Of a stretch of 64,000 nucleotides of DNA, positions 1 through 64,000 are shown one piece after another; within the stretch, counting starts at the first letter, position 1; each line of letters begins with the position of its first letter. A program made the position numbers and the translations under genes. Under the pieces are notes generated by a model. That model worked only from the letters and a program-made list of their open reading frames with translations. It made no database searches and was not told the origin of the DNA. This DNA is from Acidobacteriota bacterium (GTDB taxonomy: Bacteria > Acidobacteriota > UBA6911). The DNA lies in the NCBI GenBank assembly GCA_037444305.1, contig JBBIMP010000023.1:2798-66797 (forward strand). Direction: 5' to 3'.

Positions 1-545
1 GTATCCACAACCTCTACGTCACGAGCGCCGCGGACAATGCCTGGACGCCTTACATATTCGTTCACGAGTTCGGTCACCACCTGGCAGGACTCGCCGACGA
101 GTACTATTCCTCGGCCGTGGCCTATGAGAGCTCCGCCGAACGCCCCGAACCCTGGGAACCGAACGTCACCGCCGACTCCTCCGGCACCCGCTGGCGGGAC
201 ATGATCGCAGCCGACACGCCCCTGCCCACCCCGTGGCCGAAGGCCGCGTTCGAGTCGCTGCAGAAGGAGATCCAGAAACGACGGCGCGACCTGCGCGCCA
301 ACCGCCGCCCAGAATCGGAGATGGAGGCCCTTTTCCTCGAAGAGCAGAAGCGCAGCACCAGCCTTTTCCAGGCGGCGCCGCACGCCGCCAAGGTGGGCGC
401 ATTCGAGGGGGCCATGTACGAAGCCACCGGCTACTACCGCCCGCAGCAGGACTGCATCATGTTCAGCCGCAATGAGGTGGGTTTCTGTGCCGTCTGCAGG
501 CGCGCCATCGAGCGGGTCATAGACCTGTACACGGCTCCCCGCTGA
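1..545 (+). CDS. Peptidase M64 (IgA-peptidase M64 family) zinc metalloprotease, C-terminal part; 5' end lies outside the window
   Basis: The reading frame is open from position 3. The HEFGHHLAGLADEYY zincin motif is at nt 48-92, and the frame continues into the listed ORF 117..545. Confidence 0.6.
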   Translation, partial: IHNLYVTSAADNAWTPYIFVHEFGHHLAGLADEYYSSAVAYESSAERPEPWEPNVTADSSGTRWRDMIAADTPLPTPWPKAAFESLQKEIQKRRRDLRANRRPESEMEALFLEEQKRSTSLFQAAPHAAKVGAFEGAMYEATGYYRPQQDCIMFSRNEVGFCAVCRRAIERVIDLYTAPR

Positions 546-587
546 GGTGAGGAGGGCGCTTGCGCGGCCGGGAACAATAAAAAACTC

Positions 588-615
588 TTGCTTGTCAGGG
601 TTTCGCTCGTATAAT
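588..615 (+). promoter_or_regulatory. Sigma-70-like promoter: TTGCTT, 16-nt spacer, TATAAT, upstream of the PilZ gene
   Basis: -35 at 588-593, -10 at 610-615, about 45 nt before the ATG at 661. Confidence 0.4.
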
Positions 616-660
616 GCCGCAAATCCTAAAGATTCGGCCGCAAAGGCCGAATCAGATTGC

Positions 661-981
661 ATGGAATCACGCAGAGAGCCGAGGTTCAACGTGAACCAGG
701 CCGTAGAGGTGACGGATCTCGAGCGACGCACGCTCTTTGAGGGCCGCCTGGCCAACCTGTCCGGCGGCGGCGCCCGTCTGCTCGTTGCCCACGAACTCCG
801 CAGGGGCTCCCTGGTAAAGGTCGTCTGGGAAAAGAACCTGCTCCTGGGGGAGGTGATCTACTGCTCGCCCGAGGGCGGGGATTTCGCTGTGGGCATCCAG
901 CTCGAAGACACCCTGTTCGACTACGGCGCCCTATTTTCCGCGCACGAACACGAAAAGGACGCAGAACCGACTGAAGGTTAG
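661..981 (+). CDS. PilZ-domain (c-di-GMP binding) protein
   Basis: RREPRFNVNQAVEVTD ... LANLSGGGARLLVAHELRRGSLVKVV fits the PilZ RxxxR / DxSxGG signature. I take the internal ATG at 661 within ORF 547..981, downstream of the promoter. Confidence 0.6.
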   Translation: MESRREPRFNVNQAVEVTDLERRTLFEGRLANLSGGGARLLVAHELRRGSLVKVVWEKNLLLGEVIYCSPEGGDFAVGIQLEDTLFDYGALFSAHEHEKDAEPTEG

Positions 982-1022
982 GCTCTCGGCAAACTGATTC
1001 GCGTCTCCCTGCAAGCACCCTG

Positions 1023-2555
1023 TCAGTATTGGGACTCCCGCGGCGAGGCCCGCAACGCCCTTTCGAAAGCCCACGAGCGGATGTGATCCACCTGCTCCCT
1101 CATGGTCCGCGACAGTGGTATCACGCCCAGGGCCGCCCTGTGCAGGTCTTCGAACTTGAGCGGCCGGTTCTCCAACCGGACCGCAGTGATCGCGGAAACG
1201 ACGCACTGCTCGATCTCCGCCCCGGTCCAGGCCTGCGTGATGCGCCGCAGCCGGTCGAGCTGCAGGCTTTCCGGATCGAGGCCGCGCTTCTGCAGATGAA
1301 TGCGGAAGATCTCCACCCGTTCCTCTTCCCCGGGCAGGTCGATGAAGAAGACCTCGTCGAAACGGCCTTTGCGGATCATCTCCGCGGGCAGCAGGTCGAT
1401 GCGGTTCGCCGTCGCGGCCACGAACAGCCCCCGTGTCTTCTCCTGCATCCACGTCAGGAAGAACGCGAAAATCCTTCCCATGCTGGTCGCAGCCTCGGCG
1501 GCCTGGCCTGTCAGCCCCATCTCGATCTCGTCGAACCAGACCACGGCCGGGGCGAGAACCTCCACAGCCCGGCAGGCTTCAGCGAAAGCCGCATCCGGGT
1601 TGCCGTGCCGCCCGGAAAACACCTCGATCATGTCGATCCGGTAAAGCGGCAGACCGAAACAGGACGCCACCGCCTTCACCGACAGGCTCTTGCCGCACCC
1701 CGAGACACCCATGACGAGCAGCCCCTTGGGCACGATCTCGGCTGCGAGACTGTCGCGCTCCATGAAGAGCTTCCGCCTCTCGATCAGCCACTTCTTCAGG
1801 GATTCGAGCCCCCCGACGTGGTCGATCGTCGTGCCGTCGGCCACGAACTGGACGAGCCCCGACTTGTTGACGACCAGCTTTTTCTCTTCCTGGAGCATAG
1901 GCACGGAATCGGGTCCGAGCCCCTTGCCGGCCGCAATGACCCGCTGCAGGGCGTGCCGCGCCTCGTCAAGAGTCATCCCCTGGAGAGCCCGCGCGATCTG
2001 AAAGACCGAATCCTCGCTCCGGTCAATCCCCGGATTCTGGCCGGCCAGGCCGCCGAGCTCCGCTGCCAAAAAGGCGCTGAGTTCTCTCAGGTCCGGCCGC
2101 TCAAGTTCGACGAAAGCCATCGGGTGAGCCAGCTCCCCGGGAATCACGCGCCGGGGCGCGCTGATGACGACGAAGCTGCCGCTGTCGGCGCACACCCGGT
2201 AGAGATCCCTCAGCCTGCGCCGCACATCCGCCGAGTCGCCGATGAACTCGTGAAAGTCCCGCAGCTGGAATATCCCCGGCTCGCCGTGATCCCTGATGAA
2301 ATCGAGGACCGCCGCGGGGCTGCGCGTTTCTTCGCTCTCCTTCGCCCTGCCGTCGGGACCCGTCAAGCCGCCGGTTGAAGTCCAGGTCCACACTACCGGC
2401 CCTTCGCCCACGATCCCCTCCGCGGCCTGCTGCAGCAGCCGCTTCACGCGTTCCTCTTCGGGGGAACAGATGTAGATCAGCGGCCGTTTCCCCTCCAGCA
2501 GTGCACGCAGGGTGCCGACCGCCCGGCCGCCGGATGTCTCGCCTGTGTTTGCCAT
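1023..2555 (-). CDS. AAA+ family ATPase with an FtsH/CDC48-type AAA domain and no protease domain
   Basis: Walker A GVSGCGKS, Walker B VVWFDEIE, and a second region of homology (IRKGRFDEVFFIDLP) within a 510-aa ORF. Confidence 0.8.
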   Translation of the reverse strand: MANTGETSGGRAVGTLRALLEGKRPLIYICSPEEERVKRLLQQAAEGIVGEGPVVWTWTSTGGLTGPDGRAKESEETRSPAAVLDFIRDHGEPGIFQLRDFHEFIGDSADVRRRLRDLYRVCADSGSFVVISAPRRVIPGELAHPMAFVELERPDLRELSAFLAAELGGLAGQNPGIDRSEDSVFQIARALQGMTLDEARHALQRVIAAGKGLGPDSVPMLQEEKKLVVNKSGLVQFVADGTTIDHVGGLESLKKWLIERRKLFMERDSLAAEIVPKGLLVMGVSGCGKSLSVKAVASCFGLPLYRIDMIEVFSGRHGNPDAAFAEACRAVEVLAPAVVWFDEIEMGLTGQAAEAATSMGRIFAFFLTWMQEKTRGLFVAATANRIDLLPAEMIRKGRFDEVFFIDLPGEEERVEIFRIHLQKRGLDPESLQLDRLRRITQAWTGAEIEQCVVSAITAVRLENRPLKFEDLHRAALGVIPLSRTMREQVDHIRSWAFERALRASPRESQY

Positions 2556-2728
2556 CGTTTGTTCGCTCCTGTCCAGGGATGAAATCTAACACAAATTCCG
2601 CCGCGCACCGGTATTTGCAGGGCCGTAACCCGAATCACGGCTGGAGATGGGCTTTCACTGTTCAGCAGCGGGATCCCGGCGATGAAAACCCGTTTTGCCT
2701 CCGGGGAACACTCTGGAGCGTACTCGGT

Positions 2729-3592
2729 TTATCGGGCACGGCTGCGGCGAGAGCAGTGGTAGAGGACGATGGCGGCCGCCGCCGCGACGTTGAGGGAATC
2801 GACCTCCCGCTGCATCGGGATTGCAATCCGAGCGTCGCATACGGAAAGCATTTCGGCGCTCAGCCCGCGCGCCTCGTTGCCGAACAGAAGCACTTCCCTG
2901 CCAGCCGGTTTCCACCCGTCGAGTTCCTGCGCGCGCTCATCGGCCACCGTTCCCACCAGTTGCCAGCCGTTCCCTGCTCTCAGCTTTTCGAGATCCCCGG
3001 CGAGGTCGGCGCATTCCCGGATCGGCAGGTGGAGCGCATTGCCCATGGAAACCCGCAAAATTCTGCGCGAAAAGGGATCGGGGCAGCCCGACCCGATCAG
3101 CAACCCGCCCACGCCGAAGGCCGCGCTCAAGCGGATGATGGCCCCGATGTTTTCCGGATCATCCACCCTCTCGCAGGCTGCGAGAAGCCCTCTCGATCTG
3201 CCCGCGCGCGCCATTTCCTCGAGAGACGGCTGCTCCTTCCGGCGCCCGCAGGCCATGATTCCCGCGTGGAATGCGAAACCGGTGAGGGTTGAGACGGATT
3301 GGTGCGGAATCACGTACCAGTCGAGCCCGGGTCGCAGCAGCGATGCGAACCGCGGCTCCTTGCGGTCGCTCACCATCACCGACACAACCTCAAAGTCGCT
3401 CTCCAGGAGCCGGTGCACGACCTTGTCACCCTCCGCGATGAAGAGACCGGCCTTGCGATCCAGCTTCGCCTGCTTGAGATCGCGGTAGGCATCCAGTCTC
3501 GGATCTTCGATCGAATCCAGCTCGATCCTCGCCACGCACCCTCCCCCGACTGCGAATCCGCAAAACCTATCCCGCATGCCGAATATGCGCAA
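2729..3592 (-). CDS. TrmH/SpoU-family RNA 2'-O-methyltransferase
   Basis: SpoU motifs DPENIGAIIRLSAAFGV, GNEARGLS and SLNVAAAAAIVLY. The true start is uncertain (a GTG near 3535 is possible). Confidence 0.7.
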   Translation of the reverse strand: MRIFGMRDRFCGFAVGGGCVARIELDSIEDPRLDAYRDLKQAKLDRKAGLFIAEGDKVVHRLLESDFEVVSVMVSDRKEPRFASLLRPGLDWYVIPHQSVSTLTGFAFHAGIMACGRRKEQPSLEEMARAGRSRGLLAACERVDDPENIGAIIRLSAAFGVGGLLIGSGCPDPFSRRILRVSMGNALHLPIRECADLAGDLEKLRAGNGWQLVGTVADERAQELDGWKPAGREVLLFGNEARGLSAEMLSVCDARIAIPMQREVDSLNVAAAAAIVLYHCSRRSRAR

Positions 3593-3921
3593 GCGGCAAC
3601 GGCGCCACTCTACCGTGTCTGCGAGTTATGACTTCCGGCCGGGCGCCCGCGGAGCCCGGAGCGCCAGCGACGGGTTGTCTGGCTTGAGTGGGCAACCCGA
3701 CCGCTCGCTGCCGCTCGCGGCTCCGTTTCCCCCGTGTCTTCAATACGGCTTTCCTTGGTTGCTGCCGCGGTGCGCTGCCCCCGAATTCATTGCGCTGTTC
3801 AGGGCGATCTTAACCCGGTATAGTGAAAAAGACAGGTCGAAATCCCGGGTGAACGCGAGGCGGACTCGCCGCCATCATGGACGCGCGCGCGATCGACCGC
3901 CGGGTCGCGCTCAATTGGCGT

Positions 3922-3950
3922 TTGACAATCAGCTATGTAAGTGATAAATA
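3922..3950 (+). promoter_or_regulatory. Sigma-70-like promoter: TTGACA, 17-nt spacer, TAAATA (with an upstream TG)
   Basis: -35 at 3922-3927, -10 at 3945-3950, followed by the RBS AAAGGAG and the ATG at 3989. Confidence 0.45.
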
Positions 3951-3988
3951 ACGTATTCACATAGGTTTACTAGACAAAAGGAGACAAT

Positions 3989-4291
3989 ATGGCAGAGGGA
4001 GCTGGAACTGGTGAGAAAGCGTTGTACTTCGTTCTTGGTGCATTTGTCGGTGCCGCCACCGCGCTCCTCCTGGCGCCCCGAAGCGGCGAGGAGACCCGGC
4101 AGTTGATCGTCTCCAAGGCCCGGGAGGGTGCCGACTACGTCTCGAACCGAAGCCGTGAGTTCACGGAGCGAACCTCCGGGATCATCGACCGGGGCAAAGA
4201 GCTGATACAGAGTCAGAGAGATCAGCTGACCGCTGCCCTGGAGGCCGGCAAGCAGGCGTACAAAGAAGAGAAGGACAAAGCAAAGGCATAG
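3989..4291 (+). CDS. YtxH-like protein (DUF948-associated)
   Basis: GAFVGAATALLLAPRSGEETRQ matches the YtxH signature. A strong RBS (AAAGGAGACAATATG) precedes the start. Confidence 0.55.
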   Translation: MAEGAGTGEKALYFVLGAFVGAATALLLAPRSGEETRQLIVSKAREGADYVSNRSREFTERTSGIIDRGKELIQSQRDQLTAALEAGKQAYKEEKDKAKA

Positions 4292-4297
4292 ACCCCC

Positions 4298-4810
4298 GTG
4301 GATACATTATTGACGGTCTTCATTGGAGTCGTAGCCGTAGCGGTTCTTCTTCAGGCTCTGGCCTATGTGGGCATATACCGCAGCCTGCGGAGGATTGCCG
4401 ACCGGAGCGAGAGCGTGAGCCGCGAACTCATGGCTCACGTCAACCTCCTTTCCGACAAGACGGACAGCGTGGTCGCCGTCCTGAAGGGAACTATAGAAGA
4501 GACGCAGGCGATCCGCAGCAACGTGACTGAGATCTGCAGGGTGGTCAGGGACAGGATCGTCCACATAGACGCATTTCTTCAGGAGGCCACCGACTCCGGG
4601 CGGCTTCAGATCGCCAGGATTCAGGACACGGTGGACACGGCCACCCGGAGGGTGGAGGACACGGTTGAAATCCTCCACAGCACGGTTCTCAAACCCGTGA
4701 GCGAAATTAGCGCCCTCGTCAACGGATTCAAGGTTGGGCTGGATGTATTCCTCCGGAGAAAGAAGGGTCCGGCCCGAAGGCCTTTCCAGGACGAGGAAAT
4801 GTTCATCTAG
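4298..4810 (+). CDS. Membrane-anchored coiled-coil protein, DUF948-like
   Basis: An N-terminal TM helix is followed by a long helical region. It starts 6 nt after the ytxH-like stop, probably from a GTG. Confidence 0.45.
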   Translation: MDTLLTVFIGVVAVAVLLQALAYVGIYRSLRRIADRSESVSRELMAHVNLLSDKTDSVVAVLKGTIEETQAIRSNVTEICRVVRDRIVHIDAFLQEATDSGRLQIARIQDTVDTATRRVEDTVEILHSTVLKPVSEISALVNGFKVGLDVFLRRKKGPARRPFQDEEMFI

Positions 4811-5007
4811 GTGCTCCGCCCGCCGCGCACTCCGTCCCCGCCGAGCCCCGGGACCGCGCTTTCAGGCGGTTTCACGAATCTTCCGGGGCTTGCAGGGTAT
4901 AGTCCCATCCTAACCACCTTCGCCGCATTTCCTCCTGCGCATCATCCTCCCCTCCAGCGAAGCCCCGGCTTGTTACCTCGAGCCGCCGCTGGCAGCAGAC
5001 CTGCACG

Positions 5008-6006
5008 ATGATCACCCTCGTTTTCCTGGCTGTCCTCCTGATCCCGGTTGGCGCCGTTGCGGGCATACTGTTCCTGGTTTTCCCCCGCAGGCGCCGGGCG
5101 GTTCTTCGCAGGTCGGCGCTCGCTTATGCATTCCTGGTTCCGGCGCTGCTCTTCGGAGTCGGCCCATGGCTGGCCGCCCGCGCCCTCACTCATGCGGGCA
5201 CGCGCCCGATGGACAGGGTACTGACAGACAGTCCCTCGGCCTACGGCGTGCCCCAGGAAGACATCGAATTCCGCGCCCTGGATGCGGTGCGCCTGAGCGG
5301 GTGGTTCGTCGAACCGTCGGGAAAAAAGCCGGTCCTGGTCTGCACCCACGGGCTGTTCCGCAACCGCGTCGAAGTGCTTGCCCGCATTATGCCGCTCTGC
5401 CGCCAGGGCTATGGCGCCCTCCTCTACGATTCGAGGTCCCACGGTGCCAGCGAGAGAGCGATGGTGTCGCTCGGCTATCACGAAAAAAACGACGTGCTGG
5501 GCGCGGTTCGATATGTTGAGCAGCGGTACCCGGATCCGCTCCTGAGGCCCGGGGTCGTGCTTTTCGGCGTGTCGATGGGAGCGGTGGCTGCGCTCCAGGC
5601 GGCTGCTCAGTCGCACAGTTACGCGGGACTGATCCTCGACAGCCCTTTCTCCAGTCTGGAGCGGACCGTTGCGGACCACTCCTGGCTCTTTCTCAAACTG
5701 CCACGGTTCCCGTTCGTGAATCTCTTCCTGTTCTGGTTCGGGAAGATGGCGACAATCGGCGGAGGCTTCCTCGATTCGGAGGCGGCGATGGCCCGGGTGC
5801 AGCCGGTGCCGCTTCTTCTGATTGCCAGCGAGGGGGACGCGCGGATACCGGCGAGCGTTGCGCAGTCGCTGTACGATGCATCAATCTCGCCGCGGAAGGA
5901 ACTGAAGGTCTTCGGGAAGGACGTCCCGCACGGCGCCGCCTCGCGCCTGCACCCGGAGGAGTACACACGTCTTCTGGAAGACTTCCTCGCTGATTTGGGC
6001 CCATGA
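5008..6006 (+). CDS. Alpha/beta hydrolase with an N-terminal TM segment
   Basis: GVSMG nucleophile elbow (GxSxG), an HG oxyanion region (CTHGLF), and a C-terminal Asp/His region. Confidence 0.75.
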   Translation: MITLVFLAVLLIPVGAVAGILFLVFPRRRRAVLRRSALAYAFLVPALLFGVGPWLAARALTHAGTRPMDRVLTDSPSAYGVPQEDIEFRALDAVRLSGWFVEPSGKKPVLVCTHGLFRNRVEVLARIMPLCRQGYGALLYDSRSHGASERAMVSLGYHEKNDVLGAVRYVEQRYPDPLLRPGVVLFGVSMGAVAALQAAAQSHSYAGLILDSPFSSLERTVADHSWLFLKLPRFPFVNLFLFWFGKMATIGGGFLDSEAAMARVQPVPLLLIASEGDARIPASVAQSLYDASISPRKELKVFGKDVPHGAASRLHPEEYTRLLEDFLADLGP

Positions 6007-6228
6007 CAAATTAAGGATTTACATTGCGCTGTGCCGGCCTTTGACAGGGTTATGCTCGTTGGCGTCAACCCTATAAGCATTTTCCACTGGTGAGCACAAG
6101 GGATATGCGGAGAGGCGGCAAGGGAGACCGGGCGAGCCCTTTGGGTCGGCCGTTCAGCAGCGCACAAGGCTCGCCCAATAATAGCCTGGCCTTGCGGTGA
6201 GAGCCTTTGGAAACGGTAAGGATCGGTA

Positions 6229-7230
6229 TTATGTCCCCTTGTTTATGCTCCACCGCAGGAGGAGGCTGCCGGCGGTAAAGCCGGCGCCGAACGTGGCCAT
6301 GAGGACAAGGTCCCCCGGGGCCAGCTGACGGTTGTCATGCGCCTCCGACAGACCGATGGGAATTGTGGCCGCGGTGGTGTTGGCGTAGCGGTCGATGTTG
6401 CGGACGACCCTGCTCTCCGCCAGGCCCAGGCGCTCCGAGGCTGCATCCACGATCCGCAGGTTGGCCTGGTGCGGGACGTAGAGCGCCAGGTCTCCGGCAG
6501 AAACGCCGTTGCGCTCGAGGATTTCCGCGGATATGTCCGCCATGCCCTGCACGGCGGCCTTGAACACCGCGCGCCCGTCCTGGTGCACGAAGTGCATGCC
6601 CTTATCCACGGTTTCCCTCGTGGCCGGATTCCGGCTCCCCCCGGCCGGCATGTACAGATACTTCCCGCCGGATCCGTCGCAGCGGAGGATGAAGTCGAGT
6701 ATGCCCTCCTCGCCGGGACCGGTCGGCTCCAGCAGGACGGCGCCGGCCCCGTCGCCGAAGAGAACGTACGTGTTCCGGTCCGTCGGGTTCAGGATCGAGG
6801 TCATGACGTCGGCGCCCACCACGAGAACCCTCCTGTGGGCGCCCGAGTGGATGAACTGCGCTCCCGTGGCCAGCGCGTAGACGAATCCCGCGCAGGCGCC
6901 GGACAGGTCGAAGCCCCACGCTTTCCCGGCGCCGATCCGGTCCTGGAGTATGCAGGCGGTGGACGGGAAAAACATGTCGGGGGTGACCGTGGCCACTATG
7001 ATGCAGTCGATGTCCGAGGCGTCGATCCCCCGCCGGGCGAGAAGCCTCTCGGCGGCGACCGCTGCCAGGTCGGACGTGGCGGCGCCATTCTCCACGACGT
7101 AGCGCTGGCTTATCCCCGTGCGCGTCCGGATCCACTCATCCGAGGTGTCAAGAGTCTTCTCCAGGTCGAAATTCGTGACGGTCCTTTCGGGCACGTAATG
7201 GGCGACCGCCGTGATCTTGGCTTTGTACAA
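6229..7230 (-). CDS. fabH: 3-oxoacyl-ACP synthase III (KAS III)
   Basis: AWGFDLSGACAGFVYAL active-site Cys region, plus HQANLRI and GDLVLMATFGAGFTAGS. I place the start at a TTG with GGAGG 7 nt upstream (within ORF 6229..7338). Confidence 0.85.
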   Translation of the reverse strand: MYKAKITAVAHYVPERTVTNFDLEKTLDTSDEWIRTRTGISQRYVVENGAATSDLAAVAAERLLARRGIDASDIDCIIVATVTPDMFFPSTACILQDRIGAGKAWGFDLSGACAGFVYALATGAQFIHSGAHRRVLVVGADVMTSILNPTDRNTYVLFGDGAGAVLLEPTGPGEEGILDFILRCDGSGGKYLYMPAGGSRNPATRETVDKGMHFVHQDGRAVFKAAVQGMADISAEILERNGVSAGDLALYVPHQANLRIVDAASERLGLAESRVVRNIDRYANTTAATIPIGLSEAHDNRQLAPGDLVLMATFGAGFTAGSLLLRWSINKGT

Positions 7231-7369
7231 ACATCTACCTCCGTCATTAGATTTCCTGAAACCCGGCTCAAGGAAAACTTGAAGGTTCCCACCGGCAGGC
7301 GCCCGCGTCAAGGGGCAGAGTGATCCCGGGCGGTCCATCCGGGAGGGGATTGAGAGAGGTTTTCTGCGG

Positions 7370-8890
7370 TCACCCGGCCGTGATCTTCGCGTCGATGCGA
7401 TCGAGCAGTTCGCGGCTCCTGGCGGAAAGTTCGGTCGTCTCGGCCCGGCAGGCAGCGGCGAACCCGCCGTCTGCGAGTCCCGGCAGGTTTATCAGAACAT
7501 TGTACTCGGCCCCTTTCACCGCCGCAAAGGCCATCTGTGCTCCCACGCCGGCATCGCTGCGGGCGTTGGGATTGCCGATCTCCACCAGGATTCCGAGCTG
7601 CTCGAGAGCCGATGCGGCGGTCCTCGCCGTTCGCAATGGCGTCTCCGTGGCCCGTCGCGTAGCCCGCGCCAGCGCCTCTTCGCGCGTTCGCCGTTCCGCG
7701 TCGTTCCCCTTCGGGAGCTTCACAGCGGCCATGACCTCTTCGTATGCCGCCGCGTCTTCCCTGACGAGCTGCCGGAGGGTTTCGCCGAGGGTCGCAAGCC
7801 GCTCGCGGATCTCGACCACGCGCGCCTCCACGGCTTCGAACTTCTTCCTGCCCGCCGTCAGGCCCGCAACCATGCAGCCCAGCGCCGCGGCGAGCGAACC
7901 TGCCAGCGCGGCGACGCTACCGCCGCCGGGCACTGCCTCGGGGGCGGCCACACCGGCAAGGAATTCCTCCACTCCCGGTTCTTTTGGGAGTGCAACCCTC
8001 AGCCTGTTCTCGAGGATCTGGTTTTCACTGAAGTTTTCTACCCTGAGATAGTAGTGGCTGCAGTCGTCGAGCGCCCTCTGCGGCACAAGGCCGATGATTT
8101 CGCTCGAGGTCACCGAAACCCCGTATCGCCGCGCCTCGCGCTCCACCAGGTCGAAGACCCGGTAGACGGGAGTGGCTTCGTAGTTGGTGAGATTCATCGA
8201 CACCTGGGCCTGGTTCCGTTCCCTGATCTCCATCCCCAGGGCCTTCAGATAGCGAAGGCCTCCCCCGGCGCCCCTGACCGCCCGTGCGATGGCCTGGGCT
8301 ATCCGTACGTCGCGGGTGTTCAGGTAGATGTTATAGGCAATGAGCGGTTTTCGGGCGCCGACAGCGACGGCGCCCGCCGACGGGTGAACCTCGCAGGGAC
8401 CGAAATCGGGCTTGCGCTCCGGCAGTGTGCGTATCTCTTCCCGGATGGCTTCAAACTCACCCCGGCGAACGTAAGCCAGGTCCCGGCGCGCCGGCACCCT
8501 GGCCGACTGCTCGTACAGGTAGACGGGAATCCCGAAGCGGTCGGCGATCTCCTCGCCGGCCCTCACGGACAGCTCGATGCACTCCTGCATGGTGACCCCG
8601 GCGACGGGAACGAAGGGGACCACGTCGGTGGCGCCCATGCGCGGGTGCTCCCCGCGGTGGGTGCGCAGGTCGATCAGTTCCGCCGCCCGGCCCGTAGCCT
8701 CGATCATCCCGCGGGCCACCGCCTCGGGCTCGCCGGCCACTGTGATGACGCACCGGTTGTGGTCCGCATCCATCTCGGTGTCCAGGACGGCCACTCCCCG
8801 TACGGAGGTGAACACCGCCGCCAGCGCTTCCACGACTTCCCTGCGCCGGCCTTCGCTGAAATTGGGAACGCATTCGATAATCTTGTTCAC
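7370..8890 (-). CDS. ftcD: Bifunctional glutamate formimidoyltransferase / formiminotetrahydrofolate cyclodeaminase
   Basis: The N-terminus MNKIIECVPNFSEGRR is a FtcD hallmark, and the C-terminal half is cyclodeaminase-like. Its start overlaps the hutI stop by 4 nt. Confidence 0.85.
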   Translation of the reverse strand: MNKIIECVPNFSEGRRREVVEALAAVFTSVRGVAVLDTEMDADHNRCVITVAGEPEAVARGMIEATGRAAELIDLRTHRGEHPRMGATDVVPFVPVAGVTMQECIELSVRAGEEIADRFGIPVYLYEQSARVPARRDLAYVRRGEFEAIREEIRTLPERKPDFGPCEVHPSAGAVAVGARKPLIAYNIYLNTRDVRIAQAIARAVRGAGGGLRYLKALGMEIRERNQAQVSMNLTNYEATPVYRVFDLVEREARRYGVSVTSSEIIGLVPQRALDDCSHYYLRVENFSENQILENRLRVALPKEPGVEEFLAGVAAPEAVPGGGSVAALAGSLAAALGCMVAGLTAGRKKFEAVEARVVEIRERLATLGETLRQLVREDAAAYEEVMAAVKLPKGNDAERRTREEALARATRRATETPLRTARTAASALEQLGILVEIGNPNARSDAGVGAQMAFAAVKGAEYNVLINLPGLADGGFAAACRAETTELSARSRELLDRIDAKITAG

Positions 8891-10152
8891 GTCTGCTCCA
8901 GTCGGTTGAAGACGATGCTGCCTTTCTTGACGGTCATGACACAGTGGTTGGTGCCGTAAAAGTAGGGGATCTCCCTGTAGTCCGCCACGTTCATCAGGGC
9001 GATGTCGGCCTGCTTCCCCTCCTCCAGGCTCCCCAGCCGGTCCGCGAGCCCGAGCGACCAGGCGCCGTTGATCGTCGCCGCGGTGATGGTCTCCGCGGGC
9101 GACATTTTCATATAGCTGCAGGCAATCGAGAGGATGAGCTGCATGTTGAGGTTATACGAGGAGCCGGGGTTGAAGTCGGTGGCGAGGGCGACGGCAACGC
9201 CGGCATCGATCATCCGGCGGGCCGGCGGGTAGCGCGTCAATCCGAGGTTGAAGGCCGTGCCCGGCAGGAGCAGCGCGACCGTGCCCGAGCGGCGGAGCGC
9301 CTCGATGCCGCTGTCTTCGATCCACTCCAGGTGGTCGGCGCTGGCCGCGCCCAGCTCGGCGGCCATCGCAGCGCTGCCCGTGTAGCCGAGTTCCTCGGCA
9401 TGGATCCGGATGCCCAGCCCGGCATCCTTTGCCGCCTGCAGGATGGCACGCCCCTCCTCGAGCGTGAAATAGCCCGAATCGCAGAAGACGTCACAGTACT
9501 GCGCCAGGCCTTCGGCGGCGACGGCGGGGATCATCTCCTCGATGACGAGCCGGACGTACCCGGCCCGGTTGTCCCGGTACTCGTCCGGAACGGCGTGCGC
9601 GCCCAGCAGCGTGGGCACCACCTCGAGCCGGCTGCGGTGTCGGAGCTGCGCCAGCGCACGCAGCAGTTTCAATTCCTCCTCCAGGCTGAGGCCGTACCCG
9701 CTCTTGGCTTCGATGGTCGTGGTGCCGTGCTCCAGGAAGCTCCGGAAACGGACCTCCGCCCGATCGGCAAGCTGTTCCTGTCCGGCGGCCCTCACCTGCC
9801 GGACGCTCGCCCGTATGCCGCCTCCGGCCTCGGCGATCTCCTGGTAGGTTCTGCCCATCGAGCGCATCTCGTATTCCGCCGCGCGCGTGCCGGCAAATAC
9901 GGGATGGGTGTGCGCATCGACGAACCCGGGGAGGGCCACGAGCTCCAAACCCAGCCCGTCGACCGTCTCGATTGCCGCGGCGGCGCCGTTGTTGGGGATT
10001 TCCTTCGTCGGCCCTACCCACTCGATCCGTTCGCCGCGCACCAGGATGGCGCCGTTCTCGATCACGCCCAGTTCCCGCATATCCGCACCCCGCCGCGGTA
10101 TTGTTCCGTTCCGCAGGGTCAGGACCTGGGCGATGTTCTTGATCAGCAGCAT
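8887..10152 (-). CDS. hutI: Imidazolonepropionase
   Basis: An amidohydrolase with FVDAHTHP, DFNPGSS and a KQADIAL C-terminal region. I take the ATG at 10152 inside ORF 8887..10335. Confidence 0.88.
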   Translation of the reverse strand: MLLIKNIAQVLTLRNGTIPRRGADMRELGVIENGAILVRGERIEWVGPTKEIPNNGAAAAIETVDGLGLELVALPGFVDAHTHPVFAGTRAAEYEMRSMGRTYQEIAEAGGGIRASVRQVRAAGQEQLADRAEVRFRSFLEHGTTTIEAKSGYGLSLEEELKLLRALAQLRHRSRLEVVPTLLGAHAVPDEYRDNRAGYVRLVIEEMIPAVAAEGLAQYCDVFCDSGYFTLEEGRAILQAAKDAGLGIRIHAEELGYTGSAAMAAELGAASADHLEWIEDSGIEALRRSGTVALLLPGTAFNLGLTRYPPARRMIDAGVAVALATDFNPGSSYNLNMQLILSIACSYMKMSPAETITAATINGAWSLGLADRLGSLEEGKQADIALMNVADYREIPYFYGTNHCVMTVKKGSIVFNRLEQT

Positions 10153-10162
10153 GGGCCGCCCC

Positions 10163-11311
10163 TCATTCCCGCCTCCGGATCGCCAGCACCGTGATGTCGT
10201 CGTGCAGCTCGGCCTGTCCCGTGAAGCCGGCCACTTCACGGTAGATGCTCTGCACGAAGGTTTCCGCCTTTTCCCCAGCGTGGCGCAGGATCGATTCCCG
10301 CAGCCGCCCAGTCTCGTACATGAGGCCTGCGGCATTCATCGCTTCCGTGACGCCGTCGCTGGTGAGAAGCAGAAGGTCCCCGGGTTCGAGATGAAAATCG
10401 ACCTCCTCGAAATCCGCTTCCTCCAGCAGCCCTAGCGGCATGCCCGGCACGGCTACCTCCAGGAGTTTCCCGTTCCTCACTATGATCGGAAACGGCATGC
10501 CGCCGTTGGCGATCGTGCCTCTGCCCGTCGCCCGGTCCAGCTGCAGCAGCGCCACTGCTATGTGGTTGCTCGCCTCGTAGCGCGCGATCATCCCGGCGTT
10601 GAGGGCGCGCAGCGTTTCCCGGGGAGACCTCATCTGCTCGAAGATCGAGCGCAGGTAGCCGCTGAATACGGCGCCGTACAGCGCGGCCGGAATCGATTTG
10701 CCCGACACGTCGCCGATCACCGCGCGCAGAATCCCGGCCGGCCAGTTCCAGTCGAAATCGTAGAGATCCCCGCCCACCTCGCGCGCGGGGTGGTATTTTA
10801 CGGCCGTCTCGTACCCTTCGGGCTGCAGGCAGGCGGGCGGCAGGATGTAGCGTTGAATCTCCCGCGCAATCTCCAGTTCCCGGGCCATCCGCTCGCGGCG
10901 AATCAGCTCTTTCCGGAAGCGTGCGTTTTCCACCGACAGGCGGTGGGCCTCGAGGCCCCTCTCGACCGTCATGAGGAGATCCGGCGGGTCCCAGGGCTTC
11001 ACCAAGTAGCGGAAAACCCTGCAGCTGTTGATCGCCTCCATGAGGACGTCCGCATCCATGTAGCCCGTGAGAATGATCCTGACGGCGTCCGGCAAGGCCT
11101 CCAGCGTGCGGCGCAGGAATTCGATGCCGCTCATGTCGGGCATCCGCTGGTCCGCAATGATGACGGCGACGTCGCCGGCGTCCCGCAGCAGCTCCAGCGC
11201 TTCGCGCCCGCTGCCGGCGGCAAGAACGGGATAGCGGTTTACGAACGTCCGCTTGAGCTTCTGCAGATTTGCCGCCTCGTCATCCACCACCAGTATCTTT
11301 TCCAGCGGCAT
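10163..11311 (-). CDS. Response-regulator receiver fused to a PP2C-type Ser/Thr phosphatase (RsbU/SpoIIE-like)
   Basis: MPLEKILVVDDE ... DQRMPDMSG is a REC domain, and the C-terminal part is PP2C-like (GDVSGKS ... TSDGVTE ... DDITVLA). I take the internal ATG at 11311. Confidence 0.8.
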   Translation of the reverse strand: MPLEKILVVDDEAANLQKLKRTFVNRYPVLAAGSGREALELLRDAGDVAVIIADQRMPDMSGIEFLRRTLEALPDAVRIILTGYMDADVLMEAINSCRVFRYLVKPWDPPDLLMTVERGLEAHRLSVENARFRKELIRRERMARELEIAREIQRYILPPACLQPEGYETAVKYHPAREVGGDLYDFDWNWPAGILRAVIGDVSGKSIPAALYGAVFSGYLRSIFEQMRSPRETLRALNAGMIARYEASNHIAVALLQLDRATGRGTIANGGMPFPIIVRNGKLLEVAVPGMPLGLLEEADFEEVDFHLEPGDLLLLTSDGVTEAMNAAGLMYETGRLRESILRHAGEKAETFVQSIYREVAGFTGQAELHDDITVLAIRRRE

Positions 11312-11331
11312 GGGGCTTCTCCGGCAGCGAC

Positions 11332-12291
11332 TCAGCTTCCGCTGCGCAGCTCCTGTGCGATTTCGCGGGCGATGAGGCGCGCTTTTTCCAGTTCCTCCGG
11401 GGCAAGCGATATCGCGCCCACGACAGGGTGTCCTCCGCCCCCGTGGCGTTCGCACAAGGCCGCGAGGTTGTGCATGCGCGGCCGCGGCGCCCAGGGATTG
11501 GAGCCTACCGAGATCTTGGCGCGATAAGAGGAAAGGCTCACGCCCACGCAGTAGACCGCCCGGGGAAACAGGTAGTAGGGTATGAACTTGTTGTACCCCT
11601 CCATGTCGTTTCCGCTCACGTCGAAAAAGATGGTGCCGTCGGCGCACTGCGACCGTTCGCGAATGATGTCGATGGACCGGAGGTGGCGTTCGTGCAGCGG
11701 CCGGAAAGCCGCCTGCACCCAGCCGAGCTCGGCGACCTCCCGGAGAGGCCGCCTCTGAAACTCCTCGATGAGCCGGTGAGTTCCCGCCGGCTTGCGCATC
11801 CCCTCGATCACCATCATGAGCCTCATGGCCGGCTCCTTCAGCTCCACGGCCGCCTCCGCGCTCTCGAAGAGCGCGCCGTCGATGATGTCGGCCCAGCGAA
11901 TGAGCTCGTCCATCCTCCCGGGATCGAAATCAAACCTGCCGCGCACCGTGTCCGCGATGAACTTGGTGCAGGAGCCGTAGCCGGCGTCGTGGAATTTTCT
12001 TCCGCTCCTGTCCGCGCGGAAGTGCGCCTCGTCTTCGGCGCTGAGGAAGGCGCTCTGGTGATGGTCGAACCACCAGTGAAGCCGCGGATCGCTGGAGTAC
12101 TTGAAGTCGACAATCGCATTCACGTCGCCTTCGAAGCGTACGTCGAGGAACAGCTCTCCCGCGCGGTGCGCCAGCCCTTCGTAGATCACCTCCGCATTGG
12201 GCTCGAAGCGGTTTTTGAAGAAATCGGTGAAGACGGCCGCAGAAGCCAGCCCGTCGAAGCAATTGTCGTGAAAAAAGACCCTCAGTTTCAT
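11332..12291 (-). CDS. DHH/DHHA1-family phosphoesterase (NrnA/RecJ-core-like)
   Basis: FHDNCFDGLAS (DHH motif I) and GGGGHPVVGA (DHHA1 GGGH). I take the internal ATG at 12291. Confidence 0.55.
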   Translation of the reverse strand: MKLRVFFHDNCFDGLASAAVFTDFFKNRFEPNAEVIYEGLAHRAGELFLDVRFEGDVNAIVDFKYSSDPRLHWWFDHHQSAFLSAEDEAHFRADRSGRKFHDAGYGSCTKFIADTVRGRFDFDPGRMDELIRWADIIDGALFESAEAAVELKEPAMRLMMVIEGMRKPAGTHRLIEEFQRRPLREVAELGWVQAAFRPLHERHLRSIDIIRERSQCADGTIFFDVSGNDMEGYNKFIPYYLFPRAVYCVGVSLSSYRAKISVGSNPWAPRPRMHNLAALCERHGGGGHPVVGAISLAPEELEKARLIAREIAQELRSGS

Positions 12292-12440
12292 CTGATCTTT
12301 CAAAGCACCGTTTGCGTGAATACCTTCCCGAATCCGAATCTCGCTTCTTGCAGTCAGCGTCTGGGGGAGCGGATAAGAATTGGGAATGCTAACACAGGGG
12401 TTTTGGCCGCGCAAGAATGGGGAAGGCAGCGTTCCCTCTG

Positions 12441-13619
12441 CTAGCGGGACAGGATCAGCTTGGCAATCGTCTGCAGCTGCATGTTCGACGTCCCTTCGTA
12501 AATCTTGCCGATCATCGCATCGCGGTAGTATTTCTCCACCGGGTATTCCCTCGTGTAGCCGTACCCGCCGAAGATCTCGATCGCGAGGCCGGTGACGCGC
12601 GCCGCTGCCTGGGAGGAATAGTACTTGGCCATCGCTGCCTCCCGGACGAAGTTCTTCCCGGCCATCTTCATCCTCGCGGCGTTGTAGACCATCAGCCTGG
12701 CCGCCTCCACCTCGGTCGCTGCCTTTGCCAGGTCGAACTGCACCCCCTGGAAGCTCGCGATGGGCTTGCCGAACTGCACGCGTTCATTGGCATAACGCAG
12801 CGCGTGATCCAGGGCGCCCTGGGCCACGCCCACCATCTGCGCGCCAATCCCGATGCGGCCCTCGTTCAGCGTTTCGATCGAAACCTTGTAGCCCTTCCCC
12901 ACCTCCCCCAGCACCCTTTCTGCGGGCAGGAAGCAGTCCTCCAGGATCAGCTCGCAGGTGGAGCTGGCCCGGATCCCCAGCTTGTCCTCCTTCTTTCCCA
13001 CGCTGAATCCCGCGTCCTCCCGCTCGACGATAAACGCGGTGATTCCCCTGTAACCCTTCTCCGGGTCGGCATTGGCAAACACGATGAAGATTCGCGCTTC
13101 GCCCGCGTTCGTGATCCACAGCTTCTGTCCGTTCAGGACGAAGCCTCCGTCCTTTTTCTCGGCCCTGGCGGCGAGCGCAAAGGCGTCGCTGCCCGACCCG
13201 GCCTCGGACAGGGCGTAGGCGCCCACGGTGTCGCTGCACAGGCGCGGCAGATACTCCCGCTTCTGCTCCTCCGTGCCCCAGCAGAGAATGGCGTTGTTCA
13301 CCAGCGTGTTCTGCACATCCACGATGACCGCCGCCGAGGCATCGACCCGGGAGAGCTCCTCCACCGCCTGACACGCCATGAAAAAGCTGCCGCCGGCGCC
13401 GCCGTATTGCTCGGGGATGGCCACGCCCATCAGTCCGAGTTCGAACATCTGACGCAGCAGCCCTGCATCCATCCTGGCCTCCAGGTCCATCCTGGAAACG
13501 TGAGGGCCGATCTGCTCCTCCGCGAATCCCGCAACCGTCGATTTGAACAGCTCCTCCTCCTCGGACAGGAGCGTCAGGGGGAAGCGGGCGCCTGTGAGAT
13601 TTCCGGTTTCCTCGTGCAT
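12441..13619 (-). CDS. Acyl-CoA dehydrogenase
   Basis: Full-length ACAD pattern: YALSEAGSGSDA ... KLWITN ... QIFGGYGY ... YEGTSNMQ. I take the internal ATG at 13619. Confidence 0.9.
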   Translation of the reverse strand: MHEETGNLTGARFPLTLLSEEEELFKSTVAGFAEEQIGPHVSRMDLEARMDAGLLRQMFELGLMGVAIPEQYGGAGGSFFMACQAVEELSRVDASAAVIVDVQNTLVNNAILCWGTEEQKREYLPRLCSDTVGAYALSEAGSGSDAFALAARAEKKDGGFVLNGQKLWITNAGEARIFIVFANADPEKGYRGITAFIVEREDAGFSVGKKEDKLGIRASSTCELILEDCFLPAERVLGEVGKGYKVSIETLNEGRIGIGAQMVGVAQGALDHALRYANERVQFGKPIASFQGVQFDLAKAATEVEAARLMVYNAARMKMAGKNFVREAAMAKYYSSQAAARVTGLAIEIFGGYGYTREYPVEKYYRDAMIGKIYEGTSNMQLQTIAKLILSR

Positions 13620-13795
13620 GAATGTGAACCTCCGATCGTTTGATGTAAGAAGACCCGAACGTTTATAACACCAGCCTGCCGGGAACATCCAGCCCCAGAA
13701 GCGGCAAGACGGCTGCTGCCAGCCCCTCCTGTCCCGGCCCCGGATCCTCCTCCATCCTTTGCCGAATCAGGTAATTGTAAGAATGCGGGTCTCGT

Positions 13796-13824
13796 TTGAC
13801 ACTCCGCCCCGCAGTCCATATAAT
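13796..13824 (+). promoter_or_regulatory. Consensus sigma-70 promoter: TTGACA, 17-nt spacer, TATAAT
   Basis: A perfect -35 (13796-13801) and -10 (13819-13824), about 44 nt upstream of the GWxTD gene ATG. Confidence 0.5.
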
Positions 13825-13867
13825 TTTTTGTTCTGGGGGCGGGAAGCCCTCACACGGGGTGAAAACA

Positions 13868-15487
13868 ATGCGCAACAAGAGCTTTTTTCGTTTCTTCATC
13901 ATGACTTTCGGCCTGACAGCCGTGTTCCTGGCGCCCGCTGCCGGCCTGGCCCAGAGAGGCAGGAACCAGCGCGAAATTGGACGATCGGAGTATTTCAAGA
14001 AGTGGCTGCAGGAGGATGTGGTCTACATCATCTCCGAAGAGGAGAAGAAGGTTTTCAAGGATCTCACCACCGACGAGGAGAGAGAGAAGTTCATCGAGCA
14101 GTTCTGGTTGCGCAGGGACACCGACCCTCGAACCCCCGACAACGAGTTCAAGGAAGAGCACTACCGGCGGATCGCCTATGCCAACGAGCGCTTCGCCTCC
14201 GGCATCCCGGGATGGAAAACCGACCGGGGACGCATTTATATCGCGTTCGGGGAGCCGGCACAGATCGAATCTCACCCCTCGGGCGGGAGCTACAACCGTG
14301 AGTTTCACGAGGGGGGCGGGTTCACCTCCGTGTACCCGTTCGAGCGCTGGCGGTACCGCTGGATCGAAGGCGTGGGCGATGACATCGAGATCGAGTTCGT
14401 CGACCGCTCCATGAGCGGCGAGTACAGGATCGCCCTCAGCCCCGAGGAAAAGGATGCGCTGCTGCACGTTCCTGGCGCGGGTCTCACGCTGCGGGAGGAG
14501 ATGGGCCTCTCCACAAAAGCCGACAGGCCGTACTTCAACCCGTCCGCGGGCGACGACCCCTCGATCGGCGGCTACATGCGCGCCAAGGACATGCCCTTCG
14601 AGCGCATGGAGCGGTATTTCAACCTGCAGCGTCCGCCGCAGATCAAGTTCGATGATCTGAAGGGCTTCGTCACCACACGCGTGACCTACAACCAGCTCCC
14701 CTACAACCTGCGCACCGACTTCATCCGGCTCTCCCCTGACAAGGTCCTGGTGCCCATCACCGTGGAACTGGAGAACAAGAACCTGGAGTTCAAGCGGCAG
14801 CTCGATTTCAACCGCGCCGTGGTGAACGTCTACGGGCTGGTGACCAGCCTGACGGGAAGGATCATGGCGGAATTCGAGCACGAGATAACGGCCGAGTACA
14901 CGGACCAGTTCTTCGAGCAGGGGAAGCAGAACCGCGCCATCTACCAGAAGGTCGTGGCCCTGCCCCCGGGACAGCGCTTCAAGCTGGACCTGGCGCTGAA
15001 GGATGTCAACAGCAACCGGACCGGCCTCCTGAGCCTGGGGATCAACGTTCCCAAGTACGGCCAGGAGAACCTCCAAGCCAGCTCCATCATCCTGGCCAAT
15101 TCGGTGACCGCCGTCCCGACCAACGCCGACCAGCTCGAACAGTTTGTCATCGGCGACCTCAAGGTCCAGCCGAACGTCAAATCCGAGTACGTCAACGGCC
15201 AGTTCCTGATCCCGTACGTGCAGTTTTACAATGCCGCCGTGGACCAGACGACTCTGGAGCCCTCCCTGAGCCTCACCTACTCCATAAAAGCTGGAGGCAA
15301 GGTTCTGGACGAGTACGAGGACAGCGCCGGGCATTCGGTGCAGTTCTTCTCCGGGCAGAGGGTGGTGGCCATTGGCCGGATTCCGCTGAAGGACCTGCCG
15401 GCCGGGGAATACCAGCTCGAGGTGAAGGTCCTGGACCGCATCACGGGCCAGACGCTGGTCTCGGAAGCGGACTTCAAGGTCAGATAG
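13868..15487 (+). CDS. Secreted GWxTD-domain protein
   Basis: A signal peptide (MRNKSFFRFFIMTFGLTAVFLAPAAGLAQ) and the motif GIPGWKTDRGRIYIAFGEP, which is typical of the Acidobacteria GWxTD domain. Confidence 0.7.
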   Translation: MRNKSFFRFFIMTFGLTAVFLAPAAGLAQRGRNQREIGRSEYFKKWLQEDVVYIISEEEKKVFKDLTTDEEREKFIEQFWLRRDTDPRTPDNEFKEEHYRRIAYANERFASGIPGWKTDRGRIYIAFGEPAQIESHPSGGSYNREFHEGGGFTSVYPFERWRYRWIEGVGDDIEIEFVDRSMSGEYRIALSPEEKDALLHVPGAGLTLREEMGLSTKADRPYFNPSAGDDPSIGGYMRAKDMPFERMERYFNLQRPPQIKFDDLKGFVTTRVTYNQLPYNLRTDFIRLSPDKVLVPITVELENKNLEFKRQLDFNRAVVNVYGLVTSLTGRIMAEFEHEITAEYTDQFFEQGKQNRAIYQKVVALPPGQRFKLDLALKDVNSNRTGLLSLGINVPKYGQENLQASSIILANSVTAVPTNADQLEQFVIGDLKVQPNVKSEYVNGQFLIPYVQFYNAAVDQTTLEPSLSLTYSIKAGGKVLDEYEDSAGHSVQFFSGQRVVAIGRIPLKDLPAGEYQLEVKVLDRITGQTLVSEADFKVR

Positions 15488-15586
15488 CCGGCGGCTCTGC
15501 CGCCGCCGTCAGGGGAATCGCACGACCGGACCCCGGTTGAAACAATCAGCAACAGCAGAACCGCGGACAGGCCGAACCGTCCAACC

Positions 15587-16573
15587 ATGGATATTTCCGT
15601 CGTCATACCCACGTGGCGGGGAAAGCACCTCCTGGAGTCCTACCTGCCGTCGGTGATTTCCGCCTGCGCCGCCTACTCCGAGGATTCCGGATTTGAGACG
15701 GAAATCGTAGTGGTCGAAGACTGCGGCGGCGACGGCACCCCGGAATGGCTCCGGGCCCAGGCACACCCGTTAGTCCGACTGCAAGAGCACGAGCGCAATC
15801 TCGGTTTCTGTGCCGCCTGCCAGACCGGCTTCGACTCGGCGCGCCATCCCCTGGTGCTGCTGCTCAACAACGACGTCCGCCTCCGGCAGGACTGCATCGC
15901 GCCGATGATGGAGCATTTCTCCGACCCGCAAACCTTCGCCGTGACCGGAAAGATCTTCAGCCAGGGTGAGGACGTTTTCTGCAACGGCGGCAAGCTGGCG
16001 CGGTTCCGCCGGGGCATGTGGAGCACCTGGGAGAATTACGACCTGCTCCCCGGCGTAAAGCCCGACCTTTCGCTGCTCTCGTTCACCGCCATCGGAGCCT
16101 TCTCGCTGTTCCACCGGAGGCGGTTCCTGGAGATCGGCGGCTTCGACCCGCTGACGGCCATGGTGGAGGACGTGGAAATCTCCTACCGCGGGTGGAAACG
16201 CGGATGGCTGATAAAATACGATCCGCGCGCCGTGGCCTATCACGACGCCAGCCAGACCATGGACCAGAGGTACAGGCGCCGCGCGCTGGACAAGATCTCC
16301 CGCCGCAGCCGGATGCTCATGCACTGGATGCTCCTTCACGACCGCGGAATGTTCGGCCGGCACCTGCTTGCAGTCGCCGGCCGCTTCCTCGCGTGCTGGC
16401 TGTACCTCGACTGGCGCTTCTACTGGGCAATCTTTACCGGGCTGGGCAACCTGCCGGTCATCCTGCGCAAGCGGAGGGAGACGCGCCGCACCATGGAGCG
16501 CACCGACCGCGAATTGCTGGACCTGCTCTCCCGCTTCTACCAAACGGCTCCCATCGCGCCGCGCAAGGCCTGA
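15587..16573 (+). CDS. Family 2 glycosyltransferase
   Basis: VVIPTWR ... EIVVVEDCGGDGT ... LLLNNDVRL is a GT2 (GT-A) fold with a DxD. Confidence 0.8.
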   Translation: MDISVVIPTWRGKHLLESYLPSVISACAAYSEDSGFETEIVVVEDCGGDGTPEWLRAQAHPLVRLQEHERNLGFCAACQTGFDSARHPLVLLLNNDVRLRQDCIAPMMEHFSDPQTFAVTGKIFSQGEDVFCNGGKLARFRRGMWSTWENYDLLPGVKPDLSLLSFTAIGAFSLFHRRRFLEIGGFDPLTAMVEDVEISYRGWKRGWLIKYDPRAVAYHDASQTMDQRYRRRALDKISRRSRMLMHWMLLHDRGMFGRHLLAVAGRFLACWLYLDWRFYWAIFTGLGNLPVILRKRRETRRTMERTDRELLDLLSRFYQTAPIAPRKA

Positions 16574-16575
16574 CC

Positions 16576-17334
16576 ATGGATCCCATATCAGCCACGCTCA
16601 TCACGCTCGACGAGGAAGACAACATCGAAGAGGCGCTGAAATCGGTCTCCTGGGCCGACGAAATCGTCGTCGTCGACGGCGGGAGCCGCGATGCCACCCT
16701 GGATATCTGCCGCCGGTATACGGACAGGATCTATCGCCGCGACTGGACGGGTTTCGTGGATCAGAAAAACCACGCTGTCGAGCGGGCCCGGCACGACTGG
16801 ATCTTCTCGCTGGATGCCGATGAACGCGTTGGTCCGGAGCTCAAGGCTGAGATCGAAGCCCTGCGGGGCCCGGGTCCCAGGTTTGCCGGATACCGCATCC
16901 CCAGGGTGGCGCACTTCATGGGGCGCTGGATCCGCCACGGCGACTGGCACCCGGATCGCCAGCTCCGCCTGTTCGACCGCAGGCGCGGGCGGTGGTGCGG
17001 CGGCCGGGTGCACGAATCCGTGCAGGTCGACGGGGAATGCGGCATCCTGCGCGGCGAAATACTGCACTACACTTATCGCAGCCTCTCGGATTACCTGGAC
17101 AGGCTCGAAACTTACTCCACGCTGGCGGCGCGGGATTACCAGGAAAGAGGAAAGGTGGCGACAGCCTGGAAGGTGGCGGCGAATCCTCCGGTTACCTTCC
17201 TCAAAGCCTACGTCCTCAAGCGCGGCTTCCTGGACGGGCTGCCGGGATTCATGGTGGCGTTCATGGGCTCCGTCTCGGTTTTCTTCAAGTATGCCAAGCT
17301 GCTCGAGTTGCAGCGGTCGCGCCGGGAGCGGTGA
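16576..17334 (+). CDS. Family 2 glycosyltransferase (WaaE/KdtX-like)
   Basis: ISATLITLDEEDNIEEAL ... EIVVVDGGSRDAT ... FSLDADER. It starts 2 nt after the preceding stop (an internal ATG of ORF 16018..17334). Confidence 0.8.
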   Translation: MDPISATLITLDEEDNIEEALKSVSWADEIVVVDGGSRDATLDICRRYTDRIYRRDWTGFVDQKNHAVERARHDWIFSLDADERVGPELKAEIEALRGPGPRFAGYRIPRVAHFMGRWIRHGDWHPDRQLRLFDRRRGRWCGGRVHESVQVDGECGILRGEILHYTYRSLSDYLDRLETYSTLAARDYQERGKVATAWKVAANPPVTFLKAYVLKRGFLDGLPGFMVAFMGSVSVFFKYAKLLELQRSRRER

Positions 17335-17349
17335 GGGCAGGAAAAAGCA

Positions 17350-17461
17350 TTACACGGAGTTCACGGAGAAGCACGGAGGTCCACGGAGAAAACCGCCGAA
17401 TGCGGGGCAGCAAAAGCCCGCTCTCTGTGGTTCTCAGTGCTTCTCCGTGAACTCCGTGTAA
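17350..17461. repeat. Composite repeat element: four phased 10-bp CACGGAG direct repeats flanked by a 25-bp perfect inverted repeat
   Basis: The decamers tACACGGAGt, tCACGGAGaa, gCACGGAGgt and cCACGGAGaa sit at 17351, 17361, 17371 and 17381. The left arm at 17350-17374 is the exact reverse complement of the right arm at 17437-17461. Confidence 0.6.
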
Positions 17462-17554
17462 CCGCCTTTCGTTCCATTACCGCAAGCCTCCTGCCCCGGC
17501 TGTGCTATATTATCCGCTTTAATCCGGACCCCCATTGAACGAAAGGCCGTAATC

Positions 17555-18307
17555 ATGAAAGGAATCGTACTCGCGGGCGGGCTCGGCTCGCGGCTCAACC
17601 CGCTGACCAGGGTCACCAACAAGCACCTTCTCCCCATCTACCACAAGCCCATGATCTACTACCCGATCGAGACGCTGGTGGCGGCGGGGATCCGCGACAT
17701 CCTGATCGTCACCGGGGGCAAGAACGCCGGGCACTTCCTGGAGCTGCTGGGCAACGGCAAGCACTTCGGCCTGCACCACCTTAACTACACCTACCAGGAG
17801 GGGGAAGGCGGCATCGCCGCCGCGCTGTCGCTGGCCGAGTTCTTCGCCGACGAGGAACCGGTCTGCGTGATCCTCGGGGACAACATCATCGAGGGGTCCA
17901 TCGCGAAGTTCGTCCGGAACTTCGAACAGCAGGAAGGCGGCGCCCGCGTGCTGCTGAAGGAAGTCGAGGACCCGCAGCGCTTCGGCGTACCCGAGCTGCG
18001 GGGCGACGAAATCGTCCGCATCGAGGAGAAACCGGCGATCCCGGCATCGAATTACGCCATCACGGGGATCTACCTGTATGATCCCGAAGTGTTCCAGATC
18101 ATTAAGACGCTGAAGCCGTCCGGGCGCGGGGAGCTGGAAATCACGGACGTGAACAACGCCTACATCCGGAAGGGCCGGCTCCGGTACGACATCCTCGAGG
18201 GCTGGTGGACCGATGCCGGAACCTTTGAGTCCCTGCTGCGCGCCTCCACTCTCGTGTCCGATTTGATGCGCAGCCGCGGGGAGCAGGGCGAGTCCGGGAG
18301 CGATTAA
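17555..18307 (+). CDS. rmlA: Sugar-phosphate nucleotidyltransferase, probably glucose-1-phosphate thymidylyltransferase (short form)
   Basis: GGLGSRLNPLT ... HLLPIY ... ILGDNI ... EEKP. Its position immediately 5' of rmlB and rmlD supports the call. Confidence 0.65.
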   Translation: MKGIVLAGGLGSRLNPLTRVTNKHLLPIYHKPMIYYPIETLVAAGIRDILIVTGGKNAGHFLELLGNGKHFGLHHLNYTYQEGEGGIAAALSLAEFFADEEPVCVILGDNIIEGSIAKFVRNFEQQEGGARVLLKEVEDPQRFGVPELRGDEIVRIEEKPAIPASNYAITGIYLYDPEVFQIIKTLKPSGRGELEITDVNNAYIRKGRLRYDILEGWWTDAGTFESLLRASTLVSDLMRSRGEQGESGSD

Positions 18308-18339
18308 AGGCGGAAGCCGTTCGAAGAAAGGGGGCTGAA

Positions 18340-19371
18340 TTGCGCCTGCTGATCACGGGCGGCGCCGGTTTCATCGGCGCCAACTTCACAAGGTTTGTCC
18401 TAAAGCGCCGTCCCGGCTACCGGGCGGTCGTCCTGGACAAGCTCACCTATGCCGGCAACATGGAGAACCTGGCCGGGCTGGAAAAACACGCGGAATTCCG
18501 GTTCGTCCAGGGAGACATCTGCGATGCCGCGCTGGTGGATTCGGTTCTGCAGAGCGGGATCGACGCCGTGGTGCACTTCGCCGCCGAGTCGCACGTGGAT
18601 CGCAGCATCCTCGACCCTTCGGAATTCGCCCGTACGAACGTGATGGGGACGCTCTGCCTGCTGGAAGCGTCGCGGAAAAACAGGGTGGGTCGGTTCATCC
18701 AGGTCTCGACCGACGAGGTCTACGGCAGCCTGGGCGAAACGGGAGCCTTCACGGAATCCTCCCCGCTCGCCCCCAACAGCCCCTATGCCGCCAGCAAGGC
18801 GGGCGCCGACATGATGGTGCGAAGCTATCACCACACCTATGGCTTCCCCGCGCTCACCACCCGCTGCTCCAACAACTACGGGCCCTTCCAGTTTCCCGAG
18901 AAGCTGCTTCCGCTGTTCATCACGAACGCCCTTTCGGGCATGAAGCTGCCGCTGTACGGCGACGGGCTCTACATCCGGGACTGGATCCACGTGCGGGATC
19001 ACTGCTCCGCGCTGGACCGGGTGCTCCACGACGGACGCGACGGCGAAGTATACAACATCGGGGCGCGCCAGGAGATTTCCAACCTCGAGATTGCAAAGCT
19101 TCTGCTCAGCCTGCTGGGCGCGAGCGAGGACCTGATCACCTTCGTGAAGGACCGCCCGGGGCACGACCGGCGCTACGCCATCGATTCGTCCAAGATAGAG
19201 GGGGAACTTGGCTGGCGGCCCGAGATCCCCTTCCAGGAGGGCATCATAGAGACCGTCGACTGGTACCGCAACAACTCCGCCTGGGTGTCCAGGGTCCGAA
19301 GTGGGGAGTACCTCACCTACTACGACCGGATGTACAAGGACCGGCAGCGCACCCTGTCCGAACTCTCATGA
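18340..19371 (+). CDS. rmlB: dTDP-glucose 4,6-dehydratase
   Basis: ITGGAGFIGANF ... VHFAAESHVDRS ... YAASKAG fits an SDR-type RmlB. It begins with TTG after the RBS AAGGGGG. Confidence 0.9.
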   Translation: MRLLITGGAGFIGANFTRFVLKRRPGYRAVVLDKLTYAGNMENLAGLEKHAEFRFVQGDICDAALVDSVLQSGIDAVVHFAAESHVDRSILDPSEFARTNVMGTLCLLEASRKNRVGRFIQVSTDEVYGSLGETGAFTESSPLAPNSPYAASKAGADMMVRSYHHTYGFPALTTRCSNNYGPFQFPEKLLPLFITNALSGMKLPLYGDGLYIRDWIHVRDHCSALDRVLHDGRDGEVYNIGARQEISNLEIAKLLLSLLGASEDLITFVKDRPGHDRRYAIDSSKIEGELGWRPEIPFQEGIIETVDWYRNNSAWVSRVRSGEYLTYYDRMYKDRQRTLSELS

Positions 19372-20204
19372 ACATACTGGTCGTCGGCGCGCGGGGCATG
19401 CTGGGCACCGATCTGGTGCTCGAACTGCAGGCGCGGCACCAGGTCCGCGGCGTGGACCTGCCCGAGTTCGACATGACCGACAGGGAGAAATGCCTCACTC
19501 TGGTCGGGGACCTCAAGCCGGAGGTCGTCATCAACTCGGCCGCCCTGACCGACGTCGACTACTGCGAACTGCACGAGAACGAGGCTTTCCGTGTCAATGC
19601 CGATGGCGCCGGGAATCTTGCCGAGGCCTGCCGTATCGCCGGGGCCTTGCTGGTGCACTACAGCACCGATTACGTCTTTGACGGCCGGCTGGGCCGCCCC
19701 TACCTGGAGGATGACAAGCCGAATCCCCTCAGCAGGTACGGCCGGTCGAAACTGCGCGCCGAAGAGCTCGTGCTGCTCCGCTGTCCCGCCCACCTCATCC
19801 TGCGCACCTCCTGGCTGTTCGGGCAAAACGGCAAAAACTTCATCCGGACGATCATCGGCGCGGCCCGCGAGGGGAAAGCGCTGCGCGTGGTAGACGACCA
19901 GAGGGGGAGCCCCACATACACCCGGGACCTCGCGGCTCACACCGCGATCCTGCTCGAGAGACGGGGCCTGGGCCTCTACCACGTAACCAACGGCGGTTCG
20001 TGCACCTGGCATGAACTGGCTTCGTATGCGGTCGGCCGGGCCGGGCTTGGCGTGCCGGTTGCCCCGGTGACCTCGGCCGAGTTTCCGCGGCCCGCACCCC
20101 GCCCGCGAAACTCTGTCCTGGCCAACGCCCGGCTGCAGCGGGAAGGCTTTCCTGCGATGCGCCACTGGGCGGAAGCCGCCGCCGAGTACGTTGCCTCTGT
20201 CTGA
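19368..20204 (+). CDS. rmlD: dTDP-4-dehydrorhamnose reductase
   Basis: MNILVVGARGMLG ... YSTDYVFDG ... YGRSKL fits RmlD. It overlaps rmlB by 4 nt (ATGA). Confidence 0.85.
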   Translation: MNILVVGARGMLGTDLVLELQARHQVRGVDLPEFDMTDREKCLTLVGDLKPEVVINSAALTDVDYCELHENEAFRVNADGAGNLAEACRIAGALLVHYSTDYVFDGRLGRPYLEDDKPNPLSRYGRSKLRAEELVLLRCPAHLILRTSWLFGQNGKNFIRTIIGAAREGKALRVVDDQRGSPTYTRDLAAHTAILLERRGLGLYHVTNGGSCTWHELASYAVGRAGLGVPVAPVTSAEFPRPAPRPRNSVLANARLQREGFPAMRHWAEAAAEYVASV

Positions 20205-20346
20205 TTCCCCCGGATTGTGCTATTTTCTAGCTTCCGGTCGGGGTTTTGGTTCCCGGCATCAATCCGCTGCAGCTGGAGGCACGGCAAGTGCCGGTTAGGG
20301 CCCGGCCTGAGCGGATACTGTCCCCCTTTGGATCTAGCCCAAGAGT

Positions 20347-20814
20347 ATGAGCAAGCAGGGATCGGGCGAGAAACTCATCGCCTCCAACAAGAAGGCTTTT
20401 CACGACTACTTCATTCTCGAGAAAATCGAGGCCGGGATCTGCCTGCTCGGAACCGAGGTGAAGTCGCTCAGGGAGGGGCGGATCAATCTGAAAGACAGCT
20501 ACGCGGCCATCCGGGACGGGGAGCCCTGGCTGATCAACTGTCACATCAGCCCCTACTCGCACGGCAACCGCGAAAACCACGAGCCCGCACGCACGCGCAA
20601 GCTTCTGCTGCACAGCGGGGAGATCCGAAAGCTGATCGGCAAAACGCAGGAAAAGGGCCTGACCCTGATCCCGTTGCGCGTATACCTCGTGCGTGGAAAG
20701 GTAAAGATCGAGCTGGGCCTTGCCCGCGGCAAGAAGCTCTACGACAAGAGGGAGTCGGAGCGCCGAAAGGAATCCGACAGGGAAGCAAGAATCGCCATGA
20801 AGGCACGGCGCTAA
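20347..20814 (+). CDS. smpB: SsrA-binding protein
   Basis: [12 protein letters not shown] ... [10 protein letters not shown] ... LLLHSGEI ... [19 protein letters not shown]. Confidence 0.9.
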
Positions 20815-20832
20815 GCCGTCCGGGAGAGACAA

Positions 20833-22314
20833 ATGCGCATTGAATACCGGTCCCTGCACTATTTTGACGCCGATTGCGATCTCCTCGCGTACGTCATCTT
20901 CGAGGATGCAAAGCCGAAAGATGCGTCCCTGCAACGACTGAACCGCAAGGCCGGCAATCTGCCCGCCTCGCTGCTCGCCACGGGCGAATTCAAAGCCGAG
21001 CTGCACAAGACTTTTCTGCTCCACAGGCCGGCAGGGATGAAGGCCCGCAACCTGCTCCTGCTGGGGGGCGGTCCGCGGCAGGAGTTCGGCCTCGCCAGGC
21101 TCAGAGAGCTGGCGGGAAACGCCGCGCGCAACGCCCGCAGGGCAGGGTGCCGGCGGGTTGCCTTCCTTCTTCCCCAGGGCCTCCCGCCCGCCGACTGCGC
21201 GCGCGTGGCTGCCGAAGGGGCGTTGTATGGAAACTACGAGCCGGACGCCTACAAGACCAACGACAAAAAGACGCGGGAAGTCGAAGAATACGTTCTTCTG
21301 CTGGAAAAGGGCGGCAAGGCCGAGGAGCTCGCGGCTGCCATCGGGAAGGGCTGCATCGTCGGGAGCGCCACCAACCTCGCCCGCAATCTGGCCAATGACC
21401 CGGCCAATATCCTGACCCCGACGCGCCTGGCGGAGATCGCGGTCGTGGAAGGCAGGCAGGCGGGGCTCAAGGTGGAGGTCCTGGAGCGCGAGGAGATGGA
21501 GAAGCTGGGAATGAACACGCTGCTCGCCGTCAGCCGCGGCAGCGACGAACCGCCCAAGCTGATCGTGCTCGAGATCCCCGGAGAGAAAAAGAGCCAAAAG
21601 ACGCCGCTCGTCGCGCTGCTCGGCAAGGGCGTGACCTTCGACAGCGGCGGAATATCCCTGAAGCCCGGCGAGAAGATGGAGGAAATGAAGGCCGACATGG
21701 CCGGCGGCGCGGCCGTCCTGGGCGCCATGATCGCGCTCGCGCGCCTGGGGACGAAAAAGCCCGTCATCGGCCTGATCCCCGCGGTTGAAAACCTGCCGAG
21801 CGGAAAGGCGACAAAGCCGGGTGACGTGGTGAAGTCCCTCCTCGGCAAGACCGTCGAGATCATCAACACGGATGCGGAAGGCCGGCTGATCCTCGCGGAC
21901 GCGATCGCCTACGCGCGCCGCCGCGGGGCCACGCAGCTCGTCGACGTCGCCACCCTTACGGGAGCAGTAATCATCGCCCTCGGGAAGGTGAACGCCGGGA
22001 TGATGGGCACGGACCAGAAGACCCTCGACAGGCTGCGCACTAACTGCAGCATCACGGGCGAGAAGATGTGGCAACTCCCGCTCGACAAGGAATACCGCAA
22101 GGAACTGGAGAGCGAAGTCGCAGACATCAAAAACGTCGGCCCCCGCTGGGGCGGCGCGATCACAGCCGCGAAGTTCCTGGAGGAATTTGCCGAGGACACG
22201 CCGTGGGTCCACCTGGATATCGCCGGCATGGACCTGGACCACGACGAGCGGCCTTATGCCGCAAAGGGAGCCACGGGCTTTGGTGTGCGAACCCTCGTTC
22301 AGCTCCTGGTTTAA
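20833..22314 (+). CDS. pepA: Leucyl aminopeptidase (M17)
   Basis: NTDAEGRLILADA and GKGVTFDSGGISLKP are M17 signatures. Confidence 0.9.
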   Translation: MRIEYRSLHYFDADCDLLAYVIFEDAKPKDASLQRLNRKAGNLPASLLATGEFKAELHKTFLLHRPAGMKARNLLLLGGGPRQEFGLARLRELAGNAARNARRAGCRRVAFLLPQGLPPADCARVAAEGALYGNYEPDAYKTNDKKTREVEEYVLLLEKGGKAEELAAAIGKGCIVGSATNLARNLANDPANILTPTRLAEIAVVEGRQAGLKVEVLEREEMEKLGMNTLLAVSRGSDEPPKLIVLEIPGEKKSQKTPLVALLGKGVTFDSGGISLKPGEKMEEMKADMAGGAAVLGAMIALARLGTKKPVIGLIPAVENLPSGKATKPGDVVKSLLGKTVEIINTDAEGRLILADAIAYARRRGATQLVDVATLTGAVIIALGKVNAGMMGTDQKTLDRLRTNCSITGEKMWQLPLDKEYRKELESEVADIKNVGPRWGGAITAAKFLEEFAEDTPWVHLDIAGMDLDHDERPYAAKGATGFGVRTLVQLLV

Positions 22315-22337
22315 CCACGCTTCCTGTCTTTGTGACT

Positions 22338-22491
22338 CCGGGAAGGAAAGCCGTATTGAAGGGATACGGCAAACGGAAGCCGCGAACGAAAGTGAGCGGT
22401 CAAGCGGCCCAATCGAGTTATGCGATCCGTCGCTGCCGCTCCGCTCCTGTGGAACTACTTTGCGCCTGCAAAAGATAGTGCGGACAGGCAG
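22338..22491 (+). repeat. Intergenic repeat, copy A (ccgtattgaaggga... family)
   Basis: About 85% identical over its alignable blocks to 43672-43865, and in the same orientation. It contains two hairpins with conserved stems. Confidence 0.5.
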
Positions 22492-22506
22492 TACAAAAGC
22501 CCTGTG

Positions 22507-23103
22507 CTACTCGATGACAACCGGTCCGCTTGCCTGCGCCGGCCGACGATGGAAGCCGACAGTCTCTTCGTAGGCCGCCGCTATCGCGGCCGCTGAAACC
22601 GGGATCGTGATCAGGAGGCCGACGCCCAGGAGCAGCAGCCCGACGAAATTGAGCAGCAGGAGGAGGACCGCGAAGAGCATGTATCCCAGGAGATCCTTGA
22701 GCACCAGCTTTCTGCTCGCCTCCATCGCGTCCCAGAAGGGCAGGTTCCGGTCCTCGAGGAAAATGTAGGAGAAGAGATAGAGGGCGGTGACGATCAGCGC
22801 GGGAAACACGCAAAGGACCAGGCCCGCCAGAGTGAAGGCCGCCACCAGGATATGGACCAGGAAGGCATCCACGAACTTGCCGAATCCGGCAAAAAGGTCC
22901 ATCAGGTCGGTGCGACCCTCAAGCATCCGGCGCCTCACGGCCAGGAACATCCCTGAGGCGAGCGGCCCCGCCACCACGAACGCCCCGACGCTCACGAGCG
23001 CAACGGCCACCAGCGCGATGAGCACGAAGTTGCCGATGTCCGCTTTCACAATCCGCCAGCCCATCCCGATCCACCGTCCCGGCGTCACGGCTGCGTTGAC
23101 CAT
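22507..23103 (-). CDS. Integral membrane protein of unknown function (4-5 TM)
   Basis: Hydrophobic helices throughout. I recognise no catalytic motif. Confidence 0.45.
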   Translation of the reverse strand: MVNAAVTPGRWIGMGWRIVKADIGNFVLIALVAVALVSVGAFVVAGPLASGMFLAVRRRMLEGRTDLMDLFAGFGKFVDAFLVHILVAAFTLAGLVLCVFPALIVTALYLFSYIFLEDRNLPFWDAMEASRKLVLKDLLGYMLFAVLLLLLNFVGLLLLGVGLLITIPVSAAAIAAAYEETVGFHRRPAQASGPVVIE

Positions 23104-23148
23104 CTGATCCTCCTTTGACTCACAATCGTGAATACGAACCGGCGGGAA

Positions 23149-24189
23149 CTAAAGTTCAGAAGCCTTTGCCAGTCGCAGCGCCCAGCGCACGGCCGCGACC
23201 AGGCCGTCCGCGCGCGCCGTGCCCCTGCCGGCGATATCGTAAGCCGTCCCGTGGTCGACCGACGTACGCACGAAAGGCAGCCCGAGCGTCGCATTGACCG
23301 CCGCGCCGAAGCCGAGCAGCTTGACCGGCGCGAGCCCCTGATCGTGATACATGGCCAGGACGACGTCGAACTCCCCCTGCTCTGCACGGTGAAAAACGGT
23401 GTCGCCCGGCAACGGCCCGGTGATCTCCACGCCGGGATGGCCGGAGGAGGTCCTGCGGATGGCCGGCTCTATCTTCCGCTCTTCCTCCAGGCCCATGATG
23501 CCGCCCTCTCCCGCGTGAGGATTCAGCCCCGCGACCGCGATGCGGCGGCAGGGCAGCCCCAGCCGTGGAAACGCCTCGACAATGATCTGCAGTTTCTCGC
23601 AGATCAGGTCTTCCGTAATCCTGTCCGCCACTTCCCGCAGGGGAACATGCGTGGTCGCCAGGACCACCTTCAACCTGTCGGTGAGAAAGGCCATGGCCAC
23701 GCGCTTCGCCCCGGCCAAGTGGGCCAGGAACTCGGTGTGTCCCGGAAAAGGATGGCCGGCCATCTGCAGGAAGCGCTTGTTCAACGGGCCCGTGACCACG
23801 GCCTGCAGCCATCCCCGGGCGCAGGCCGCGACACACTCGATGATGTTGCGCGCCGCGGCTTCTCCCGAGGCCCGCGACCCTTCCCCCGTCCGGATCTGCT
23901 CCCGGGTTGCCGGCACGCGCACGATGCCTCTCTCGGGCAATTCGCGGGCGGCCATGCCCAGGTCCCCGGGCGAGAGTACCTCGAGCAGCCAGGGCAGCTC
24001 GAGGAGGCGGGCCCTGTCCCGCAGAACTTCTTCGTCGCCGAAAAGGAGGAGCTTGCAGACGCCGCGCAGCGCCGGATCGGAGGCGGCTTTCAGCGACACC
24101 TCGGGGCCGATGCCGGCAGGGTCTCCGGTCGTGATACCGATAACGGGCAGGCTATGTGCGGGGAGTGTTGGCAAGTGCGCTCTCGCCAT
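23149..24189 (-). CDS. pdxA: 4-hydroxythreonine-4-phosphate dehydrogenase
   Basis: IGITTGDPAGIGPE ... GHTEFLA ... AGLNPHAGE ... DVVLAMYHDQGL. Confidence 0.85.
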   Translation of the reverse strand: MARAHLPTLPAHSLPVIGITTGDPAGIGPEVSLKAASDPALRGVCKLLLFGDEEVLRDRARLLELPWLLEVLSPGDLGMAARELPERGIVRVPATREQIRTGEGSRASGEAAARNIIECVAACARGWLQAVVTGPLNKRFLQMAGHPFPGHTEFLAHLAGAKRVAMAFLTDRLKVVLATTHVPLREVADRITEDLICEKLQIIVEAFPRLGLPCRRIAVAGLNPHAGEGGIMGLEEERKIEPAIRRTSSGHPGVEITGPLPGDTVFHRAEQGEFDVVLAMYHDQGLAPVKLLGFGAAVNATLGLPFVRTSVDHGTAYDIAGRGTARADGLVAAVRWALRLAKASEL

Positions 24190-24257
24190 TCGACGGATTT
24201 TTTGCTCCGCCGGTGCGTCCGCGGAAATGCCGGCCGATCACCGGCCGGCGCCGGTGC

Positions 24258-24584
24258 TTACTCGAGATCTACCTCATCCGGCTCCTGGTCCTCGTTCTGC
24301 TTGTACATGTACTTGATGCTGTGCTTCAGGATGAGAAGATTGGGTCCGTCCTGACGATGTACCTTGATGCAGTTCCTGTCGTACCACTCGATGGCCCCCC
24401 GGATCTCCTCGCCGTCGATCAGCTTGACGACCATGGGAGTCTTCGCAGCCATCTGCTTGATGTAGTAATAGTTTTCCGCGTTGGTAACCTCAGGGGGAAC
24501 GCGCTTCCTCGGCGTGGCACCGTAGCGCGGCATCTGATCCTTGATTTCCGAAAGGCTGGGGCGGATCAGTTTTCGATTTACCAT
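24258..24584 (-). CDS. Sm-fold RNA chaperone, Hfq-like, with a ~35-aa N-terminal extension
   Basis: [20 protein letters not shown] aligns to the Hfq Sm1 motif ([20 protein letters not shown]), and [10 protein letters not shown] aligns to Sm2 (YKHAIS). An RBS GGAAGGA precedes the ATG. Confidence 0.5.
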
Positions 24585-24733
24585 GTGGGGTTCCTTCCAG
24601 GTTCGCTAATATAAGACCAACTTACCGAAACAACCGCGCGCACTCCATCGAGCATCTCTCGTACTGGGAAAGGGTGTGTCAAGAGCTATGCCGGAAGCCG
24701 ATTTACTGCGCATACTATATTAGGCGTCCTTTT

Positions 24734-24762
24734 TTGACAAGGCATTTTTAATGGGATAAATT
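24734..24762 (+). promoter_or_regulatory. Sigma-70-like promoter: TTGACA, 17-nt spacer, TAAATT, in an AT-rich divergent intergenic region
   Basis: -35 at 24734-24739, -10 at 24757-24762, about 70 nt before the ATG at 24831. Confidence 0.4.
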
Positions 24763-24830
24763 TTACCAAAGATTGATTTTTCGGCGGATCCGGGGCCTGC
24801 CGCAGAGACGGACCCGGAGGGGAGATTGGG

Positions 24831-25289
24831 ATGCCGCGGTTGGCGAGAATCACGAGTCTGGCGGTTTATTTCTCGTTTGTTTTCCTTCTTCCGGGACTGG
24901 CGCAATCGCGTCCCCAGAAGCCCGTCCTGATCAGGGACACGGGCAAGGCGGAGGGAAAGGAGGACGAGGAAGCCGCAAAGGCGAAAGTTTACAATCCGAT
25001 GCTGGCCGAGAAAAACGTCAAGGTCGGCAATTTCTATTTCAAGAAGAAAAACTACACCGCCGCCATCCAGCGCTATCTCGAAGCACTCGAATTCCAGCCC
25101 AACCGCATCGAGGCCTACGAGGCGCTCGGCAAAGCCTACGAGAAGAACAACGAGCCCGAGAAGGCGCTGGCTGTCTACAGGGACTTCATCGAGAAATACC
25201 CGGCCTCGCCCAAGGCGCCCGCTTTCAAATCCCAGGCCGCGAAACTGGAAAAGAAGCTTTCCCAGGCGAAGAAGCCCGGCGCTTCCTGA
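24831..25289 (+). CDS. Secreted tetratricopeptide-repeat (TPR) protein
   Basis: A signal peptide is followed by TPR units (KVGNFYFKKKNYTAAIQRYLEALEFQPN ... AYEALGKAYEK). Confidence 0.6.
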   Translation: MPRLARITSLAVYFSFVFLLPGLAQSRPQKPVLIRDTGKAEGKEDEEAAKAKVYNPMLAEKNVKVGNFYFKKKNYTAAIQRYLEALEFQPNRIEAYEALGKAYEKNNEPEKALAVYRDFIEKYPASPKAPAFKSQAAKLEKKLSQAKKPGAS

Positions 25290-25350
25290 CAATCGGCCCG
25301 CCTCCCCGGATTCTCCCCGCAAAGCTGCTTGCCGCTTTCCGCAAGTCCGG

Positions 25351-26343
25351 TCACGCGCACCGGCCGGTTTCGGAAAGGAAGAGCGCCTCCAGTGCCATCT
25401 GGCGGTTCAGGTTCAGGTGCAGTCCGCCCCGCAGGATCCTGACCGCCTTGATCAGCGACAGCAGCCGCTCCCTGGGAGTCTCCGCCGACAGCCGGAGCAA
25501 AGCCTCCGCGATATCGGGCTGGCGCATCCGTTCGCGCGCGGTCCCGGCATAATAAACGTCCTGCAGCAGCGCTTCCACCAGGTCCAGCCACGCCCCAAAC
25601 GAGTCCTTGTCCTTGGCGACAGCCTCCGCCAGCGGATTGAAATCCACCAGGCCCCGGCGCCGCAGGATCATCGAGACAAACTGGAATGCTTTTTCGCGGA
25701 GCTGCCTGTAGCGTTCGAGATCGAAATTCAAGGCAGCCGCGAGGCTGCCGCCACTGAAAGCAGCCGCAAGGCGCGCTGTCTCTTTGGCCCTCCCTTCGCG
25801 CAGGAGGTGCGCCTCGATCGCCTGCGGCGGGATCCCGCCGAAGCGCAGCAACTGGGATCGGGAGCAAATCGTCCCGAGAAGCATGTAGGGCCGGGTGGTG
25901 ACCAGGATGAGGATGGTCCGGCTCGGGGGCTCCTCGAGGGTCTTCAGCAAGCTGTTGGCGCCTTCCAGCCTCATCCGGTCCGCCTCATCGAAAACCACTA
26001 CCCGCCGTCTCGCTTCGAACGGTTGGAAGGCGATCTCGCCGATCACGGCCCGGACCTGGTCTATTTTTATGTAGGCCCCGTCCGGCTCGACGATGCGCAC
26101 GTCAGGGTGGCTCCCCGCGCCGATTTTCCTGCACGAAGCACAGGCCCCGCAGATTTCTCCCCTGCTGTCCCCAAGACAGTTGAGGCTCTGCGCGAGCAGA
26201 AGCGCGAGGGTCTTCTTCCCCACGCCGTCGGGACCCGCGAAGATCATCGCGTGCGGCAGGCGGTCCTGTTCCAGGGCGCGGCGCAACACTTCTATGCAGT
26301 GCCTGTTGCCGAGAAACGCATCAAAGTTCACGGGGATGGTCAT
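25351..26343 (-). CDS. holB: DNA polymerase III subunit delta'
   Basis: HAMIFAGPDGVGKKTLA ... a C-x-C-x2-C zinc module ... VVVFDEADRM ... SRTILIL. Its ATG overlaps the tmk stop by 1 nt. Confidence 0.8.
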   Translation of the reverse strand: MTIPVNFDAFLGNRHCIEVLRRALEQDRLPHAMIFAGPDGVGKKTLALLLAQSLNCLGDSRGEICGACASCRKIGAGSHPDVRIVEPDGAYIKIDQVRAVIGEIAFQPFEARRRVVVFDEADRMRLEGANSLLKTLEEPPSRTILILVTTRPYMLLGTICSRSQLLRFGGIPPQAIEAHLLREGRAKETARLAAAFSGGSLAAALNFDLERYRQLREKAFQFVSMILRRRGLVDFNPLAEAVAKDKDSFGAWLDLVEALLQDVYYAGTARERMRQPDIAEALLRLSAETPRERLLSLIKAVRILRGGLHLNLNRQMALEALFLSETGRCA

Positions 26344-26984
26344 TACGCCCTGCCGAGGAAGAACCACTCATCGAGCAGCGGCCGGATTCGCGAAAATACC
26401 TCCTCGGGGCTTCCCGCCGCGTCGATCACGTGGATCCGTTGAGGGAATTTCCTTGCCAGACGGAGGTAGGCGCGCCTGACCTCCAGATGAAACGAGAGTT
26501 CCTCCGCCTCGAAGCGCCCTTCGAGGGCGGCAGTTCCTCCCAGGGCGTTGCGCGCCCGCGCCCGCGCCACTCCTTCCGCCGCCTCCAGGTCCAGGAGGAT
26601 GGTCTTGTCGGGTTCCGGAATCCGCAGGATGGCGGCCAGCCGGTCGATGGTTTCCAGCGGCACCCCCCGCGCCGCCCCCTGGTAGGCCCTCGTGGCGTCA
26701 TGGTACCTGTCGGAGAGCACCGTGACGCCGCTCTCCAGCGCGGGCTGGACCACCTGCCGGAGGTGTTCGCACCTGTCGGCCAGGTAGAGCAGAAGCTCGC
26801 TCATGGCATCGCGGGCCGGACCCTCCGATCCCAGCAGAACCCGCCGCACCGCCCGCCCGAACTCGGTTCCACCGGGTTCGCGCGTCAGAAGGCATTCGAT
26901 GCCGCGATCCGCCAGGTGTCTTTCGGCCATTCCGATCTGCAGGCTCTTTCCCGAGCCTTCTATCCCTTCGAAAGTGATGAACAT
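26343..26984 (-). CDS. tmk: Thymidylate kinase
   Basis: FITFEGIEGSGKS ... LLTREPGG ... DRY. Confidence 0.9.
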   Translation of the reverse strand: MFITFEGIEGSGKSLQIGMAERHLADRGIECLLTREPGGTEFGRAVRRVLLGSEGPARDAMSELLLYLADRCEHLRQVVQPALESGVTVLSDRYHDATRAYQGAARGVPLETIDRLAAILRIPEPDKTILLDLEAAEGVARARARNALGGTAALEGRFEAEELSFHLEVRRAYLRLARKFPQRIHVIDAAGSPEEVFSRIRPLLDEWFFLGRA

Positions 26985-27197
26985 TCCGGGTCCCTTGCCT
27001 GGGAGCGCAAAGAAATCTAGAATTCGAAAATTGAACCGGGAATCACGAGGTTAGCACAGAGAGACGGCCCGGTTGCCAACAAAAGCGTTTCATCGAGGCC
27101 GCGGAGAAAATATGAACCGTCCTGCCAGTTCCCCGCGCCTCTCTGTGGTTCCGAGGCGGTTCCTGCTGTCCCCAAACAGCCCAGGCGGCGAGGTCCT

Positions 27198-27890
27198 GTG
27201 ACAGACCCGGCAACCAACTTGCACACCGTTCGAGCCCAGATCGAGGCTGCCGTCTCCGCGTGCGGCCGGAAGCCCGGTTCGGCAACCCTGCTCGCCATCA
27301 CCAAGACCTTTCCCGTGGACGTGATATCGGCGGCCATCGCCGCCGGCCAGCGCCGCTTCGGCGAAAACAGGGTCCAGGAGGCCGAGGACAAGATCCGCCA
27401 TTTCAAGGACACGCCCGGACTGGAATGGCACCTGGTCGGCCACCTCCAGTCCAACAAGGCGCGCCGGGCCGCCGAGCTCTTCGACGTAATCCACTCCGTC
27501 GACAGTCTGAAGCTGGCGCGCAGGCTCAGCGATGCCTGCGTTTCCCTGGAAAAGACCGTCTCCGTTTTCATCCAGGCAGACCTCGCGCACGAAGCGACCA
27601 AGTTCGGCCTGGACGCAGGCCGGGTGCCGGAACTCGTCGACGACCTCCTCGGCCTTCCCGGCCTCCGCCTGGACGGACTGATGACCATCCCGCCTTTTTT
27701 CGAAGATCCGGAAGAGACGCGCCCGTTTTTCGCCAGGCTCCGGGAGCTGAGAGAAACCCTGGAAGCGCGCCGCCCGGGCTGCCTCGGGGCCGGCCACCTC
27801 TCCATGGGAATGACCCACGACTTCGAGGTCGCGATTCAGGAGGGCGCCACGATTCTCCGCATCGGGACGGCCCTCTTCGGGGAGCGCTGA
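27198..27890 (+). CDS. yggS: YggS-family PLP-binding (PLP homeostasis) protein
   Basis: LLAITKTFP ... HLVGHLQSNK ... LSMGMTHDF. Probably a GTG start. Confidence 0.85.
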   Translation: MTDPATNLHTVRAQIEAAVSACGRKPGSATLLAITKTFPVDVISAAIAAGQRRFGENRVQEAEDKIRHFKDTPGLEWHLVGHLQSNKARRAAELFDVIHSVDSLKLARRLSDACVSLEKTVSVFIQADLAHEATKFGLDAGRVPELVDDLLGLPGLRLDGLMTIPPFFEDPEETRPFFARLRELRETLEARRPGCLGAGHLSMGMTHDFEVAIQEGATILRIGTALFGER

Positions 27891-27891
27891 A

Positions 27892-28206
27892 GTGGGCAGC
27901 CGCCGGTTCATCGTGGAGTCGGACAGAGGGCTGGAGATGGTGATTCACGTGCAGCCGCGGGCGCATCGGACGGAATGTGCCGGTCTGCACGGGAGCGCAC
28001 TGAAGCTCCGCATCGCTGCGCCGCCCGTGGCTGATGCGGCAAACCGGGCGCTCCTGGAGTTCATCGCCGAGCGGCTGGGCATCGCCCGCGCCCGCGTCCG
28101 CATACTCGTCGGAGAGAAATCGCGCACGAAGAAGATTGCCCTTAAGGGGATGGGGCTGGCGGAGTTTGTGTCGAAAGTTCCGGGTGCAGACCACTTCAAC
28201 GGATGA
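27892..28206 (+). CDS. DUF167/YggU-family protein
   Basis: A ~100-aa protein immediately after yggS (the conserved yggS-yggU pairing), with a GTG start and a KLRIAAPPVADAANRAL core. Confidence 0.6.
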   Translation: MGSRRFIVESDRGLEMVIHVQPRAHRTECAGLHGSALKLRIAAPPVADAANRALLEFIAERLGIARARVRILVGEKSRTKKIALKGMGLAEFVSKVPGADHFNG

Positions 28207-28229
28207 TCGGAGGTCGGAGTCATTCAACC

Positions 28230-28907
28230 ATGCAGACGGAAAAATATCTCAAAGGCAGCCACCTGGGGGCCGGGCTCAACCCAACGGAGCTCGCCGCGCT
28301 CACGGCGATCGCCCGCACGAAGACCGTGACCAAGGGATCGATCCTCTTCATGGAAGGGGAAAAGGCCGAGGGTCTTTTCGTCCTGTTGAAGGGGATGCTC
28401 CGGATCTACAAGTCGGCTGCGTCGGGCAGGGAATATACGATCCACAGGATTCAGCCCGGGCAGATGTTCGCCGAGGCGGCCGTGTTTCACGTCGGCCGTT
28501 TTCCGGCCAACTGCGCCGCCCTGGAGGATTCCCTCGTCGCCTTTTTCCCCAAGGAGCGGTTCGCCGCGCTCATCGAGAAATCCCCGCAGATCTCGCTGAA
28601 AATCATCGCATCTCTCTCCAGGTTTCTGCGCGACTACAACCAGCAGGTGGAGAACCTCTCGCTGAAGGAAGTTCCCGCCCGCATCGCCTCCTACCTGCTG
28701 CGCGAATCCGAACGGCTCGATTCGCCGAGCATCGACCTGGAGATATCCAAGGCGGAACTGGCCAGGGGGCTGGGCACCATCAGCGAGACTTTTTCCCGCT
28801 CGCTGAAAAAACTCAAGGAGCTGCGGGTGATCAAGGTGGACCGCAACCGGATCACCATCCTGGATGAAGACCGCCTGGCCGACATCGCAGACGGTGAAAA
28901 AAGCTGA
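28230..28907 (+). CDS. Crp/Fnr-family transcriptional regulator
   Basis: A cNMP-binding beta-roll (ILFMEGEKAEGLFVLLKGMLRI) and a C-terminal HTH (ISKAELARGLGTISETFSRSLKKL). Start is either the ATG at 28230 or the one at 28203. Confidence 0.8.
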   Translation: MQTEKYLKGSHLGAGLNPTELAALTAIARTKTVTKGSILFMEGEKAEGLFVLLKGMLRIYKSAASGREYTIHRIQPGQMFAEAAVFHVGRFPANCAALEDSLVAFFPKERFAALIEKSPQISLKIIASLSRFLRDYNQQVENLSLKEVPARIASYLLRESERLDSPSIDLEISKAELARGLGTISETFSRSLKKLKELRVIKVDRNRITILDEDRLADIADGEKS

Positions 28908-28990
28908 CCCTTGACGCAAGTCAAGGAATCCGCATTTGCCGTCCGGTATCGTTGGAGCCGAAAGCTGGACTCAACGAAAAGGAGCGAGGT

Positions 28991-29743
28991 ATGCCGGTAC
29001 GGAACATCATTCACATCGACGAGGAAAAGTGCGACGGCTGCGGATTGTGCGTCCCCTCCTGCGCGGAAGGCGCCATCCAGATCGTCAACGGCAAGGCAAA
29101 ACTCGTGAACGAGGTGTATTGCGACGGCCTGGGCGCCTGCCTCGGCGAGTGCCCGCAGGATGCCATCCGCATGGAGCAGAGGCGGGCGCCGGAGTTCGAT
29201 CCGCACGCGGTCGAGGCGCATCTCGCCGCGCTGTCGGCCAAACAGGCGCCGGCTCCTCCGAAACCGCTGTTTTCATCGCCTCATCCCGCCGGCTGCCCCG
29301 GTTCGATGTCGCAGGTGTTGCAGCCCACGGCAAACCCTTGCGCGGCCCCGGCGGCGACGGCGCAGCCGCCCTCGAGGCTCGGCAACTGGCCGCTGCAGTT
29401 GCACCTGGTGCCGGTGCAGGCCCCGTTCTATGAGAATGCGGATCTGCTCATCGCGGCCGACTGCGCCCCGTTCGCCTACGCGGGTTTCCACGACGAGTTC
29501 ATCAAGGGAAAGACGGTGATGATCGGCTGCCCGAAGCTGGATGACGCCGGCGCCTACGTGGAAAAGCTGACGCAGATTTTCGCCGGCAACAGCATAAGAT
29601 CGGTCGAGATTGCCTTCATGGAAGTGCCCTGCTGTTTCGGGCTGGTCCGGCTGGTGCAGGAGGCAGTCGCCGGTTCGGGGAAGAGCATCCCGGTGAATCT
29701 GGCCAAGCTCGGCATCCGCGGCGGCATCGCGCAGCGCGGGTAG
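28991..29743 (+). CDS. 4Fe-4S dicluster-domain protein with a Cys-containing C-terminal domain of unknown function
   Basis: CDGCGLCVPSC and CDGLGACLGECP cluster motifs. The RBS AAAGGAG precedes the ATG at 28991, inside ORF 28952..29743. Confidence 0.65.
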   Translation: MPVRNIIHIDEEKCDGCGLCVPSCAEGAIQIVNGKAKLVNEVYCDGLGACLGECPQDAIRMEQRRAPEFDPHAVEAHLAALSAKQAPAPPKPLFSSPHPAGCPGSMSQVLQPTANPCAAPAATAQPPSRLGNWPLQLHLVPVQAPFYENADLLIAADCAPFAYAGFHDEFIKGKTVMIGCPKLDDAGAYVEKLTQIFAGNSIRSVEIAFMEVPCCFGLVRLVQEAVAGSGKSIPVNLAKLGIRGGIAQRG

Positions 29744-29854
29744 TCGCTTTTCCTTGCGTCCATTCCGTTCATGCGCACCCGGAATTCTCTGCGGGTGTAT
29801 TGAATGGGCCCAAAGTTTGTCTCGGCACATGCCACGATAACCGCGCGGATGAGA

Positions 29855-31894
29855 TCACTGCCTGCGGGCGAACGAATCCTGCGGCAGGCGGAGGCTCTCG
29901 AGCGTCAGCGTCGCGATATCCACCACCCGGATCCGCTCATCCAGATCGCGCAGTTTGACCGAATCCTCCAGCATCTGCTTGCAGTAGGCACACGAGGTGA
30001 CAATCGTGTCCGCCCCCTGTGCCTGCGCCTGGTCCACCCTGAGGTTGTTGATCCTCTCCCCGGCCTTCAGGTCCATCCAGAAATGTCCGCCGCCGCCGCC
30101 GCAGCACAGGCTCCGGGACCGGGCGTTCTTCATCTCCGCCACGTTCACGCCGGGAATGGCCCGGAGCACCTCCCTCGGGCTGTCGTAGATCTTCTGAAAG
30201 CGCCCCAGGTAGCACGGATCGTGATACACCGCCTTCTGCGCCGGCAGACCGACCGGCCGCAGGTGATCGCTCCAGAGCATCTCGTGCAGGTACTCCGTGT
30301 GGTGCACCACGCGGTAGTTTCCGCCGAATTGCGGGTATTCATGCGCCAGGACGTTGAAACAGTGCGGGCAGGCGGTCAGGAGCACCTGGAAACGGCGGCG
30401 GTTGAGCAGTTCGATCTGGCTCCTGGCCACTTCCTGAAACAGCGACTCGTCCCCCAGCAGCCGCGCAGGATCCCCGCAGCATCGCTCGTCCGCCCCGAGT
30501 ACGCCGAAGCGGATCCCGGTGGCCTGCAGCAGGCGGCAGAGGTCCTGGGCAATCTGCTGCTTCGTGGGATCGAACGTGGTGCAGCAGCCGATCCACAGCA
30601 GCACATCGATCGACTCCCCCTCGCCGATGACCGGGATCCCCATTTTTTCGATCCACGCCATGCGCTCCCCTTGCGGCCCGAAGGGATTGCCGAGCTGGCC
30701 GAGCATCTTCAGCATGCGGGCGGCATCGACCGGAACCGAGCCTCCCATCATGGTCTGGTGCCGGCGCAGGTCGACGACCGTGTCGAGGTGCTCGACCCGC
30801 GCCGGACAGACCTCCTGGCAGGCGCCGCAGGTGCGACAGTACCAGATCAGGTCGCCGTCGATGGCGCCGCCCACGACCTGACGGGGCGCGCCGGCGCCAT
30901 TCCCGTTCCCCCTTCCGGCTTCGCTGCGCACGAAGGCCTTCAGCTCGGAGATCAGCGCGCGCGGCGAGAGCGGCTGCCTCGCCTGCCGCGAAGGGCAGAC
31001 GTCGTCGCAGCGGCCGCACTCGACGCACCCGTCGAAGCCCAGCCTTTCCCGCCAGGTGAAGTCGGCTGCGGTGGCGATGCCGATCTGCAGCGCCGCTTCG
31101 TCGATGTCCTCCGCCGCCATAAGCGCGGCTACATCCGGCCGCGCGAGGCTGCCCCAGGCCTCGGTCTTCTGCAGTGCCACGTTGGCCGGGATCAGCACCA
31201 TGTGCAGCAGCTTGGTGTAGGGGATCAAGGCGATGAAGCCGAGCGCCATGACGCAGTGGGTCCACCAGACAAAGGCGTGAAGCGCGCGCCCGGCGTCTGC
31301 CCCCAAACCTGAAAACAAAAGCGAAAAGGCAGAGCCCACCGGGGACCACGCTGCCCACGGATCGCCAGCCACCCTGATGCGGAGCCCTTCGACCAGGAAT
31401 CCGCTCAGGAGAATCCCCGCGAGCAGCGCCAGCACCAGGTGATCCGCCGCGCGCGTGGGTAGCGTCGCCGGCCGGGCGATCGTGCGGCGGTAGAGGGCGA
31501 TGCCGATCCCCACCAGCGCCAGCAATCCCGCGATATCGGCCGCGAGCGAAAACACCAGGTAAAGGGTGCCCCGGAAGAGCGACGTGCCCAGGTCCATGTC
31601 CAACATCACCAGCAGCGTCGTCAGGAACATCACCGCAAAGGCATAGAAGATGAGACCGTGAAACAGCGCCGGCAGGCGCTCGCGCCCGACTCCCCGCTGC
31701 AGCAGAATCTCCTTGAGCATTGCCATGAGGCGCGCGCCGGGAGCCGACGTGCGATCTACGGGACGGCCGATCTGCCACTGCCTGTATCTCCGCCGGATCC
31801 CGAGGCCGAACACCACCGCGGTCGCGCCCAGCAGCGCGTACATGATCCAGATGAAGCTGACGTTCCAGCCGAGTTCTCGATGGGCTTCCACCAT
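29855..31894 (-). CDS. Fused NarI-like dihaem cytochrome b membrane domain plus HdrD-like Fe-S/CCG-domain oxidoreductase (DsrMK/HdrED-type)
   Basis: An N-terminal ~300 aa with five or more TM helices and conserved His residues. Then CVECGRCDDVCP and CRTCGACQEVCP (two 4Fe-4S sites). Then two CCG modules (WIGCCTTFDP ... CPHCFN and CCGGGGGHFW ... CAYCKQ). I take the ATG at ~31894 inside ORF 29855..31975. Confidence 0.7.
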   Translation of the reverse strand: MVEAHRELGWNVSFIWIMYALLGATAVVFGLGIRRRYRQWQIGRPVDRTSAPGARLMAMLKEILLQRGVGRERLPALFHGLIFYAFAVMFLTTLLVMLDMDLGTSLFRGTLYLVFSLAADIAGLLALVGIGIALYRRTIARPATLPTRAADHLVLALLAGILLSGFLVEGLRIRVAGDPWAAWSPVGSAFSLLFSGLGADAGRALHAFVWWTHCVMALGFIALIPYTKLLHMVLIPANVALQKTEAWGSLARPDVAALMAAEDIDEAALQIGIATAADFTWRERLGFDGCVECGRCDDVCPSRQARQPLSPRALISELKAFVRSEAGRGNGNGAGAPRQVVGGAIDGDLIWYCRTCGACQEVCPARVEHLDTVVDLRRHQTMMGGSVPVDAARMLKMLGQLGNPFGPQGERMAWIEKMGIPVIGEGESIDVLLWIGCCTTFDPTKQQIAQDLCRLLQATGIRFGVLGADERCCGDPARLLGDESLFQEVARSQIELLNRRRFQVLLTACPHCFNVLAHEYPQFGGNYRVVHHTEYLHEMLWSDHLRPVGLPAQKAVYHDPCYLGRFQKIYDSPREVLRAIPGVNVAEMKNARSRSLCCGGGGGHFWMDLKAGERINNLRVDQAQAQGADTIVTSCAYCKQMLEDSVKLRDLDERIRVVDIATLTLESLRLPQDSFARRQ

Positions 31895-31898
31895 GGGA

Positions 31899-32393
31899 TT
31901 ACACTCCTGTCGAATGCCGTGCGGGCAGAGCGGCGGCCGGCAGCACGACCTGGGGCAACGGCTCGGCAAACACACTCACCGGCGCATCGGCCGGCACAGT
32001 CACCTCCCGGCCGTGCCCGACGCCGGAAGGCGTGCGCCGGTAGTGGCTGCGCACCTTCTGCGAGACAACATCCCAGAGTTCCGTCGCCGCCACCAGCTTT
32101 GCTCCGCGCAGGTCCAGAAGCGCCAACAGCGGCCGCAGCGCTGCCATGGACCTCGACAGGCAGCCGCATCGGTCGACCAGGAACGAGCTCCAGGGCCCCT
32201 CGAACCGCAGGGCCGCTCGCAGCCCCGTGCGGTCCATCAACGAACACTCCCGCGCCTCGTCCTCAAACCAGGCGATGATCTCGATTCCCTGCTGCCGGGC
32301 GTATTCCTCGATCCGGCGCCGCTGGTCGGCGCAGCACACCTCGCCGGATCCGGTGCAAGACGATATCGGGCTCACATATGCAATGGCCTTCAT
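31899..32393 (-). CDS. Small Cys-rich protein with a resolvase-N-terminal-like (flavodoxin-like) fold; paralog A1
   Basis: MKAIAYV ... VCCADQ ... LVDRCGCLSRS ... AATELWD. About 35-40% identical to the upstream paralog. Internal ATG at 32393 inside ORF 31899..32408. Confidence 0.5.
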   Translation of the reverse strand: MKAIAYVSPISSCTGSGEVCCADQRRRIEEYARQQGIEIIAWFEDEARECSLMDRTGLRAALRFEGPWSSFLVDRCGCLSRSMAALRPLLALLDLRGAKLVAATELWDVVSQKVRSHYRRTPSGVGHGREVTVPADAPVSVFAEPLPQVVLPAAALPARHSTGV

Positions 32394-32447
32394 GCCTCCT
32401 CCCTCCACGATGGTCAGGGGCGCGTTCCATCCGCGCCCCCGGCGGTT

Positions 32448-32927
32448 TCACAGGCCGGTCGGCTGCCGTACCAGAGCGGCGAAGTTGAGGCGGGCGGGCC
32501 GCTTCATTCCGATCCGATCCCGCACGGGCACGATCTGCGTGATCACGCAGGTCGGCGGCCGCAGCGCACCTTTGTGGAAGTGCCGCACCTGCTGCGAGAG
32601 GCAGTCCCACAGCTCGGTGGCCGACTGCAGCGCGACATTCTTTTCCTGCAACGCCTCCAGCAGCGGCCTCACCTCCGACAGGGACCTGCTGAAGCACCAG
32701 ATACGCTCCACCAGGATGAGGTCGTAGGAATCCGGGTGCGCCAGCATCGCCTTGACACCTGGACGCTCCACCACCGGCCCGTGGCAACCGTCATCTTCAA
32801 ACCGCGCCACGATCTCTATGCCGTGTGTCTTGGCGTACAGCTCAATCTGCTCGCGCTGCTCCTCGCAACAGATTTCGATATCGGTGTTGGGGATTCGAAT
32901 GCAGTTCACATAGGTGATGGCTTTCAT
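32448..32927 (-). CDS. Small Cys-rich protein with a resolvase-N-terminal-like (flavodoxin-like) fold; paralog A2
   Basis: MKAITYV ... ICCEEQ ... LVERIWCFSRS ... SATELWD. RBS AAGGAG 7 nt before the ATG at 32927 (inside ORF 32448..32972). Confidence 0.5.
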   Translation of the reverse strand: MKAITYVNCIRIPNTDIEICCEEQREQIELYAKTHGIEIVARFEDDGCHGPVVERPGVKAMLAHPDSYDLILVERIWCFSRSLSEVRPLLEALQEKNVALQSATELWDCLSQQVRHFHKGALRPPTCVITQIVPVRDRIGMKRPARLNFAALVRQPTGL

Positions 32928-32967
32928 CTTCTGTCTCCTTTTAGGGCTCGGTCCCCTCGCCTGCAAT

Positions 32968-32983
32968 AGCACGCTCCGTGCCA
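32968..32983 (-). promoter_or_regulatory. Candidate sigma-54 (-24/-12) promoter: TGGCACGGAGCGTGCT
   Basis: On the minus strand, the GG and GC elements have exactly the consensus spacing. It lies ~40 nt upstream of the A2 ATG and immediately downstream of a GAFTGA-type bEBP gene. Confidence 0.45.
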
Positions 32984-33312
32984 GGCCCCGGGCCGCAAGC
33001 TATCACTATGTTTTCAAATGGTTTATGACCGATCGATCCGCGGACAGGCCGTTGCGTCCCATGGCGTGAGTGTAAGAAAACCTTGCGGCGAGCCGGACAA
33101 AAGGGCCGAACCGAGGACGCAAATCACTATTAATGAATGGTATGCAGGCAGCAGCGGCCCGCTGTAAGGATTTCTTGCATCGTATTCGGCGCTGCGGGAA
33201 TGGCGCGCCAGAAACAAAAGAAATGCAATGATTTGCAGTCCCGGATAGTCCCGCGCAAATAAAACTATCGCCTCTGCGGGATCCGGCAGCAGGATCCCCG
33301 GCGCCTGCACTA

Positions 33313-34677
33313 TCAGTCGAGGCCGTGTTTTTTCAGCTTGCTGTGCAGGCCGACGCGGGAGCAGCCGAGTATTCTCGCGGCGGCGGTGCGGTTGCCGGAG
33401 GTGTGGTCCAGAACCCGGATAATGTGCTCGCGCTCCAGTTCCGAGAGCGTCTTGAACCCATGGGCGCCGGCGGGAAGACGGGAACCGTTCAGCCCGGCAG
33501 TGACCGCCGGGGGGAGCGACCTCCGGGTGAGCGCACGCTTTTTTTCGAGCACAACGGCGGAGGCGATGATGTTCTCCAGTTCCCGGACGTTTCCCGGATA
33601 GTCGTAACGCTCCAGGATCTCGAGCACGTCGTCTTCTATGTATTCGATCCGCCTGTCGTTCCTCCGGCAGTGCCGGTCGAGGAAGAAATAGGCCAGCAGG
33701 TCCACATCCCCCTTCCGCTCCCTGAGCGGCGGGAGGTGGATGGAACTGATGTTGAGCCGGTAATAAAGGTCGAGGCGAAATCCGCCCGCCTCGATCATCG
33801 CCGGCAGGTCCCGGTTGGTAGTGGCGATGACCCTCACGTCCACGCCCCGCCGCTGCGTCGATCCCACGTGAAAGAACTCCCCCTCCTGCAGAACCCGCAG
33901 GAGCTTTGCTTGGTTGACCGCCTCCAGGTCGCCGATCTCGTCCAAGAAGAGCGTGCCGCCATCCGCTTCCTCGAAGAAGCCGGTTTTCTGCCGGTGGGCG
34001 CCCGTGAACGCGCCCCTCTCGTGGCCGAAGAACTCGGAGGCGAACAGGTCGGCCGCGTGCTCCGCCATATTGACCGCAATGAAGGGCCCGGCAGCGCGAG
34101 GACTGGCGCGGTGGATGGCGTGCGCCACCAGCTCCTTTCCGGTTCCGCTCTCCCCCTGGATGAGAACGTTGTTGCCGCTCCGCGCGATCTGCTCCAGCCT
34201 TCCGAGGATGCGAAGCAGGGCCGGATCGCGCGTGACGATTCCGTGGAAGCCGGCCTCGTGTCTCAGCTTTTCCTGGGCAATCTCCCCCCGCAGCCGGGAG
34301 ACCTGGCCGCGGAGACGGCTGTGCTCCAATGCGCGTTCCATGGAGGTCAGGAGCCGGTTTTTGTCCACGGGCTTGCAGATGTAGTCGTAGGCTCCCAGCT
34401 TCATGGCATCGACCGCGAGCGAAACGTCCTCCACCCCGGTAATCACGATCACCCCCAGGTCATGTTTCTCGCGGACGTACCGGAGAATGTCCCGGCCCGT
34501 GACCGTGGGCATATCCATGTCCAGGAGGATCAGGTCGAAATCACCGCCGTCAATCACACTGAAGGCGCGGCTGCTGTCCTGGAGCGTCTCCACTTCGAAG
34601 CGGCCGTCCTGGGCGAAGAACACGAGGAAGTGGTTCAGGACGGCCTCGTTGTCGTCGATGATGAGGATGCGGTTCAC
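33313..34677 (-). CDS. Sigma-54-dependent response regulator (NtrC/AtoC family): REC, AAA+ and Fis-type HTH domains
   Basis: ILIIDDNE ... LLDMDMP (REC), GESGTGKE, GAFTGA, a C-terminal HTH (AAARILGCSRVGLHSKLKK). GTG start at 34677, overlapping the kinase stop (GTGA). Confidence 0.85.
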   Translation of the reverse strand: MNRILIIDDNEAVLNHFLVFFAQDGRFEVETLQDSSRAFSVIDGGDFDLILLDMDMPTVTGRDILRYVREKHDLGVIVITGVEDVSLAVDAMKLGAYDYICKPVDKNRLLTSMERALEHSRLRGQVSRLRGEIAQEKLRHEAGFHGIVTRDPALLRILGRLEQIARSGNNVLIQGESGTGKELVAHAIHRASPRAAGPFIAVNMAEHAADLFASEFFGHERGAFTGAHRQKTGFFEEADGGTLFLDEIGDLEAVNQAKLLRVLQEGEFFHVGSTQRRGVDVRVIATTNRDLPAMIEAGGFRLDLYYRLNISSIHLPPLRERKGDVDLLAYFFLDRHCRRNDRRIEYIEDDVLEILERYDYPGNVRELENIIASAVVLEKKRALTRRSLPPAVTAGLNGSRLPAGAHGFKTLSELEREHIIRVLDHTSGNRTAAARILGCSRVGLHSKLKKHGLD

Positions 34678-36140
34678 GTAGCCCTCCCGCCGATGGGGAA
34701 TATGTAACGAAAGGTCGCGCCCTTGCCCTGCGAGCTGTCCACCTCGATCCGGCCGCCGTGCTGTTGCACGATGCCGTAGGTGATCGACAGGCCCAGCCCT
34801 GTCCCGCCCGCGCGTTGCCGGGTCGTGAAAAACGGATCGAAAAGCCGGGCCTGAGCCGCTTCGTCGATTCCCGGGCCGTTGTCCTTGATGGCCACCCACA
34901 CCTTGGGCGGAAAGGTGACAGCGCGCGTCGTGATCTCGATGGCCGGGTCGGGGGAGCCGGCGAGCGCGTCCGCGGCATTGATCAGCGTGTTCACGATGAC
35001 CTGGCCGATGCGGTTGGCGCTCCCCTTGAAGGTCGGCAGCCGTGGATCCAGGTCTTCGACGACGCGGAAGTGCTTGATGCGGTTGTGCACTAGGCGCCTC
35101 GACGATTCGATCACAGCGTTGAGGTCGACATCGTCCTCCAGCAACCCTTCGTCCCGCCGGGCGAAGATCCTGAGATCGCGGACGATGTCGCGGATGCGCG
35201 TCACGCCGTCGACCATATCGTCCAGCAGCGCCGGGGCGTGCTTGCGGAAGAAAGGATACTTCAGCCGCGCGACCGTCAGCTCCGGGTTGCGCCCGGCCTC
35301 TTCGTCCAGCAGCGGAAGGATGTCGTCGAAGCTCTCGCGCACTATCTGCATGTTGCCGCCGATGAACTGCACCGGGTTGTTGATCTCGTGCGCTATGCCG
35401 GAGACGAGCTGCCCGAGCGAGGCCAGCTTCTCCGACTGGATGAGCTGGCTCTGCTGGTTGAGCAGCTCGTCGTTGGCGCGGCGCAGCTCGTGGGACTTGG
35501 CATCGAGCAGGTCCCAGGCTTCCACCAGCTCCTGCTCGCGCCTGCGCAGGCTGGTGACGATCGAGGTTGTGATCCAGATGGTGACGAACAAGGTGACGAA
35601 AAAGACCAGGGCCACTGTCCCGATGAAGCGGACGTCCTGGTGCCGGGGAACCGGGTGGAGCGCACGCAGGTTCACGTGCGGGAGCACCTCGTGGTACTCC
35701 AGCAGGACAACCCCCATGAACATGCCGAACGCCACCAGGCCGAAGGCGTAGACCTCGGCCCGCGACAGCAGGATGCTGCTGATGATGGCGTGGAAGAGGT
35801 AGAAGAACAGAAGAGGATTTTCGATCCCCCCGGCGAAGTGGATGAGCAGGCTCAGGGCCAGCGTGTCCAGGTAGGTCTGCAGGATGGCCTCGGTTCGATT
35901 GGTGCCGGAACTCCTCCCTCCGCGGGCCTTCTGCCGCCGGTGCCCGAAGAAGAAAACCGTGTTGTAAAGGCCGATCACCGCGGCCACTGTGAGTGTGCCC
36001 GCGCGGGAGAAACTCACCCCCAGGAGATCGTGAGCGAAGAAGATCGAGGCTGCCAAGCCGGCCAGGAAGACCCAGCGGATGTTGACGAACCACCAGAGGC
36101 GGAATTTGAGTTCTTCTTCTCTGAGCGATCGACTCGACAT
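34674..36140 (-). CDS. Sensor histidine kinase with a multi-TM N-terminal sensor domain
   Basis: HisKA (SGIAHEINNP) and HATPase_c (DNGPGID ... GTGLGLSI). The start is at 36140 or at 36176. Confidence 0.8.
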   Translation of the reverse strand: MSSRSLREEELKFRLWWFVNIRWVFLAGLAASIFFAHDLLGVSFSRAGTLTVAAVIGLYNTVFFFGHRRQKARGGRSSGTNRTEAILQTYLDTLALSLLIHFAGGIENPLLFFYLFHAIISSILLSRAEVYAFGLVAFGMFMGVVLLEYHEVLPHVNLRALHPVPRHQDVRFIGTVALVFFVTLFVTIWITTSIVTSLRRREQELVEAWDLLDAKSHELRRANDELLNQQSQLIQSEKLASLGQLVSGIAHEINNPVQFIGGNMQIVRESFDDILPLLDEEAGRNPELTVARLKYPFFRKHAPALLDDMVDGVTRIRDIVRDLRIFARRDEGLLEDDVDLNAVIESSRRLVHNRIKHFRVVEDLDPRLPTFKGSANRIGQVIVNTLINAADALAGSPDPAIEITTRAVTFPPKVWVAIKDNGPGIDEAAQARLFDPFFTTRQRAGGTGLGLSITYGIVQQHGGRIEVDSSQGKGATFRYIFPIGGRAT

Positions 36141-36362
36141 GCAAGCTCCGGACCGGCAGTCCTGCGCTGAGGGCAATGCGCCGCGAAAGCCTGGGAGCCG
36201 AGTCGCGGAGGGAGCGGAAACCCTCCTCTCGGTGCAACCAAGAGAATAGCACAGCTCGATGAAAAGGGCATTTCGAAAGGCGGGGAGATCAGTCCTTCGA
36301 CGGGCTGGAATTGGGCGGTTTCTGCGTCCCGGGAAGGGGTCGCGGAGGCTTTTTCCCTGCCG

Positions 36363-37043
36363 CTAGGCAAGCATCCGCTCCCGGGCCAACCGGCGGCCGG
36401 TTGCGGTATGGAGCTTCTTTTCAATAAGGCTTTCCCGTGCAGGCCGGTCGAGCAAAGATCTGCGCTGCAGCAACTTGAACAGGTTCACCGCATCCCGGAC
36501 GATCCTTCCATCCGCCTCGGCCGAACCGTTCGACTCGCCGCCGCCCGACAGGATATGGCAGACCCGGTCGATCACTTCCCCCTCGGTTCCCAGCTCCAGC
36601 AAAACGGCGCACGCCTCTTCCTCGGATCCCGGTTCCGCAAGGTTCGCCAGCATCGCCGCGGCAATCACCACCTTGGGCTCGCCGCCCTCCTCCGAGTTGA
36701 TCTCTTCGGCCAGCTCGGCAATCTCCAGGCACTGCTGCAGCCGGTCATTCTCGGGTTTTAACGACCTGCGCACGACCGCCAATAGCCGGTCGCGATACAG
36801 CGCGCTCAGATTCTCTCCTTCGAACATCTCGGGCATGCAGGTTTCGGCGTACTTGCAGTACTCCAGGCAGCCCAGGTTGCGCTTGGGATTCAAAAAGCGG
36901 TGGCCGCACCTGCAGGTGCGCTTGGCGTCATCCTTCCAGAATTCGACCGGCTTGCCGCAACTGGGGCACTTGACGTCGTAGATGTCGTCCGGCTTCCAGA
37001 ACATGGTGTTCTGTCCCGGACAGCGGAGATCGTTCTGGCTCAC
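36363..37043 (-). CDS. Cys-rich (zinc-ribbon-like, 8 Cys) N-terminal domain protein with a degenerate HD-like C-terminal region
   Basis: CPSCGKP ... CRCGH ... GCLEYCKYAETC. It is co-oriented with, and ~190 nt upstream of, the kinase gene. Confidence 0.4.
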   Translation of the reverse strand: MSQNDLRCPGQNTMFWKPDDIYDVKCPSCGKPVEFWKDDAKRTCRCGHRFLNPKRNLGCLEYCKYAETCMPEMFEGENLSALYRDRLLAVVRRSLKPENDRLQQCLEIAELAEEINSEEGGEPKVVIAAAMLANLAEPGSEEEACAVLLELGTEGEVIDRVCHILSGGGESNGSAEADGRIVRDAVNLFKLLQRRSLLDRPARESLIEKKLHTATGRRLARERMLA

Positions 37044-37202
37044 GGCATCACCTGATTGAAATTTCTGAACCCATTGTACTCCTGGAGCCGGGCTGAGGGA
37101 TTTGACTTAGGTCAATCCCCAGGAGGCATACGCAATTGACCTCGAAATCTCGATCTTCTATGGTAGGAGGCTGTAATCTCCTTCCTGAGGAGAGAAAAAA
37201 TC

Positions 37203-39059
37203 ATGCCTCTGATTTGGCCGCTGATTCTTGTCATCCTCCAGCTTCCGCTGACCAGAGCAATCCTGGAGGCCGAAGACGCACGAAGCCGCAATATCGAGGT
37301 TTATGCCGAAGCGCTGCAAAGCGATCAAACCGAAGCCCGGAGACTCGCCATCCGGGCGCTCGGGCGCTTGGAACGTCCCGAGCTGGCGCATCACATCATC
37401 CCCTTCCTGGATGCTGCTGAACCGTCGCTTCGCGCGGAGGCGGTCAACTCGCTGGGCCAGATGCGCGCAGATGTGGAATTGCTCTCCACGTTCAAGACAG
37501 AAACGGCGCCGGCGGTAAGGGCGGTCTACTACCGCACGATGGCAAGGCTGCCCAAGGCGGACGAAGTCCTGCTCATCAAGGGATTGGAAGAGGCGGATCC
37601 GGTTGTACGGGAGGGCGCCGCCAAGGGTGTCGAAACGCTTTATCGCCTGAACGCCCGGAAGGGATTGAAGCCCCCGCTCCATTCGCTTCAGGCAATGCGC
37701 AAAGCGTTCCGGGAAAATTCCGATCCTTTGCTGCGCAGGCTCCTGCTGCTGGCGCTCAACTCTGTGGGCGACGCCGATCCCTCAGTCATCGAGGCGGCCT
37801 TCGGTGATTCCGATCCACAGGTCCGCCGACTGGCGGTCATCGCGACAAAGCGATGGCGTGACGATCCATCCCCCATGGTCCGCTACGAAGCGCTGCGCCT
37901 GGCGCCCTCATGCGATCGAGCCGCTGCCGCTTTGGCAGATCCCAGCCCCCACGTCGCGCTGCTGGCCGTAGACCTGCTCGGCAACGGCTGCCCGGCGGAT
38001 ATTCTCGAAAACATCGTCGACCGGTCCAACGATTGGCGCCGCCAGGCAAGGGCGCTGGTCTCGCTCAGCAGGGTCGGTCCGGATTCTGCTGCAGAGCGGC
38101 TGGAAAGGTTCGCGCGGCATGACCGGTGGCAGGTTCGCGCCTATGCGGCTGCGGCGGCAAAGGTGTTGAAAAACGAACAGATACTCAAGAGCCTCCTCGA
38201 AGACAAACACGCGGGAGTGGCGACCGCTGCGCTTGAAAAACCCGAGGATGCCGTGCGGATGCTGCGCAATCCTGACTACGGCCTCATCATGCGCGCAGCC
38301 GATTGTCTCAAGGGCTGGGCGGAAGGCCGGTCCGCCGTGCCGGAACTGATGGCGGCTCTGGAGCGGATCACAGCCGAAAGGAGCGATACTTCGCGCGATC
38401 CTCGCCGCGCGATTCTCGAGCGCCTGGCGGAATTCGGCGGCCGGGAGATCATCGATGGAATCAAGCCATTGCTGAACGATTTCGACCCGGTCGTTGCGCA
38501 GCTGGCAGCGAAGATCATTTCTGAAAAAGGGGGCGAGCCGGTCTCTGCGCAGCCAACGCATCTGTCCACAAGACCGGTGCCGCCTCAGAGCCTGATCGAC
38601 AGCCTCCGCGGGGCTGCGGTTAGAATTCGCATGGCTGAAGCCGGACCTTTCACCATGGAGCTGCTCATGGATGTGGCGCCGGTGCTGGCCTCGTCCTTCG
38701 TTCAGCTGGCCGAGAGCGGCTATTATACGAACCTGACCTTTCACCGGATCGTCCCCAATTTCGTCATCCAGGGGGGCAGCCCCGGCGCCAACGAGTATGT
38801 CGGCACCGCCGGTTACTTCCGCGACGAACTGGGGCTGGTTTCGCACACACGCGGCACGGTCGGCCTTTCCACGCGCGGTAGAGACACGGGGGACGGGCAG
38901 ATATTCATCAATCTGGTGGACAATTTCAGGCTGGACCACAACTACACGGTCTTCGCCCGCGTCGTGGAAGGGATGGAAAACGTGGATCGCATCCAGGAAG
39001 GGGACACGATCGAAGCCATCGATGTCATCCGCCGCAACAATGCGCCGGGAAAACACTGA
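37203..39059 (+). CDS. Secreted HEAT-repeat (PBS-lyase-like) protein fused to a C-terminal cyclophilin-type peptidyl-prolyl isomerase
   Basis: A signal peptide and repeated DPxVR/A HEAT-like units. The C-terminus has FHRIVPNFVIQGGSP ... the cyclophilin fold. Confidence 0.75.
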   Translation: MPLIWPLILVILQLPLTRAILEAEDARSRNIEVYAEALQSDQTEARRLAIRALGRLERPELAHHIIPFLDAAEPSLRAEAVNSLGQMRADVELLSTFKTETAPAVRAVYYRTMARLPKADEVLLIKGLEEADPVVREGAAKGVETLYRLNARKGLKPPLHSLQAMRKAFRENSDPLLRRLLLLALNSVGDADPSVIEAAFGDSDPQVRRLAVIATKRWRDDPSPMVRYEALRLAPSCDRAAAALADPSPHVALLAVDLLGNGCPADILENIVDRSNDWRRQARALVSLSRVGPDSAAERLERFARHDRWQVRAYAAAAAKVLKNEQILKSLLEDKHAGVATAALEKPEDAVRMLRNPDYGLIMRAADCLKGWAEGRSAVPELMAALERITAERSDTSRDPRRAILERLAEFGGREIIDGIKPLLNDFDPVVAQLAAKIISEKGGEPVSAQPTHLSTRPVPPQSLIDSLRGAAVRIRMAEAGPFTMELLMDVAPVLASSFVQLAESGYYTNLTFHRIVPNFVIQGGSPGANEYVGTAGYFRDELGLVSHTRGTVGLSTRGRDTGDGQIFINLVDNFRLDHNYTVFARVVEGMENVDRIQEGDTIEAIDVIRRNNAPGKH

Positions 39060-39355
39060 TCCAAGCGATCCGAAAAGCAACATCTTCCGCCGGCAAACGC
39101 ACCCATTCCGGCCCTTTTCTTGTTCCGGCCCGCTCCCCGCAGTTTGGATGGCGTTGCTCGGTACTGATACACAGCACCATGCCAATAAACCATGCCGTGC
39201 GCTATCGTCCGTGACAGCGGCTCATTATCGACTCCGGTTGGCAAACAGTGGCGAACTTGCGGGTCGGCTGACGATCTTTGCGTTACAGTTCTTCCCGAAA
39301 GCCAGGTTGCTTCGATCTCCCCTTTCTGGTACATTATGGAAACTAAAATTCCATA

Positions 39356-40507
39356 ATGAGTCCAATAATAGAAATTACTCCCCGGTTTTTTGAGATCCCT
39401 GATCAGAGCTTCTTCCTCTTCGGCCCCAGGGGCACCGGCAAATCGACCTGGCTCCGGCACGAGTTGCCCGATGCCCTTTTTGTTGACCTTCTCCAGCCTG
39501 AAACGTACCGCGAGATGGCTGCGCGTCCTGAAAGGCTGCGAGAATTGGTTCTCGGATCACCGGAGAAACGCACGGTTGTGGTGGACGAAGTTCAACGCAT
39601 CCCGGAACTTCTGCATGTAGTGCACGAAATCCTCGAGTCCGCCCAACGAAGGCGCTTCGTGCTTACGGGATCGAGTGCGCGCAAGCTGCGCCGGGGCGGA
39701 GTGGACCTGCTTGCCGGACGCGCGCTGATGCGAAGTCTCCACCCGTTCATGGCGGCCGAACTGGCCGACTTCCGGCTGGAAGCGGCGCTGCATCGCGGCC
39801 TGGTGCCGCTAATACTCGCGGCGCCCCAAGCTGAAGATGCGCTCCAAGCCTATGCCTCCCTCTATCTCCAACAGGAGGTGCAGAGCGAAGGGTTGACCCG
39901 AAACGTCGGCAATTTTGCTCGTTTTCTGGAGGCGCTAAGCTTCTCGCACGCGAACATTTTGAACATCGCCAACGTCGCCCGCGAATGCCAGATCGAGAGG
40001 AAAACCGTCGCCGGCTACGTGGAGATTCTGGAAGACCTGCTGCTTTCCTTCCGCCTCCCGGTCTTCACCCGCCGTGCACAGCGCGCAACCGTTTCGCACC
40101 CCAAGTTCTACTTCTTTGACGCCGGAGTGTATCGTTCCCTGCGGCCTTGCGGGCCGCTCGACAGAGTCGAAGAAATCGAGGGCGCAGCTCTCGAAGGGCT
40201 CGTGGCCCAGCATCTTCAGGCATGGCGGGCCTATTCCCGAAAAGGGTCGGAGTTGTTTTTCTGGCGCACCCGCTCCGGGGTGGAAGTGGACTTCGTGGTG
40301 TACGGACCCAATGATTTCCGCGCGATCGAGGTCAAAAATTCTGCCCGGGTTCGTCCCGAGGACCTCCGTGCTCTGCGCGCCTTTTCTTCCGACTATCCGG
40401 CCTGTGAGGCGTTGCTTCTCTACCGCGGCGCCGACAGGCTTCGCGTGGATGGGATCTGGTGCCTCCCGGTGGAGGAGTTCCTGCTTCAATTGCGGCCGTC
40501 ACGATGA
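39356..40507 (+). CDS. AAA-superfamily ATPase with a DUF4143-like C-terminus (COG1373-type)
   Basis: FGPRGTGKST Walker A, VVVDEVQRIPEL Walker B, and a C-terminal DUF4143-like region. Confidence 0.75.
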   Translation: MSPIIEITPRFFEIPDQSFFLFGPRGTGKSTWLRHELPDALFVDLLQPETYREMAARPERLRELVLGSPEKRTVVVDEVQRIPELLHVVHEILESAQRRRFVLTGSSARKLRRGGVDLLAGRALMRSLHPFMAAELADFRLEAALHRGLVPLILAAPQAEDALQAYASLYLQQEVQSEGLTRNVGNFARFLEALSFSHANILNIANVARECQIERKTVAGYVEILEDLLLSFRLPVFTRRAQRATVSHPKFYFFDAGVYRSLRPCGPLDRVEEIEGAALEGLVAQHLQAWRAYSRKGSELFFWRTRSGVEVDFVVYGPNDFRAIEVKNSARVRPEDLRALRAFSSDYPACEALLLYRGADRLRVDGIWCLPVEEFLLQLRPSR

Positions 40508-40513
40508 GTCCTG

Positions 40514-40579
40514 CCACGATCGAACGGCGCGATCGTGGAAAGTGGCACTCGTTGCCGCAGGACCGGGATATCCCGGTCC
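40514..40579. other. Two consecutive GC-rich palindromes/hairpins just after the ATPase stop
   Basis: CCACGATCG-aacggcg-CGATCGTGG at 40514-40538. The perfect 20-bp palindrome GGACCGGGATATCCCGGTCC at 40560-40579. Neither is followed by a U-tract. Confidence 0.35.
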
Positions 40580-40744
40580 CAAAGCGTCAATAGGTGCAGA
40601 GCACGCTCGCTCACACCGGTAAACCAAAATCGAGTCAGAGCGTGGCCCTCTGAGATATACTCCTGCTACAAGAGAGACCGGCCGTCCCGAGATCTTCAGC
40701 TAAGTACAAGTCACGATCTGCACTTGTCCAGCCCCCGCGCCACT

Positions 40745-40865
40745 TTATATTTCACCTTTTTATCACCTTTCGCTTGATTTTCTGAAACCAAAGAGTAAAA
40801 TGGTGAACATAAGGTGAATTTCCGCCGATGTCGGGATAATAGGCACTGTGAAATACCTGTGATAT
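40745..40865 (+). promoter_or_regulatory. AT-rich leader of nrdJ carrying three pairs of pentamer repeats with exact 11-bp phasing
   Basis: TCACC at 40752 and 40763. GGTGA at 40802 and 40813. TGTGA at 40847 and 40858. The region is much lower in GC than its flanks. Confidence 0.4.
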
Positions 40866-40988
40866 CTCTTTGGAAAATTCAGTATAAGTCACTTAAATAA
40901 ACACAGATAGAGACATATCCAGGTTCGCTTCAAGCCTGTGAATTTTTCCGTGGCCCGACTTCGGGGAATGGCCAAATGAGGAGACGCC

Positions 40989-42764
40989 ATGACGAAAGCC
41001 GGCAAGGTAGGAGAACGCGGAGATCTCAGGCCGTTTTTTCGCGCTTCCAATGGTTCCAAGGTGCTGGAAACCAGGTATCTGAAAAAGGATCCCCATGGGA
41101 AGGTGATCGAATCCGCGGAAGAAATGTTCAGGCGCGTGGCGGAGGATATCGCCCAAGTGGATCTGCAATATGAGGGCGGAGACATGTGGAAGACCTCAGC
41201 CGACGAATTCTATGCCGTGATGAGCCGTCTGGAATTCCTGCCCAATTCACCCACGCTGATGAACGCCGGCCGGGATCTGCAGCAGCTTTCGGCCTGTTTC
41301 GTCCTGCCGGTGGACGATTCTCTGGATTCCATATTCGAAGCCGTGAAAAACACTGCCCTCATTCACAAGAGCGGCGGGGGCACGGGCTTTTCCTTCTCGC
41401 GGGTACGCCCGCGCGGGGACAGGGTCCGATCAACCCAGGGCGTCGCCAGCGGTCCTGTTTCATTCATGCAGGTCTTCGACGCGGCCACCGATGCCGTGAA
41501 GCAGGGGGGCACCCGCAGGGGCGCCAACATGGGAGTTCTGCGGGTCGATCACCCCGACATCCTGGAGTTCATCGACGCCAAGTCCCACGGAGAAGGCCTG
41601 GCCAATTTCAACATCTCCGTCGCCGTTACCGACGCGTTCATGGAAGACGCCATGACCGGCACGGATTACACGCTTCTGCACCCGCGCACCGGAGCGCCGG
41701 CCGGCCACCTGAATGCCAAGGAGGTATTCCGGCGCCTCTGCCTCAGGGCCTGGGAATGCGGCGAGCCCGGCATGCTTTTCCTGGATGCGATCAACCGGTC
41801 CAATCCCACGCCGGCTCTCGGAAACCTCGAGTGCACAAACCCTTGCGGCGAGCAACCTCTCCTTCCATACGAGTCGTGCAACCTCGGATCCATCAACCTC
41901 TCCAGGATAACCGCGTCCGGCAGGGGAAGAACAGTTGTGGACTATCCGCGTCTCGCGCGCACGGTGAGGACCGCCGTCAGGTTCCTGGACAATGTGATCG
42001 ATGCCAATCACTATCCACTTCCCCAGATCGCGGCGATCACGAAGGCCAACCGGAAAATCGGGCTCGGCGTAATGGGCTGGGCCGACATGCTGATCCAGCT
42101 CGGCATACCATATGACTCCGATATTGCCCTCGCGCTTGCGGGGAAGGTCATGGGCTTTATCCGGCGGGTGGGGCATCAGGCGTCGTGCGAAATCGCAATC
42201 CGGCGCGGGCCTTTTCCCAACTTTGTCCGCTGCCCGGACAGACAAGCTCGCGGCGGGACGCCGCGCCGCAATGCAACGATCACCACGATTGCGCCCGCAG
42301 GCACAATTTCGATCATCGCCGGATGCTCCAGCGGAATCGAACCTCTGTTTGGACTGAGCTATTCCCGCAACCATGTTCTCGGCGGCGTGGAGCTGCCGGA
42401 AATCCATCCTCTGCTTCTGCGGGAGCTGGCTGCGAGGGGACTCGATGCGCCAGAGATACTGGACCACATGACTCGAACAGGTTCGCTTGCGGGCCTTGAT
42501 TTCCTCCCTGAGGACCTCCGCCGGCGATACGTCACCGCGCTGGAAATCGCGCCGGATAGACACGTGCGGATGCAGGCTGCATTTCAGAAACACTCAGACA
42601 ACGCTGTCTCCAAAACCGTCAACCTGCCGCATGAGTCGAAGCCCGAGGATGTGGAGACCGTCTTTCGCCTGGCCGGCGAGCTGGGATGCAAAGGGATCAC
42701 GGTTTATCGCGACCGCTGCCGCGACACTCAGGTCCTGAACCTGGGATGCGCCACCTGTGCCTGA
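40989..42764 (+). CDS. nrdJ: Class II (adenosylcobalamin-dependent) ribonucleotide reductase
   Basis: NSPTLMNAG, CFVLPV, the thiyl-radical loop NPCGEQPL, ESCNLGSINLS, and the C-terminal CATCA. RBS GAGGAG precedes the start. Confidence 0.85.
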   Translation: MTKAGKVGERGDLRPFFRASNGSKVLETRYLKKDPHGKVIESAEEMFRRVAEDIAQVDLQYEGGDMWKTSADEFYAVMSRLEFLPNSPTLMNAGRDLQQLSACFVLPVDDSLDSIFEAVKNTALIHKSGGGTGFSFSRVRPRGDRVRSTQGVASGPVSFMQVFDAATDAVKQGGTRRGANMGVLRVDHPDILEFIDAKSHGEGLANFNISVAVTDAFMEDAMTGTDYTLLHPRTGAPAGHLNAKEVFRRLCLRAWECGEPGMLFLDAINRSNPTPALGNLECTNPCGEQPLLPYESCNLGSINLSRITASGRGRTVVDYPRLARTVRTAVRFLDNVIDANHYPLPQIAAITKANRKIGLGVMGWADMLIQLGIPYDSDIALALAGKVMGFIRRVGHQASCEIAIRRGPFPNFVRCPDRQARGGTPRRNATITTIAPAGTISIIAGCSSGIEPLFGLSYSRNHVLGGVELPEIHPLLLRELAARGLDAPEILDHMTRTGSLAGLDFLPEDLRRRYVTALEIAPDRHVRMQAAFQKHSDNAVSKTVNLPHESKPEDVETVFRLAGELGCKGITVYRDRCRDTQVLNLGCATCA

Positions 42765-43634
42765 TCAGCGGATGGTTTTCGGTTGCCTGTCGCGGCGAAA
42801 TCCCTGAAATTCGTAGGTGATGCCCATCGCGAGTCCGGTATCGGGATCGTAGCGTTTCAGCCCGGCGATGCCGGCGAGGTCCCATCGGAGCCCGCCCGAC
42901 CGGATGCGCACTCCCAGCCGGATCCTCGACTGGTTTTCGTTGCCGACGCGTTCCGCACCCTGCCGCCCGTTGATTTCCCCCACAAGGTCTACCCTGGAAT
43001 GCAGCGGAACGGCCAGGCCAAAGCCATAGGTCAGCAGATCTGCCTGCGTGTTGGCCTGCACGGGCGATCCGAGGATGGCAATTCCGACGTTTCCGAGAAG
43101 TTGCGCCGGGCCAAGATGCTTCGAGGCCAGGATGCTGCCATAGAACGCCATCTCGTCGGTGCCCAGACCGCTCTCGTTGCCTGCGTTCGGGAGCTGCACC
43201 GCGAATTTGAAGGCCAGGGCGGGCTTTCTGCCCGTCTCCCGGGCCAGTCTGAGCTTCGCGGCGAGCAGAAGATCGCCAAAGTCGCTGGTGGCGTTGCCGT
43301 CGAAATCGGGCTTGATGACCGGGATTGTCCTGCGCGTCACCGAAAGAAAATCCCTGACGGTCCCCGATATCTGGAACTCCGCGTACTCCCCGACCCCTAT
43401 GTGGATCCCGCCGACTCCCAGGCGCGTGAGGTCGCCTTCCAGGCCGGACAGCGAGTATCGCTGGTTCTGGAAAAACTCCACGCCCATCTGCAGCCGGATC
43501 CGGCCGACGGGCAGCAGTTCGGCCGCGTCGGTTGCGAGGGGGCGTTCCTGTGAGTGGAGGGGCACAGCCAGGAACAGCAGGAAAACTGCGGCCGGCAAAG
43601 ATTTGTACACCGGTGAGCACCTCGGAACCATCAA
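42765..43634 (-). CDS. Secreted putative outer-membrane beta-barrel protein of unknown function
   Basis: A signal peptide, alternating amphipathic beta-strand patterning, and an aromatic near the C-terminus. Confidence 0.4.
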   Translation of the reverse strand: MMVPRCSPVYKSLPAAVFLLFLAVPLHSQERPLATDAAELLPVGRIRLQMGVEFFQNQRYSLSGLEGDLTRLGVGGIHIGVGEYAEFQISGTVRDFLSVTRRTIPVIKPDFDGNATSDFGDLLLAAKLRLARETGRKPALAFKFAVQLPNAGNESGLGTDEMAFYGSILASKHLGPAQLLGNVGIAILGSPVQANTQADLLTYGFGLAVPLHSRVDLVGEINGRQGAERVGNENQSRIRLGVRIRSGGLRWDLAGIAGLKRYDPDTGLAMGITYEFQGFRRDRQPKTIR

Positions 43635-43671
43635 GCGTTACACGAAGTAACAGAGCGCAGCATGGCCGCAA

Positions 43672-43895
43672 CCGGGCAAGGCCGTATTGAAGGGACGCGG
43701 CAAGCGGAGCCGCGAACGCCAGTGAGCGGTTTGGCAACCAAACCCGTCGCTATTGCTCCGGGCTCCGTTGAATCCCGGCCGGCAATCAGAAACGGCGGAA
43801 GGAGCAACCCTCAACCGTTCCCGCGAAATTTCTCCGCGTACAAAAAAGATGCCTCTGACTGGCAGTTCAGATTAACACGGAGATTCACGGAGAGC
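43672..43895 (+). repeat. Intergenic repeat, copy B (composite): the ccgtattgaaggga module, a caaaaagat...ggcag module, and two CACGGAG decamers
   Basis: It aligns block-wise to 22338-22491, and its 3' end aligns to the 17340-17371 element. Confidence 0.5.
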
Positions 43896-43896
43896 T

Positions 43897-44673
43897 TCAT
43901 TTGTTTCCAGTGCGGCCCGCCGTATCGTTGTCCGCTCTCTTGTCTAGCGCTGCCAATTCGTGTTGCACAATCGCCACCGCCGCCAGCGATGCGGTCTCTG
44001 CGCGGAGAGTGTGCCTGCCCAGGCTGAAGCTCTCAAATCCGGCGTCTGTCGCCGCGTCCTCCTCCGCCGGATCCCAGCCCCCTTCCGGGCCCACGCACAG
44101 GACGACTCTATCCGGCGCACACGGTCCCAGCGACAAGCGCTTCACGGCTTTGGGCGAAAGTAGAAGGCGAATGCCGGCTTTCCTTCCCTCCCCGTCGACG
44201 AAGTCCACGAAGGTGTGCGGCGCGGTCACGGCGGGCGCCTCGTTGCGTCCGCACTGCTTGCAGGCCTCCTGGACGATGCGCCGCCACCTCTGCATCCGGG
44301 ATTCGAGCCGCTTGCCCGGGATGCGGGCGCTTCCGCGCCGGGTAATGAGCGGCACGAACTCATTTATGCCGAGTTCCGTCCCCTTCTGCAGAATCCACTC
44401 GAAGCGGTCCGGCTTTATCAGCGCAGCAGCCAGCACCACGGCAGCCGGCGTGGCATCACCCGACGATACCCGTTGCAGATTTGTCAGGCGCACCGTCTCT
44501 CCCTGTATCTCCACCGTGCCGGCATGGCTTTCGCCGGTTCCGTCGAATATCTCCACCTCCTCACCGGCTCGGATCCGCAAAACGTGGCGCAGGTGGTGGG
44601 ATTGATCCGCGGGCAGTACGGCGTGGTCGCCCCGGAAGAGAACGGCGGGTACAAAAAATCGTCTGCGCGCCAT
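43897..44673 (-). CDS. rsmE: 16S rRNA (uracil1498-N3)-methyltransferase
   Basis: RRFFV ... a PUA-like N-terminus, and SPOUT motifs (LCVGPEGGW, LGRHTLRAETA). Confidence 0.85.
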   Translation of the reverse strand: MARRRFFVPAVLFRGDHAVLPADQSHHLRHVLRIRAGEEVEIFDGTGESHAGTVEIQGETVRLTNLQRVSSGDATPAAVVLAAALIKPDRFEWILQKGTELGINEFVPLITRRGSARIPGKRLESRMQRWRRIVQEACKQCGRNEAPAVTAPHTFVDFVDGEGRKAGIRLLLSPKAVKRLSLGPCAPDRVVLCVGPEGGWDPAEEDAATDAGFESFSLGRHTLRAETASLAAVAIVQHELAALDKRADNDTAGRTGNK

Positions 44674-44681
44674 GGCCCGGA

Positions 44682-45791
44682 TCAGCCGAAGATGTCCTTG
44701 ACCTTATCGAAGATGGTCCGTTCCTGCGAGAGGTTGTCGTCCTTGCTCAGCTGGGCAAGCTTCTCAAAAAGCTGCCGCTGCTCCCGGGTAAGCTTGGTGG
44801 GAATCGCGACGTTCACCGTGACGAACTGGTCGCCGCGGCCGCGTTCGCCGAGGCTGACGATGCCCTTGTTGCGCAGCCGGAAGACCGATCCGCTCTGGGT
44901 GCCCTCCGGTATCCGGATCTTCTCTTCGCCTTCGAGGGTGGGCACGCTGATCTCGCCGCCCAGAACAGCCTGGGCGATCCCGATAGGAATCTGGCAGTAC
45001 AGGTTGTTCCCCTGCCTCTGAAAGAACGGGTGCTCCTCCACGAAAATGATGACGTAGAGGTCGCCCGTGGGCCCGCCGCCACGTCCCCCCTCCCCTTCGC
45101 CCTGTATCCGCAGCCTGGCGCCGTTGTCCACCCCGGCCGGGATCTTGACCTCGAGCGTTTTCTCCTTGCGTACCAGTCCGCGGCCGGAGCAGGTTTGGCA
45201 GGGATCTTTGATGATCCGCCCGGCACCGCCGCACTGCCCGCAGGTCCGGCTGATGGAGAAGAATCCCTGCTGGTACCGGACCTGGCCGGCTCCGTGGCAC
45301 GAAGGGCAGTTGACCGGGCTCTTGCCCTTGGCCGCCCCGATCCCGCCGCAATCTTCGCACCGGTCCTGCCGCGGGATCTTGATCTTGGTCTTGAGTCCGA
45401 ATGCCGCCTCGCGGAAAGAGATCTTCAGATCGTACCGGAGATCGGCCCCCCGTTCCGGTCCGCCCCGCCTCCGGGCGCCGAAGATGTCGCCGAAACCGAA
45501 CAGGTCGCCCAGTATGTCGCCGAAATCGCCGAACGTGGCCGGGTCGAATCCGCTGAAGCCCCCCTGCACGCCGCTGTGCCCGAACCTGTCGTAGCGGGCC
45601 CTCCTGTCGGCATCGCTGAGCACGCTGTAGGCTTCGGCGGCCTCCTTGAAACTTTCTTCGGCCGTCTTGTCGTTGGGGTTTTTGTCCGGGTGGTACTTCA
45701 CCGCCATCTTGCGGTAAGCGCTCTTTATTTCCTGCTCGGAAGCGTCGCGTGACAGCCCGAGCACTTCATAATAATCTCTCTTACGGTTCAA
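44682..45791 (-). CDS. dnaJ: Molecular chaperone DnaJ
   Basis: A J-domain with HPD (YHPDKN), a G/F-rich region, and four CxxCxGxG zinc repeats. TTG start. Confidence 0.9.
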   Translation of the reverse strand: MNRKRDYYEVLGLSRDASEQEIKSAYRKMAVKYHPDKNPNDKTAEESFKEAAEAYSVLSDADRRARYDRFGHSGVQGGFSGFDPATFGDFGDILGDLFGFGDIFGARRRGGPERGADLRYDLKISFREAAFGLKTKIKIPRQDRCEDCGGIGAAKGKSPVNCPSCHGAGQVRYQQGFFSISRTCGQCGGAGRIIKDPCQTCSGRGLVRKEKTLEVKIPAGVDNGARLRIQGEGEGGRGGGPTGDLYVIIFVEEHPFFQRQGNNLYCQIPIGIAQAVLGGEISVPTLEGEEKIRIPEGTQSGSVFRLRNKGIVSLGERGRGDQFVTVNVAIPTKLTREQRQLFEKLAQLSKDDNLSQERTIFDKVKDIFG

Positions 45792-45880
45792 GCGAATACT
45801 CCGAATGCCAGTTAGCTGTTGGCGGCGATGGCCAGGCCCGCTTGAGCGCGGAATCGCCGGTTCCGTCCATGGCTGCCGGC

Positions 45881-47803
45881 CTACTCCGGTTTGGGCGTCT
45901 GGGTGCCTTTGAATGCCGCCCTGAAGAGCCGCTGCATGTCGGCCTCCAGGTTTTCCTCGTTCTCAGCGGATCCCGCGGCATTTCCCGCCTCCCCTTCCGG
46001 GGCGGCGAACATCGTGGCCGCGATTTTCGCGGCCCCGCTCTCCAGCCGGCGCATCAGGTCCCGGAGAAACTCGATGTTGTCCTCCTCGGGCGCCAGCGAG
46101 CGGCCGGCCTGGATGACTTCGCGGATGGCATCCTGGTCTGCCTGCTCGAGCATCCAGCCGAACTCTGCATAGCTCTTGGCCACGTAGGTGGCGTGACTCT
46201 TGATCCGGTTCCGGAGCTCCGTCGTCTCCCGCACCCTGCGGTCGGTCTCCAGGGACTGCTTCGCCTCCAGGATCATCCGGTCGATCTCCTCCCTGCTCAA
46301 CCCCGTGGACGGTGTGATCTTGATGGCTTGTTCCTTGCCCGACACTTTGTCCTTTGCCGAGACGTTCACGATGCCGTTGGCGTCGATGTCGAATGTCACC
46401 TCGATCTGCGGCACGCCCCTCGGCGCGGGAGCTATGCCCACGAGGTCGAACCGGGCCAGGGAGCGGTTGTACCTTGCGAGTTCCCGCTCGCCCTGCAGAA
46501 CATGCACCTCGACCGTGCTTTGGTTGTCTGCCACGGTCGTGAAGACGGTGGTCTTCTTGAGAGGGATGGTCGAGTTGTGCTCGATAATCCGGGCAAACAG
46601 CCCCCCCTGCGTCTCCACGCCGAGGGTCAGAGGCAGGACGTCCAGCAGCACGATCTCCTTGAGCTCACCGTCCAGCACCCCGCCCTGCAGGGCAGCGCCC
46701 ACCGCCACGACCTCGTCGGGATTGACTTCGGAGGAGGGATTTTTCCCGAAAATGCCCTCCACGTGACGCTGCACGGCCGGTGTCCTCGTCTGGCCGCCCA
46801 CGAGGATGATCTTATCGACATCCGCCGCCTTCAACCCGGCATCCTTGAGCGCCTTTTCGCAGTATGCCGTGGTTCGAGCGATCAGGTCCCCGACGAGCTC
46901 CTCGAACTTAGCGCGGGACAGGACCTTGTCAAAGTGCTTCGGGCCCTTTTCATCGCTGGCGATAAACGGCAGGTTGATGTGGGACTCGAGCGAGGCCGAG
47001 AGTTCGCACTTGGCTTTTTCGGCCGTTTCCTTCAAGCGTTGCCGTGCCAGCACATCGCTGGCGAGATGGATCCCGGATTCGGCGCGGAATTCCTCGATCA
47101 TCCAGTCCATGATTCTCTGGTCGAAGTCCTCGCCGCCCAGGAAGCTGTCGCCGCAGGTGGAGAGAACCTCGAAAACACCGTTGTTCAGTTCCAGGATCGA
47201 GATGTCGAACGTGCCTCCGCCCAGGTCGAAGATCGCGACCTTCTCGCGCTCCTTTTTGCCCAGACCGTAGGCCAGCGCGGCTGCCGTCGGCTCGTTGATT
47301 ATCCTGCGGACCTCTAGACCTGCGATGCGGCCCGCATCCTTGGTGGCCTGGCGCTGCGAGTCGTCGAAGTATGCCGGAACGGTGATGATGGCTTCGGTGA
47401 TGGGGCCGTGGGTGAACTCCTCCGCCATCGCCTTCAGGTATTGCAGCAGCATGGCGGACACTTCCGGCGGGCTGTATTCCCTCCCCCGGAGGGTCACCCG
47501 GACATCTCCGTTTTCCGCTCCCGTCAGGCCGTAGCTGACGTAGGCTTTGAGGCGTTGCACCTCCTCTGAGTCGTAGCGCCTTCCCATCAGGCGTTTCACG
47601 GCATACACCGTGTTGGCCGCGTTGGTGACCCCCTGCCGCTTGGCGATCTGCCCGAGGAGCTTCTCCCCTCTTTCGGTGAAGGCGACAATGGAGGGCGTGG
47701 TCCGCCCTCCCAGGTTGTTCGGCACGATCTCCACCGAGGTGCCTTCCAGGATCGCGACGCACGAGTTCGTTGTTCCGAGATCAATTCCGATGATCCTGCC
47801 CAT
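45881..47803 (-). CDS. dnaK: Molecular chaperone DnaK (Hsp70)
   Basis: IGIDLGTTNSCVA, DLGGGTFD, and the full Hsp70 architecture. Confidence 0.95.
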   Translation of the reverse strand: MGRIIGIDLGTTNSCVAILEGTSVEIVPNNLGGRTTPSIVAFTERGEKLLGQIAKRQGVTNAANTVYAVKRLMGRRYDSEEVQRLKAYVSYGLTGAENGDVRVTLRGREYSPPEVSAMLLQYLKAMAEEFTHGPITEAIITVPAYFDDSQRQATKDAGRIAGLEVRRIINEPTAAALAYGLGKKEREKVAIFDLGGGTFDISILELNNGVFEVLSTCGDSFLGGEDFDQRIMDWMIEEFRAESGIHLASDVLARQRLKETAEKAKCELSASLESHINLPFIASDEKGPKHFDKVLSRAKFEELVGDLIARTTAYCEKALKDAGLKAADVDKIILVGGQTRTPAVQRHVEGIFGKNPSSEVNPDEVVAVGAALQGGVLDGELKEIVLLDVLPLTLGVETQGGLFARIIEHNSTIPLKKTTVFTTVADNQSTVEVHVLQGERELARYNRSLARFDLVGIAPAPRGVPQIEVTFDIDANGIVNVSAKDKVSGKEQAIKITPSTGLSREEIDRMILEAKQSLETDRRVRETTELRNRIKSHATYVAKSYAEFGWMLEQADQDAIREVIQAGRSLAPEEDNIEFLRDLMRRLESGAAKIAATMFAAPEGEAGNAAGSAENEENLEADMQRLFRAAFKGTQTPKPE

Positions 47804-47809
47804 AGCTTC

Positions 47810-48421
47810 CTAGTTTTCCGTGTCTTCACCCTGGGGATGGGTGGCGACGATTACCTGGACCGGTCGAAGAAGTCGATCTTTGTAAAGATACCCTCGACGC
47901 AGTTCTCTGATGACGGTGTTTTCCTCGTATTCCGAGTTTTCCTCGCGGATGAGGGCTTCGTGGAGGTGCGGGTCGAATGCCTGGCCGGCGGCCTCGATGC
48001 GCACCACTCCCGCCTGGGCCAGAATGTTGCTCAGCTTCTTGCTCAGCAGCTCGACGCCTTCCCGAAAGGAGTCGAGCCCCGGCGAATCGCCCTGGGCATC
48101 GCCAAAGCTCTCCATGGCGCGCTCGAAGGCATCCACCAGCGGCAGGAATTCACGCAATACCCCGATTTTCGCCTGGACGGCGGATTCGCCCCGCTCCCGC
48201 TCCATGCGCTTGCGGTAATTCTCCATTTCGGCGGCTTTGCGGAGGAATCGGTCTTGCCACTCTTTGGCCTCAGTTTTCACTGCCGCCAGATCCGCCTCCA
48301 GCCGGACGGCCGCGTCCGCCGGGGCGGTTTCCCCGCCGATTTCCGTTTCCGGAGCGGACGCCGACGCTTCCTCCTGGCCCGCAAGATCTTCCGCAGAATT
48401 CTCGTAGGTTTTCTCTGTCAT
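47810..48421 (-). CDS. grpE: Nucleotide exchange factor GrpE
   Basis: A GrpE coiled-coil (RKAAEMENYRKR) followed by the beta domain. Confidence 0.9.
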   Translation of the reverse strand: MTEKTYENSAEDLAGQEEASASAPETEIGGETAPADAAVRLEADLAAVKTEAKEWQDRFLRKAAEMENYRKRMERERGESAVQAKIGVLREFLPLVDAFERAMESFGDAQGDSPGLDSFREGVELLSKKLSNILAQAGVVRIEAAGQAFDPHLHEALIREENSEYEENTVIRELRRGYLYKDRLLRPVQVIVATHPQGEDTEN

Positions 48422-49488
48422 TCCTTCTTTCCCTGGTTTGCCAGGATTCGACTGAAAAGGCCCGCGACGTATTCGACGAGGGAAATTGCCCGGGCATACT
48501 CCATCCGTGTAGGTCCCAGGATTCCCAGAGAGCCGTGCGTAGCCTCATCGACCGAAAACCGCGAGGTGATCAGGGTGCAGTCCTCGATCCCCGGAAGCGC
48601 GTTTTCGGTTCCGATGGTGATTCGTACCTCCTGGGTGTCCTCCTGGATGCACTCTGATATCAACATTGCCAGCTTGCTCTTCTGCTCTATGGTTTCGAAG
48701 AGCGCCCTCATCCTCGTAATATCGGAGAATTCGGGATTCCGGATTAGATTTGACGCTCCCTCCACGTATACCTCGGCCGCGGCGTCATCCGCGGCATCGG
48801 CGAACGTCTGCGTGCTGAGAATGATGACACGCTGCAGAAAGCGGTCGTAAAGGGCCTTTTCCTCCTGGATCATGCGGCAGATCAGCGCCCTGATCTCCAT
48901 GAGAGTACGGTCCTTGAAGTGCTCCGTGATGTACCGGCCGGCCTGCTGGAGGTCGGTTGCGGAAAAATCCGCCGCCGGCCGGATGATCCGGTTCTGCACG
49001 ATCCCGGAGCGGGATACCAGGATGACCAGTATCCTGTTGTCGGTCAACCCGACGAACTGGATGTGCTGCAGCGCCACCCGGCTGAGCGGAGGCGAAACCA
49101 CAATGCCGAGGTTTTTCGACGCCGCGGATAGAACCTGGCTCGCCCGGGCCATCAGGTGTTCGGCACTGTCCTCGCTCGAGAGACTGAGCTCGATCCGATT
49201 CCGCTCGCCCGGCGGGATCTCGTGCCGATGCAGCATCGAGTCCACATAGAGGCGATACCCCTGGTCGGTCGGCACCCGGCCGGCCGAGGGATGGGGCTGC
49301 CTGAGGAATCCCATCTCCTCCAGATCCGCCATGATATTCCTCACCGTGGCCGGGCTCAGATGTTCCCGGCTGCGGCGGGCAATCCTCCTCGATCCGACAG
49401 GCTTGCCGGTCGCCACATAGGCGGAGATCGCGGACTGGAGTATTTCCCGGGCTCGATCGCTCAGTTTGAATCCCATATAGCTTTCCAT
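48418..49488 (-). CDS. hrcA: Heat-inducible transcription repressor HrcA
   Basis: An N-terminal winged HTH (LSDRAREILQSAISAYVATGKPVGSRRIA) and the HrcA C-terminal domain. It overlaps grpE by 4 nt. Confidence 0.85.
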   Translation of the reverse strand: MESYMGFKLSDRAREILQSAISAYVATGKPVGSRRIARRSREHLSPATVRNIMADLEEMGFLRQPHPSAGRVPTDQGYRLYVDSMLHRHEIPPGERNRIELSLSSEDSAEHLMARASQVLSAASKNLGIVVSPPLSRVALQHIQFVGLTDNRILVILVSRSGIVQNRIIRPAADFSATDLQQAGRYITEHFKDRTLMEIRALICRMIQEEKALYDRFLQRVIILSTQTFADAADDAAAEVYVEGASNLIRNPEFSDITRMRALFETIEQKSKLAMLISECIQEDTQEVRITIGTENALPGIEDCTLITSRFSVDEATHGSLGILGPTRMEYARAISLVEYVAGLFSRILANQGKKE

Positions 49489-49508
49489 GCATCCGCCAGT
49501 GGAGAAAA

Positions 49509-49537
49509 ATATTATTAGAAAACTGGCCGCAAGTCAA
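49509..49537 (-). promoter_or_regulatory. Sigma-70-like promoter: TTGACT, 17-nt spacer, TAATAT, for the hrcA operon
   Basis: On the minus strand, -35 is at 49532-49537 and -10 at 49509-49514, ~20 nt upstream of the hrcA ATG. I find no CIRCE inverted repeat. Confidence 0.45.
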
Positions 49538-49579
49538 AGCCGATCAACCTTTTATGGAGATTCCAAAACCCGCGCAGTC

Positions 49580-50569
49580 TCAGAATTGGAACTCGGTCCC
49601 GATTCCCCGCTTTACCGCCTCGTCGAACACCACTCGGGCGGCCGACATGTCCTGGATGGCCAGGCCGACCGACTTGAAGACCGTGATCTCCTCCGGTGAT
49701 GTCCGTCCGGCCACCCGCCCCAGGATGACGTCCCCAAGGCTTCCTGCTACGCGATCCCACGACCATTCCCCGTCGTTTGCGGGGATGATGAGGTCGCCCG
49801 CTTCCACCTTGCAGGCATCCACGTGGTCGCAGACGATACGGCTCCTCTGGACTGTCCTGGTGTCGATTTCCCTCATCGCCGGGGCGTGCGCGCCGATCCC
49901 GTTGATGTGGGCGCCCGGCTTGAGCCAGTCCGCGTCCATGATCGGCTGGGCGGCGCTGGTAGCCAGGATGACGATGTCGGCCTCCCGCGTCGCCGCCGCC
50001 GGGTCTTCGGCCAGTTCGACCGGCAATCCGATCTTCGATCCCACGGTTTCTGCAAAGCGTTTCCTGTCTTCGAGTGCGTCGAGAGAATAGACCATGAGCC
50101 CGGCCAGCGGCCGCGCCTCGTGCACGGCCAGGACCTGGGTGACTGCCTGGACGCCGGTGCCGAACACGACCGCCGTCCGCGCATCCTCCCGGGCCATGAA
50201 CCGGGTGGCCACGCCGCTGACCGCTCCCGTGCGCATGGCGGTCAGGAATCCTCCATCCATCAGCGCCGCCGGGAACCCGGTTTCCTCGTCGAGCAGGATG
50301 ATGGTCCCCAGGACCGCCGGCAAGCCCCGCTCCTTCACGTTGTTTTTGTAAACCGTGACGATCTTCGCGCCGAGCGCGCCCAGTCCGCTGATATAGGCGG
50401 GCATGAAAAGCGCCAGGCCCGATTTGTCCGGAACGGGAATCGGCGTGCGCTGCGGCATCACCGCCTTCCCGGAAGCCAGGTCGGCAAAAGCCTTCTCGGT
50501 CGCCTCCATGCACATCTTCATCGTGAAGAAGCTTTCGATGTCCTTTCGCGAAAGGAGCCTCGTTTTCAT
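49580..50569 (-). CDS. Ornithine cyclodeaminase / mu-crystallin family protein
   Basis: A Rossmann motif (VVFGTGVQA) and OCD family-wide similarity. Confidence 0.8.
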   Translation of the reverse strand: MKTRLLSRKDIESFFTMKMCMEATEKAFADLASGKAVMPQRTPIPVPDKSGLALFMPAYISGLGALGAKIVTVYKNNVKERGLPAVLGTIILLDEETGFPAALMDGGFLTAMRTGAVSGVATRFMAREDARTAVVFGTGVQAVTQVLAVHEARPLAGLMVYSLDALEDRKRFAETVGSKIGLPVELAEDPAAATREADIVILATSAAQPIMDADWLKPGAHINGIGAHAPAMREIDTRTVQRSRIVCDHVDACKVEAGDLIIPANDGEWSWDRVAGSLGDVILGRVAGRTSPEEITVFKSVGLAIQDMSAARVVFDEAVKRGIGTEFQF

Positions 50570-50604
50570 GACAACCTCCGGTATGACAACGGATAATGGG
50601 GGAG

Positions 50605-51807
50605 CTACTTGCCGACCATGGTCCCGGCCCGCTTCAGCATGAAGACCTCCAGCCGGTCGAATGCCTCGTTGAGCACGTCTTCCTGGGGCAGGAAGACCAC
50701 ACGCATGTGCCGCGTCCCTGGCCGTTGGCCGAAGCCGTCCCCGTGCACGACCACCACGCCGGTCTCCCGGATCAGGCCGGTGACGAACTCCCGGTCCGGC
50801 TCTTCGATGTGCAGCCGCGGAAAGGCGTAGAACGCGGCCGTCGGTCGGACGCAGGAAATGCCGGGAATGGAGTTCAACCTTTCGCTGGTGATGTCCCGGC
50901 GGCGGCGGAGCTTTTCCTTGACCTCGGCGAGGTGGGCCTGCGGTCCCTCGAGCGCAGGCTTCACGGCATACTGCAGCGGAGTGACGGCGCAGAGCCGCGC
51001 CCGCAGGAACTTGTTGATCGCGTCGACGTACCCGGAGAGAAGCGCCTTTCTGCCCGTGACGACCGCCCAGCCGATCCTGAAGCCAGGCACCAGGTAGGAC
51101 TTGGAGAGGCCGTTCATGGTGATGATCGGGGCCTCGTCGGACAGCGAGGCGATGGAGAGGCTCTCGTCCCCGTCCAGGACGAGCTTGTCATAAATCTCGT
51201 CCGCAAAGATCAGCAGGTTGTGCTCCAGACTCAGCTTGACGATTTCCTCCAACACCTCGCGCGAGTAGCGGGAGCCCGTAGGGTTGTTTGGGTTGATCAG
51301 CACGAGCGCGCGTGTGTTGGGGGTGATCTTCTGACGGATGTCGCCGACGTCCGGCTCCCAGTTGTTGTCCTCGTCCAGGAAGTAAGGCACGTTTTTCGCC
51401 TGCAGCTTCGAGAGCACTGCCGAGTAAAGGGGGTAACCGGGCGAAGGCGTCAGGACCTCCTTCCCCGGGTCCACCAGCGCGGTAAGGCAGAGCTCGATGC
51501 ATTCCGACACCCCCAGCGTTATGAACAGGTCGTGCCAATCGAAAATGCCCTTGCGCCTTGTCTCCGCGGCGATCGCGGCGCGGGCCTCCTCGATGCCCGA
51601 GGAAGGCGCGTATCCCGTGTGATTGTCCAGCATGGCCTTGTGGCAGGCCTCTATGATGTGTGCGGGCGTCTTGTAGTCGTACACCATTGGATCGCCGATG
51701 TTGAGGTAGAGCAGCTTCTTCCCGGCCGCCTTCGCCTCGTCGGCCACCTTGAGAATGTCGCGGATGGCATACTCGACCTTTTGGGTCCGTTCTGCAGGAT
51801 TGATCAT
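50605..51807 (-). CDS. PLP-dependent aminotransferase, class I (alanine-aminotransferase-like)
   Basis: NPNNPTG ... SKSY (Schiff-base Lys) ... GYAPSSG. Confidence 0.85.
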   Translation of the reverse strand: MINPAERTQKVEYAIRDILKVADEAKAAGKKLLYLNIGDPMVYDYKTPAHIIEACHKAMLDNHTGYAPSSGIEEARAAIAAETRRKGIFDWHDLFITLGVSECIELCLTALVDPGKEVLTPSPGYPLYSAVLSKLQAKNVPYFLDEDNNWEPDVGDIRQKITPNTRALVLINPNNPTGSRYSREVLEEIVKLSLEHNLLIFADEIYDKLVLDGDESLSIASLSDEAPIITMNGLSKSYLVPGFRIGWAVVTGRKALLSGYVDAINKFLRARLCAVTPLQYAVKPALEGPQAHLAEVKEKLRRRRDITSERLNSIPGISCVRPTAAFYAFPRLHIEEPDREFVTGLIRETGVVVVHGDGFGQRPGTRHMRVVFLPQEDVLNEAFDRLEVFMLKRAGTMVGK

Positions 51808-52014
51808 ATGAATCCCCTTTCGCTCGACGGCTTCATTCGCGGCTACGCCGCGGCCTTTGATTACAGGCCTAGAATGTAAGCTTTTACGGCGCCGAATTCA
51901 AACAGGGAAGCAAGGGAAGCGGAGGGAGGGTCGCGGGGAAAAAGGCCGGTCCCCAAGGTCTTCCGTGCGGCAGTTGCTGCCGCACGGAAGACCCTGAGGC
52001 GGACTGGCTACGCG

Positions 52015-53634
<1,620 letters not shown>

Positions 53635-53764
53635 CTCCGAAACTATTCTTGCAATTGTCTTTCATTGTACGTGATGATCCGGGGGTTGTTCCAAAGATAA
53701 TTGGGAACGCCATGAGGGCCCGCATTCTGCAGTATCTCGGGAAGACCGGGAGGCCGGTGCCGAT

Positions 53765-53820
53765 AAAGGGGGACAGGCTACCGTGTCCCTCTGGAGGGAC
53801 ACGGTAGCCTGTCCCCCTTT
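53765..53820. terminator. Perfect 26-bp-stem hairpin with a 4-nt loop, flanked by A-rich 5' and T-rich 3' sequence (a bidirectional intrinsic-terminator-like structure)
   Basis: AAAGGGGGACAGGCTACCGTGTCCCT-ctgg-AGGGACACGGTAGCCTGTCCCCCTTT, then TTTGATT. Confidence 0.6.
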
Positions 53821-53966
53821 TTGATTCTGCTTTACAACCCTCTGCCATTTGATTAACTTGGAGTCATAAACACAGGGGTTTCACCTGGAACCCTCTCGTG
53901 TCATTACCGCTGATGCCCAGGCCATCCCGGTCAGGGCCTCACCTTGCGACCTGAGGAGGAAGCAGC

Positions 53967-54611
53967 ATGACCCTGTCCCGCATTCGCAAAACGCAACTCC
54001 TGGTCGCTTCACTGCTGGCTCTTCTGCTCCCCGCCATCCTTCCTTCGCAGGAAACCGCCCAGGAACAGAAGTTCTTCGAAGTGGAGATCAAGGCGGACGA
54101 GATCTATTCCTACAAGCAACTGAAGTTCACCGGCGACTACACTTCCTTCGAATCCCCCGCCGGTTACCTGGCGCTGGGCCGCACCGAGAAAGGGGTCACG
54201 ATCCTCATCGTACTCGGCGGGGGCACAGTCACCATCACGTCCCCGGATGAGATGCAGGAGAATTTCGCCAAGGTCTTCCCGGCTCATCCGTTCAAAACGG
54301 CCTTCCAAACCCTGTACATGCGCCTCCACCCCCAGGATTTCGAAAACGCCTTCGCGGAGTTTCCCCTGACAAAGGCTCCCAACGAGGAAGCCCTGGCAAA
54401 AGCCAAACTCCTGTTCGAGGAGAGGTTCAGAACGTCCTATCACGCCGGGCACAGGGCGATGTTCCCGCCCGTCAAGACCCGCGTTATGGATTTTCAGACC
54501 GCGGCCATGGGGCTGATCACCACCGAAGAGGGCTACTGGTTGACGCTCCGAAGGCTGTCGCCCTGGGCCAGCGCCTACCCGAAGGGATTCGTCAACCCCA
54601 AGCAGAGATAG
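53967..54611 (+). CDS. Secreted hypothetical protein
   Basis: A signal peptide (LLVASLLALLLPAILPSQE). I recognise no motif. Confidence 0.45.
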   Translation: MTLSRIRKTQLLVASLLALLLPAILPSQETAQEQKFFEVEIKADEIYSYKQLKFTGDYTSFESPAGYLALGRTEKGVTILIVLGGGTVTITSPDEMQENFAKVFPAHPFKTAFQTLYMRLHPQDFENAFAEFPLTKAPNEEALAKAKLLFEERFRTSYHAGHRAMFPPVKTRVMDFQTAAMGLITTEEGYWLTLRRLSPWASAYPKGFVNPKQR

Positions 54612-54650
54612 CTGCCCGTCGCGCCTCCGCGACCGCGCCGCAAACCGGAA

Positions 54651-55370
54651 TCAGAAACCGCGCAGGACCTCGATGCCTCTTTCCGGGACCCCGATCCGCC
54701 TCAGGATCCCTTTATCGTCCACCCAGAGGTCTATCCTGACGGCTCCCGAGTAGAGCTGGAGGTGCTGAGCCTTGTAGCTCCGTGAGCCCTCCTGGATACT
54801 CGCCTTGCCCAGCGATTTCATCTCCAGCCGGCCCGAACTCCTCTCTTGTGGCACGACCACCTCGAAGTAGGCCGGCTTTCCCTTCCCGCCCGCAAGGTAG
54901 AGCCGCACGAGGAAGATGTAATGGTGGAAGAGGTTGGTATCCAGGACCGTGCAACGCTCACCCAGTAGCAGACCGGTCCGGGTGGATTCCTGCTCACCGC
55001 TGTACTCCAGGATTACCTGGTTCGGCGCAAATGCTGCCGAGATCCTCCCGGCCTTTCCGTCGACATCGGTCTGGAGGCTATAACTGCGCGGGTGATAGGA
55101 GCCATCCATTTCCAGCTTGCTTTCGATCCGGACCTTCTGCCCCCGGGCCCCGGGATTATCAAACTCCAGAATCGAGGTGCTGCTTGCCGCGTCCTTGGCG
55201 GAGAGAATGGCGAACTTTTCCAGCCCGATCTGCCGTCCGGCGAAAAAAATCCGGAATTCGCCCTCCTCCGTCGCGCTTCTCCTCTCGCGCGTTGCCGCGG
55301 ATGAAAGCAGAACCAAGGCTGCCAGCAGCAACGTTGCGCCCGCCGCGATTGACCGATATTTCCTCTTCAT
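54651..55370 (-). CDS. Secreted hypothetical protein
   Basis: An internal ATG ([26 protein letters not shown] signal peptide) inside ORF 54651..55598. The 5' extension upstream of it is GC-rich, non-protein-like sequence. Confidence 0.45.
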
Positions 55371-55534
55371 GGCCGCTCCGTGCTGAATCCCGAAAGCATA
55401 GTACAGATGCCCCGGCGGAACCAGCAATGCCGCGCCCGGAGGGGGCAAACCATCCTTGCGCCTGCGCGCCAAGTAAGCGAGAATGGCAACCGGCTGCACC
55501 GGACTCAAAAACCGCACTTCTACGGGAGATTCGC

Positions 55535-56512
55535 ATGGAAAACAAGCTGGGACGGGAGTTTGTGGCGGTGGTGGAGCAGGCTGCCATTGCATGCGCATTG
55601 ACGATGGGCCAGGGGGACCGGCGCCATTCAGACAGGGTGGCCACCGAATCGATGCGCGGGTCCATGCAGTCGATCCCGATGAGGGGAACCATCGTGATCG
55701 GCGAGGGGGAACGAGACGAAGCCCCGATGCTCTACATCGGCGAGGAGCTGGGGTGCGGCACCGAAGAAAACGGCGACCCGGTCGTGGACATCGCCGTGGA
55801 TCCCCTGGAGGGAACGAATCTCTGCGCCACCGGGGCCAACAACGCTATCACGGTACTCGCCGCCTCGGAGAAAGGCGGTCTCCTTCACGCGCCGGACTGC
55901 TACATGCAGAAAATCATCGTCGGCCCTTCGTCCCGCGGCGCCATCGACATCGATGCCCCGGTCAAGGACAACCTGAAGGCGATTGCCAAGCGTCTGCAGC
56001 GGCGCGTGGAAGACCTTGTCGTGATCGTCCTCGACCGGCCGCGCCACGAGCAGCTGATTCGCGAAATCCGGGAAGCGGGGGCCCGGATCCGGCTGATCGG
56101 GGACGGGGACCTCTCCGCGGGCATTTCCGCCGCTGTGGCCGGCACCGGAGTCCACGCGGTGATGGGCATCGGGGGCGCGCCCGAGGGCGTCCTGACCGCC
56201 GCCGCCCTGCGCTGCCTCAACGGGGAAATCCAGGGCCGTCTGATCATCGCGCGTCCCGACCAGGAGAAGCGCATGAAGGACATGGGAGTGAGCGATCTCA
56301 AGAAGATCTATTCCACCGAAGATCTGGCCCCCGGCCAGAAGATGATCTTTGCGGCATGCGGGGTGACGGACGGAACGCTGCTCAAGGGCGTGCGCTTTTT
56401 CGGCGGCGGCTGCCGCACTCACACGCTGCTCATGACGCGCTCCACCCGGAAGATCCGCTTCATCGATGCGGTTCACCTCGAGGACGGGCCCGACATCCGG
56501 GTGCGCTTCTGA
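55535..56512 (+). CDS. glpX: Fructose-1,6-bisphosphatase class II
   Basis: [43 protein letters not shown]. The start is an internal ATG of ORF 54782..56512, preceded by 250 codons of non-coding-looking frame. Confidence 0.85.
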
Positions 56513-56571
56513 GCCTGTGGGGGTCGCAACTCGAAGCAAGGCTCGTCACGAAGGCGACAGCGCGCCGGGAT

Positions 56572-58089
56572 TCAGGGCGGGGCTGCCACCGGGAATGAGG
56601 GGGCGCTTCTCCGCCCGTCAGCCGCGCGCTGCAACAGATACGGCTTCACGCCTCGTTCACGAAAAGCCTGCTGCCAGCTCGCAAAGCTCCCCCCGTTCTT
56701 CCAGGCGTCGAGTGCCGCAAGCCCGGCGTCCTCTCCAGACTGCGAGAGCATGTATTCCACCCACGACCAGCGCGCCGAAGTCGGGCGGATCCCCACCCTG
56801 CCCCTCACCCCCGCGCGCAGCCTTCTGAGCCTCGCTTCCAATACCGCCACGGCCTCGAAGGGAGCGCCGTCCATCGGGGTGTGGCGCTTGGCCACGAACG
56901 GTGAAATCCCGAGGGTTACGGGAACGAGCCTCGCCAGCTCGAGCGAAAACCGCACAAGCTCGTCTATGTCGGCATCGCCTTCCCCGGGCAGCCCGATCAT
57001 CTCGTAGAGCTTCAGCTTTTCGAGGCCGTGCTCCCGCGCCAGTCGCGCGGCCCCAACCAGGTGCTCTTCGCTCGTCTTCCGGTCAATCCGGTCGCGCAGC
57101 CGCTGCGACGCACCGTCGGATGCGGTTGTGAGCGTCCTGTAGCCTCCGCGCGCCAGGAGCCCGACGAACTCCCCGTCGAGACGGTCCGCCCGCAGGCTGG
57201 AGATCCCCACCTCGCGCCCGCTCTCGACGATACGCCGCACAATTTCCTTTATGCGCGGGTGGTCGGTTACAGCTGCACCGACCAGGCCGACGCGGCGGGC
57301 GTTGTCCGGGATGAGCTCAATAATCCTTGCCGGCGGCACCAGCCTCATACCGCCGTTCGTGGTCCGCCGCATGGTGCAATAGGTGCAGCCGCGGGAACAG
57401 CCCCTTTCCGGCTCCACCAGGAACATGGAGCGCAGGACCGCGTGGCGCGTGAGGATCTGCGAGCGGGCGGGAAGCCGGTCGTCGGGCGCCTTTGCGATCG
57501 CGGGATAGGCGCGGCTCCTCCCGGGAGCATAAAAGCCGGGGGCCGAGGCCAACTGCTCCAGGAGTTCATGCCGTTTTTCCGCGGCCGCGGCATCGAGAAA
57601 GCGGCGGATCAGCTCTTCGCCTTCCCCGAGGATCATCAGGTCCGCAAAGGGCGCCAGGGGCGAGGGATTCGAATAGGTCAACGGCCCGCCCACGACGATG
57701 AGGGGGTGATGCTCTTCCCTGTCCGCCCGCAGCGCCGGGATCCCGCTCAGGTCCAGCATGGAGAAGAACCCGGGGATCTCCAGTTCCCAGGCGATGGAGA
57801 AGGCCGCCACAGGAAACTCCCAGAGCGGCGTCTCCGTTTCGTAGGAGAAAACGGGCGATCCCGCGCGCCGGTACTCCTCCACGCGCTCCGGCAGAAATGC
57901 CCTCTCTGCGCTCCACTCCGGATGCCGGTGGATTTCCCTGTAAATGGCCTGGAATCCGAGCGAACTCATCCCGACGTGGTAAGGCGCCGGGTAACAGAGC
58001 GCGACTCTCAGGGGTGCGGCCTTGTAAAGCGTCCCCTCCTCCTCGTCGATCCGGCCGCGGACAGCGGCCCGCAGGTCCCAGGAACTCAC
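56572..58089 (-). CDS. B12-binding-domain radical SAM protein (TIGR03960-like, function unknown)
   Basis: LRVALCYPAPYHVGMSSLGFQAIY (B12-binding-like N-terminus) and CSRGCTYC (CxxxCxxC). A probable GTG start 1 nt after the queE-like stop. Confidence 0.7.
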   Translation of the reverse strand: MSSWDLRAAVRGRIDEEEGTLYKAAPLRVALCYPAPYHVGMSSLGFQAIYREIHRHPEWSAERAFLPERVEEYRRAGSPVFSYETETPLWEFPVAAFSIAWELEIPGFFSMLDLSGIPALRADREEHHPLIVVGGPLTYSNPSPLAPFADLMILGEGEELIRRFLDAAAAEKRHELLEQLASAPGFYAPGRSRAYPAIAKAPDDRLPARSQILTRHAVLRSMFLVEPERGCSRGCTYCTMRRTTNGGMRLVPPARIIELIPDNARRVGLVGAAVTDHPRIKEIVRRIVESGREVGISSLRADRLDGEFVGLLARGGYRTLTTASDGASQRLRDRIDRKTSEEHLVGAARLAREHGLEKLKLYEMIGLPGEGDADIDELVRFSLELARLVPVTLGISPFVAKRHTPMDGAPFEAVAVLEARLRRLRAGVRGRVGIRPTSARWSWVEYMLSQSGEDAGLAALDAWKNGGSFASWQQAFRERGVKPYLLQRAADGRRSAPSFPVAAPP

Positions 58090-58090
58090 G

Positions 58091-58735
58091 TTACGCCCCC
58101 CGGCGGCGGTCGGGCCACAGGATCCTGTGCAACTGCACCTGGAGTCTGGCTCGAATGCCGGATTCCAGCAGCCAGGCGGCCAGTTCGGGGGCGGGAAGAG
58201 CATCGTGAACCGGCGAGAACAGCACCGCTCCCACGCGGGACGGCAGGCCGTAGCGCTTGACCTGGCCGCACGCCCAGTCGAAATCCTCGCGGTTGCCGAT
58301 CACGAACTTCACCTCGTCGCCCGGGGTCAGGCACTCGACATTCCCGTAGAGATTGTGCTGCTGCATGCCGCTTGAGGGGCACTTCAGGTCCATGATCTTG
58401 TGCACGCGGGGATCCACGGCGTTCAATGACACCTGCCCGCCCGTCTCCAGGCAGACCGTGTACCCGCGCCCGAGCAGTTCCCCGAACAGTTCGTGGACCT
58501 CCGGCTGCAGCATCGGCTCACCCCCCGTGACCAGCACCAGTCTTGCCGGGAAGTCCGCGATCGCGTCGATGATCTGCGGGACGGACATCTCCGAGCCTTC
58601 GTAAAAAGCATACCCGGTGTCGCAATAGCTGCACCTCAGGTTGCATCCCGTCAGCCGGATGAACGCGCATGGAAACCCTGCAAAGCTCGACTCACCCTGG
58701 ATGCTGTAGAAAATCTCGTTCACCTTCATTGGCAT
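58091..58735 (-). CDS. queE: 7-carboxy-7-deazaguanine synthase-like radical SAM enzyme
   Basis: VNEIFYSIQGES ... GFPCAFIRLTGCNLRCSYCDT is the QueE signature. I take the ATG at 58735. Confidence 0.8.
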   Translation of the reverse strand: MPMKVNEIFYSIQGESSFAGFPCAFIRLTGCNLRCSYCDTGYAFYEGSEMSVPQIIDAIADFPARLVLVTGGEPMLQPEVHELFGELLGRGYTVCLETGGQVSLNAVDPRVHKIMDLKCPSSGMQQHNLYGNVECLTPGDEVKFVIGNREDFDWACGQVKRYGLPSRVGAVLFSPVHDALPAPELAAWLLESGIRARLQVQLHRILWPDRRRGA

Positions 58736-58873
58736 TTCCGCTCCGCCGCCCGCCACCGGACGAATCCCGGGCTCCGGGACGCTCCTTGGTGAATAGATAC
58801 CGCGTTCCGCCCGTTAAGACAAACGCTGGGCGTATCCCTCGAAGGATCGGTGTCGATGAGGCTGTAGGAGGAT

Positions 58874-59680
58874 TCAATCCGCGTCCGGTAGGAGTTTCAC
58901 CAGCACAACAGTGACGTTGTCGGGCCCGCCCGCTTCGTTCGCAGCGCTGATGAGGCGCTCTCCCGCCCGCTCGATGATGAGTTCGGGATCGCCCAGAATC
59001 ACGCCGATGCTGCTATCGGGCACAACATCGGTCAGCCCATCGGAGCACAGCAGGAAGACGTCCCCCGCGCGCGCTTCGCCCTGCTCGAGATCCGCTTCCA
59101 CGCCGGCATTGGGCCCGATGGAGCGGGTGATCAGATTCTTGCGGGGATGGCTGGAAAGGTCTTCCTTCCGGAGGATTCCCTTCTCCAGGAGGTCCCACAC
59201 GAGGGAGTGATCGCGCGTCAGCTGGGTGAGTTCGCCGTCGCGATAACAGTAGGCTCTCGAGTCGCCGACGTGCGCGATGTGGTACCGGTTGTGGCGGAAC
59301 CACAAGGCGGTCATCGTGCAACCCATCCCCTGGAGTTCGGCATTCGCGAACTGCGCCTGGTGCACTTTCAGGTTCGCCTCGGTGAACGCGGCCCGCAATA
59401 CTTCCTGGACACCGCTCTCCGGGCCGGCCGCCCGGGCAAGCCGCTCCTCGACCGTTTCCGCGGCCATCTCGCTGGCTACTTCCCCGGCCGCGTGCCCGCC
59501 CATTCCGTCGGCTACCAGAAACAGCCCGAGATCGGGATTGGCCTTGCAGGCATCCTCGTTGGATGTCCTCACTCTTCCACTGTCGGTGACAGCCGCGTGG
59601 ACGAAGCGCAAATCGGCACCTATTCCCCATCCCGGCCCAGACACGGGCACACCAAACCCTGATCTTATAACACGTTCCAA
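58874..59680 (-). CDS. PP2C-family Ser/Thr protein phosphatase (Stp-like)
   Basis: TDSGRVRTSNEDA ... ADGMGGHAAGEVAS ... CSDGLTD ... GGPDNVTVVLV. Confidence 0.8.
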   Translation of the reverse strand: MERVIRSGFGVPVSGPGWGIGADLRFVHAAVTDSGRVRTSNEDACKANPDLGLFLVADGMGGHAAGEVASEMAAETVEERLARAAGPESGVQEVLRAAFTEANLKVHQAQFANAELQGMGCTMTALWFRHNRYHIAHVGDSRAYCYRDGELTQLTRDHSLVWDLLEKGILRKEDLSSHPRKNLITRSIGPNAGVEADLEQGEARAGDVFLLCSDGLTDVVPDSSIGVILGDPELIIERAGERLISAANEAGGPDNVTVVLVKLLPDAD

Positions 59681-59829
59681 ACAAGCGCTTCAAGCAGGCG
59701 GCCATTCCGTGCAGATCGCTTCGCGGCGTAATTCAATGCGCCGCCGCCGGTGCTCCCTTTGTGTTATGATTTGCGCGTGTTTGAATGGGATGAAGATAAA
59801 CCAACGGTTCCCCCGCAAAACCAGACCTA

Positions 59830-61610
59830 TGAAATCCGGGTTCCTCGCAAAAAAGCTGTGTTTCATTCTGGCCTTGACCTGCCTGGGGCCTGCCCTCGGG
59901 CTGGCGGGCGTTTCCCGTGCTATCCAGGAGCGCTACCGCCAGGCCTATGAGAACAAGGCCTTTTTCCTCAAGATCCCCATAGTCGCGGACAAGCACTACA
60001 TTTTCATCGGAAGCGGCGGAGCCCGTCCAAGCCAGGCGTTTGTCGCCGGCGCTACACGGTTCAAGGTTGGGGACCAGGTGCGCCTGGTCGGCATGGACTT
60101 CGGCGGGGATGAGATAAAAATCAAGATCAGCGCCATTTCCGGGCCCGGCAACGCGGAACTGATTTTCAAGTTCGACACGAACCTGCTGGATAATTTCCCG
60201 AACAGCGCCGCCTTCGACGCCAGCCTGGAGGACACTTTCACCGAGGGTCTCAGGTATGCCGATCTGGAGGAGTCGAAGCGCGCGTACGCCGAGGAGCAGT
60301 TCGAGCGCGCGGTGCGTGAAATCGCCGCCACTTCCGGAACCACCCGTGAGGCGGTTCTGAAGCACATTGCGCCGAGGCTTCCTGCCTACCAGGATGCCGC
60401 GCGGGATCTGGACAACCAAAGAAAGCGCAGCCAGGAGCTCTCCAGCCAGGTTTCCCAGGCCCAGTCCGAAAACCGGAGGCTCGACGGCGAGCTGCGGGCG
60501 CAGCAGAGCGAGGTGGCCCGCCTGCGCACCGCCAACACTTCGCTGCAGGAGCGGATCGACGGCATGAATTCGCAGCTTGCCCGCGTGCGCGACGACCTGC
60601 GCAACTCCCAGGGAGAAACCCAGGGATACCAGCGCGAGCTCTCGAACCTGCAGCGCTCCTTGAAGCTGCGCGTGGATACAAATCGCGATCTGGGCGAGCA
60701 GATCGCCGAACTCGGGCAGGCCATGCAGAAGCTCCAGCGCGGCAACGTCGAACTGGAAAGCCAGAACAGCGCGCTGAAATCCGGCCTGGAAAAACAGCAG
60801 GCCGTCAATGCCAAGCTCTCCGGGGAGATCGATGACCTCAAGGCCTCGGCCCGGAAGATGAAGGAGACGATCGACACGCTCACATCGAAAGAGGATTCCC
60901 TGGCCCGCCAGTACATCAGGCTCAAACAGACCAAGGAAAACCTGGAAAACATCGTGCTCGCGGTCGATGCTCTCGACATCCGCCAGGTGGAGGACCGATC
61001 CGAGAGGGGCGAGCGCAGAGGGAAAGCGGAGGTCTTTCTCGCCGAGATCCTGATCGGCTCCTTCAACTGGCGTCTGCCGGAGAGACTCGCAGCCAACGAA
61101 GCGCGGAATGCCGAAGCCTCCTTTGCCGCGGAGTCCATCGACTACGTCAAGGTGACGGCTCCCGCAAGGGCCATTCTGCAGTCCCTGGGCGAGCGCCTCA
61201 AAGTGCAATTGAAAATGGTGTCGCGTTCCGCCGACCTGCAGATCGAGCCCGAACAGGCATCTGCCATCCAGGAGATCGGCGAACGCGACACCGCCGTCTG
61301 GCGCTGGCAAGTAGTCAACCGCGGTGCGGGCGCCGACGCCCGTCTCGCGCTTGACGCCGGCTTCTTGAACAAGAACTCCGATCTGATCCCCCTGTTCCGG
61401 CAGGAGACCGCAGTTCAGTCCTCCAACATCGTCCGCCAGGTCCGCGGCTTCCTGCAGCCGATCCCGCTGGCCGTCGGCGTGCTTCTCGGGTTCCTGCTCT
61501 TCGGCGTCGTCGGCATCTTTCGCCGGGGAAAGCAGGCGCGACGGCCCGACCGCCGCGCCCGGCCCGATCACACGGATACGCCCAGCCCCTCGCTCCGAAA
61601 GGGATTGTAG
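59830..61610 (+). CDS. Large coiled-coil protein with an N-terminal signal peptide and a C-terminal TM anchor
   Basis: Signal peptide MKSGFLAKKLCFILALTCLGPALGLAG, ~250 aa of heptad-rich sequence, and a terminal TM helix (IPLAVGVLLGFLLFGVVGIF). An alternative ATG exists at 59791. Confidence 0.5.
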
Positions 61611-61723
61611 GCAGAGCCGGTTCCGCCGGGGGCGCCCCCGGCGAGACAAAACAATAAGCCCGCCGCCGGGACACCAGGATTTGCGGAGGCAGTGCGTCTC
61701 GAGCGACCGCCCAGGGGTGGGAG

Positions 61724-63514
61724 TTACTGCACCTTCATGTGGCGCACGACGAGCCTCCGCACGCGCTCCCCGTCACCGCGATTGAGCAGCCGGAAGTTGT
61801 ACTTCTTGTTGTTCGCCATCCGGATCGCTATTTCCTCCCCGGTCACGGAAAAATTCCGCAGGCCGGCGTAGCTTTCGTAGAAGCTGTGGTCCGTTTCCGT
61901 CGTCCGGAATTCTATTCCCTTGTCGGTGAAATACAGGTTTCCCCGGCAGCTGGAAAACGCGTGCCGGTGTTCCGCCGCAAAGGGCGTCTTTTCGAGGATG
62001 CTCAACTGCATCCTGTCCTGGAGGTCCTGGATCATCGACTGCAGGCGGTCGGGCGTGTAACGCTCCACCCCACCCATATCCTGTGCCTTCTTGAGGTGCT
62101 CGATGGCCTTGGAGAGGTTGCCCCGGTGGCTGTCGTAAAGGATGCCGAGGTTGAGGTGCGCCAGAGCGTTCCCCGAGTGAATCGAAAGGGAGCGCTCGAA
62201 GTTCAGAATCGCGGAGTCGAACTGCTTCTGTTCGAGATAGCCCGCCCCGACATAGAAATAGGCTTCAGCGTTGTTCGGTTCCAGTTTCAGGAACTCGGTC
62301 CAATCCGCGATGGATTTGGCGAAAGCACCCGACCGGTAGGCGCTCACGGCCGACTGGCGGAGCTCATCGATCCGCTGGCGGATCTGCTGCTCCTCCGTGC
62401 TTCGGTCGGCCCGCTGCTGCTCCGCCCTGGCCGCCTCCGCCAGCCGGGATTCGATGAGCTCCAGGCGCGACTTGCTGTAGCTGTCGTCGGGAAAATACTG
62501 GAGAGCGAGCCGGAAATCGGTGCGCGCGCCGGCCAGGTCTCCCCCGTTGATCTTCTTGTCTCCGCGGTTCTGGATCATCTCCCGGAGCTGCAGCATGGCG
62601 GTACGGGCATAGGCATTCCTCCTGTCCAGCCGCTGGATGCTGCGTATGGCGTCGAGCGCGTTGTCCTTCTCCGGCGGGAGAAGCACGCCCGCTTGCATCG
62701 CCGCTTCAGCTTTCGCGGCCCATTCGCCGACCTGCGTTTCCCGGTCCTTGTCGCTCTCGTCTATCTTGGCGGCGATGTCGGAGAGGCGTTCGCCGATCGT
62801 CAGGTCGTTGGGGTAGAGCAGCGCGAGGTTGTTGTACTGCTTCTCCGCTTCGAGCCAGTTTTCGGAGGCATAGGCCGCGTCCGCCTTCTGCTGCAACGTC
62901 TCCGCGAGCTTTCTCCGGGCGTCGGAAGCATAGGCGTTCGCCGGATCGATCGTTAGAATCCTGTCGGCGAGGAAGAGAACATTGAAATCCTCCGGCGGGG
63001 GCAGAAGTATGTTCTCCGCCAGGGCGGTGGCAAGCTTCTTCTTCCACATCTCCACCTCGGCGAGCTGCTCGTTGGTGAGGATGGGGATGAGGGGCTCCAG
63101 GCGGAAGTGCAGGTTTTCCGTCGCGTAGGCCATCACCTGCAGGTTCTGCACAAGGTCCCGGTAACCCTCCTTCACGATCCGGAGCTGGTGTCCGCCGGCC
63201 CTCAGGCTTTCGAGCGTCAGCGGTGTCGCGCCCTGCTGCTTGCCGTCGAGGTAGACAATGGCGTCGACCGGCGTCGTCTTGATCACCAGCCCGCCGTACT
63301 TGGGCTTCAGATAGAGGTAGAAAAATGCCGCGGCGAAGGTGAGGCAGCCGATCAGGATCAGCGAGCCGATGCTCAGCATGAGTGTCCGGACGCTGATCTG
63401 CGCGCCCTTGACGGCGGGCCGCGGTGCGGCCTCCCCTTCGATCGGCGACCCATCGGCCGGACAGAAGCGGAAGCGGTCCGGGTACTCTGTTCCGCAACTC
63501 GGGCACCTGTTCAT
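61724..63514 (-). CDS. Zinc-ribbon, PEGA and TPR-domain membrane protein
   Basis: MNRCPSCGTEYPDRFRFCPADGSP (zinc ribbon), a TM helix, a PEGA-like segment (GATPLTLESLRAGGHQLRIVKEGY), and multiple TPRs. Confidence 0.6.
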   Translation of the reverse strand: MNRCPSCGTEYPDRFRFCPADGSPIEGEAAPRPAVKGAQISVRTLMLSIGSLILIGCLTFAAAFFYLYLKPKYGGLVIKTTPVDAIVYLDGKQQGATPLTLESLRAGGHQLRIVKEGYRDLVQNLQVMAYATENLHFRLEPLIPILTNEQLAEVEMWKKKLATALAENILLPPPEDFNVLFLADRILTIDPANAYASDARRKLAETLQQKADAAYASENWLEAEKQYNNLALLYPNDLTIGERLSDIAAKIDESDKDRETQVGEWAAKAEAAMQAGVLLPPEKDNALDAIRSIQRLDRRNAYARTAMLQLREMIQNRGDKKINGGDLAGARTDFRLALQYFPDDSYSKSRLELIESRLAEAARAEQQRADRSTEEQQIRQRIDELRQSAVSAYRSGAFAKSIADWTEFLKLEPNNAEAYFYVGAGYLEQKQFDSAILNFERSLSIHSGNALAHLNLGILYDSHRGNLSKAIEHLKKAQDMGGVERYTPDRLQSMIQDLQDRMQLSILEKTPFAAEHRHAFSSCRGNLYFTDKGIEFRTTETDHSFYESYAGLRNFSVTGEEIAIRMANNKKYNFRLLNRGDGERVRRLVVRHMKVQ

Positions 63515-63721
63515 GAGCGCTAAAATAACACACCCCCGGCCGGCAGGTGAAGCGCCGGGACCAACAGCCGTTCGCACGGCACTGACCTGCAAAATCCGCA
63601 GCCCCTCCCCCGGGGCCCCCGAATGCTGTTGAATTGGCCCGGGAACCGCCCTATGCTTCGGCGTTCAGGGACCCTTGGGCAAAAGCGGCCGACGCCCGGC
63701 CATCTGGGACTACCGTAGCCT

Positions 63722-64000
63722 ATGAAGCCTAAAATAATCATGGGAATCGCCGGGGGGACCGGCTCGGGAAAAACCACCATCGCCGACGAGCTGATCCGCT
63801 CCCTCGGCCCCGAGAACGCCGTCATCATCCACCAGGATTCCTATTATCGCGACCTGGGAGACGTCCCCCAGGATGAGAAGGGGCAGGTGAACTTCGACCA
63901 TCCCGCTGCCTTCGACTGGGATCTGCTCAAAGCACAGATCCATCTGCTGCGCGACGGCATCGCGATCGAAAAGCCGATCTACGATTTCCGCACGCATTCG
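63722..64000 (+). CDS. udk: Uridine kinase, N-terminal part; 3' end lies outside the window
   Basis: MKPKIIMGIAGGTGSGKTTIA (P-loop) ... HQDSYYRD ... FDHPAAFDWDLL. The frame runs off the end of the window. Confidence 0.8.
   Translation, partial: MKPKIIMGIAGGTGSGKTTIADELIRSLGPENAVIIHQDSYYRDLGDVPQDEKGQVNFDHPAAFDWDLLKAQIHLLRDGIAIEKPIYDFRTHS

What the first reader, a model, noticed from the sequence alone, without database searches (positions are those of the whole stretch)
40740..40870. AT-rich nrdJ leader with three pairs of pentamer repeats at exact 11-bp (one helical turn) phasing
In a ~250-bp island of roughly 40% GC within ~67% GC DNA there are three phased pairs: TCACC-N6-TCACC (40752/40763), GGTGA-N6-GGTGA (40802/40813), and TGTGA-N6-TGTGA (40847/40858). 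GGTGA and TGTGA are near-identical, and TCACC is the reverse complement of GGTGA.

So two head-to-head pairs plus a third pair lie 130-240 bp upstream of the nrdJ ATG. This geometry fits a regulator that binds direct repeats on one DNA face. It does not match the 16-bp palindromic NrdR box that I tested for, and I could not find a convincing cobalamin-riboswitch core.
Basis: seen in the sequence. Interest (0 to 1): 0.5.

Follow-up and report, generated by a model that had tools for sequence, protein, structure and literature searches.

The report
Conserved repeat operator at nrdJ promoter
The phased short repeats are real, are conserved in every related genome found, and mark protein-binding sites wrapped around the promoter of the cell's B12-dependent ribonucleotide reductase gene, in an uncultured Acidobacteriota lineage that lacks the usual NrdR control sites.

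Summary
**Observation: confirmed.**
- All three pentamer pairs sit at the stated coordinates.
- Every short direct repeat in 40700-40988 has a spacing of exactly 11 bp. Three such blocks at that spacing arose in 3 of 5000 shuffles.

**Conservation.**
- Thirteen orthologous nrdJ upstream regions (NrdJ only 64-72% identical) keep the same layout, while the DNA between the sites is unconserved.
- The layout is:
  - tandem site A;
  - a sigma-70-type promoter (-35 TTGnnn, 16 bp, -10 TAnAAT);
  - tandem site B over -10/+1;
  - tandem site C;

**Two unit classes.**
- A/B units read AAA[G/A]GTGAAT and never have T before GTG.
- C/D units read cTGTGNAAAW and always have T. This is the relaxed DnaA-box consensus.

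**Excluded or unsupported.**
- No riboswitch or conserved RNA fold.
- No canonical NrdR box, against 51 of 73 nrdJ loci in other phyla.
- No CRP/FNR palindrome.
- No sign of a replication origin.

**Mechanism.**
- This is a DNA operator array.
- The binder is unidentified. I favour DnaA (9-mer + 2 bp double boxes, as at E. coli nrdA and nrdD), at about 0.4.
- The rivals are an OmpR/PhoB-type response regulator, an unknown dedicated repressor and an alpha-type LexA.

**Verdict.** A new variant of a known kind, of moderate interest.

The parts
40750..40770 (-). Site A: two class-1 units 11 bp apart. The top strand reads TTTCACCTTTTTATCACCTTT, so GGTGAA is on the minus strand. The site ends 3 bp upstream of the -35 hexamer.
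   Evidence: Sequence. TTCACC.TTT.A.CACCTT is invariant in alignment A1. The site is present with 11-bp spacing in all 13 orthologs.
40774..40779 (+). -35 hexamer TTGATT of the predicted sigma-70-type promoter P1.
   Evidence: Promoter scan. TTG is invariant. A promoter-like match lies at the same position in 11 of 11 orthologs scanned. Its function is inferred, not shown.
40796..40801 (+). -10 hexamer TAAAAT of P1, with a 16-bp spacer. The predicted transcription start is near 40808.
   Evidence: The transcription start is inferred from the position of the -10 only.
40799..40821 (+). Site B: two class-1 units. The 9-mers are GGTGAACAT (40802-10) and GGTGAATTT (40813-21). The site overlaps the -10 and the predicted +1, and is inverted relative to site A.
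   Evidence: GTGAA...AAGGTGAAT is invariant. The distance from CAC of the outer A unit to GTG of unit B1 is 50-51 bp in all orthologs.
40846..40866 (+). Site C: two class-2 units, CTGTGAAATA and CCTGTGATATC, 11 bp apart, in the DNA of the predicted leader.
   Evidence: TGTG.A.....TGTG..A is invariant. The B-to-C distance is 44-45 bp in 8 orthologs, 41 bp in 1 and 25 bp in 4.
40935..40946 (+). Site D: a single class-2 unit (CCTGTGAATTTT). Most orthologs read cCTGTGGAAAA here. It lies 89-92 bp downstream of C in every ortholog that reaches it.
40808..40988 (+). Predicted 5' untranslated leader of about 180 nt, AT-rich.
   Evidence: Inferred from P1. RNAalifold finds no consensus structure and Rfam finds no family.
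40989..42764 (+). nrdJ: adenosylcobalamin-dependent (class II) ribonucleotide reductase, 591 aa. It is a short form without the C-terminal TSCPD region.
   Evidence: Pfam, NCBIfam TIGR02504 and homologues.

Best explanation
The repeats are a multi-site DNA operator built around the nrdJ promoter.

**Anatomy.**
- Two tandem pairs of 11-bp-phased units sit in inverted orientation on either side of a sigma-70-type promoter.
- Site A abuts the -35. Site B covers the -10 and the transcription start.
- A tandem pair (C) and a single unit (D) lie in the DNA of the leader, at conserved distances.

**Mechanism.** A protein that binds head-to-tail, one subunit per 11 bp on one face of the helix, would block RNA polymerase when it fills B (and A). 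It would thereby set the level of ribonucleotide reductase.

**Preferred binder: the replication initiator DnaA.**
- The C/D units are the relaxed DnaA box TGTGNAWAA.
- All pairs have the '9-mer + 2 bp' geometry of double DnaA boxes.
- The A/B units are DnaA-like 9-mers with the first T replaced by G or A. They could be lower-affinity, DnaA-ATP-dependent sites.
- nrdJ would then be repressed when DnaA-ATP is high, as at E. coli nrdAB. In this lineage that control would stand where NrdR boxes stand elsewhere.

**What is shown and what is inferred.**
- Shown: the sites, their conservation, their geometry, and the absence of the alternatives tested.
- Inferred: promoter use, repression by occlusion, and the identity of the protein.
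For: **That it is a DNA operator.**
- Conservation falls in islands exactly at the units and at the -35 and -10, with unconserved DNA between them.
- Unit spacing is 11 bp in all A, B and C sites of 13 orthologs.
- The promoter lies at the same place in 11 of 11 orthologs scanned.
- The spacers of A and B are not complementary and show no covariation. RNAalifold finds no pairs.

**For DnaA: the sequence.**
- The class-2 matrix (38 units) reads T38 G38 T38 G38 [G18/A12/C8] A37 A33 A29 W35. This is TGTGNAWAA, variable at exactly the N position.
- L088 carries a perfect TGTGGATAA, and most orthologs read TGTGGAAAA at D.

**For DnaA: precedents in E. coli.**
[quoted passage not shown] It has ChIP peaks with such double boxes at both nrdA and nrdD (PMC11317965).
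- The low-affinity sites of oriC form arrays 2 bp apart, in two oppositely oriented sets. They are filled from high-affinity anchor sites (PMC6070618).
- In E. coli oriC, TGTGAATGA is followed after 2 bp by GGTGATCCT.
- The E. coli nrdAB promoter has non-discriminating and DnaA-ATP-specific boxes. High DnaA-ATP represses it by excluding RNA polymerase (PMC8203912).

**Canonical NrdR control is absent here.**
- No lineage region has an NrdR box, against 51 of 73 in other phyla.
- The neighbouring clade, locus L213, has canonical boxes.
Against: - No binding data exist, and neither dnaA nor oriC of this lineage could be reached for comparison.
- In the window itself the units are 1-3 mismatches from TGTGNAWAA. 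The 64 kb hold no perfect box.
- Class-1 units never carry the T that E. coli DnaA requires at position 1 (0 of 52).
- Class-1 units fix position 5 as A, and they conserve an A-tract on the 5' side.
- The 3' tail of the outer A unit is not conserved.
- Taken together, these class-1 features fit a second protein at A/B at least as well.
- The same geometry and a TTCAC/GTGAA core are typical of PhoP-type response regulators.
- The metagenome scan found the double unit only at nrdJ promoters, not at other loci of the lineage. That scan was cut off at 120 rows.
Confidence: 0.4

Rival explanations
1. An OmpR/PhoB-family response regulator of the PhoP/PhoB/ResD/MtrA type binds as head-to-tail dimers to each pair. 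It activates from A and represses from B, and so links RNR expression to phosphate, redox or cell-cycle signals.
For: - The strict 11-bp period, and a 6-7 bp core followed by an A/T-rich spacer of about 4 bp, are the hallmark of this family.
- M. tuberculosis PhoP binds TCACAGC-N4-TCACAGC as a tandem dimer (PMC4832192).
- The S. coelicolor PHO box has 11-nt units with the core GTTCACC (PMC2691820).
- The optimal C. glutamicum PhoR site is CCTGTGAAaatCCTGTGAA (PMC3353115). Site C in the window reads aCTGTGAAataCCTGTGAt.
- Class-1 units read TTCACC+TTTT. The T-tract is conserved even after the last unit, as expected for wing contacts.
Against: - Site D is a strongly conserved single unit with no partner 11 bp away. 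Half-sites bind this family very weakly (PMC4832192).
- Two non-overlapping unit classes would need two regulators.
- Position 5 of class 2 is freely variable, which is unusual inside a recognition-helix core.
- No DNA-binding response regulator is syntenic with the locus. Only a receiver-only protein and a kinase lie 5 kb away, and only in the window.
Confidence: 0.2
2. A dedicated repressor that has not been described (neither NrdR, DnaA nor LexA) binds the four class-1 units as a two-fold symmetric pair of tandem dimers that clamps the promoter. The class-2 units are bound by something else, most simply DnaA.
For: - Class 1 and class 2 do not overlap at the base before GTG (G/A against T). 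They also differ at position 5 and in which flank is A-rich.
- The class-1 sites are nearly invariant over 20 bp across NrdJ divergence down to 64%. Such conservation is typical of dedicated operators.
- A and B are symmetric about the promoter spacer.
- In the DNA sampled, the motif was found only at nrdJ promoters.
- The operator co-occurs with a distinct short NrdJ clade and with the absence of NrdR boxes.
Against: - No candidate gene is linked to nrdJ in any of the loci.
- Class 1 and class 2 share 7 of 9 positions. That is a large coincidence for unrelated proteins.
- 'Found only at nrdJ' rests on very little genome sequence and on a truncated scan.
Confidence: 0.25
3. The class-1 pairs are SOS boxes of the direct-repeat type (GTTC-N7-GTTC) used by Alphaproteobacteria and by Acidobacterium capsulatum. 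LexA would repress nrdJ until DNA damage occurs.
For: - LexA is the other protein known to bind direct repeats 11 bp apart, and its box is reported for an acidobacterium (PMC4951493 and the Mazon 2006 title in its reference list).
- The reverse complement of B reads ATTC-N7-ATTC.
- The pattern scan pulled out L121. There, TTCACC-N5-TTCACC and GTGAAC-N5-GTGAAA, in the same inverted layout, lie directly upstream of a genuine lexA gene.
- Site B lies over -10/+1, which is the usual place for LexA.
Against: - The defining G of GTTC (C of GAAC) is present in only 1 of 52 class-1 units.
- The bases that are invariant here (CAC/GTG) fall in the unspecified N7 of the LexA box.
- The class-2 units have no TTC at all.
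- No lexA, recA, uvrA or imuAB promoters of the lineage were recovered by the scan.
Confidence: 0.1
4. The features are not protein-recognition sites. Alternatives are non-canonical NrdR boxes, an RNA element in the leader (riboswitch or attenuator), or phased A-tracts that merely curve the DNA.
For: - NrdR half-sites also contain CAC/GTG about 11 bp apart, and box centres are an integral number of helical turns apart (PMC12051234). A and B are about 5 turns apart.
- The class-1 arrays carry A4-5 tracts every 11 bp.
- In the window only, a hairpin plus a T-run lies at 40920-40948.
Against: - The conserved NrdR positions (C4, A6, A8, T9, T11, G13, with C-N8-G) are not met. The best 16-mer has 6 mismatches, and the units are direct rather than inverted (PMC13584703).
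- No Rfam hit and no consensus fold.
- Site A lies upstream of the promoter, so it cannot act as RNA.
- Curvature alone does not explain the invariant GGTGAA and TGTG cores.
Confidence: 0.05

Closest known systems
Double DnaA boxes at the E. coli RNR promoters (nrdA, nrdD) and the DnaA-ATP switch at nrdAB
   Same: - Same target function (ribonucleotide reductase).
- Pairs of 9-mers in the same orientation, 2-3 bp apart (here always 2).
- Sites both upstream of the -35 and over the core promoter.
- Two affinity or specificity classes of box.
- The C/D units fit TTWTNCACA.

Sources: PMC11317965, PMC8203912.
   Different: - Seven units rather than three.
- A and B are inverted around the promoter.
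- The class-1 units carry G/A instead of the canonical first T.
- The gene is class II nrdJ in Acidobacteriota.
- NrdR boxes, which coexist with DnaA boxes in E. coli, are absent here.
- Binding has not been tested.
Low-affinity DnaA arrays of E. coli oriC (R5M-tau2-I1-I2 and C3-C2-I3-C1)
   Same: - 11-bp phasing (9 + 2).
- Two oppositely oriented arrays.
- Degenerate 9-mers that include a GGTGAT-type unit next to a TGTGAAT-type unit.
- Nearby higher-affinity anchor boxes (PMC6070618).
   Different: - This is not an origin. GC skew does not switch, the genes converge rather than diverge, and the element travels with nrdJ.
- Each array has two units, not four.
NrdR boxes
   Same: - Same regulated gene family.
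- Operator overlapping the promoter.
- Four recognition units in total, with overall two-fold symmetry.
- Centres an integral number of helical turns apart.
   Different: - The units are direct repeats, not 16-bp palindromes.
- The conserved C4/A6/A8/T9/T11/G13 pattern is absent.
- Centres are about 50 bp apart rather than 31-32 or 41-42 bp.
PHO boxes of PhoP/PhoR/PhoB-type response regulators (S. coelicolor, M. tuberculosis, C. glutamicum)
   Same: - 11-bp direct repeat units.
- A TTCAC(C/A) core.
- An A/T-rich 3-4 bp spacer.
- Multiples of two units.
- Operators placed either beside the -35 or over the start site.
   Different: - There is no link to phosphate genes.
- Site D is a conserved single unit.
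- There are two distinct unit classes.
- The regulator is unknown.
Alphaproteobacterial / Acidobacterium capsulatum LexA box GTTC-N7-GTTC
   Same: - A direct repeat with an 11-bp period.
- A shared TTC.
- Reported in the same phylum.
- The similar inverted double arrangement seen at the lexA gene of locus L121.
   Different: - The defining G is missing in 51 of 52 units.
- The conserved bases extend into what is N7 in the LexA box.

Membership tests
NrdR binding site | A 16-bp partially palindromic box with conserved C4, A6, A8, T9, T11 and G13 (C-N8-G) | tested here: not met
   Scan with the consensus ACACWATATATWGTGT.
- No box with 5 or fewer mismatches in 9 of 10 lineage regions; the tenth has one stray 5-mismatch hit.
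- The best match in the window has 6 mismatches.
- Control: 51 of 73 nrdJ upstream regions from other phyla have a box with 4 or fewer mismatches.
- The feature definition is from PMC13584703.
NrdR binding site | Two boxes separated by 15-16 bp (or 25-26 bp) | tested here: not met
   No box pairs were found. The centres of A and B are about 50 bp apart. The spacing rule is from PMC12051234.
NrdR binding site | An nrdR gene in the genome | not testable with these tools
   - An NrdR probe finds nrdR next to nrdJ in L004, L008, L013, L021 and L045.
- It finds nothing in the window or in the lineage loci.
- The rest of the genome is not available.
DnaA box / double DnaA box | A 9-mer matching TTWTNCACA (TGTGNAWAA) | tested here: inconclusive
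   - The class-2 matrix equals the consensus, including the free fifth position.
- The box is perfect at D in most orthologs and at C1 in L088.
- The window's own C1, C2 and D have 1, 3 and 2 mismatches, and the window has no perfect box.
- Class-1 units always miss the first T.
DnaA box / double DnaA box | Two boxes in the same orientation, 2-3 bp apart | tested here: met
   Start-to-start distance is 11 bp (9 + 2) in A, B and C of all 13 orthologs. The criterion is from PMC11317965.
DnaA box / double DnaA box | The same boxes at oriC or the dnaA promoter of the same organism, and binding by DnaA | not testable with these tools
   No dnaA or oriC was found in the window or in any locus held. 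Neither could be retrieved with the searches still available.
OmpR/PhoB-family response-regulator site | Direct repeats of a 6-8 bp core with a 10-11 bp period and an A/T-rich spacer | tested here: met
   The family geometry is from PMC4832192, PMC2691820 and PMC3353115.
OmpR/PhoB-family response-regulator site | A cognate regulator and a regulon carrying the same units | not testable with these tools
   - No DNA-binding response regulator lies in the window.
- No other instance was found in the roughly 150 kb of lineage DNA held.
Alpha-type LexA box | GTTC tetranucleotide in both halves, 7 bp apart | tested here: not met
   The period and the TTC are present. The G (C of GAAC) is present in only 1 of 52 class-1 units.
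CRP/FNR site | The palindrome TGTGA-N6-TCACA or TTGAT-N4-ATCAA | tested here: not met
   - The best matches have 3 mismatches, and the best CRP-like match is simply the direct repeat itself.
- The Crp/Fnr gene at 28203-28907 is not syntenic with nrdJ in other genomes.
Cobalamin or other riboswitch | A match to an Rfam model, or a conserved secondary structure | tested here: not met
   - No hit at E-value up to 10 apart from noise.
- No hit above the gathering threshold in the whole window.
- RNAalifold predicts 0 pairs on 9 leaders.
Chromosomal replication origin | A GC-skew switch, divergent gene orientation and a box cluster next to an unwinding element | tested here: not met
   - Skew is uniformly negative across the window.
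- The genes converge downstream of nrdJ.
- The element stays with nrdJ when the upstream neighbours change.

The most novel reading that the evidence does not exclude
This Acidobacteriota lineage has replaced NrdR with a ribonucleotide-reductase-dedicated repressor that has not been described. The repressor would bind as two tandem dimers to a four-unit, two-fold symmetric operator (AAAGGTGAA units every 11 bp) that clamps the nrdJ promoter. DnaA boxes downstream would add replication-cycle input. The operator co-evolved with a C-terminally shortened NrdJ.
Probability: 0.25. Interest if true: 0.65.

Novelty: new variant of a known kind. Interest (0 to 1): 0.45.

Why it matters
**The open question.** Ribonucleotide reductase is the only de novo source of DNA precursors, and its control is usually attributed to NrdR. 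About a quarter of bacterial genomes lack NrdR (PMC13584703). How those bacteria regulate the enzyme is poorly known.

**What this locus offers.**
- It gives a sharply defined, deeply conserved operator of a different design, in an uncultured Acidobacteriota group.
- It comes with concrete, testable candidates for the binder.
- If DnaA is the binder, the DnaA-to-RNR link known from E. coli extends to a distant phylum and to class II RNR. It would also offer a natural example of two box classes that are kept apart by selection.
- If DnaA is not the binder, the locus points to a new RNR regulator.

**Practical use.** The unit matrices can be used at once to scan Acidobacteriota MAGs for the regulon.

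Tried and rejected
1. **Riboswitch or sRNA.** An Rfam search of the region at E-value up to 10, and of the whole window at gathering thresholds, gave nothing. RNAalifold on 9 leaders gave no pairs.
2. **A-B RNA hairpin.** The spacers are not complementary. B1 changes G to A without a compensating change in A.
3. **NrdR, CRP and FNR consensus scans.** All were negative, with positive controls in other phyla.
4. **Replication origin.** There is no skew switch.
5. **A regulator encoded next to nrdJ.** The neighbours are yggS, DUF167, tmk and holB upstream (HEAT-PPIase upstream in the window and L090), and DUF2007, a 281-aa protein, rsmE and dnaJ downstream. None of them is a DNA-binding regulator.
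   - The Crp/Fnr gene, the histidine kinase and the receiver in the window belong to an insertion that is absent elsewhere.
6. **Regulon discovery by a metagenome pattern scan**.
   - Of 120 hits, 5 are further nrdJ promoters of the lineage.
   - The rest are mostly low-GC chance matches, ribosome-binding-site-like AAAGGTGA sequences or coding sequence.
7. **A second promoter between C and D.** None is conserved.
8. **The genome-contig scan** gave only relatives of 61% identity or less from other phyla. These were useful as controls only.
9. **Cluster names for taxonomy.** None was held. The phylum was instead taken from named DnaJ relatives.
10. **Reaching dnaA, oriC, lexA or pst loci of the lineage.** This was not possible with the look-ups allowed.
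Full report
**1. What is in the window.**
- They extend to TCACCTTT (twice), GGTGAA (twice) and CTGTGA (twice).
- Within 40700-40988, every direct repeat of 5 nt or more at short range has a spacing of exactly 11 bp.
- Three separate blocks at that spacing occurred in 3 of 5000 dinucleotide-preserving shuffles. Three blocks at any one spacing from 4 to 30 occurred in 156 of 5000.
- Pairs 1 and 2 form a 20-nt inverted repeat, 80% complementary, with 28 nt between the arms.
- The AT-rich island has 37% GC, against 62.9% for the window.
- The downstream gene (40989-42764) is a class II, B12-dependent ribonucleotide reductase. It scores 683 bits against TIGR02504 and has the Pfam barrel and N-terminal domains.
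- The window is contig CAZIEJ010000011.1 of MAG GCA_964538715.1.
- DnaJ relatives of 80-83% identity that carry a name are named Acidobacteriota.

**2. Conservation.**
- NrdJ has a clade of short (about 583-616 aa) relatives at 64-72% identity.
- I fetched their contigs by protein look-up, which is unbiased with respect to the motif: L083-L090, L211 and L212.
- I fetched more by a DNA pattern scan of metagenomes: L117, L126, L169, L178 and L204.
- Downstream synteny (281-aa protein, rsmE, dnaJ) shows that these are orthologous loci.
- All 13 distinct regions keep the same elements in the same order:
  - site A (TTCACCTTTTtATCACCTTT);
  - a TTGnnn hexamer;
  - after 16 bp, a TAnAAT hexamer;
  - site B, abutting that hexamer (aGTGAAtAAAAGGTGAAT);
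  - site C (TGTGnAAAAnnTGTGnAAA);
- The sequence between these islands is not conserved.
- Unit spacing is 11 bp in every A, B and C site.
- Distances between sites are also held, although the intervening DNA is free to vary:
  - A to B is 50-51 bp;
  - B to C is 44-45 bp in eight orthologs, 41 bp in one and 25 bp in four (about two helical turns shorter);
  - C to D is 89-92 bp in all twelve that reach D.

**3. DNA or RNA.**
- Site A lies upstream of the only conserved promoter-like element. That element is found at the same place in 11 of 11 orthologs scanned.
- The spacers inside A and B are not complementary. B1 varies between G and A without a matching change in A.
- RNAalifold finds no consensus pair in nine leaders, and Rfam finds nothing.
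- The elements are therefore DNA sites.
- With the -10 at 40796-40801, B covers the -10/+1 region. C and D lie in the DNA of a leader of about 180 nt. This last point is inferred.

**4. Two unit classes.** I aligned all units on GTG.
- The 52 units of A and B read AAAA[G42/A10]GTG-A-A-T-A-W-A-A.
- The 38 units of C and D read ccT38-GTG-[G18/A12/C8]-A-A-A-W.
- The base before GTG never overlaps between the classes.
- The next base after GTG is fixed as A (or T) in class 1 and free in class 2.
- The A-tract is conserved on the 5' side in class 1, even for the terminal unit next to the -35. It is on the 3' side in class 2.

**5. What it is not.**
- *NrdR boxes.* A consensus scan finds none with 5 or fewer mismatches in the lineage. 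It finds boxes in 51 of 73 nrdJ upstream regions from other phyla.
  - The next NrdJ clade (L213, 815 aa, with a TSCPD domain) has classical boxes over its promoter, as does L049.
  - The defining positions and spacing are taken from PMC13584703 and PMC12051234.
  - An NrdR probe detects nrdR beside nrdJ in five other-phylum loci, but not in the window or the lineage loci.
- *CRP/FNR.* There are no palindromes.
- *Origin of replication.* There is no skew switch, and the gene orientation converges.
- *An adjacent regulator.* None was found.

**6. Who binds.**
- Class 2 is the relaxed DnaA box TGTGNAWAA, variable exactly at N. L088 has a perfect TGTGGATAA, and most orthologs read TGTGGAAAA at D.
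- The pair geometry is '9-mer + 2 bp'. This is the double DnaA box that E. coli DnaA prefers in vivo. E. coli has such boxes and ChIP peaks at both nrdA and nrdD (PMC11317965).
- The low-affinity sites of oriC form 2-bp-spaced arrays in two opposite orientations. They are fed from high-affinity anchors (PMC6070618).
- In E. coli oriC, the box TGTGAATGA is followed after 2 bp by GGTGATCCT (verified). A GGTGA-type unit phased with a TGTGA-type unit therefore has a precedent.
- At E. coli nrdAB, non-discriminating and DnaA-ATP-specific boxes coexist. High DnaA-ATP represses by excluding RNA polymerase (PMC8203912).
- The simplest single-protein reading follows. C and D are anchors. A and B are tuned, ATP-form-dependent sites over the promoter.
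- I put this reading at about 0.4. Against it:
  - the window's own units are 1-3 mismatches from the consensus, and the window has no perfect box;
  - class 1 never has the canonical T;
  - the outer A unit has an unconserved tail.

**7. Rivals.**
- *OmpR/PhoB-type regulators* bind 11-bp direct repeats with TTCAC-type cores.
  - Examples are M. tuberculosis PhoP (TCACAGC-N4-TCACAGC), the S. coelicolor PHO box (GTTCACC in 11-nt units) and C. glutamicum PhoR (CCTGTGAAaatCCTGTGAA).
  - Site C of the window is almost the C. glutamicum motif.
  - However, the single site D, the free fifth position and the two classes fit this family less well.
- *A dedicated unknown repressor at A/B* explains the class separation and the extreme conservation. 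It has no candidate gene.
- *Alpha-type LexA* (GTTC-N7-GTTC, reported for Acidobacterium capsulatum) shares the period.
  - One scan hit, L121, has the same inverted double layout in front of a true lexA gene.
  - But the defining G is present in only 1 of 52 units here.

**8. Comparison and novelty.**
- In function this is an operator that overlaps an RNR promoter, as NrdR boxes and the E. coli DnaA boxes do.
- In form it is a seven-unit array of direct repeats with fixed long-range spacing. I found no description of it.
- It co-occurs with a shortened NrdJ and with the absence of NrdR boxes.
- I class it as a new variant of a known kind, of moderate interest.

**9. Limits.**
- Promoter use, repression and the binder are all inferred.
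They were used only as probes.
- The NrdR probe was validated by its hits. The oriC fragment was validated by exact matches in 5400 genomes.
- The naming of the GGTGATCCT site as tau2 is from memory.

Noticed in passing
window 40989-42764; proteins P0002-P0063: NrdJ here and in its clade is short (583-616 aa). It lacks the C-terminal region (TSCPD domain, PF12637) found in the next-closest relatives (about 720-815 aa). It aligns only to positions 14-577 of the 759-position NCBIfam profile NF006417. No separate C-terminal gene follows, because the next gene is on the opposite strand. The short form co-occurs with the new operator.
   Followed up: partly
window 28203-40507, compared with L083, L086, L087, L211 and L212: In most orthologs, yggS and DUF167 directly precede nrdJ. 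In the window, about 12 kb is inserted between DUF167 and nrdJ. The insert holds a Crp/Fnr regulator, an Fe-S protein, a CCG-domain protein, a receiver plus histidine kinase, a HEAT-cyclophilin fusion and a DUF4143 AAA ATPase. L090 shares only the Fe-S protein and the HEAT-cyclophilin genes. The operator stays attached to nrdJ throughout.
   Followed up: partly
window 40560-40579: A perfect 20-bp palindrome, GGACCGGGATATCCCGGTCC, lies just downstream of the DUF4143 gene, without a T-run. A second hairpin (CCACGATCG / CGATCGTGG) lies at 40514-40538. This GC-rich half of the intergenic region is specific to the window.
   Followed up: no
window 40920-40948: A terminator-like hairpin plus T-run (CAGGTTCGCTTCAAGCCTG TGAATTTTTC) lies inside the predicted leader and overlaps site D. 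It is present only in the window, not in the orthologs. It could be an attenuator or could be chance.
   Followed up: partly
window 40703-40714 and 40881-40892: A 12-nt direct repeat, AGTACAAGTCAC / AGTATAAGTCAC (11 of 12 identical), 178 bp apart, brackets sites A to C. A loosely similar TAAGT motif recurs after site C in some orthologs.
   Followed up: no
L169, about 10 nt upstream of site D: In this ortholog, site D is one arm of a perfect inverted repeat, GTTTTCCAC-tgct-GTGGAAAAC. This is either two convergent DnaA-like boxes or an RNA hairpin. In the window a weaker counterpart exists: GGAAAATTCA at 40872-40881 against TGAATTTTTCC at 40939-40949.
   Followed up: no
L121 9798-9850 (metagenome contig Ga0206794_1235, 38% GC): TTCACC-N5-TTCACC, then 14 nt, then GTGAAC-N5-GTGAAA, lie immediately upstream of a genuine lexA gene (Peptidase_S24 plus the LexA DNA-binding domain). 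This looks like an alpha-type (GTTC-N7-GTTC) SOS operator laid out as an inverted pair of tandem repeats.
   Followed up: partly
L155 and L168 (metagenome contigs Ga0126342 and Ga0126343): Long arrays of 11-bp tandem repeats (TTCACCTTTTT three or more times, then AAAAAGGTGAC five or more times) lie in an inverted arrangement. Their origin and function are unknown.
   Followed up: no
L004, L008, L013, L021, L045: In several other phyla, nrdR lies directly next to nrdJ. L008 shows two tandem nrdR-like matches (2520-2936 and 3224-3640).
   Followed up: no
window 36363-37043 (minus strand): A 226-aa protein with no Pfam family has only a faint N-terminal zinc-ribbon-like match (NCBIfam RNA polymerase subunit P, E = 3e-4). 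It is transcribed divergently from the HEAT-cyclophilin gene. It is not syntenic with nrdJ elsewhere.
   Followed up: no

What the first reader, a model, noticed from the sequence alone, without database searches (positions are those of the whole stretch)
43662..43895. Composite repeat locus (copy B) joining three modules found separately elsewhere in the window
Between the outer-membrane-like gene and rsmE (both on the minus strand), a ~230-bp non-coding stretch contains three modules in order:
- the ccgtattgaaggga hairpin module seen at 22338;
- the caaaaagat...ggcag module seen at 22465-22491 and in degenerate form at 17340-17349;
- two phased CACGGAG decamers (43875-43894), as at 17351-17371.

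A mosaic structure like this suggests a mobile or recombining small repeat family, or a modular small RNA.
Basis: seen in the sequence. Interest (0 to 1): 0.5.

Follow-up and report, generated by a model that had tools for sequence, protein, structure and literature searches.

The report
Mosaic palindromic intergenic repeat element
This non-coding stretch is one of three copies of a genome-specific mosaic repeat built around two mirror-image DNA hairpins, which also occur in many soil-metagenome contigs and some contigs classed as viral; it is an ordinary REP/BIME-like repeat, not a new gene or regulator.

Summary

Modules 1 and 2 are parts of one element, not separate modules. Module 2 is only weakly similar between A and B. 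The CACGGAG decamers are a second motif, shared with a 156-nt palindrome at 17328-17483.

The centre of the element (43705-43767) is an inverted pair of 20-nt hairpin units, CCGC-GA-NC-GNNA-GN-GA-GCGG and its diverged mirror. A small variable hairpin separates them and a 5-bp stem clamps them. The same design occurs at roughly 100 sites in soil-metagenome contigs, and unit 1 occurs in 70 IMG/VR contigs, with covariation supporting the hairpins. The 5' hairpin and the 3' modules have no homologues elsewhere.

Nothing matches Rfam, and both strands fold equally well. No canonical promoter was found; the only terminator-like hits are the antisense 5' hairpins of A and C. The three copies sit in three different gene contexts. 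Two syntenic relatives lack the element at the orthologous site.

Best reading: a REP/REPIN/BIME-like dispersed palindromic repeat, a new member of a known kind. Mobilisation and any role at transcript ends are inferred. Interest is low to moderate.

The parts
43654..43680 (+). 5' flank of the element, shared by copies B and C only
   Evidence: BLAST of the window against itself aligns 43654-43791 with 3776-3626 at 73% identity, E 4e-18.
43681..43701 (+).
   Evidence: The 12 nt GCCGTATTGAAG are invariant in all three copies. Folding is weak: -7.8 kcal/mol, z -1.85. HP1 has no homologue outside this genome. On the antisense strand of copies A and C it is flagged as terminator-like.
43705..43709 (+). 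5' strand of the outer clamp stem (CGGAG), pairing with 43763-43767
   Evidence: Columns 14-18 with 89-93 of alignment A4: all 5 pairs show changes on both sides somewhere in the family.
43710..43729 (+). Hairpin unit 1: CCGC-GA-AC-GCCA-GU-GA-GCGG (stem, tandem G.A internal loop, 2-bp stem, GNNA loop)
   Evidence: The inner pair is A-U in A and B, G-C in C and C-G in most relatives, and is never unpaired in 26 sequences. The pattern AGCCGCGANCGNNAGNGAGCGGT hits 70 IMG/VR contigs in 78 distinct contexts.
43730..43742 (+). Variable spacer hairpin (UUUGG-CAA-CCAAA)
   Evidence: The sequence differs in A, B and C, but B and C each fold locally there. This is the variable-length region of alignment A4.
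43743..43762 (+). Hairpin unit 2, the mirror-image unit: CCCG-UC-GC-UAUU-GC-UC-CGGG
   Evidence: It has the same shape as the reverse complement of unit 1, but with outer stem CCCG/CGGG. It is conserved in B and C and degraded in A. The metagenome pattern built on it gave 95 loci.
43763..43767 (+). 3' strand of the outer clamp stem (CUCCG)
   Evidence: The whole dimer 43698-43775 scores 75.3 bits with model R1; note that copy B is part of the training set.
43768..43830 (+). Middle segment, present in B and C and absent from A
   Evidence: Alignments A1 and A2. It contains an arm (43791-43807) that is 76% complementary to the unit-2 region.
43831..43883 (.). Weak 3' hairpin: arms 43831-43839 (TCTCCGCGT) and 43875-43883 (ACACGGAGA), with 'module 2' (43843-43866) in the loop
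   Evidence: The arms are 89% complementary. The fold is not significant: z -1.5 on the plus strand and -1.9 on the minus strand. Module 2 similarity to copy A has p = 0.09.
43876..43892 (+). Two CACGGAG decamers, 10 nt apart, ending 5 nt from the rsmE stop codon
   Evidence: Match to both arms of the palindrome at 17328-17483 has p < 0.002.
22340..22500 (+). Copy A of the composite element, between the convergent genes pepA (stop at 22314) and a 198-aa gene (stop at 22507)
   Evidence: nhmmer E 6.4e-35; R1 50.6 bits. It lacks the middle segment and 2 nt of unit 2.
3545..3776 (-). Copy C of the composite element, in the divergent spacer between the SpoU methylase gene (start 3535, minus strand) and a YtxH gene (start 3989, plus strand)
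   Evidence: nhmmer E 4e-38; R1 67 bits. Gene calls come and Pfam.
17328..17483 (.). 156-nt imperfect palindrome whose arms each carry four CACGGAG decamers; this is the second repeat family that contributes module 3
   Evidence: Self reverse-complement BLAST E 1.5e-18. RNA fold -79 kcal/mol, z -10.8.

Best explanation
Copy B is the most complete of three copies of a ~200-220-nt mosaic intergenic repeat specific to this lineage. It is of the REP/REPIN/BIME kind.

**Shown**
- The core (43705-43767) is an inverted pair of 20-nt hairpin units.
  - Unit 1 is CCGC-GA-NC-GNNA-GN-GA-GCGG.
  - Unit 2 is its diverged mirror image, CCCG-TC-GC-NNNN-GC-TC-CGGG.
  - A short variable hairpin separates them and a 5-bp outer stem closes them.
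- This dimer design is a family that occurs at roughly 100 sites in the soil-metagenome contigs I fetched.
- Unit 1 also occurs alone, in both kinds of inverted pair, and in tandem arrays in IMG/VR contigs.
- The flanking parts are private to this genome: the 5' hairpin GCCGTATTGAAG..., the middle segment, and the 3' part with 'module 2'.
- The CACGGAG decamers belong to a second palindromic family that happens to abut copy B.

**Inferred**
- The composite has been copied between intergenic spacers as DNA, by an enzyme acting in trans that I could not identify. This would resemble how REP-associated tyrosine transposases move REP doublets.
- The copies then decay by point changes and deletions.
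- Once in place the element is transcribed only as part of neighbouring transcripts. Its G+C-rich hairpins would then act as passive barriers at transcript 3' ends or as processing sites.
- It is not an independent gene.
For: **Repeat family within the window**
- Three copies at E 1e-34 to 1e-38. There are no others in the window (filters off) or in the rest of the contig.

**Wider family**
- The 19-base pattern from unit 1 hits 70 IMG/VR contigs in 78 distinct contexts. The free positions agree: inner pair C-G in 70 of 78, loop G-Y-N-A.
- Of the 97 matches, 11 have the mirror unit downstream and 10 upstream; 76 have no partner or sit in tandem arrays.
- The unit-1-end-to-unit-2 pattern gives 95 metagenome loci.
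- Model R1 gives 180 matches on the two strands together, about 100 sites, in 0.5 Mb. One 10.9-kb locus has 4 sites.
- A profile of our three copies matches outside sequences only over columns ~31-118, which is the dimer.

**Structure**
- The model of local hairpins plus outer stem is 92% paired. It has 8 pairs and 26 cells with changes on both sides, a covariation score of 0.19 against 0.08 in shuffles, and 0.02-0.05 when slid.
- The unit-1 inner pair is GC in 18, AU in 4 and CG in 4 sequences, and is never broken. In a single-long-hairpin model the same columns are broken in 8 and in 4 sequences.

**Independence from context**
- Copy A lies between convergent genes. Copy B is antisense within a co-directional spacer. 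Copy C lies in a divergent spacer.
- In other genomes the related palindromes exactly fill the gaps between convergent ORFs.
- ORFs near the units encode unrelated housekeeping proteins.

**Lineage-specific at this site**
- Gene order hrcA-grpE-dnaK-dnaJ-rsmE-spacer-outer-membrane-like gene is kept in two relatives, but their spacers show no similarity to copy B.

**More copies are likely**
- All three Logan contigs from run SRR11582151 that reach a copy end inside it, at window 22373, 43756 and 3719.
Against: - Only three copies could be examined, and they are only 73-87% identical. That is low for an actively spreading family.
- The rest of the genome could not be fetched, so copy number is unknown.
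- I recognised no target-site duplication. There are no inverted repeats at the outer ends of the ~200-nt composite.
- There is no unpaired GTAG or CGTC tag of the kind that defines the described REP superfamilies (PMC3733652). The 5' flank is CNGAG.
- No Y1/HUH transposase appears in the Pfam annotations for the parts of the contig fetched with gene calls, which leave window ~28400-33900 unannotated, or among 150 ORFs next to units elsewhere.
- The flanking modules have no outside homologues. The 'composite' could therefore reflect a few segmental duplications rather than a mobile unit.
- The covariation could equally reflect selection on an RNA.
- The Logan contig ends are indirect evidence only.
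- Any role at transcript ends is pure inference. Copy B has no terminator-like site.
Confidence: 0.62

Rival explanations
1. The element is a family of structured non-coding RNAs, either a small RNA or a cis-acting RNA. It would have a cloverleaf-like core (an outer stem plus three hairpins) and be transcribed from the plus strand of copy B.
For: - Base-pair covariation in the unit-1 hairpin and the outer stem.
- A tandem G.A internal loop and a GNNA loop, both typical RNA motifs, visible in the sequence.
- The core folds better than shuffled sequence, z -3.9.
- The model scores the plus orientation 22 bits higher than the minus orientation.
Against: - The reverse strand folds as well or better: z -4.1 for B and -4.2 for C; for the whole element, -98.9 against -86.1 kcal/mol.
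- There is no promoter-like site at any copy, and no terminator-like site on the plus-strand orientation.
- Nothing in Rfam matches, even at E up to 10.
- Orientation relative to neighbouring genes differs in all three copies.
- The element is absent from the orthologous spacers of syntenic relatives.
- In other genomes the unit occurs in both orientations, in arrays and as perfect palindromes. That fits a DNA repeat better than an RNA gene.
Confidence: 0.15
2. [quoted passage not shown] It would be derived from an insertion sequence, have terminal inverted repeats and target-site duplications, and be moved by that insertion sequence's DDE transposase.
For: - Size of ~200 nt, intergenic location and multiple copies.
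- Another nested palindrome with 25-nt arms occupies the orthologous spacer in a relative. This shows that such spacers do accept palindromic elements.
Against: - The inverted repeat is internal (43705-43767), not at the ends of the conserved block. The ends of the composite are not complementary.
- I recognised no direct repeats flanking any copy.
- No transposase appears in the Pfam annotations for the fetched parts of the contig.
Confidence: 0.1
3. The copies are primarily transcription-end elements kept in place by selection: bidirectional terminators or 3'-UTR stabiliser hairpins. They would be neither mobile nor selfish DNA.
For: - Copy A fills a convergent spacer, and copy B starts just after the rsmE stop codon on the other strand.
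- The antisense form of HP1 followed by TTTCCTT is flagged as terminator-like in copies A and C.
- Related palindromes in other genomes sit exactly between convergent ORFs.
- The window contains other long hairpins that look like terminators.
Against: - Copy C lies in a divergent promoter spacer, where no terminator is expected.
- Copy B has no terminator-like site on either strand.
- Termination needs a hairpin, not ~125 nt of sequence conserved between unlinked loci.
- The orthologous spacers of relatives use unrelated sequences.
Confidence: 0.08
4. For module 3 only: the CACGGAG decamers, spaced by one DNA helical turn, are binding sites for a DNA-binding protein (an operator- or iteron-like array) rather than stem material of a palindrome.
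For: - The spacing is 10 nt in copy B and 9, 10 and 10 nt at 17353-17388.
- Four IMG/VR contigs carry 3-4 tandem CACGGAG decamers in intergenic DNA near gene starts.
Against: - At 17328-17483 the decamers form two perfectly opposed arms of a very stable hairpin, z -10.8.
- Copy B has only two decamers.
- Tandem 10-nt arrays are common, so four viral hits may be chance (my own estimate, not computed).
- No candidate regulator was identified.
Confidence: 0.05

Closest known systems
REP sequences and REPINs (REP doublets mobilised by RAYT tyrosine transposases; Pseudomonas and Enterobacteria; PMC3116915, PMC2817692, PMC3479197)
   Same: - Units are 20-nt imperfect palindromes in intergenic DNA.
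- They occur singly, as inverted doublets separated by a short spacer, and in clusters.
- The doublet can fold into a longer hairpin.
- The two units of a doublet differ (a heterodimer).
- They are often found right after stop codons and between convergent genes.
   Different: - There is no unpaired GTAG or CGTC tag; the flank is CNGAG.
- The unit has an invariant tandem G.A internal loop and a GNNA loop.
- No RAYT gene was found.
- The same unit sequence is shared among many metagenome contigs and contigs classed as viral, whereas REP sequences are usually specific to a species.
- Copies in this window are only 73-87% identical.
BIMEs (bacterial interspersed mosaic elements of E. coli: REPs in alternating orientation combined with other short conserved motifs)
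   Same: A mosaic: two inverted REP-like units combined with other conserved, non-REP segments in a fixed order. Different copies carry different subsets; copy A lacks the middle segment.
   Different: - The accessory motifs (HP1, the middle segment, 'module 2') are unrelated in sequence to the BIME L, S, l and r motifs.
- Binding of IHF, gyrase or DNA polymerase I is unknown here.
ERIC/IRU and Correia (NEMIS) elements: 100-160-nt imperfect palindromic intergenic repeats that are co-transcribed and fold as RNA hairpins
   Same: Similar size class, intergenic location, insertion-deletion variants between copies, and co-transcription with neighbouring genes as the likely mode of any effect.
   Different: - Correia elements have terminal inverted repeats and a TA target duplication.
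- ERIC is a single long imperfect palindrome.
- Here the palindrome is an internal pair of discrete hairpin units and the ends are not inverted repeats.
Rfam families of Acidobacteria (for example Acido-Lenti-1, RF01687)
   Same: Small hairpin-rich motifs found in the same kind of organisms. One contig carrying the unit (L078) also carries two Acido-Lenti-1 matches.
   Different: Neither the window element nor the widespread unit matches this or any other Rfam model.

Membership tests
REP / REPIN-RAYT system | Short (20-40 nt) imperfect palindromic unit that forms a stem-loop | tested here: met
   The 20-nt units at 43710-43729 and 43743-43762 are 97% paired across 26 sequences, with compensatory changes at the inner pair.
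REP / REPIN-RAYT system | Inverted doublets separated by a short spacer (REPIN architecture) | tested here: met
   All three window copies and about 100 metagenome sites have unit 1, a spacer, then an inverted unit 2. Of 97 IMG/VR matches, 21 have an inverted partner within 4-34 nt.
REP / REPIN-RAYT system | High copy number (tens to hundreds) dispersed in the intergenic DNA of one genome | not testable with these tools
   Only ~76 kb of the source genome could be read. It holds 3 copies, all intergenic. Logan contig ends inside all three copies hint at more. The remaining MAG contigs could not be fetched.
REP / REPIN-RAYT system | Conserved unpaired GTAG (or CGTC) tetranucleotide at one end of the hairpin (PMC3733652) | tested here: not met
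   The 5' flank is C-N-G-A-G (CCG, CTG, CAG or CGG before AG). In the window it is CGGAG. The CGTC inside unit 2 is part of the hairpin, not an unpaired tag.
REP / REPIN-RAYT system | A Y1 (HUH) transposase gene flanked by the units | tested here: inconclusive
   No PF01797 appears in the Pfam annotations of the contig regions fetched with gene calls, which leave window ~28400-33900 unannotated. It is not among the 25 families shown of 47 matched by 150 ORFs next to units in other contigs. RAYT genes are usually single-copy, so absence from this sample says little.
BIME-type mosaic | REP units in alternating orientation combined with other conserved short motifs in a fixed order | tested here: met
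   The order is HP1, unit 1, spacer hairpin, unit 2, middle segment, 3' part in B and C. Copy A has the same order without the middle segment.
MITE | Terminal inverted repeats at the two ends of the element | tested here: not met
   The inverted-repeat search on each copy finds only internal arms. The outer ends (43654... and ...43872) are not complementary.
MITE | Target-site duplication flanking each copy | tested here: inconclusive
   No flanking direct repeat is visible by eye in the three copies. The ends are blurred at 73-87% identity, and three copies are too few.
Known RNA family (Rfam 15) | Score at or above the gathering threshold of a covariance model | tested here: not met
   0 matches in the whole window. 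The best match at 43600-43950 with permissive filters is 19 bits, E 0.41, to an animal microRNA model, which is noise.
Intrinsic terminator | G+C-rich hairpin immediately followed by a T-run | tested here: not met
   No site on either strand in 43500-44000. Only the antisense HP1 of copies A and C is flagged.
Cis-regulatory leader / riboswitch | Consistent position upstream of, and in the same sense as, a related set of genes | tested here: not met
   Only copy C precedes a gene in sense orientation (SpoU methylase). Copy A lies after pepA and faces a convergent gene. Copy B is antisense to both neighbours.

The most novel reading that the evidence does not exclude
The invariant hairpin unit CNGAG-CCGC-GA-NC-GYNA-GN-GA-GCGG-U may define an undescribed, broadly distributed superfamily of structured repeats in soil bacteria and their phages. 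It has tandem G.A pairs and a GNNA loop. It occurs alone, in heterodimers with a distinct mirror unit, and in arrays of period 67-69 nt. Such a superfamily could have its own dedicated recognition protein, either a new nuclease or transposase acting on REP-like hairpins, or an RNA-binding factor. In that reading the window's three-hairpin 'cloverleaf' core would be a functional single-stranded DNA or RNA module rather than inert repeat DNA.
Probability: 0.15. Interest if true: 0.55.

Novelty: new member of a known kind. Interest (0 to 1): 0.3.

Why it matters
- For annotation of this MAG, the result means the three spacers should be labelled as repeat elements, not as candidate small RNAs or regulators. 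It also explains why short-read assemblies of this organism break at these sites.
- More generally, the central hairpin pair ties a private, lineage-specific mosaic to a palindromic-repeat family found in many soil-metagenome contigs and in contigs classed as viral.
- That family is absent from Rfam, and I could not find it by sequence in the searchable literature.
- If someone identifies the enzyme or protein that recognises the unit, it would extend the REP/RAYT picture, worked out mainly in Proteobacteria, to poorly studied soil lineages. It could also give a host-phage linkage marker.
- In itself the finding is an ordinary kind of bacterial repeat.

Tried and rejected
**Searches that found nothing useful**
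- Rfam on the whole window at gathering thresholds, and on 43600-43950 at E up to 10: nothing meaningful.
- Exact-pattern scan of GTDB species genomes for HP1 plus CGGAGCCGCG: 8 hits, all in coding sequence and judged chance.
- First metagenome scan for HP1 plus AGCCGCGA: 0 hits. Viral scan for HP1: 0 hits. HP1 is therefore private to this lineage.
- Close relatives for a comparison of orthologous loci: the best rsmE homologue is only 52-55% identical. Only distant syntenic loci could be compared.
- A 998-aa chimera of the six-frame translations of the three copies, searched against the protein database to catch mis-called ORFs on other copies: no hit at E up to 10.
- BLAST of a consensus palindrome against GenBank phages and PLSDB plasmids: no match.
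- Literature searches for the unit sequences and their translations: only unrelated primer hits. Papers on REP, RAYT and tagged REPs do not list this unit.
- Pfam scan of 150 ORFs next to units, looking for an associated transposase: none; the neighbours are unrelated housekeeping genes.

**Ideas considered and dropped**
- Group II intron domain V, because of AGCCGUAU in HP1. The stem is too short and there is no bulge.
- CRISPR array, because of the 67-69-nt period in L021 and L060. The 'spacers' are themselves repeated half-units.
- A sigma-54 or sigma-70 promoter inside the element. No consensus is present.
- An early impression that G-U pairs favour the plus strand. This was withdrawn after folding both strands.
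- A weak HP1-like match at 36413-36436. It lies inside a called gene and has E 0.2.
Full report
**Source and setting**

The window is part of contig CAZIEJ010000011.1 (78,954 nt) of MAG GCA_964538715.1. The closest rsmE homologues among 5.8 billion proteins are only 52-55% identical. The few that carry names are from Acidobacteria MAGs. The organism is therefore an isolated lineage, probably related to Acidobacteriota.

The finding lies in the 286-nt spacer between two genes on the minus strand:
- rsmE, 43897-44673 (PF04452 and PUA_4);
- a 281-aa gene, 42765-43610, that just reaches the Pfam cut-off for PF13557, a putative outer-membrane family.

**Check of the observation**

*Module 1 is real.* GCCGTATTGAAGGGAYRCGGCAARCGG occurs at 43681 and 22350 and nowhere else, against 0.00 expected. 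A search with the next segment turned up a third copy on the minus strand at about 3700. A profile built from the three copies finds:
- 3623-3757 (minus strand), E 4e-38;
- 22342-22462 (plus strand), E 6.4e-35;
- 43674-43794 (plus strand), E 1.5e-34.

The next hits have E above 0.2. BLAST of the window against itself extends the B-C similarity to 43654-43791 against 3776-3626, at 73% identity.

*Module 2 is weak.* It sits at 43843-43866 and 22469-22492 and follows module 1 in both A and B. Alignment shows that A is B minus about 55 nt. Taken alone, the similarity is not significant (p = 0.09). The claimed degenerate copy at 17340-17349 is not supported. Copy A's module 2 resembles the loop of the 17.3-kb palindrome somewhat better (p = 0.01).

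*Module 3 is real.* The two CACGGAG decamers at 43876-43892 match both arms of a 156-nt imperfect palindrome at 17328-17483, each arm carrying four decamers (p < 0.002).

So modules 1 and 2 are one ~200-nt composite element present three times. The decamers are a second family lying next to copy B.

**Anatomy of the core**

A pattern taken from the middle of the core, AGCCGCGANCGNNAGNGAGCGGT, hit 70 IMG/VR contigs unexpectedly. In 78 distinct contexts the free positions agree: GAGCCGCGA-C-CG-(T/C)N-AG-G-GAGCGGT.

Read as a hairpin, this is CCGC / GA / NC / GYNA / GN / GA / GCGG:
- a 4-bp stem;
- a symmetric tandem G.A internal loop;
- a 2-bp stem;
- a GNNA loop.

The one free pair is C-G in 70 of 78 viral contexts, A-U in window copies A and B, and G-C in copy C.

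Downstream in the window copies lies CCCG-TC-GC-NNNN-GC-TC-CGGG. This has the shape of the reverse complement of such a unit, but with a different outer stem. A second metagenome scan built on that arrangement (GAGCGGT, 8-30 nt, CCGTCGCTNNNGCTCCGG) returned 95 loci. They include two recognisable groups:
- A group from one sample with TTTCAGAGCCGCGAGCGCAAGCGAGCGGT, a spacer, then CCCGTCGCTGGCGCTCCGGGCTCGG. This is nearly the core of window copy C.
- Perfect long palindromes of the type GTCAGTACCGGGAGCGGTAGCGACCGGG...CCCGTCGCTACCGCTCCGGGTACTGAC.

The profile of the three window copies matches these outside sequences only over columns ~31-118, that is, the inverted dimer. HP1 and the 3' modules have no outside homologues.

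**Structure tests**

I tested two models on a 26-sequence alignment (A4).

| Model | Cells paired | Key result |
|---|---|---|
| Two local hairpins | 97% | Unit-1 inner pair GC 18, AU 4, CG 4, never broken |
| Single long hairpin | 94% | The same two columns are broken in 8 and in 4 sequences |
| 5-bp outer stem + two local hairpins | 92% | 8 pairs and 26 cells with changes on both sides; covariation 0.19 against 0.08 in shuffles and 0.02-0.05 when slid |

Three caveats apply:
- Unit 2 was fixed by the search pattern, so its invariance is uninformative.
- The sequences are related to each other.
- Palindromic DNA can gain 'compensatory' changes by DNA-level processes.

The core is thus an outer clamp (43705-43709 with 43763-43767) enclosing unit 1 (43710-43729), a small variable hairpin (43730-43742) and unit 2 (43743-43762).

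Both strands fold equally well. For B, z is -3.9 (plus) and -4.1 (minus); for C, -2.65 and -4.2. For the whole element, the reverse strand of B is the more stable. Each strand presents one G.A-type hairpin at its 5' side, so the dimer is pseudo-symmetric, as expected of a DNA repeat.

**Distribution**

- Model R1, built from A4, finds only the three copies in the window with filters off; the next best hit is 13 bits, E 0.09.
- The profile finds no further copies in the rest of the contig that I could fetch.
- In the 95 metagenome loci, R1 finds 180 matches on the two strands together, about 100 sites in 0.5 Mb. One 10.9-kb locus has four sites.
- In IMG/VR contigs the unit occurs in several arrangements:
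  - without an inverted partner (76 of 97 matches, counting those in tandem arrays);
  - as an inverted pair in either order (11 and 10 of 97);
  - in tandem arrays with truncated half-units, period 67-69 nt.
- In one clearly phage-like contig, an inverted pair sits just after a capsid-like gene.
- In MAG JAESGS01, the related palindromes exactly fill the gaps between convergent ORFs.
- ORFs next to units encode unrelated housekeeping proteins, and no Y1 transposase appeared.

**Context of the three window copies**

| Copy | Position | Neighbours |
|---|---|---|
| A | Fills the 192-nt spacer | Convergent genes pepA and a 198-aa gene |
| B | Antisense within the spacer | rsmE and the outer-membrane-like gene, co-directional |
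| C | 10 nt upstream of the SpoU methylase gene, same sense | Divergent 453-nt spacer |

No sigma-70-like promoter was found around any copy, and copy B has no terminator-like site. The only terminator-like hits are the antisense forms of HP1 followed by TTTCCTT in A and C.

**Orthologous loci**

Two distant relatives keep the gene order hrcA-grpE-dnaK-dnaJ-rsmE-spacer-outer-membrane-like gene, with spacers of 261 and 196 nt. Neither spacer is similar to copy B. One contains a different nested palindrome with 25-nt arms. Both contain a TTGAGTTTATAATGCG box that the window lacks. The element is therefore not an old, conserved regulatory sequence of this locus.

**Hint of more copies**

Three Logan contigs from run SRR11582151 carry identical flanking genes, and each stops inside a copy:
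- at window 22373, just after HP1 of copy A;
- at 43756, in unit 2 of copy B;
- at 3719, in unit 1 of copy C.

The arms are too imperfect to break a 31-mer graph by themselves. The simplest reading is that other copies sharing 30-mers or longer exist elsewhere in that genome. This is inference.

**Interpretation**

The features that define REP/REPIN/BIME-type repeats are mostly met:
- short hairpin units;
- inverted heterodimers with a short spacer;
- mosaics with other conserved motifs;
- intergenic location, often at gene ends;
- singletons, pairs and clusters.

Two features are not established. There is no GTAG or CGTC tag (the flank is CNGAG), and no associated Y1 transposase was found. 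I therefore file the element as REP/BIME-like, a new member of a known kind, and not as a proven REPIN-RAYT system.

It fails the tests for the other kinds I considered:
- MITE: there are no terminal inverted repeats, and I recognised no target duplication;
- any Rfam family;
- intrinsic terminator (copy B);
- cis-regulatory leader.

Copying by a trans-acting enzyme, and a passive role of the hairpins at transcript ends, rest on analogy with REP biology (PMC3116915, PMC2817692, PMC3733652). Nothing here shows them.

**Recollection, not verified**

From memory, translations of these units (for example ...SRDREGAV..., ...PLPHGRGS..., ...RSLTVAAR...) are familiar as spurious small ORFs in genomes of Acidobacteria, Planctomycetes and Verrucomicrobia.

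**Verdict**

The small-RNA reading is unsupported. The element is an ordinary class of bacterial repeat. The mildly interesting point is that its core unit belongs to a widespread hairpin family, shared with contigs classed as viral, that appears to be undescribed.

Noticed in passing
window 17328-17483: A 156-nt imperfect palindrome between a glycosyltransferase-like gene and the next gene on the plus strand. Each arm is four CACGGAG decamers. The RNA fold is -79 kcal/mol, z -10.8. Its loop (17400-17419) weakly resembles 'module 2' of copy A (p = 0.01).
   Followed up: partly
window 53765-53820 and 51951-51999: Two near-perfect palindromes (96% and 86% self-complementary). The first has an A-run before it and a T-run after it, so it looks like an ordinary bidirectional intrinsic terminator. 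Neither is related to the repeat family.
   Followed up: partly
L189 (end), L010 (end) and L012 (start), corresponding to window 22373, 43756 and 3719: All three Logan short-read contigs of run SRR11582151 that reach a copy of the element terminate inside it. This suggests assembly-graph branch points caused by further near-identical copies elsewhere in that genome.
   Followed up: partly
L184 4750-4931: The orthologous rsmE-to-outer-membrane-like-gene spacer of a distant relative (GCA_016929335.1) holds a different ~180-nt nested palindrome, with 25-nt arms TAACCCGGATTATTCATGAAGCTTC that are 96% complementary. L186 has a shorter, degraded version. This spacer seems to attract palindromic elements.
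   Followed up: partly
L184 about 4945-4960 and L186 about 4825-4840: A conserved box, TTGAGTTTATAATGCG (it resembles an extended -10 promoter), lies upstream of the outer-membrane-like gene in both relatives. No counterpart exists in the window, where that gene may depend on read-through from rsmE or on a different promoter.
   Followed up: no
L060 13100-13480 and L021 (same array): Tandem arrays of period 67-69 nt. Each period holds one full unit GAGCCGCGACCGTCAGGGAGCGGT and two truncated half-units (GAGCCGCGCC...). The array is not a CRISPR array and its period is not a multiple of three.
   Followed up: partly
L081 4478-4538: In a phage-like IMG/VR contig, an inverted pair of the unit sits between a capsid-like gene (303 aa) and a small gene starting MDLRMFYQ. 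Several other IMG/VR contigs show the unit about 40-60 nt before genes that start MD(L/V)(R/K)(S/T)YY.
   Followed up: no
L078 4699-4744 (minus strand) and 4841-4886 (plus strand): Two Acido-Lenti-1 RNA (RF01687) matches in inverted orientation, at 47.5 and 43.2 bits. They lie on a contig that also carries an inverted pair of the unit.
   Followed up: no
window 22350-22370 (minus strand) and 3732-3748 (plus strand): On the strand antisense to the element, HP1 followed by TTTCCTT is flagged as an intrinsic-terminator-like site in copies A and C. It is not flagged in copy B, where the T-run has decayed to CTTGCCC.
   Followed up: partly
L104 (10.9 kb): Four separate sites of the inverted hairpin dimer lie within 10.9 kb of one metagenome contig, at about 1235, 3469, 5673 and 9405. 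The family can therefore be very dense in some genomes.
   Followed up: no
window 36413-36436 (minus strand): GGGAAAGCCTTATTGAAAAG resembles the 5' end of the element (GGAAAGCCGTATTGAAG). It lies inside a called 213-aa gene and is not significant (E 0.2), so it is probably chance.
   Followed up: partly

What the first reader, a model, noticed from the sequence alone, without database searches (positions are those of the whole stretch)
53765..53820. Perfect 26-bp-stem palindrome between divergently transcribed htrA and a secreted-protein gene
AAAGGGGGACAGGCTACCGTGTCCCT-ctgg-AGGGACACGGTAGCCTGTCCCCCTTT has an A-tract on one side and a T-tract on the other. It would be a very stable bidirectional intrinsic terminator. 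Yet it sits upstream of both flanking genes (htrA starts at 53634 going left, and the next gene starts at 53967 going right), where no terminator is expected.

This implies one of three things: an unannotated short transcript (a small RNA or leader) ending here, a leader or attenuator for the downstream gene, or an inserted palindromic element.
Basis: seen in the sequence. Interest (0 to 1): 0.5.

Follow-up and report, generated by a model that had tools for sequence, protein, structure and literature searches.

The report
Repeat-element hairpin pair at a gene-deletion scar
The perfect palindrome is two inverted copies of a small hairpin repeat that also occurs at unrelated sites in other Acidobacteria-type genomes, and it sits where a 1.4-kb gene present in all sampled relatives has been lost, which explains a terminator-like hairpin with no gene to terminate.

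Summary
The palindrome is real: 27-nt arms, 100% complementary, 2 nt apart, at 53765-53820. It is not a home-grown terminator or a leader.

- **Repeat unit.** Each arm is one copy of a ~30-nt hairpin unit (core GGGACAGGCTACCGTGTCCC). The core recurs in intergenic DNA of an Acidobacteria MAG and on nine metagenome contigs.
- **Pairs.** Units often lie as inverted pairs, always in the same polarity (7 of 7), like REP dimers or REPINs. The window holds the tightest pair, with 6 nt between cores.
- **Lost gene.** In four distinct relatives, a 455-470 aa UvrC-like GIY-YIG gene lies between htrA and the 214-aa gene. Here only its first 17 codons remain (53712-53762), ending flush with the palindrome.
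- **Promoters.** Both conserved promoter-like boxes lie outside the hairpin, so it is not a leader or attenuator.
- **Likely role.** It is probably a non-autonomous element moved by a Y1 (HUH) transposase. That link is suggestive only. On the + strand (27-bp stem, then U5) it should end the vestigial transcript.

It is a new family of a known kind. Interest is modest.

The parts
53765..53820 (.). Perfect palindrome: a head-to-head pair of two repeat units, with 27-nt arms and 2 nt at the centre.
   Evidence: It is the only such repeat in the window.
53765..53791 (+). Left repeat unit. Core GGGACAGGCTACCGTGTCCC at 53770-53789, with A-run flank AAAGG.
   Evidence: Covariance model R1 scores 44 bits, E = 1.7e-10. 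The core is identical to units in L011-L021.
53794..53820 (-). Right repeat unit in inverted orientation. Core at 53796-53815.
   Evidence: R1 scores 38.7 bits, E = 5.8e-9. The next best window match scores 9.6 bits.
53818..53822 (+). Run of five T after the stem on the + strand. This is the U-tract of the terminator-like shape. The - strand has only TTTATC.
53712..53762 (+). Vestige of a GIY-YIG gene: ATG plus 16 codons (MRARILQYLGKTGRPVP). The open frame then runs into the hairpin and stops at TAG 53805-53807 (31 aa in all).
   Evidence: It aligns to residues 1-17, 4-21 or 5-21 and 6-22 of the 455-470 aa proteins encoded at the same place and strand in relatives. It is the best tblastn hit in the intergenic region for all four queries, E = 2e-4 to 9e-3.
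53831..53859 (+). Conserved promoter-like box of the 214-aa gene: TTTACA (53831-53836), 17 nt, TAACTT (53854-53859). It starts 10 nt after the hairpin.
   Evidence: CTTTACA and TAAnTTGG are invariant in 5 of 5 aligned loci (alignment A1).
53668..53693 (-). Conserved ECF-sigma-type promoter-like box of htrA: TGGAAC (53693-53688), 16 nt, CGTA (53671-53668). It lies about 70 nt from the hairpin.
   Evidence: GTTCCA and TACG columns are invariant in 5 of 5 aligned loci (alignment A4).
52015..53625 (-). htrA (DegP-type serine protease with PDZ domains), the left neighbour.
   Evidence: Pfam Trypsin_2 at 1.7e-35 plus PDZ. Gene call of 536 aa.
53967..54611 (+). Gene for a 214-aa protein with a hydrophobic N-terminus and no Pfam family, the right neighbour.

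Best explanation
The palindrome is a head-to-head pair of two identical copies of a short, dispersed hairpin repeat. The unit consensus is AAAAnG-GGGACAGGCTACCGTGTCCC-CnTTTT. It belongs to the REP/REPIN or 'TIR repeat' class of miniature non-autonomous elements found in Acidobacteria-type genomes.

It occupies the slot just upstream of the 214-aa gene's promoter. In relatives that slot holds the 3' end and the hairpin-plus-T-run of a 455-470 aa UvrC-like GIY-YIG gene. In this lineage that gene has been deleted, except for its start codon and 16 further codons, and the break is flush with the left edge of the pair.

**Shown**
- The repeat family exists.
- Its inverted pairs always have the same polarity.
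- The gene is absent here.
- The vestigial N-terminus is present.
- Both promoter-like boxes lie outside the hairpin.

**Inferred**
1. The units are or were mobilised as single-stranded hairpins by a Y1 (HUH) transposase of the RAYT/TIRYT kind. The unit's outer 10 nt, GGKGACAGGC, match 9 of 10 positions of the GGKGACAGAC core in the terminal inverted repeats of one acidobacterial group of such transposase genes, with the same inward polarity.
2. On the + strand, the 27-bp GC-rich stem plus U5 acts as a strong intrinsic terminator. It would end whatever short transcript still starts at the vestigial gene and keep it out of the 214-aa gene's promoter.
3. The deletion was either produced by the element, or the element was already the gene's terminator and survived the deletion.
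For: **A dispersed repeat**
- The exact 20-mer core occurs on two contigs of Acidobacteria MAG JACQDF01 and on nine metagenome contigs.
- Allowing up to 4 mismatches gives 20 units in 12 sources with shared A-run and T-run flanks.
- All sites are intergenic. The neighbouring genes are unrelated: TerC, glutathione peroxidase, a TPP enzyme, O-antigen ligase, a Ser/Thr kinase, an ECF sigma factor, radical SAM and others.
- Six of the nine metagenome loci hold a partner unit within about 100 nt. The chance expectation for one such partner is about 2e-4 per locus (my calculation).

**Pair structure**
- All seven pairs are '+ unit then - unit'. Core spacings are 6 (window), 16, 29, 35, 36, 41 and 84 nt.
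- Three pairs share the spacer motif TCAGCATGnnTCA.
- The stem positions flanking the core covary: UA in 7, CG in 3, GC in 2. Only 1 of 500 shuffles reaches the observed covariation score.

**Gene loss**
- Nine loci, L002-L010, from four distinct relatives (214-aa protein 57-62% identical) were examined.
- All eight that reach the htrA side have htrA(-), then a GIY-YIG gene(+), before the 214-aa gene(+). L004 is cut short but shows the end of a + strand ORF in the same slot.
- The window has only 341 bp between htrA and the 214-aa gene. No GIY-YIG homolog lies elsewhere in its 64 kb.
- The N-terminal 17 residues align at the syntenic position.
- Relatives L002 and L005 carry unrelated hairpins followed by T-runs in the same slot, abutting the conserved CTTTACA.

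**Terminator shape**
- It is by far the strongest candidate in 20 kb.

**Transposase lead**
- The motif GGGGWSAS is reported for inverted repeats flanking TIRYT genes (PMC3733652), and the unit starts GGGGACAG.
- K. versatilis aba2776 has 28-bp inverted repeats GGGGAAAATCGGGGACAGACGAAATAAT. Homologous elements show CGGGGACAGACGG and GGTGACAGACAGG, all pointing inward.

**Literature fit**
- REP dimers 1-5 bp apart that fold as one large stem-loop are a described arrangement (PMC3733652).
Against: - **Copy number.** The window's own genome is in neither scanned collection, so copy number there is unknown. The 64-kb window holds only this one pair, a low density for a REP family.
- **No cognate transposase.** No Y1 transposase gene lies in the window or in any repeat-bearing locus. 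No transposase gene flanked by this exact unit was found.
- **A different repeat around other RAYT-like genes.** Two acidobacterial RAYT-like genes examined are flanked by another hairpin, CCCAGGTCTC-N6-GAGACCTGGG.
- **Weak basis for the transposase link.** It rests on a match of 9 out of 10 nt.
- **Short vestige.** The remaining N-terminus is only 17 residues, so its homology rests on position as much as on score.
- **Distant relatives.** The closest is 62% identical in the 214-aa protein. Whether the pair came before, caused or followed the deletion cannot be decided.
- **No expression data.** Intrinsic-terminator-like sites are only weakly enriched in this genome (27 against 17.8 +/- 4.5, and 23 against 17.4 +/- 4.1). 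Termination at hairpin plus U-run is therefore assumed, not shown.
Confidence: 0.75

Rival explanations
1. It is a locally evolved intrinsic terminator of a genuine small RNA or small-protein gene transcribed divergently from htrA, not a mobile or repeated element.
For: The shape is a strong terminator on the + strand. A 31-aa open frame (53712-53807) and a -10-like GATAAT lie upstream.
Against: - The arm core recurs, identical over 20 nt including its 8-nt centre, at unrelated loci in other organisms.
- The open frame's first 17 residues are the N-terminus of a 455-470 aa protein in relatives, and the remainder is encoded by the repeat itself.
- No Rfam family matches.
Confidence: 0.08
2. It is a leader or attenuator hairpin in the 5' untranslated region of the 214-aa gene.
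For: It lies 146 nt upstream of that gene's start and is followed by a U-run.
Against: - The conserved TTTACA-N17-TAAnTT box lies downstream of the hairpin in 5 of 5 loci. This includes L007, where the upstream neighbour is a different gene.
- Relatives have no such hairpin sequence.
- No alternative antiterminator pairing and no riboswitch match were found.
Confidence: 0.04
3. It is an assembly artefact: a chimeric or fold-back join in the MAG that created both the palindrome and the apparent deletion.
For: - Perfect palindromes at a structural difference from relatives are a classic artefact signature.
- The window comes from a metagenome-assembled genome.
Against: - The two sides of the junction are syntenic neighbours in the right order and orientation.
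- Inverted pairs of the same unit occur in six other independently assembled contigs.
- The exact 214-aa protein is on record on three contigs with mostly the same neighbours. I could not read the other two.
Confidence: 0.04
4. It is a DNA-level regulatory site between two divergent promoters: a cruciform or a binding site for a dimeric protein or gyrase that couples htrA and 214-aa gene expression to supercoiling.
For: - It sits upstream of both promoter-like boxes, about 70 nt and 10 nt away. Divergent transcription would generate negative supercoiling there (general knowledge).
- REP elements are reported to be involved in DNA supercoiling (abstract of PMC3733652).
Against: - The sequence is absent from the same intergenic region in all relatives examined, although both promoters are conserved.
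- The same unit sits mostly 3' of genes at unrelated loci.
- Nothing here tests binding.
Confidence: 0.07

Closest known systems
REP dimers, BIMEs and REPINs (Enterobacteria, Pseudomonas, Stenotrophomonas), mobilised by RAYT Y1 transposases
   Same: - The unit is a short imperfect palindrome with a bulged stem.
- It is extragenic and dispersed.
- It often occurs as inverted pairs that can fold separately or as one long hairpin.
- Spacings of 1-5 bp or 20-100 bp are both described (PMC3733652; REPIN definition in PMC3337134).
   Different: - There is no unpaired terminal GTAG or CGTC tag. GTAG occurs only inside the loop of the - orientation.
- No cognate RAYT was found.
- The host phylum is Acidobacteria, not Proteobacteria.
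- The units carry A-run and T-run flanks, so each looks like a bidirectional terminator.
- Copy number per genome is unknown.
TIR repeat families of TIRtrons (TIRYT Y1 transposase genes; Di Nocera et al. 2013), especially the aba2776-type elements of Koribacter versatilis
   Same: - The unit starts with GGGGACAG, which fits the reported GGGGWSAS motif.
- It matches 9 of 10 nt of the GGKGACAGAC core of the inverted repeats I read around aba2776-type genes.
- The motif points inward in both the pairs and the TIRtrons.
- Some described TIR families are self-complementary and lie close together.
   Different: - The rest of the unit, including the self-complementary half, is not shared with those inverted repeats.
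- No transposase lies between or beside any copy.
- The link is a sequence resemblance, not a demonstrated association.
Orphan terminators and gene remnants left by deletion (ordinary genome decay)
   Same: A start codon plus 16 further codons, followed by a terminator-like hairpin, sit in the slot where relatives have a full gene followed by a hairpin and T-run.
   Different: The hairpin is not homologous to the relatives' hairpins. It is a repeat-family member, and the deletion edge is flush with it.
Bidirectional intrinsic terminators
   Same: A-run, GC-rich stem, T-run.
   Different: - The 27-bp perfect stem is far longer than usual.
- Only one side has a real U-run.
- No gene now ends at it.

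Membership tests
REP / REPIN | Short (about 20-40 nt) imperfect palindromic unit | tested here: met
   The 20-nt core has a 6-bp stem, two inner G-C pairs and a bulged G. The consensus 32-mer folds at -12.5 kcal/mol as single-stranded DNA, z = -6.7.
REP / REPIN | Extragenic and dispersed among unrelated loci | tested here: met
   There are 20 units in 12 sources, all between ORFs, with unrelated neighbouring genes.
REP / REPIN | High copy number within one genome (tens to hundreds) | tested here: inconclusive
   - Two exact copies lie on two contigs of MAG JACQDF01.
- There are 4 units on the 9.9-kb contig L015 and 3 on the 11-kb contig L013.
- The 64-kb window has only one pair.
- No whole genome was available.
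REP / REPIN | Inverted doublets of fixed polarity that form a larger hairpin | tested here: met
   All 7 pairs are head-to-head and none is tail-to-tail or direct. The window pair folds as one 27-bp stem.
REP / REPIN | Unpaired terminal GTAG (or CGTC) tag | tested here: not met
   The consensus nnnAAAAAnGGGGACAGGCTACCGTGTCCCCATTnTT has no such tag at either end. GTAG lies inside the loop on one strand (definition from PMC3733652).
REP / REPIN | Cognate single-copy RAYT gene flanked by the same units | tested here: inconclusive
   - No Y1 transposase lies in the window or the repeat loci.
- RAYT-like genes P0157 and P0062 are flanked by a different hairpin.
- The genomes that carry the unit could not be searched as a whole.
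TIR repeats of TIRtrons (TIRYT) | GGGGWSAS-type motif at the repeat, pointing towards the inside of the element | tested here: met
   The unit starts GGGGACAG (GTGACAG in three units). The motif points inward in all 7 pairs, as in L042, L046, L056 and L059.
TIR repeats of TIRtrons (TIRYT) | The same repeat flanks a TIRYT gene in the same genome | not testable with these tools
   The collection scans and contig look-ups are exhausted, and no full genome of a host is held.
Intrinsic (Rho-independent) terminator | GC-rich hairpin directly followed by a U-run | tested here: met
   On the + strand the stem is followed by UUUUUGAUU. The - strand has only UUUAUC.
Intrinsic (Rho-independent) terminator | Transcript 3' ends map just after the hairpin | not testable with these tools
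   No expression data are available.
Leader / attenuator / riboswitch of the downstream gene | Promoter upstream of the hairpin and a conserved alternative structure or aptamer | tested here: not met
   The conserved promoter-like box is downstream of the hairpin. There is no Rfam match other than spurious miRNA-hairpin hits far below threshold. The hairpin is absent in relatives.

The most novel reading that the evidence does not exclude
The hairpin units behave like IS200/IS605-type transposon ends, and their transposase can excise whatever lies between two inverted units. This would leave a tight doublet flush with the surviving flanks. The repeat family would then be an agent of precise gene deletion in Acidobacteria.

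Two of the seven doublets seen fit this picture:
- In the window, the GIY-YIG gene is cut after codon 17, flush with the doublet.
- In L015, a TerC-family ORF loses homology at ...LLGVIVQ exactly at the unit flank, 25 nt before the next gene's start.
Probability: 0.15. Interest if true: 0.55.

Novelty: new member of a known kind. Interest (0 to 1): 0.3.

Why it matters
- **It resolves the puzzle.** A strong terminator-like hairpin upstream of two divergent genes is the residue of a lost gene plus a repeat element.
- **It adds a repeat family.** I found no earlier description of this hairpin repeat (no paper in the searched library contains the core sequence). It comes from a phylum where such elements are little studied.
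- **It offers a lead to the transposase.** The resemblance to aba2776-type inverted repeats points to the Y1 transposase group that may move it.
- **It matters for annotation.** The 31-aa open frame and any 'small RNA' called here should be treated as a gene vestige.
- **It may bear on gene loss.** If the flush deletion edges seen twice are not coincidence, these elements could be a direct cause of gene loss.

Tried and rejected
- **Rfam.** The whole window at gathering threshold gave nothing. The region at E <= 10 gave only miRNA-precursor and other hits far below their thresholds, caused by the long stem. Five repeat-bearing contigs also gave nothing.
- **Other copies in the window.** Mismatch search, pattern search and covariance model R1 with filters off all found none.
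- **Copies in the syntenic loci of relatives or around RAYT-like genes.** None were found.
- **Viral contigs.** No match to the 20-mer.
- **Y1 transposase in the window or repeat loci.** A motif regex found none, but it was too narrow because it missed PEHVH. tblastn with seven RAYT/TIRYT sequences taken from PMC3733652 supplement 5 also found none at E <= 0.01.
- **Acidobacterial RAYT group (aba3477-like).** It has at least 8000 clusters. Two members examined are flanked by an unrelated hairpin repeat. The K. versatilis protein P0054 was not on record.
- **aba2776-like group.** Its terminal repeats share only the 10-nt core with the unit, not the whole unit.
- **Tricorn-like ORF next to the second L015 doublet.** No PDB or NCBIfam match, so whether it is truncated is left open.
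- **Second long hairpin at 51951-51999.** It is not repeated in any locus held.
- **A relocated GIY-YIG gene elsewhere in the window.** No credible tblastn hit.
- **Literature search for the core sequence.** No paper found.

Full report
**Observation.** The sequence at 53765-53820 is AAAGGGGGACAGGCTACCGTGTCCCTC-tg-GAGGGACACGGTAGCCTGTCCCCCTTT. It has two 27-nt arms, 100% complementary, 2 nt apart.
- It is the longest and only perfect inverted repeat in the window. A 23-mer from the arm matches nowhere else in the window, and no shuffle gives a match.
- As RNA it folds at -67 kcal/mol on the + strand and -65 on the - strand, with z-scores near -8.
- The two sides are not equivalent. The + strand hairpin is followed by UUUUUGAUU and the - strand hairpin by UUUAUC.
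- Each arm contains its own small palindrome, GGGACA-N8-TGTCCC.
- The window is contig CAZIEJ010000011.1 of MAG GCA_964538715.1.

**What the flanks are.**
- The left neighbour is a DegP/HtrA protease on the - strand. It most likely starts at the ATG at 53625, not the GTG at 53634.
- The right neighbour is a 214-aa protein with no Pfam family. Its 51 non-self homologs are at most 64% identical locally (62% for the closest full-length match). The one named source is an Acidobacteriia MAG.

**A gene is missing here.**
- I fetched nine loci, L002-L010, around four of those homologs. All eight that reach the htrA side show htrA(-), then a 455-470 aa GIY-YIG gene on the + strand, before the 214-aa gene. 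L004 is cut short but shows the end of a + strand ORF in the same slot. In L007 and L008 an alanine dehydrogenase gene is inserted as well.
- The GIY-YIG domain is of the UvrC/Cho type.
- The window has only 341 bp between the two genes, and no GIY-YIG homolog lies anywhere in its 64 kb.
- The + strand ORF starting at ATG 53712 reads MRARILQYLGKTGRPVP. This aligns with the very N-termini of the relatives' proteins (MRDRIASYLEKAGTALP, VREKIADYLAKAGRPLP, VRERILAFLKTCARPLP). It is the best hit in the intergenic region for all four queries, E = 2e-4 to 9e-3.
- Homology stops at 53762-53764, exactly at the left edge of the palindrome. The frame then runs through the left arm and into the right arm, to a TAG at 53805-53807.

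**Both promoters lie outside the hairpin.**
- Downstream of the palindrome, CTTTACA-N17-TAAnTTGG is invariant in all five aligned loci. The window's -35 is at 53831-53836 and its -10 at 53854-53859.
- On the other side, TGGAAC-N16-CGTA, an ECF-sigma-type box, is invariant upstream of htrA at 53693-53668 on the - strand.
- The hairpin therefore lies upstream of both promoter-like boxes and is not part of either leader.
- In relatives L002 and L005, the stretch between the GIY-YIG stop codon and CTTTACA folds into unrelated hairpins followed by a T-run. The palindrome thus occupies what is a terminator slot in relatives.

**The arm is a repeat unit.**
- A scan of 185,579 species-representative genomes with the 20-mer GGGACAGGCTACCGTGTCCC found two single copies on two contigs of Acidobacteria MAG JACQDF01. 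A metagenome scan found nine more contigs.
- Chance alone would give about one match in each collection. These matches, however, share flanks (AAAtG...CAttTT), are all intergenic, and six of the nine metagenome contigs carry a second, slightly diverged unit within about 100 nt.
- In total I aligned 20 units from 12 sources. The stem positions just outside the core covary (UA in 7, CG in 3, GC in 2). Only 1 of 500 shuffles reaches the observed covariation score.
- Neighbouring genes are unrelated housekeeping genes.
- All seven pairs have the same polarity, + unit then - unit. Core spacings are 6 (window), 16, 29, 35, 36, 41 and 84 nt. Three pairs share a spacer motif.
- In the window, the two units are identical and nearly abut. 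Separately they fold weakly (-7.4 and -6.2 kcal/mol as DNA), but together they fold at -34.4 kcal/mol.
- A covariance model of the unit finds only these two copies in the window (44 and 38.7 bits; next best 9.6). It finds none in the relatives' syntenic loci.

**Comparison with known elements.**
- Short imperfect palindromes that are extragenic, dispersed and often paired in inverted orientation define REPs and REPINs. Pairs 1-5 bp apart that fold as one large stem-loop are described (PMC3733652; PMC3337134 abstract).
- The unit lacks the terminal GTAG or CGTC tag of the two large REP super-families, so I do not file it there.
- The same paper reports that inverted repeats flanking 'TIRYT' Y1 transposase genes share the motif GGGGWSAS, and that Acidobacteria have their own TIRYT group. 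The unit starts GGGGACAG.
- I took the TIRYT sequences from that paper's supplement and found no such gene in the window or in any repeat-bearing locus.
- Homologs of the aba3477 group are flanked by a different hairpin repeat, GGGTGCCCCAGGTCTCGATTTTGAGACCTGGG.
- Homologs of aba2776 are flanked by inverted repeats whose core is GGKGACAGAC: K. versatilis GGGGAAAATCGGGGACAGACGAAATAAT, and others CGGGGACAGACGG and GGTGACAGACAGG. These point inward.
- The unit's outer end is GGKGACAGGC and also points inward in every pair. This is a 9-of-10 nt resemblance with matching polarity. It is a lead to the mobilising enzyme, not proof.

**Mechanism.**
- Shown:
  - The palindrome is a pair of repeat units.
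  - The GIY-YIG gene is lost, leaving a 17-codon vestige flush with the pair.
  - Both promoter-like boxes lie outside the hairpin.
- Inferred:
  - The vestigial gene start may still be transcribed.
  - A 27-bp GC-rich stem plus U5 would stop that transcript within about 110-120 nt and shield the 214-aa gene's promoter, which begins 10 nt further on.
  - Such a long perfect RNA duplex would also be an RNase III substrate (general knowledge).
  - Canonical terminator-like sites are only weakly enriched in this genome, so this step needs an experiment.
- Not resolved:
  - Whether the pair was already the gene's terminator or arrived with the deletion cannot be decided, because the nearest relatives are too distant.
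  - A perfect homodimer pair is the kind of structure expected to provoke replication slippage and nuclease attack (discussion in PMC3733652).

**A second flush truncation.**
- On contig L015, a TerC-family ORF loses homology (Pfam profile 2-105 of 178; sequence ...LLGVIVQ) exactly at the flank of another doublet. The next gene starts 25 nt after that doublet.
- Two of seven doublets next to flush gene truncations is a small sample. It is nevertheless what transposase-mediated excision between two units would produce. I give that reading about 15%.

**Caveats.**
- The window's genome was in neither scanned collection, so copy number there is unknown.
- The assembly could not be checked against reads. 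The exact 214-aa protein is recorded on three contigs with largely the same neighbours, but I could read only one of them.
- There are no expression data.

**Verdict.**
The 'inserted palindromic element' option is right, and the 'short transcript' option is right only in the sense of a gene vestige. The 'leader or attenuator' option is not supported.
- The finding is a new family of a known kind of element. It adds an ordinary, if neat, explanation for the misplaced terminator.

Noticed in passing
window 51951-51999: A second long hairpin (23-nt arms, 91% complementary; RNA fold -56 kcal/mol, z = -6) lies just 3' of the htrA stop on the - strand, with a T-run 9 nt after the stem. It is probably htrA's terminator. 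It is not repeated in any locus held.
   Followed up: partly
window 53668-53693 (- strand): An ECF-sigma-type promoter-like box, TGGAAC-N16-CGTA, is invariant upstream of htrA in all five loci aligned. This fits envelope-stress control of this protease. hrcA-grpE-dnaK-dnaJ lies further downstream on the same strand.
   Followed up: partly
L015 4983-5504 with doublet at 5385-5485: A TerC-family ORF loses homology exactly at the flank of a repeat doublet, and the next gene (a Ser/Thr kinase) starts 25 nt after the doublet. This is a second case of a gene truncated flush with a doublet.
   Followed up: partly
L015 8866-8961 and ORF 8954-9934 (-): A second doublet on the same contig abuts the 3' end of an ORF with PD40 and Tricorn_C1 domains. 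Whether that gene is also truncated could not be settled.
   Followed up: partly
L012 1126-1165: A single unit is squeezed between two convergent, apparently complete genes (a glutathione peroxidase and a TPP enzyme). Both stop codons overlap the unit, and one of them is the TAG in the unit's loop.
   Followed up: no
L024 about 1469-1500; L033 about 1454-1485 and two inverted copies downstream of the gene: Single-copy acidobacterial RAYT-like genes (aba3477 group) are flanked by a different hairpin repeat, GGGTGCCCCAGGTCTCGATTTTGAGACCTGGG. This looks like a REPtron-type arrangement in Acidobacteria.
   Followed up: partly
L042 1094-1121 and 1915-1942; L046 and L048 upstream region: aba2776-type Y1 transposase genes have 28-bp terminal inverted repeats preceded by short tandem GAAAATCGGG-like motifs. 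In L046 and L048 the element sits next to the 3' end of a tRNA gene. Most homologs are on 1-2 kb contigs, which suggests multicopy elements.
   Followed up: partly
window 53967-54611 and leader 53866-53966: The 214-aa protein family has no Pfam domain and only 51 non-self homologs, found in MAGs and metagenomes. Its gene has a conserved promoter-like box and a leader of about 100 nt with patches of conservation among relatives.
   Followed up: no
relatives L002-L010 (e.g. L002 2401-3786): A conserved 455-470 aa protein combines an N-terminal helix-turn-helix-like segment with a UvrC/Cho-type GIY-YIG domain. It is always divergent from htrA. Its function is unknown and it has been lost in the window's lineage.
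   Followed up: partly
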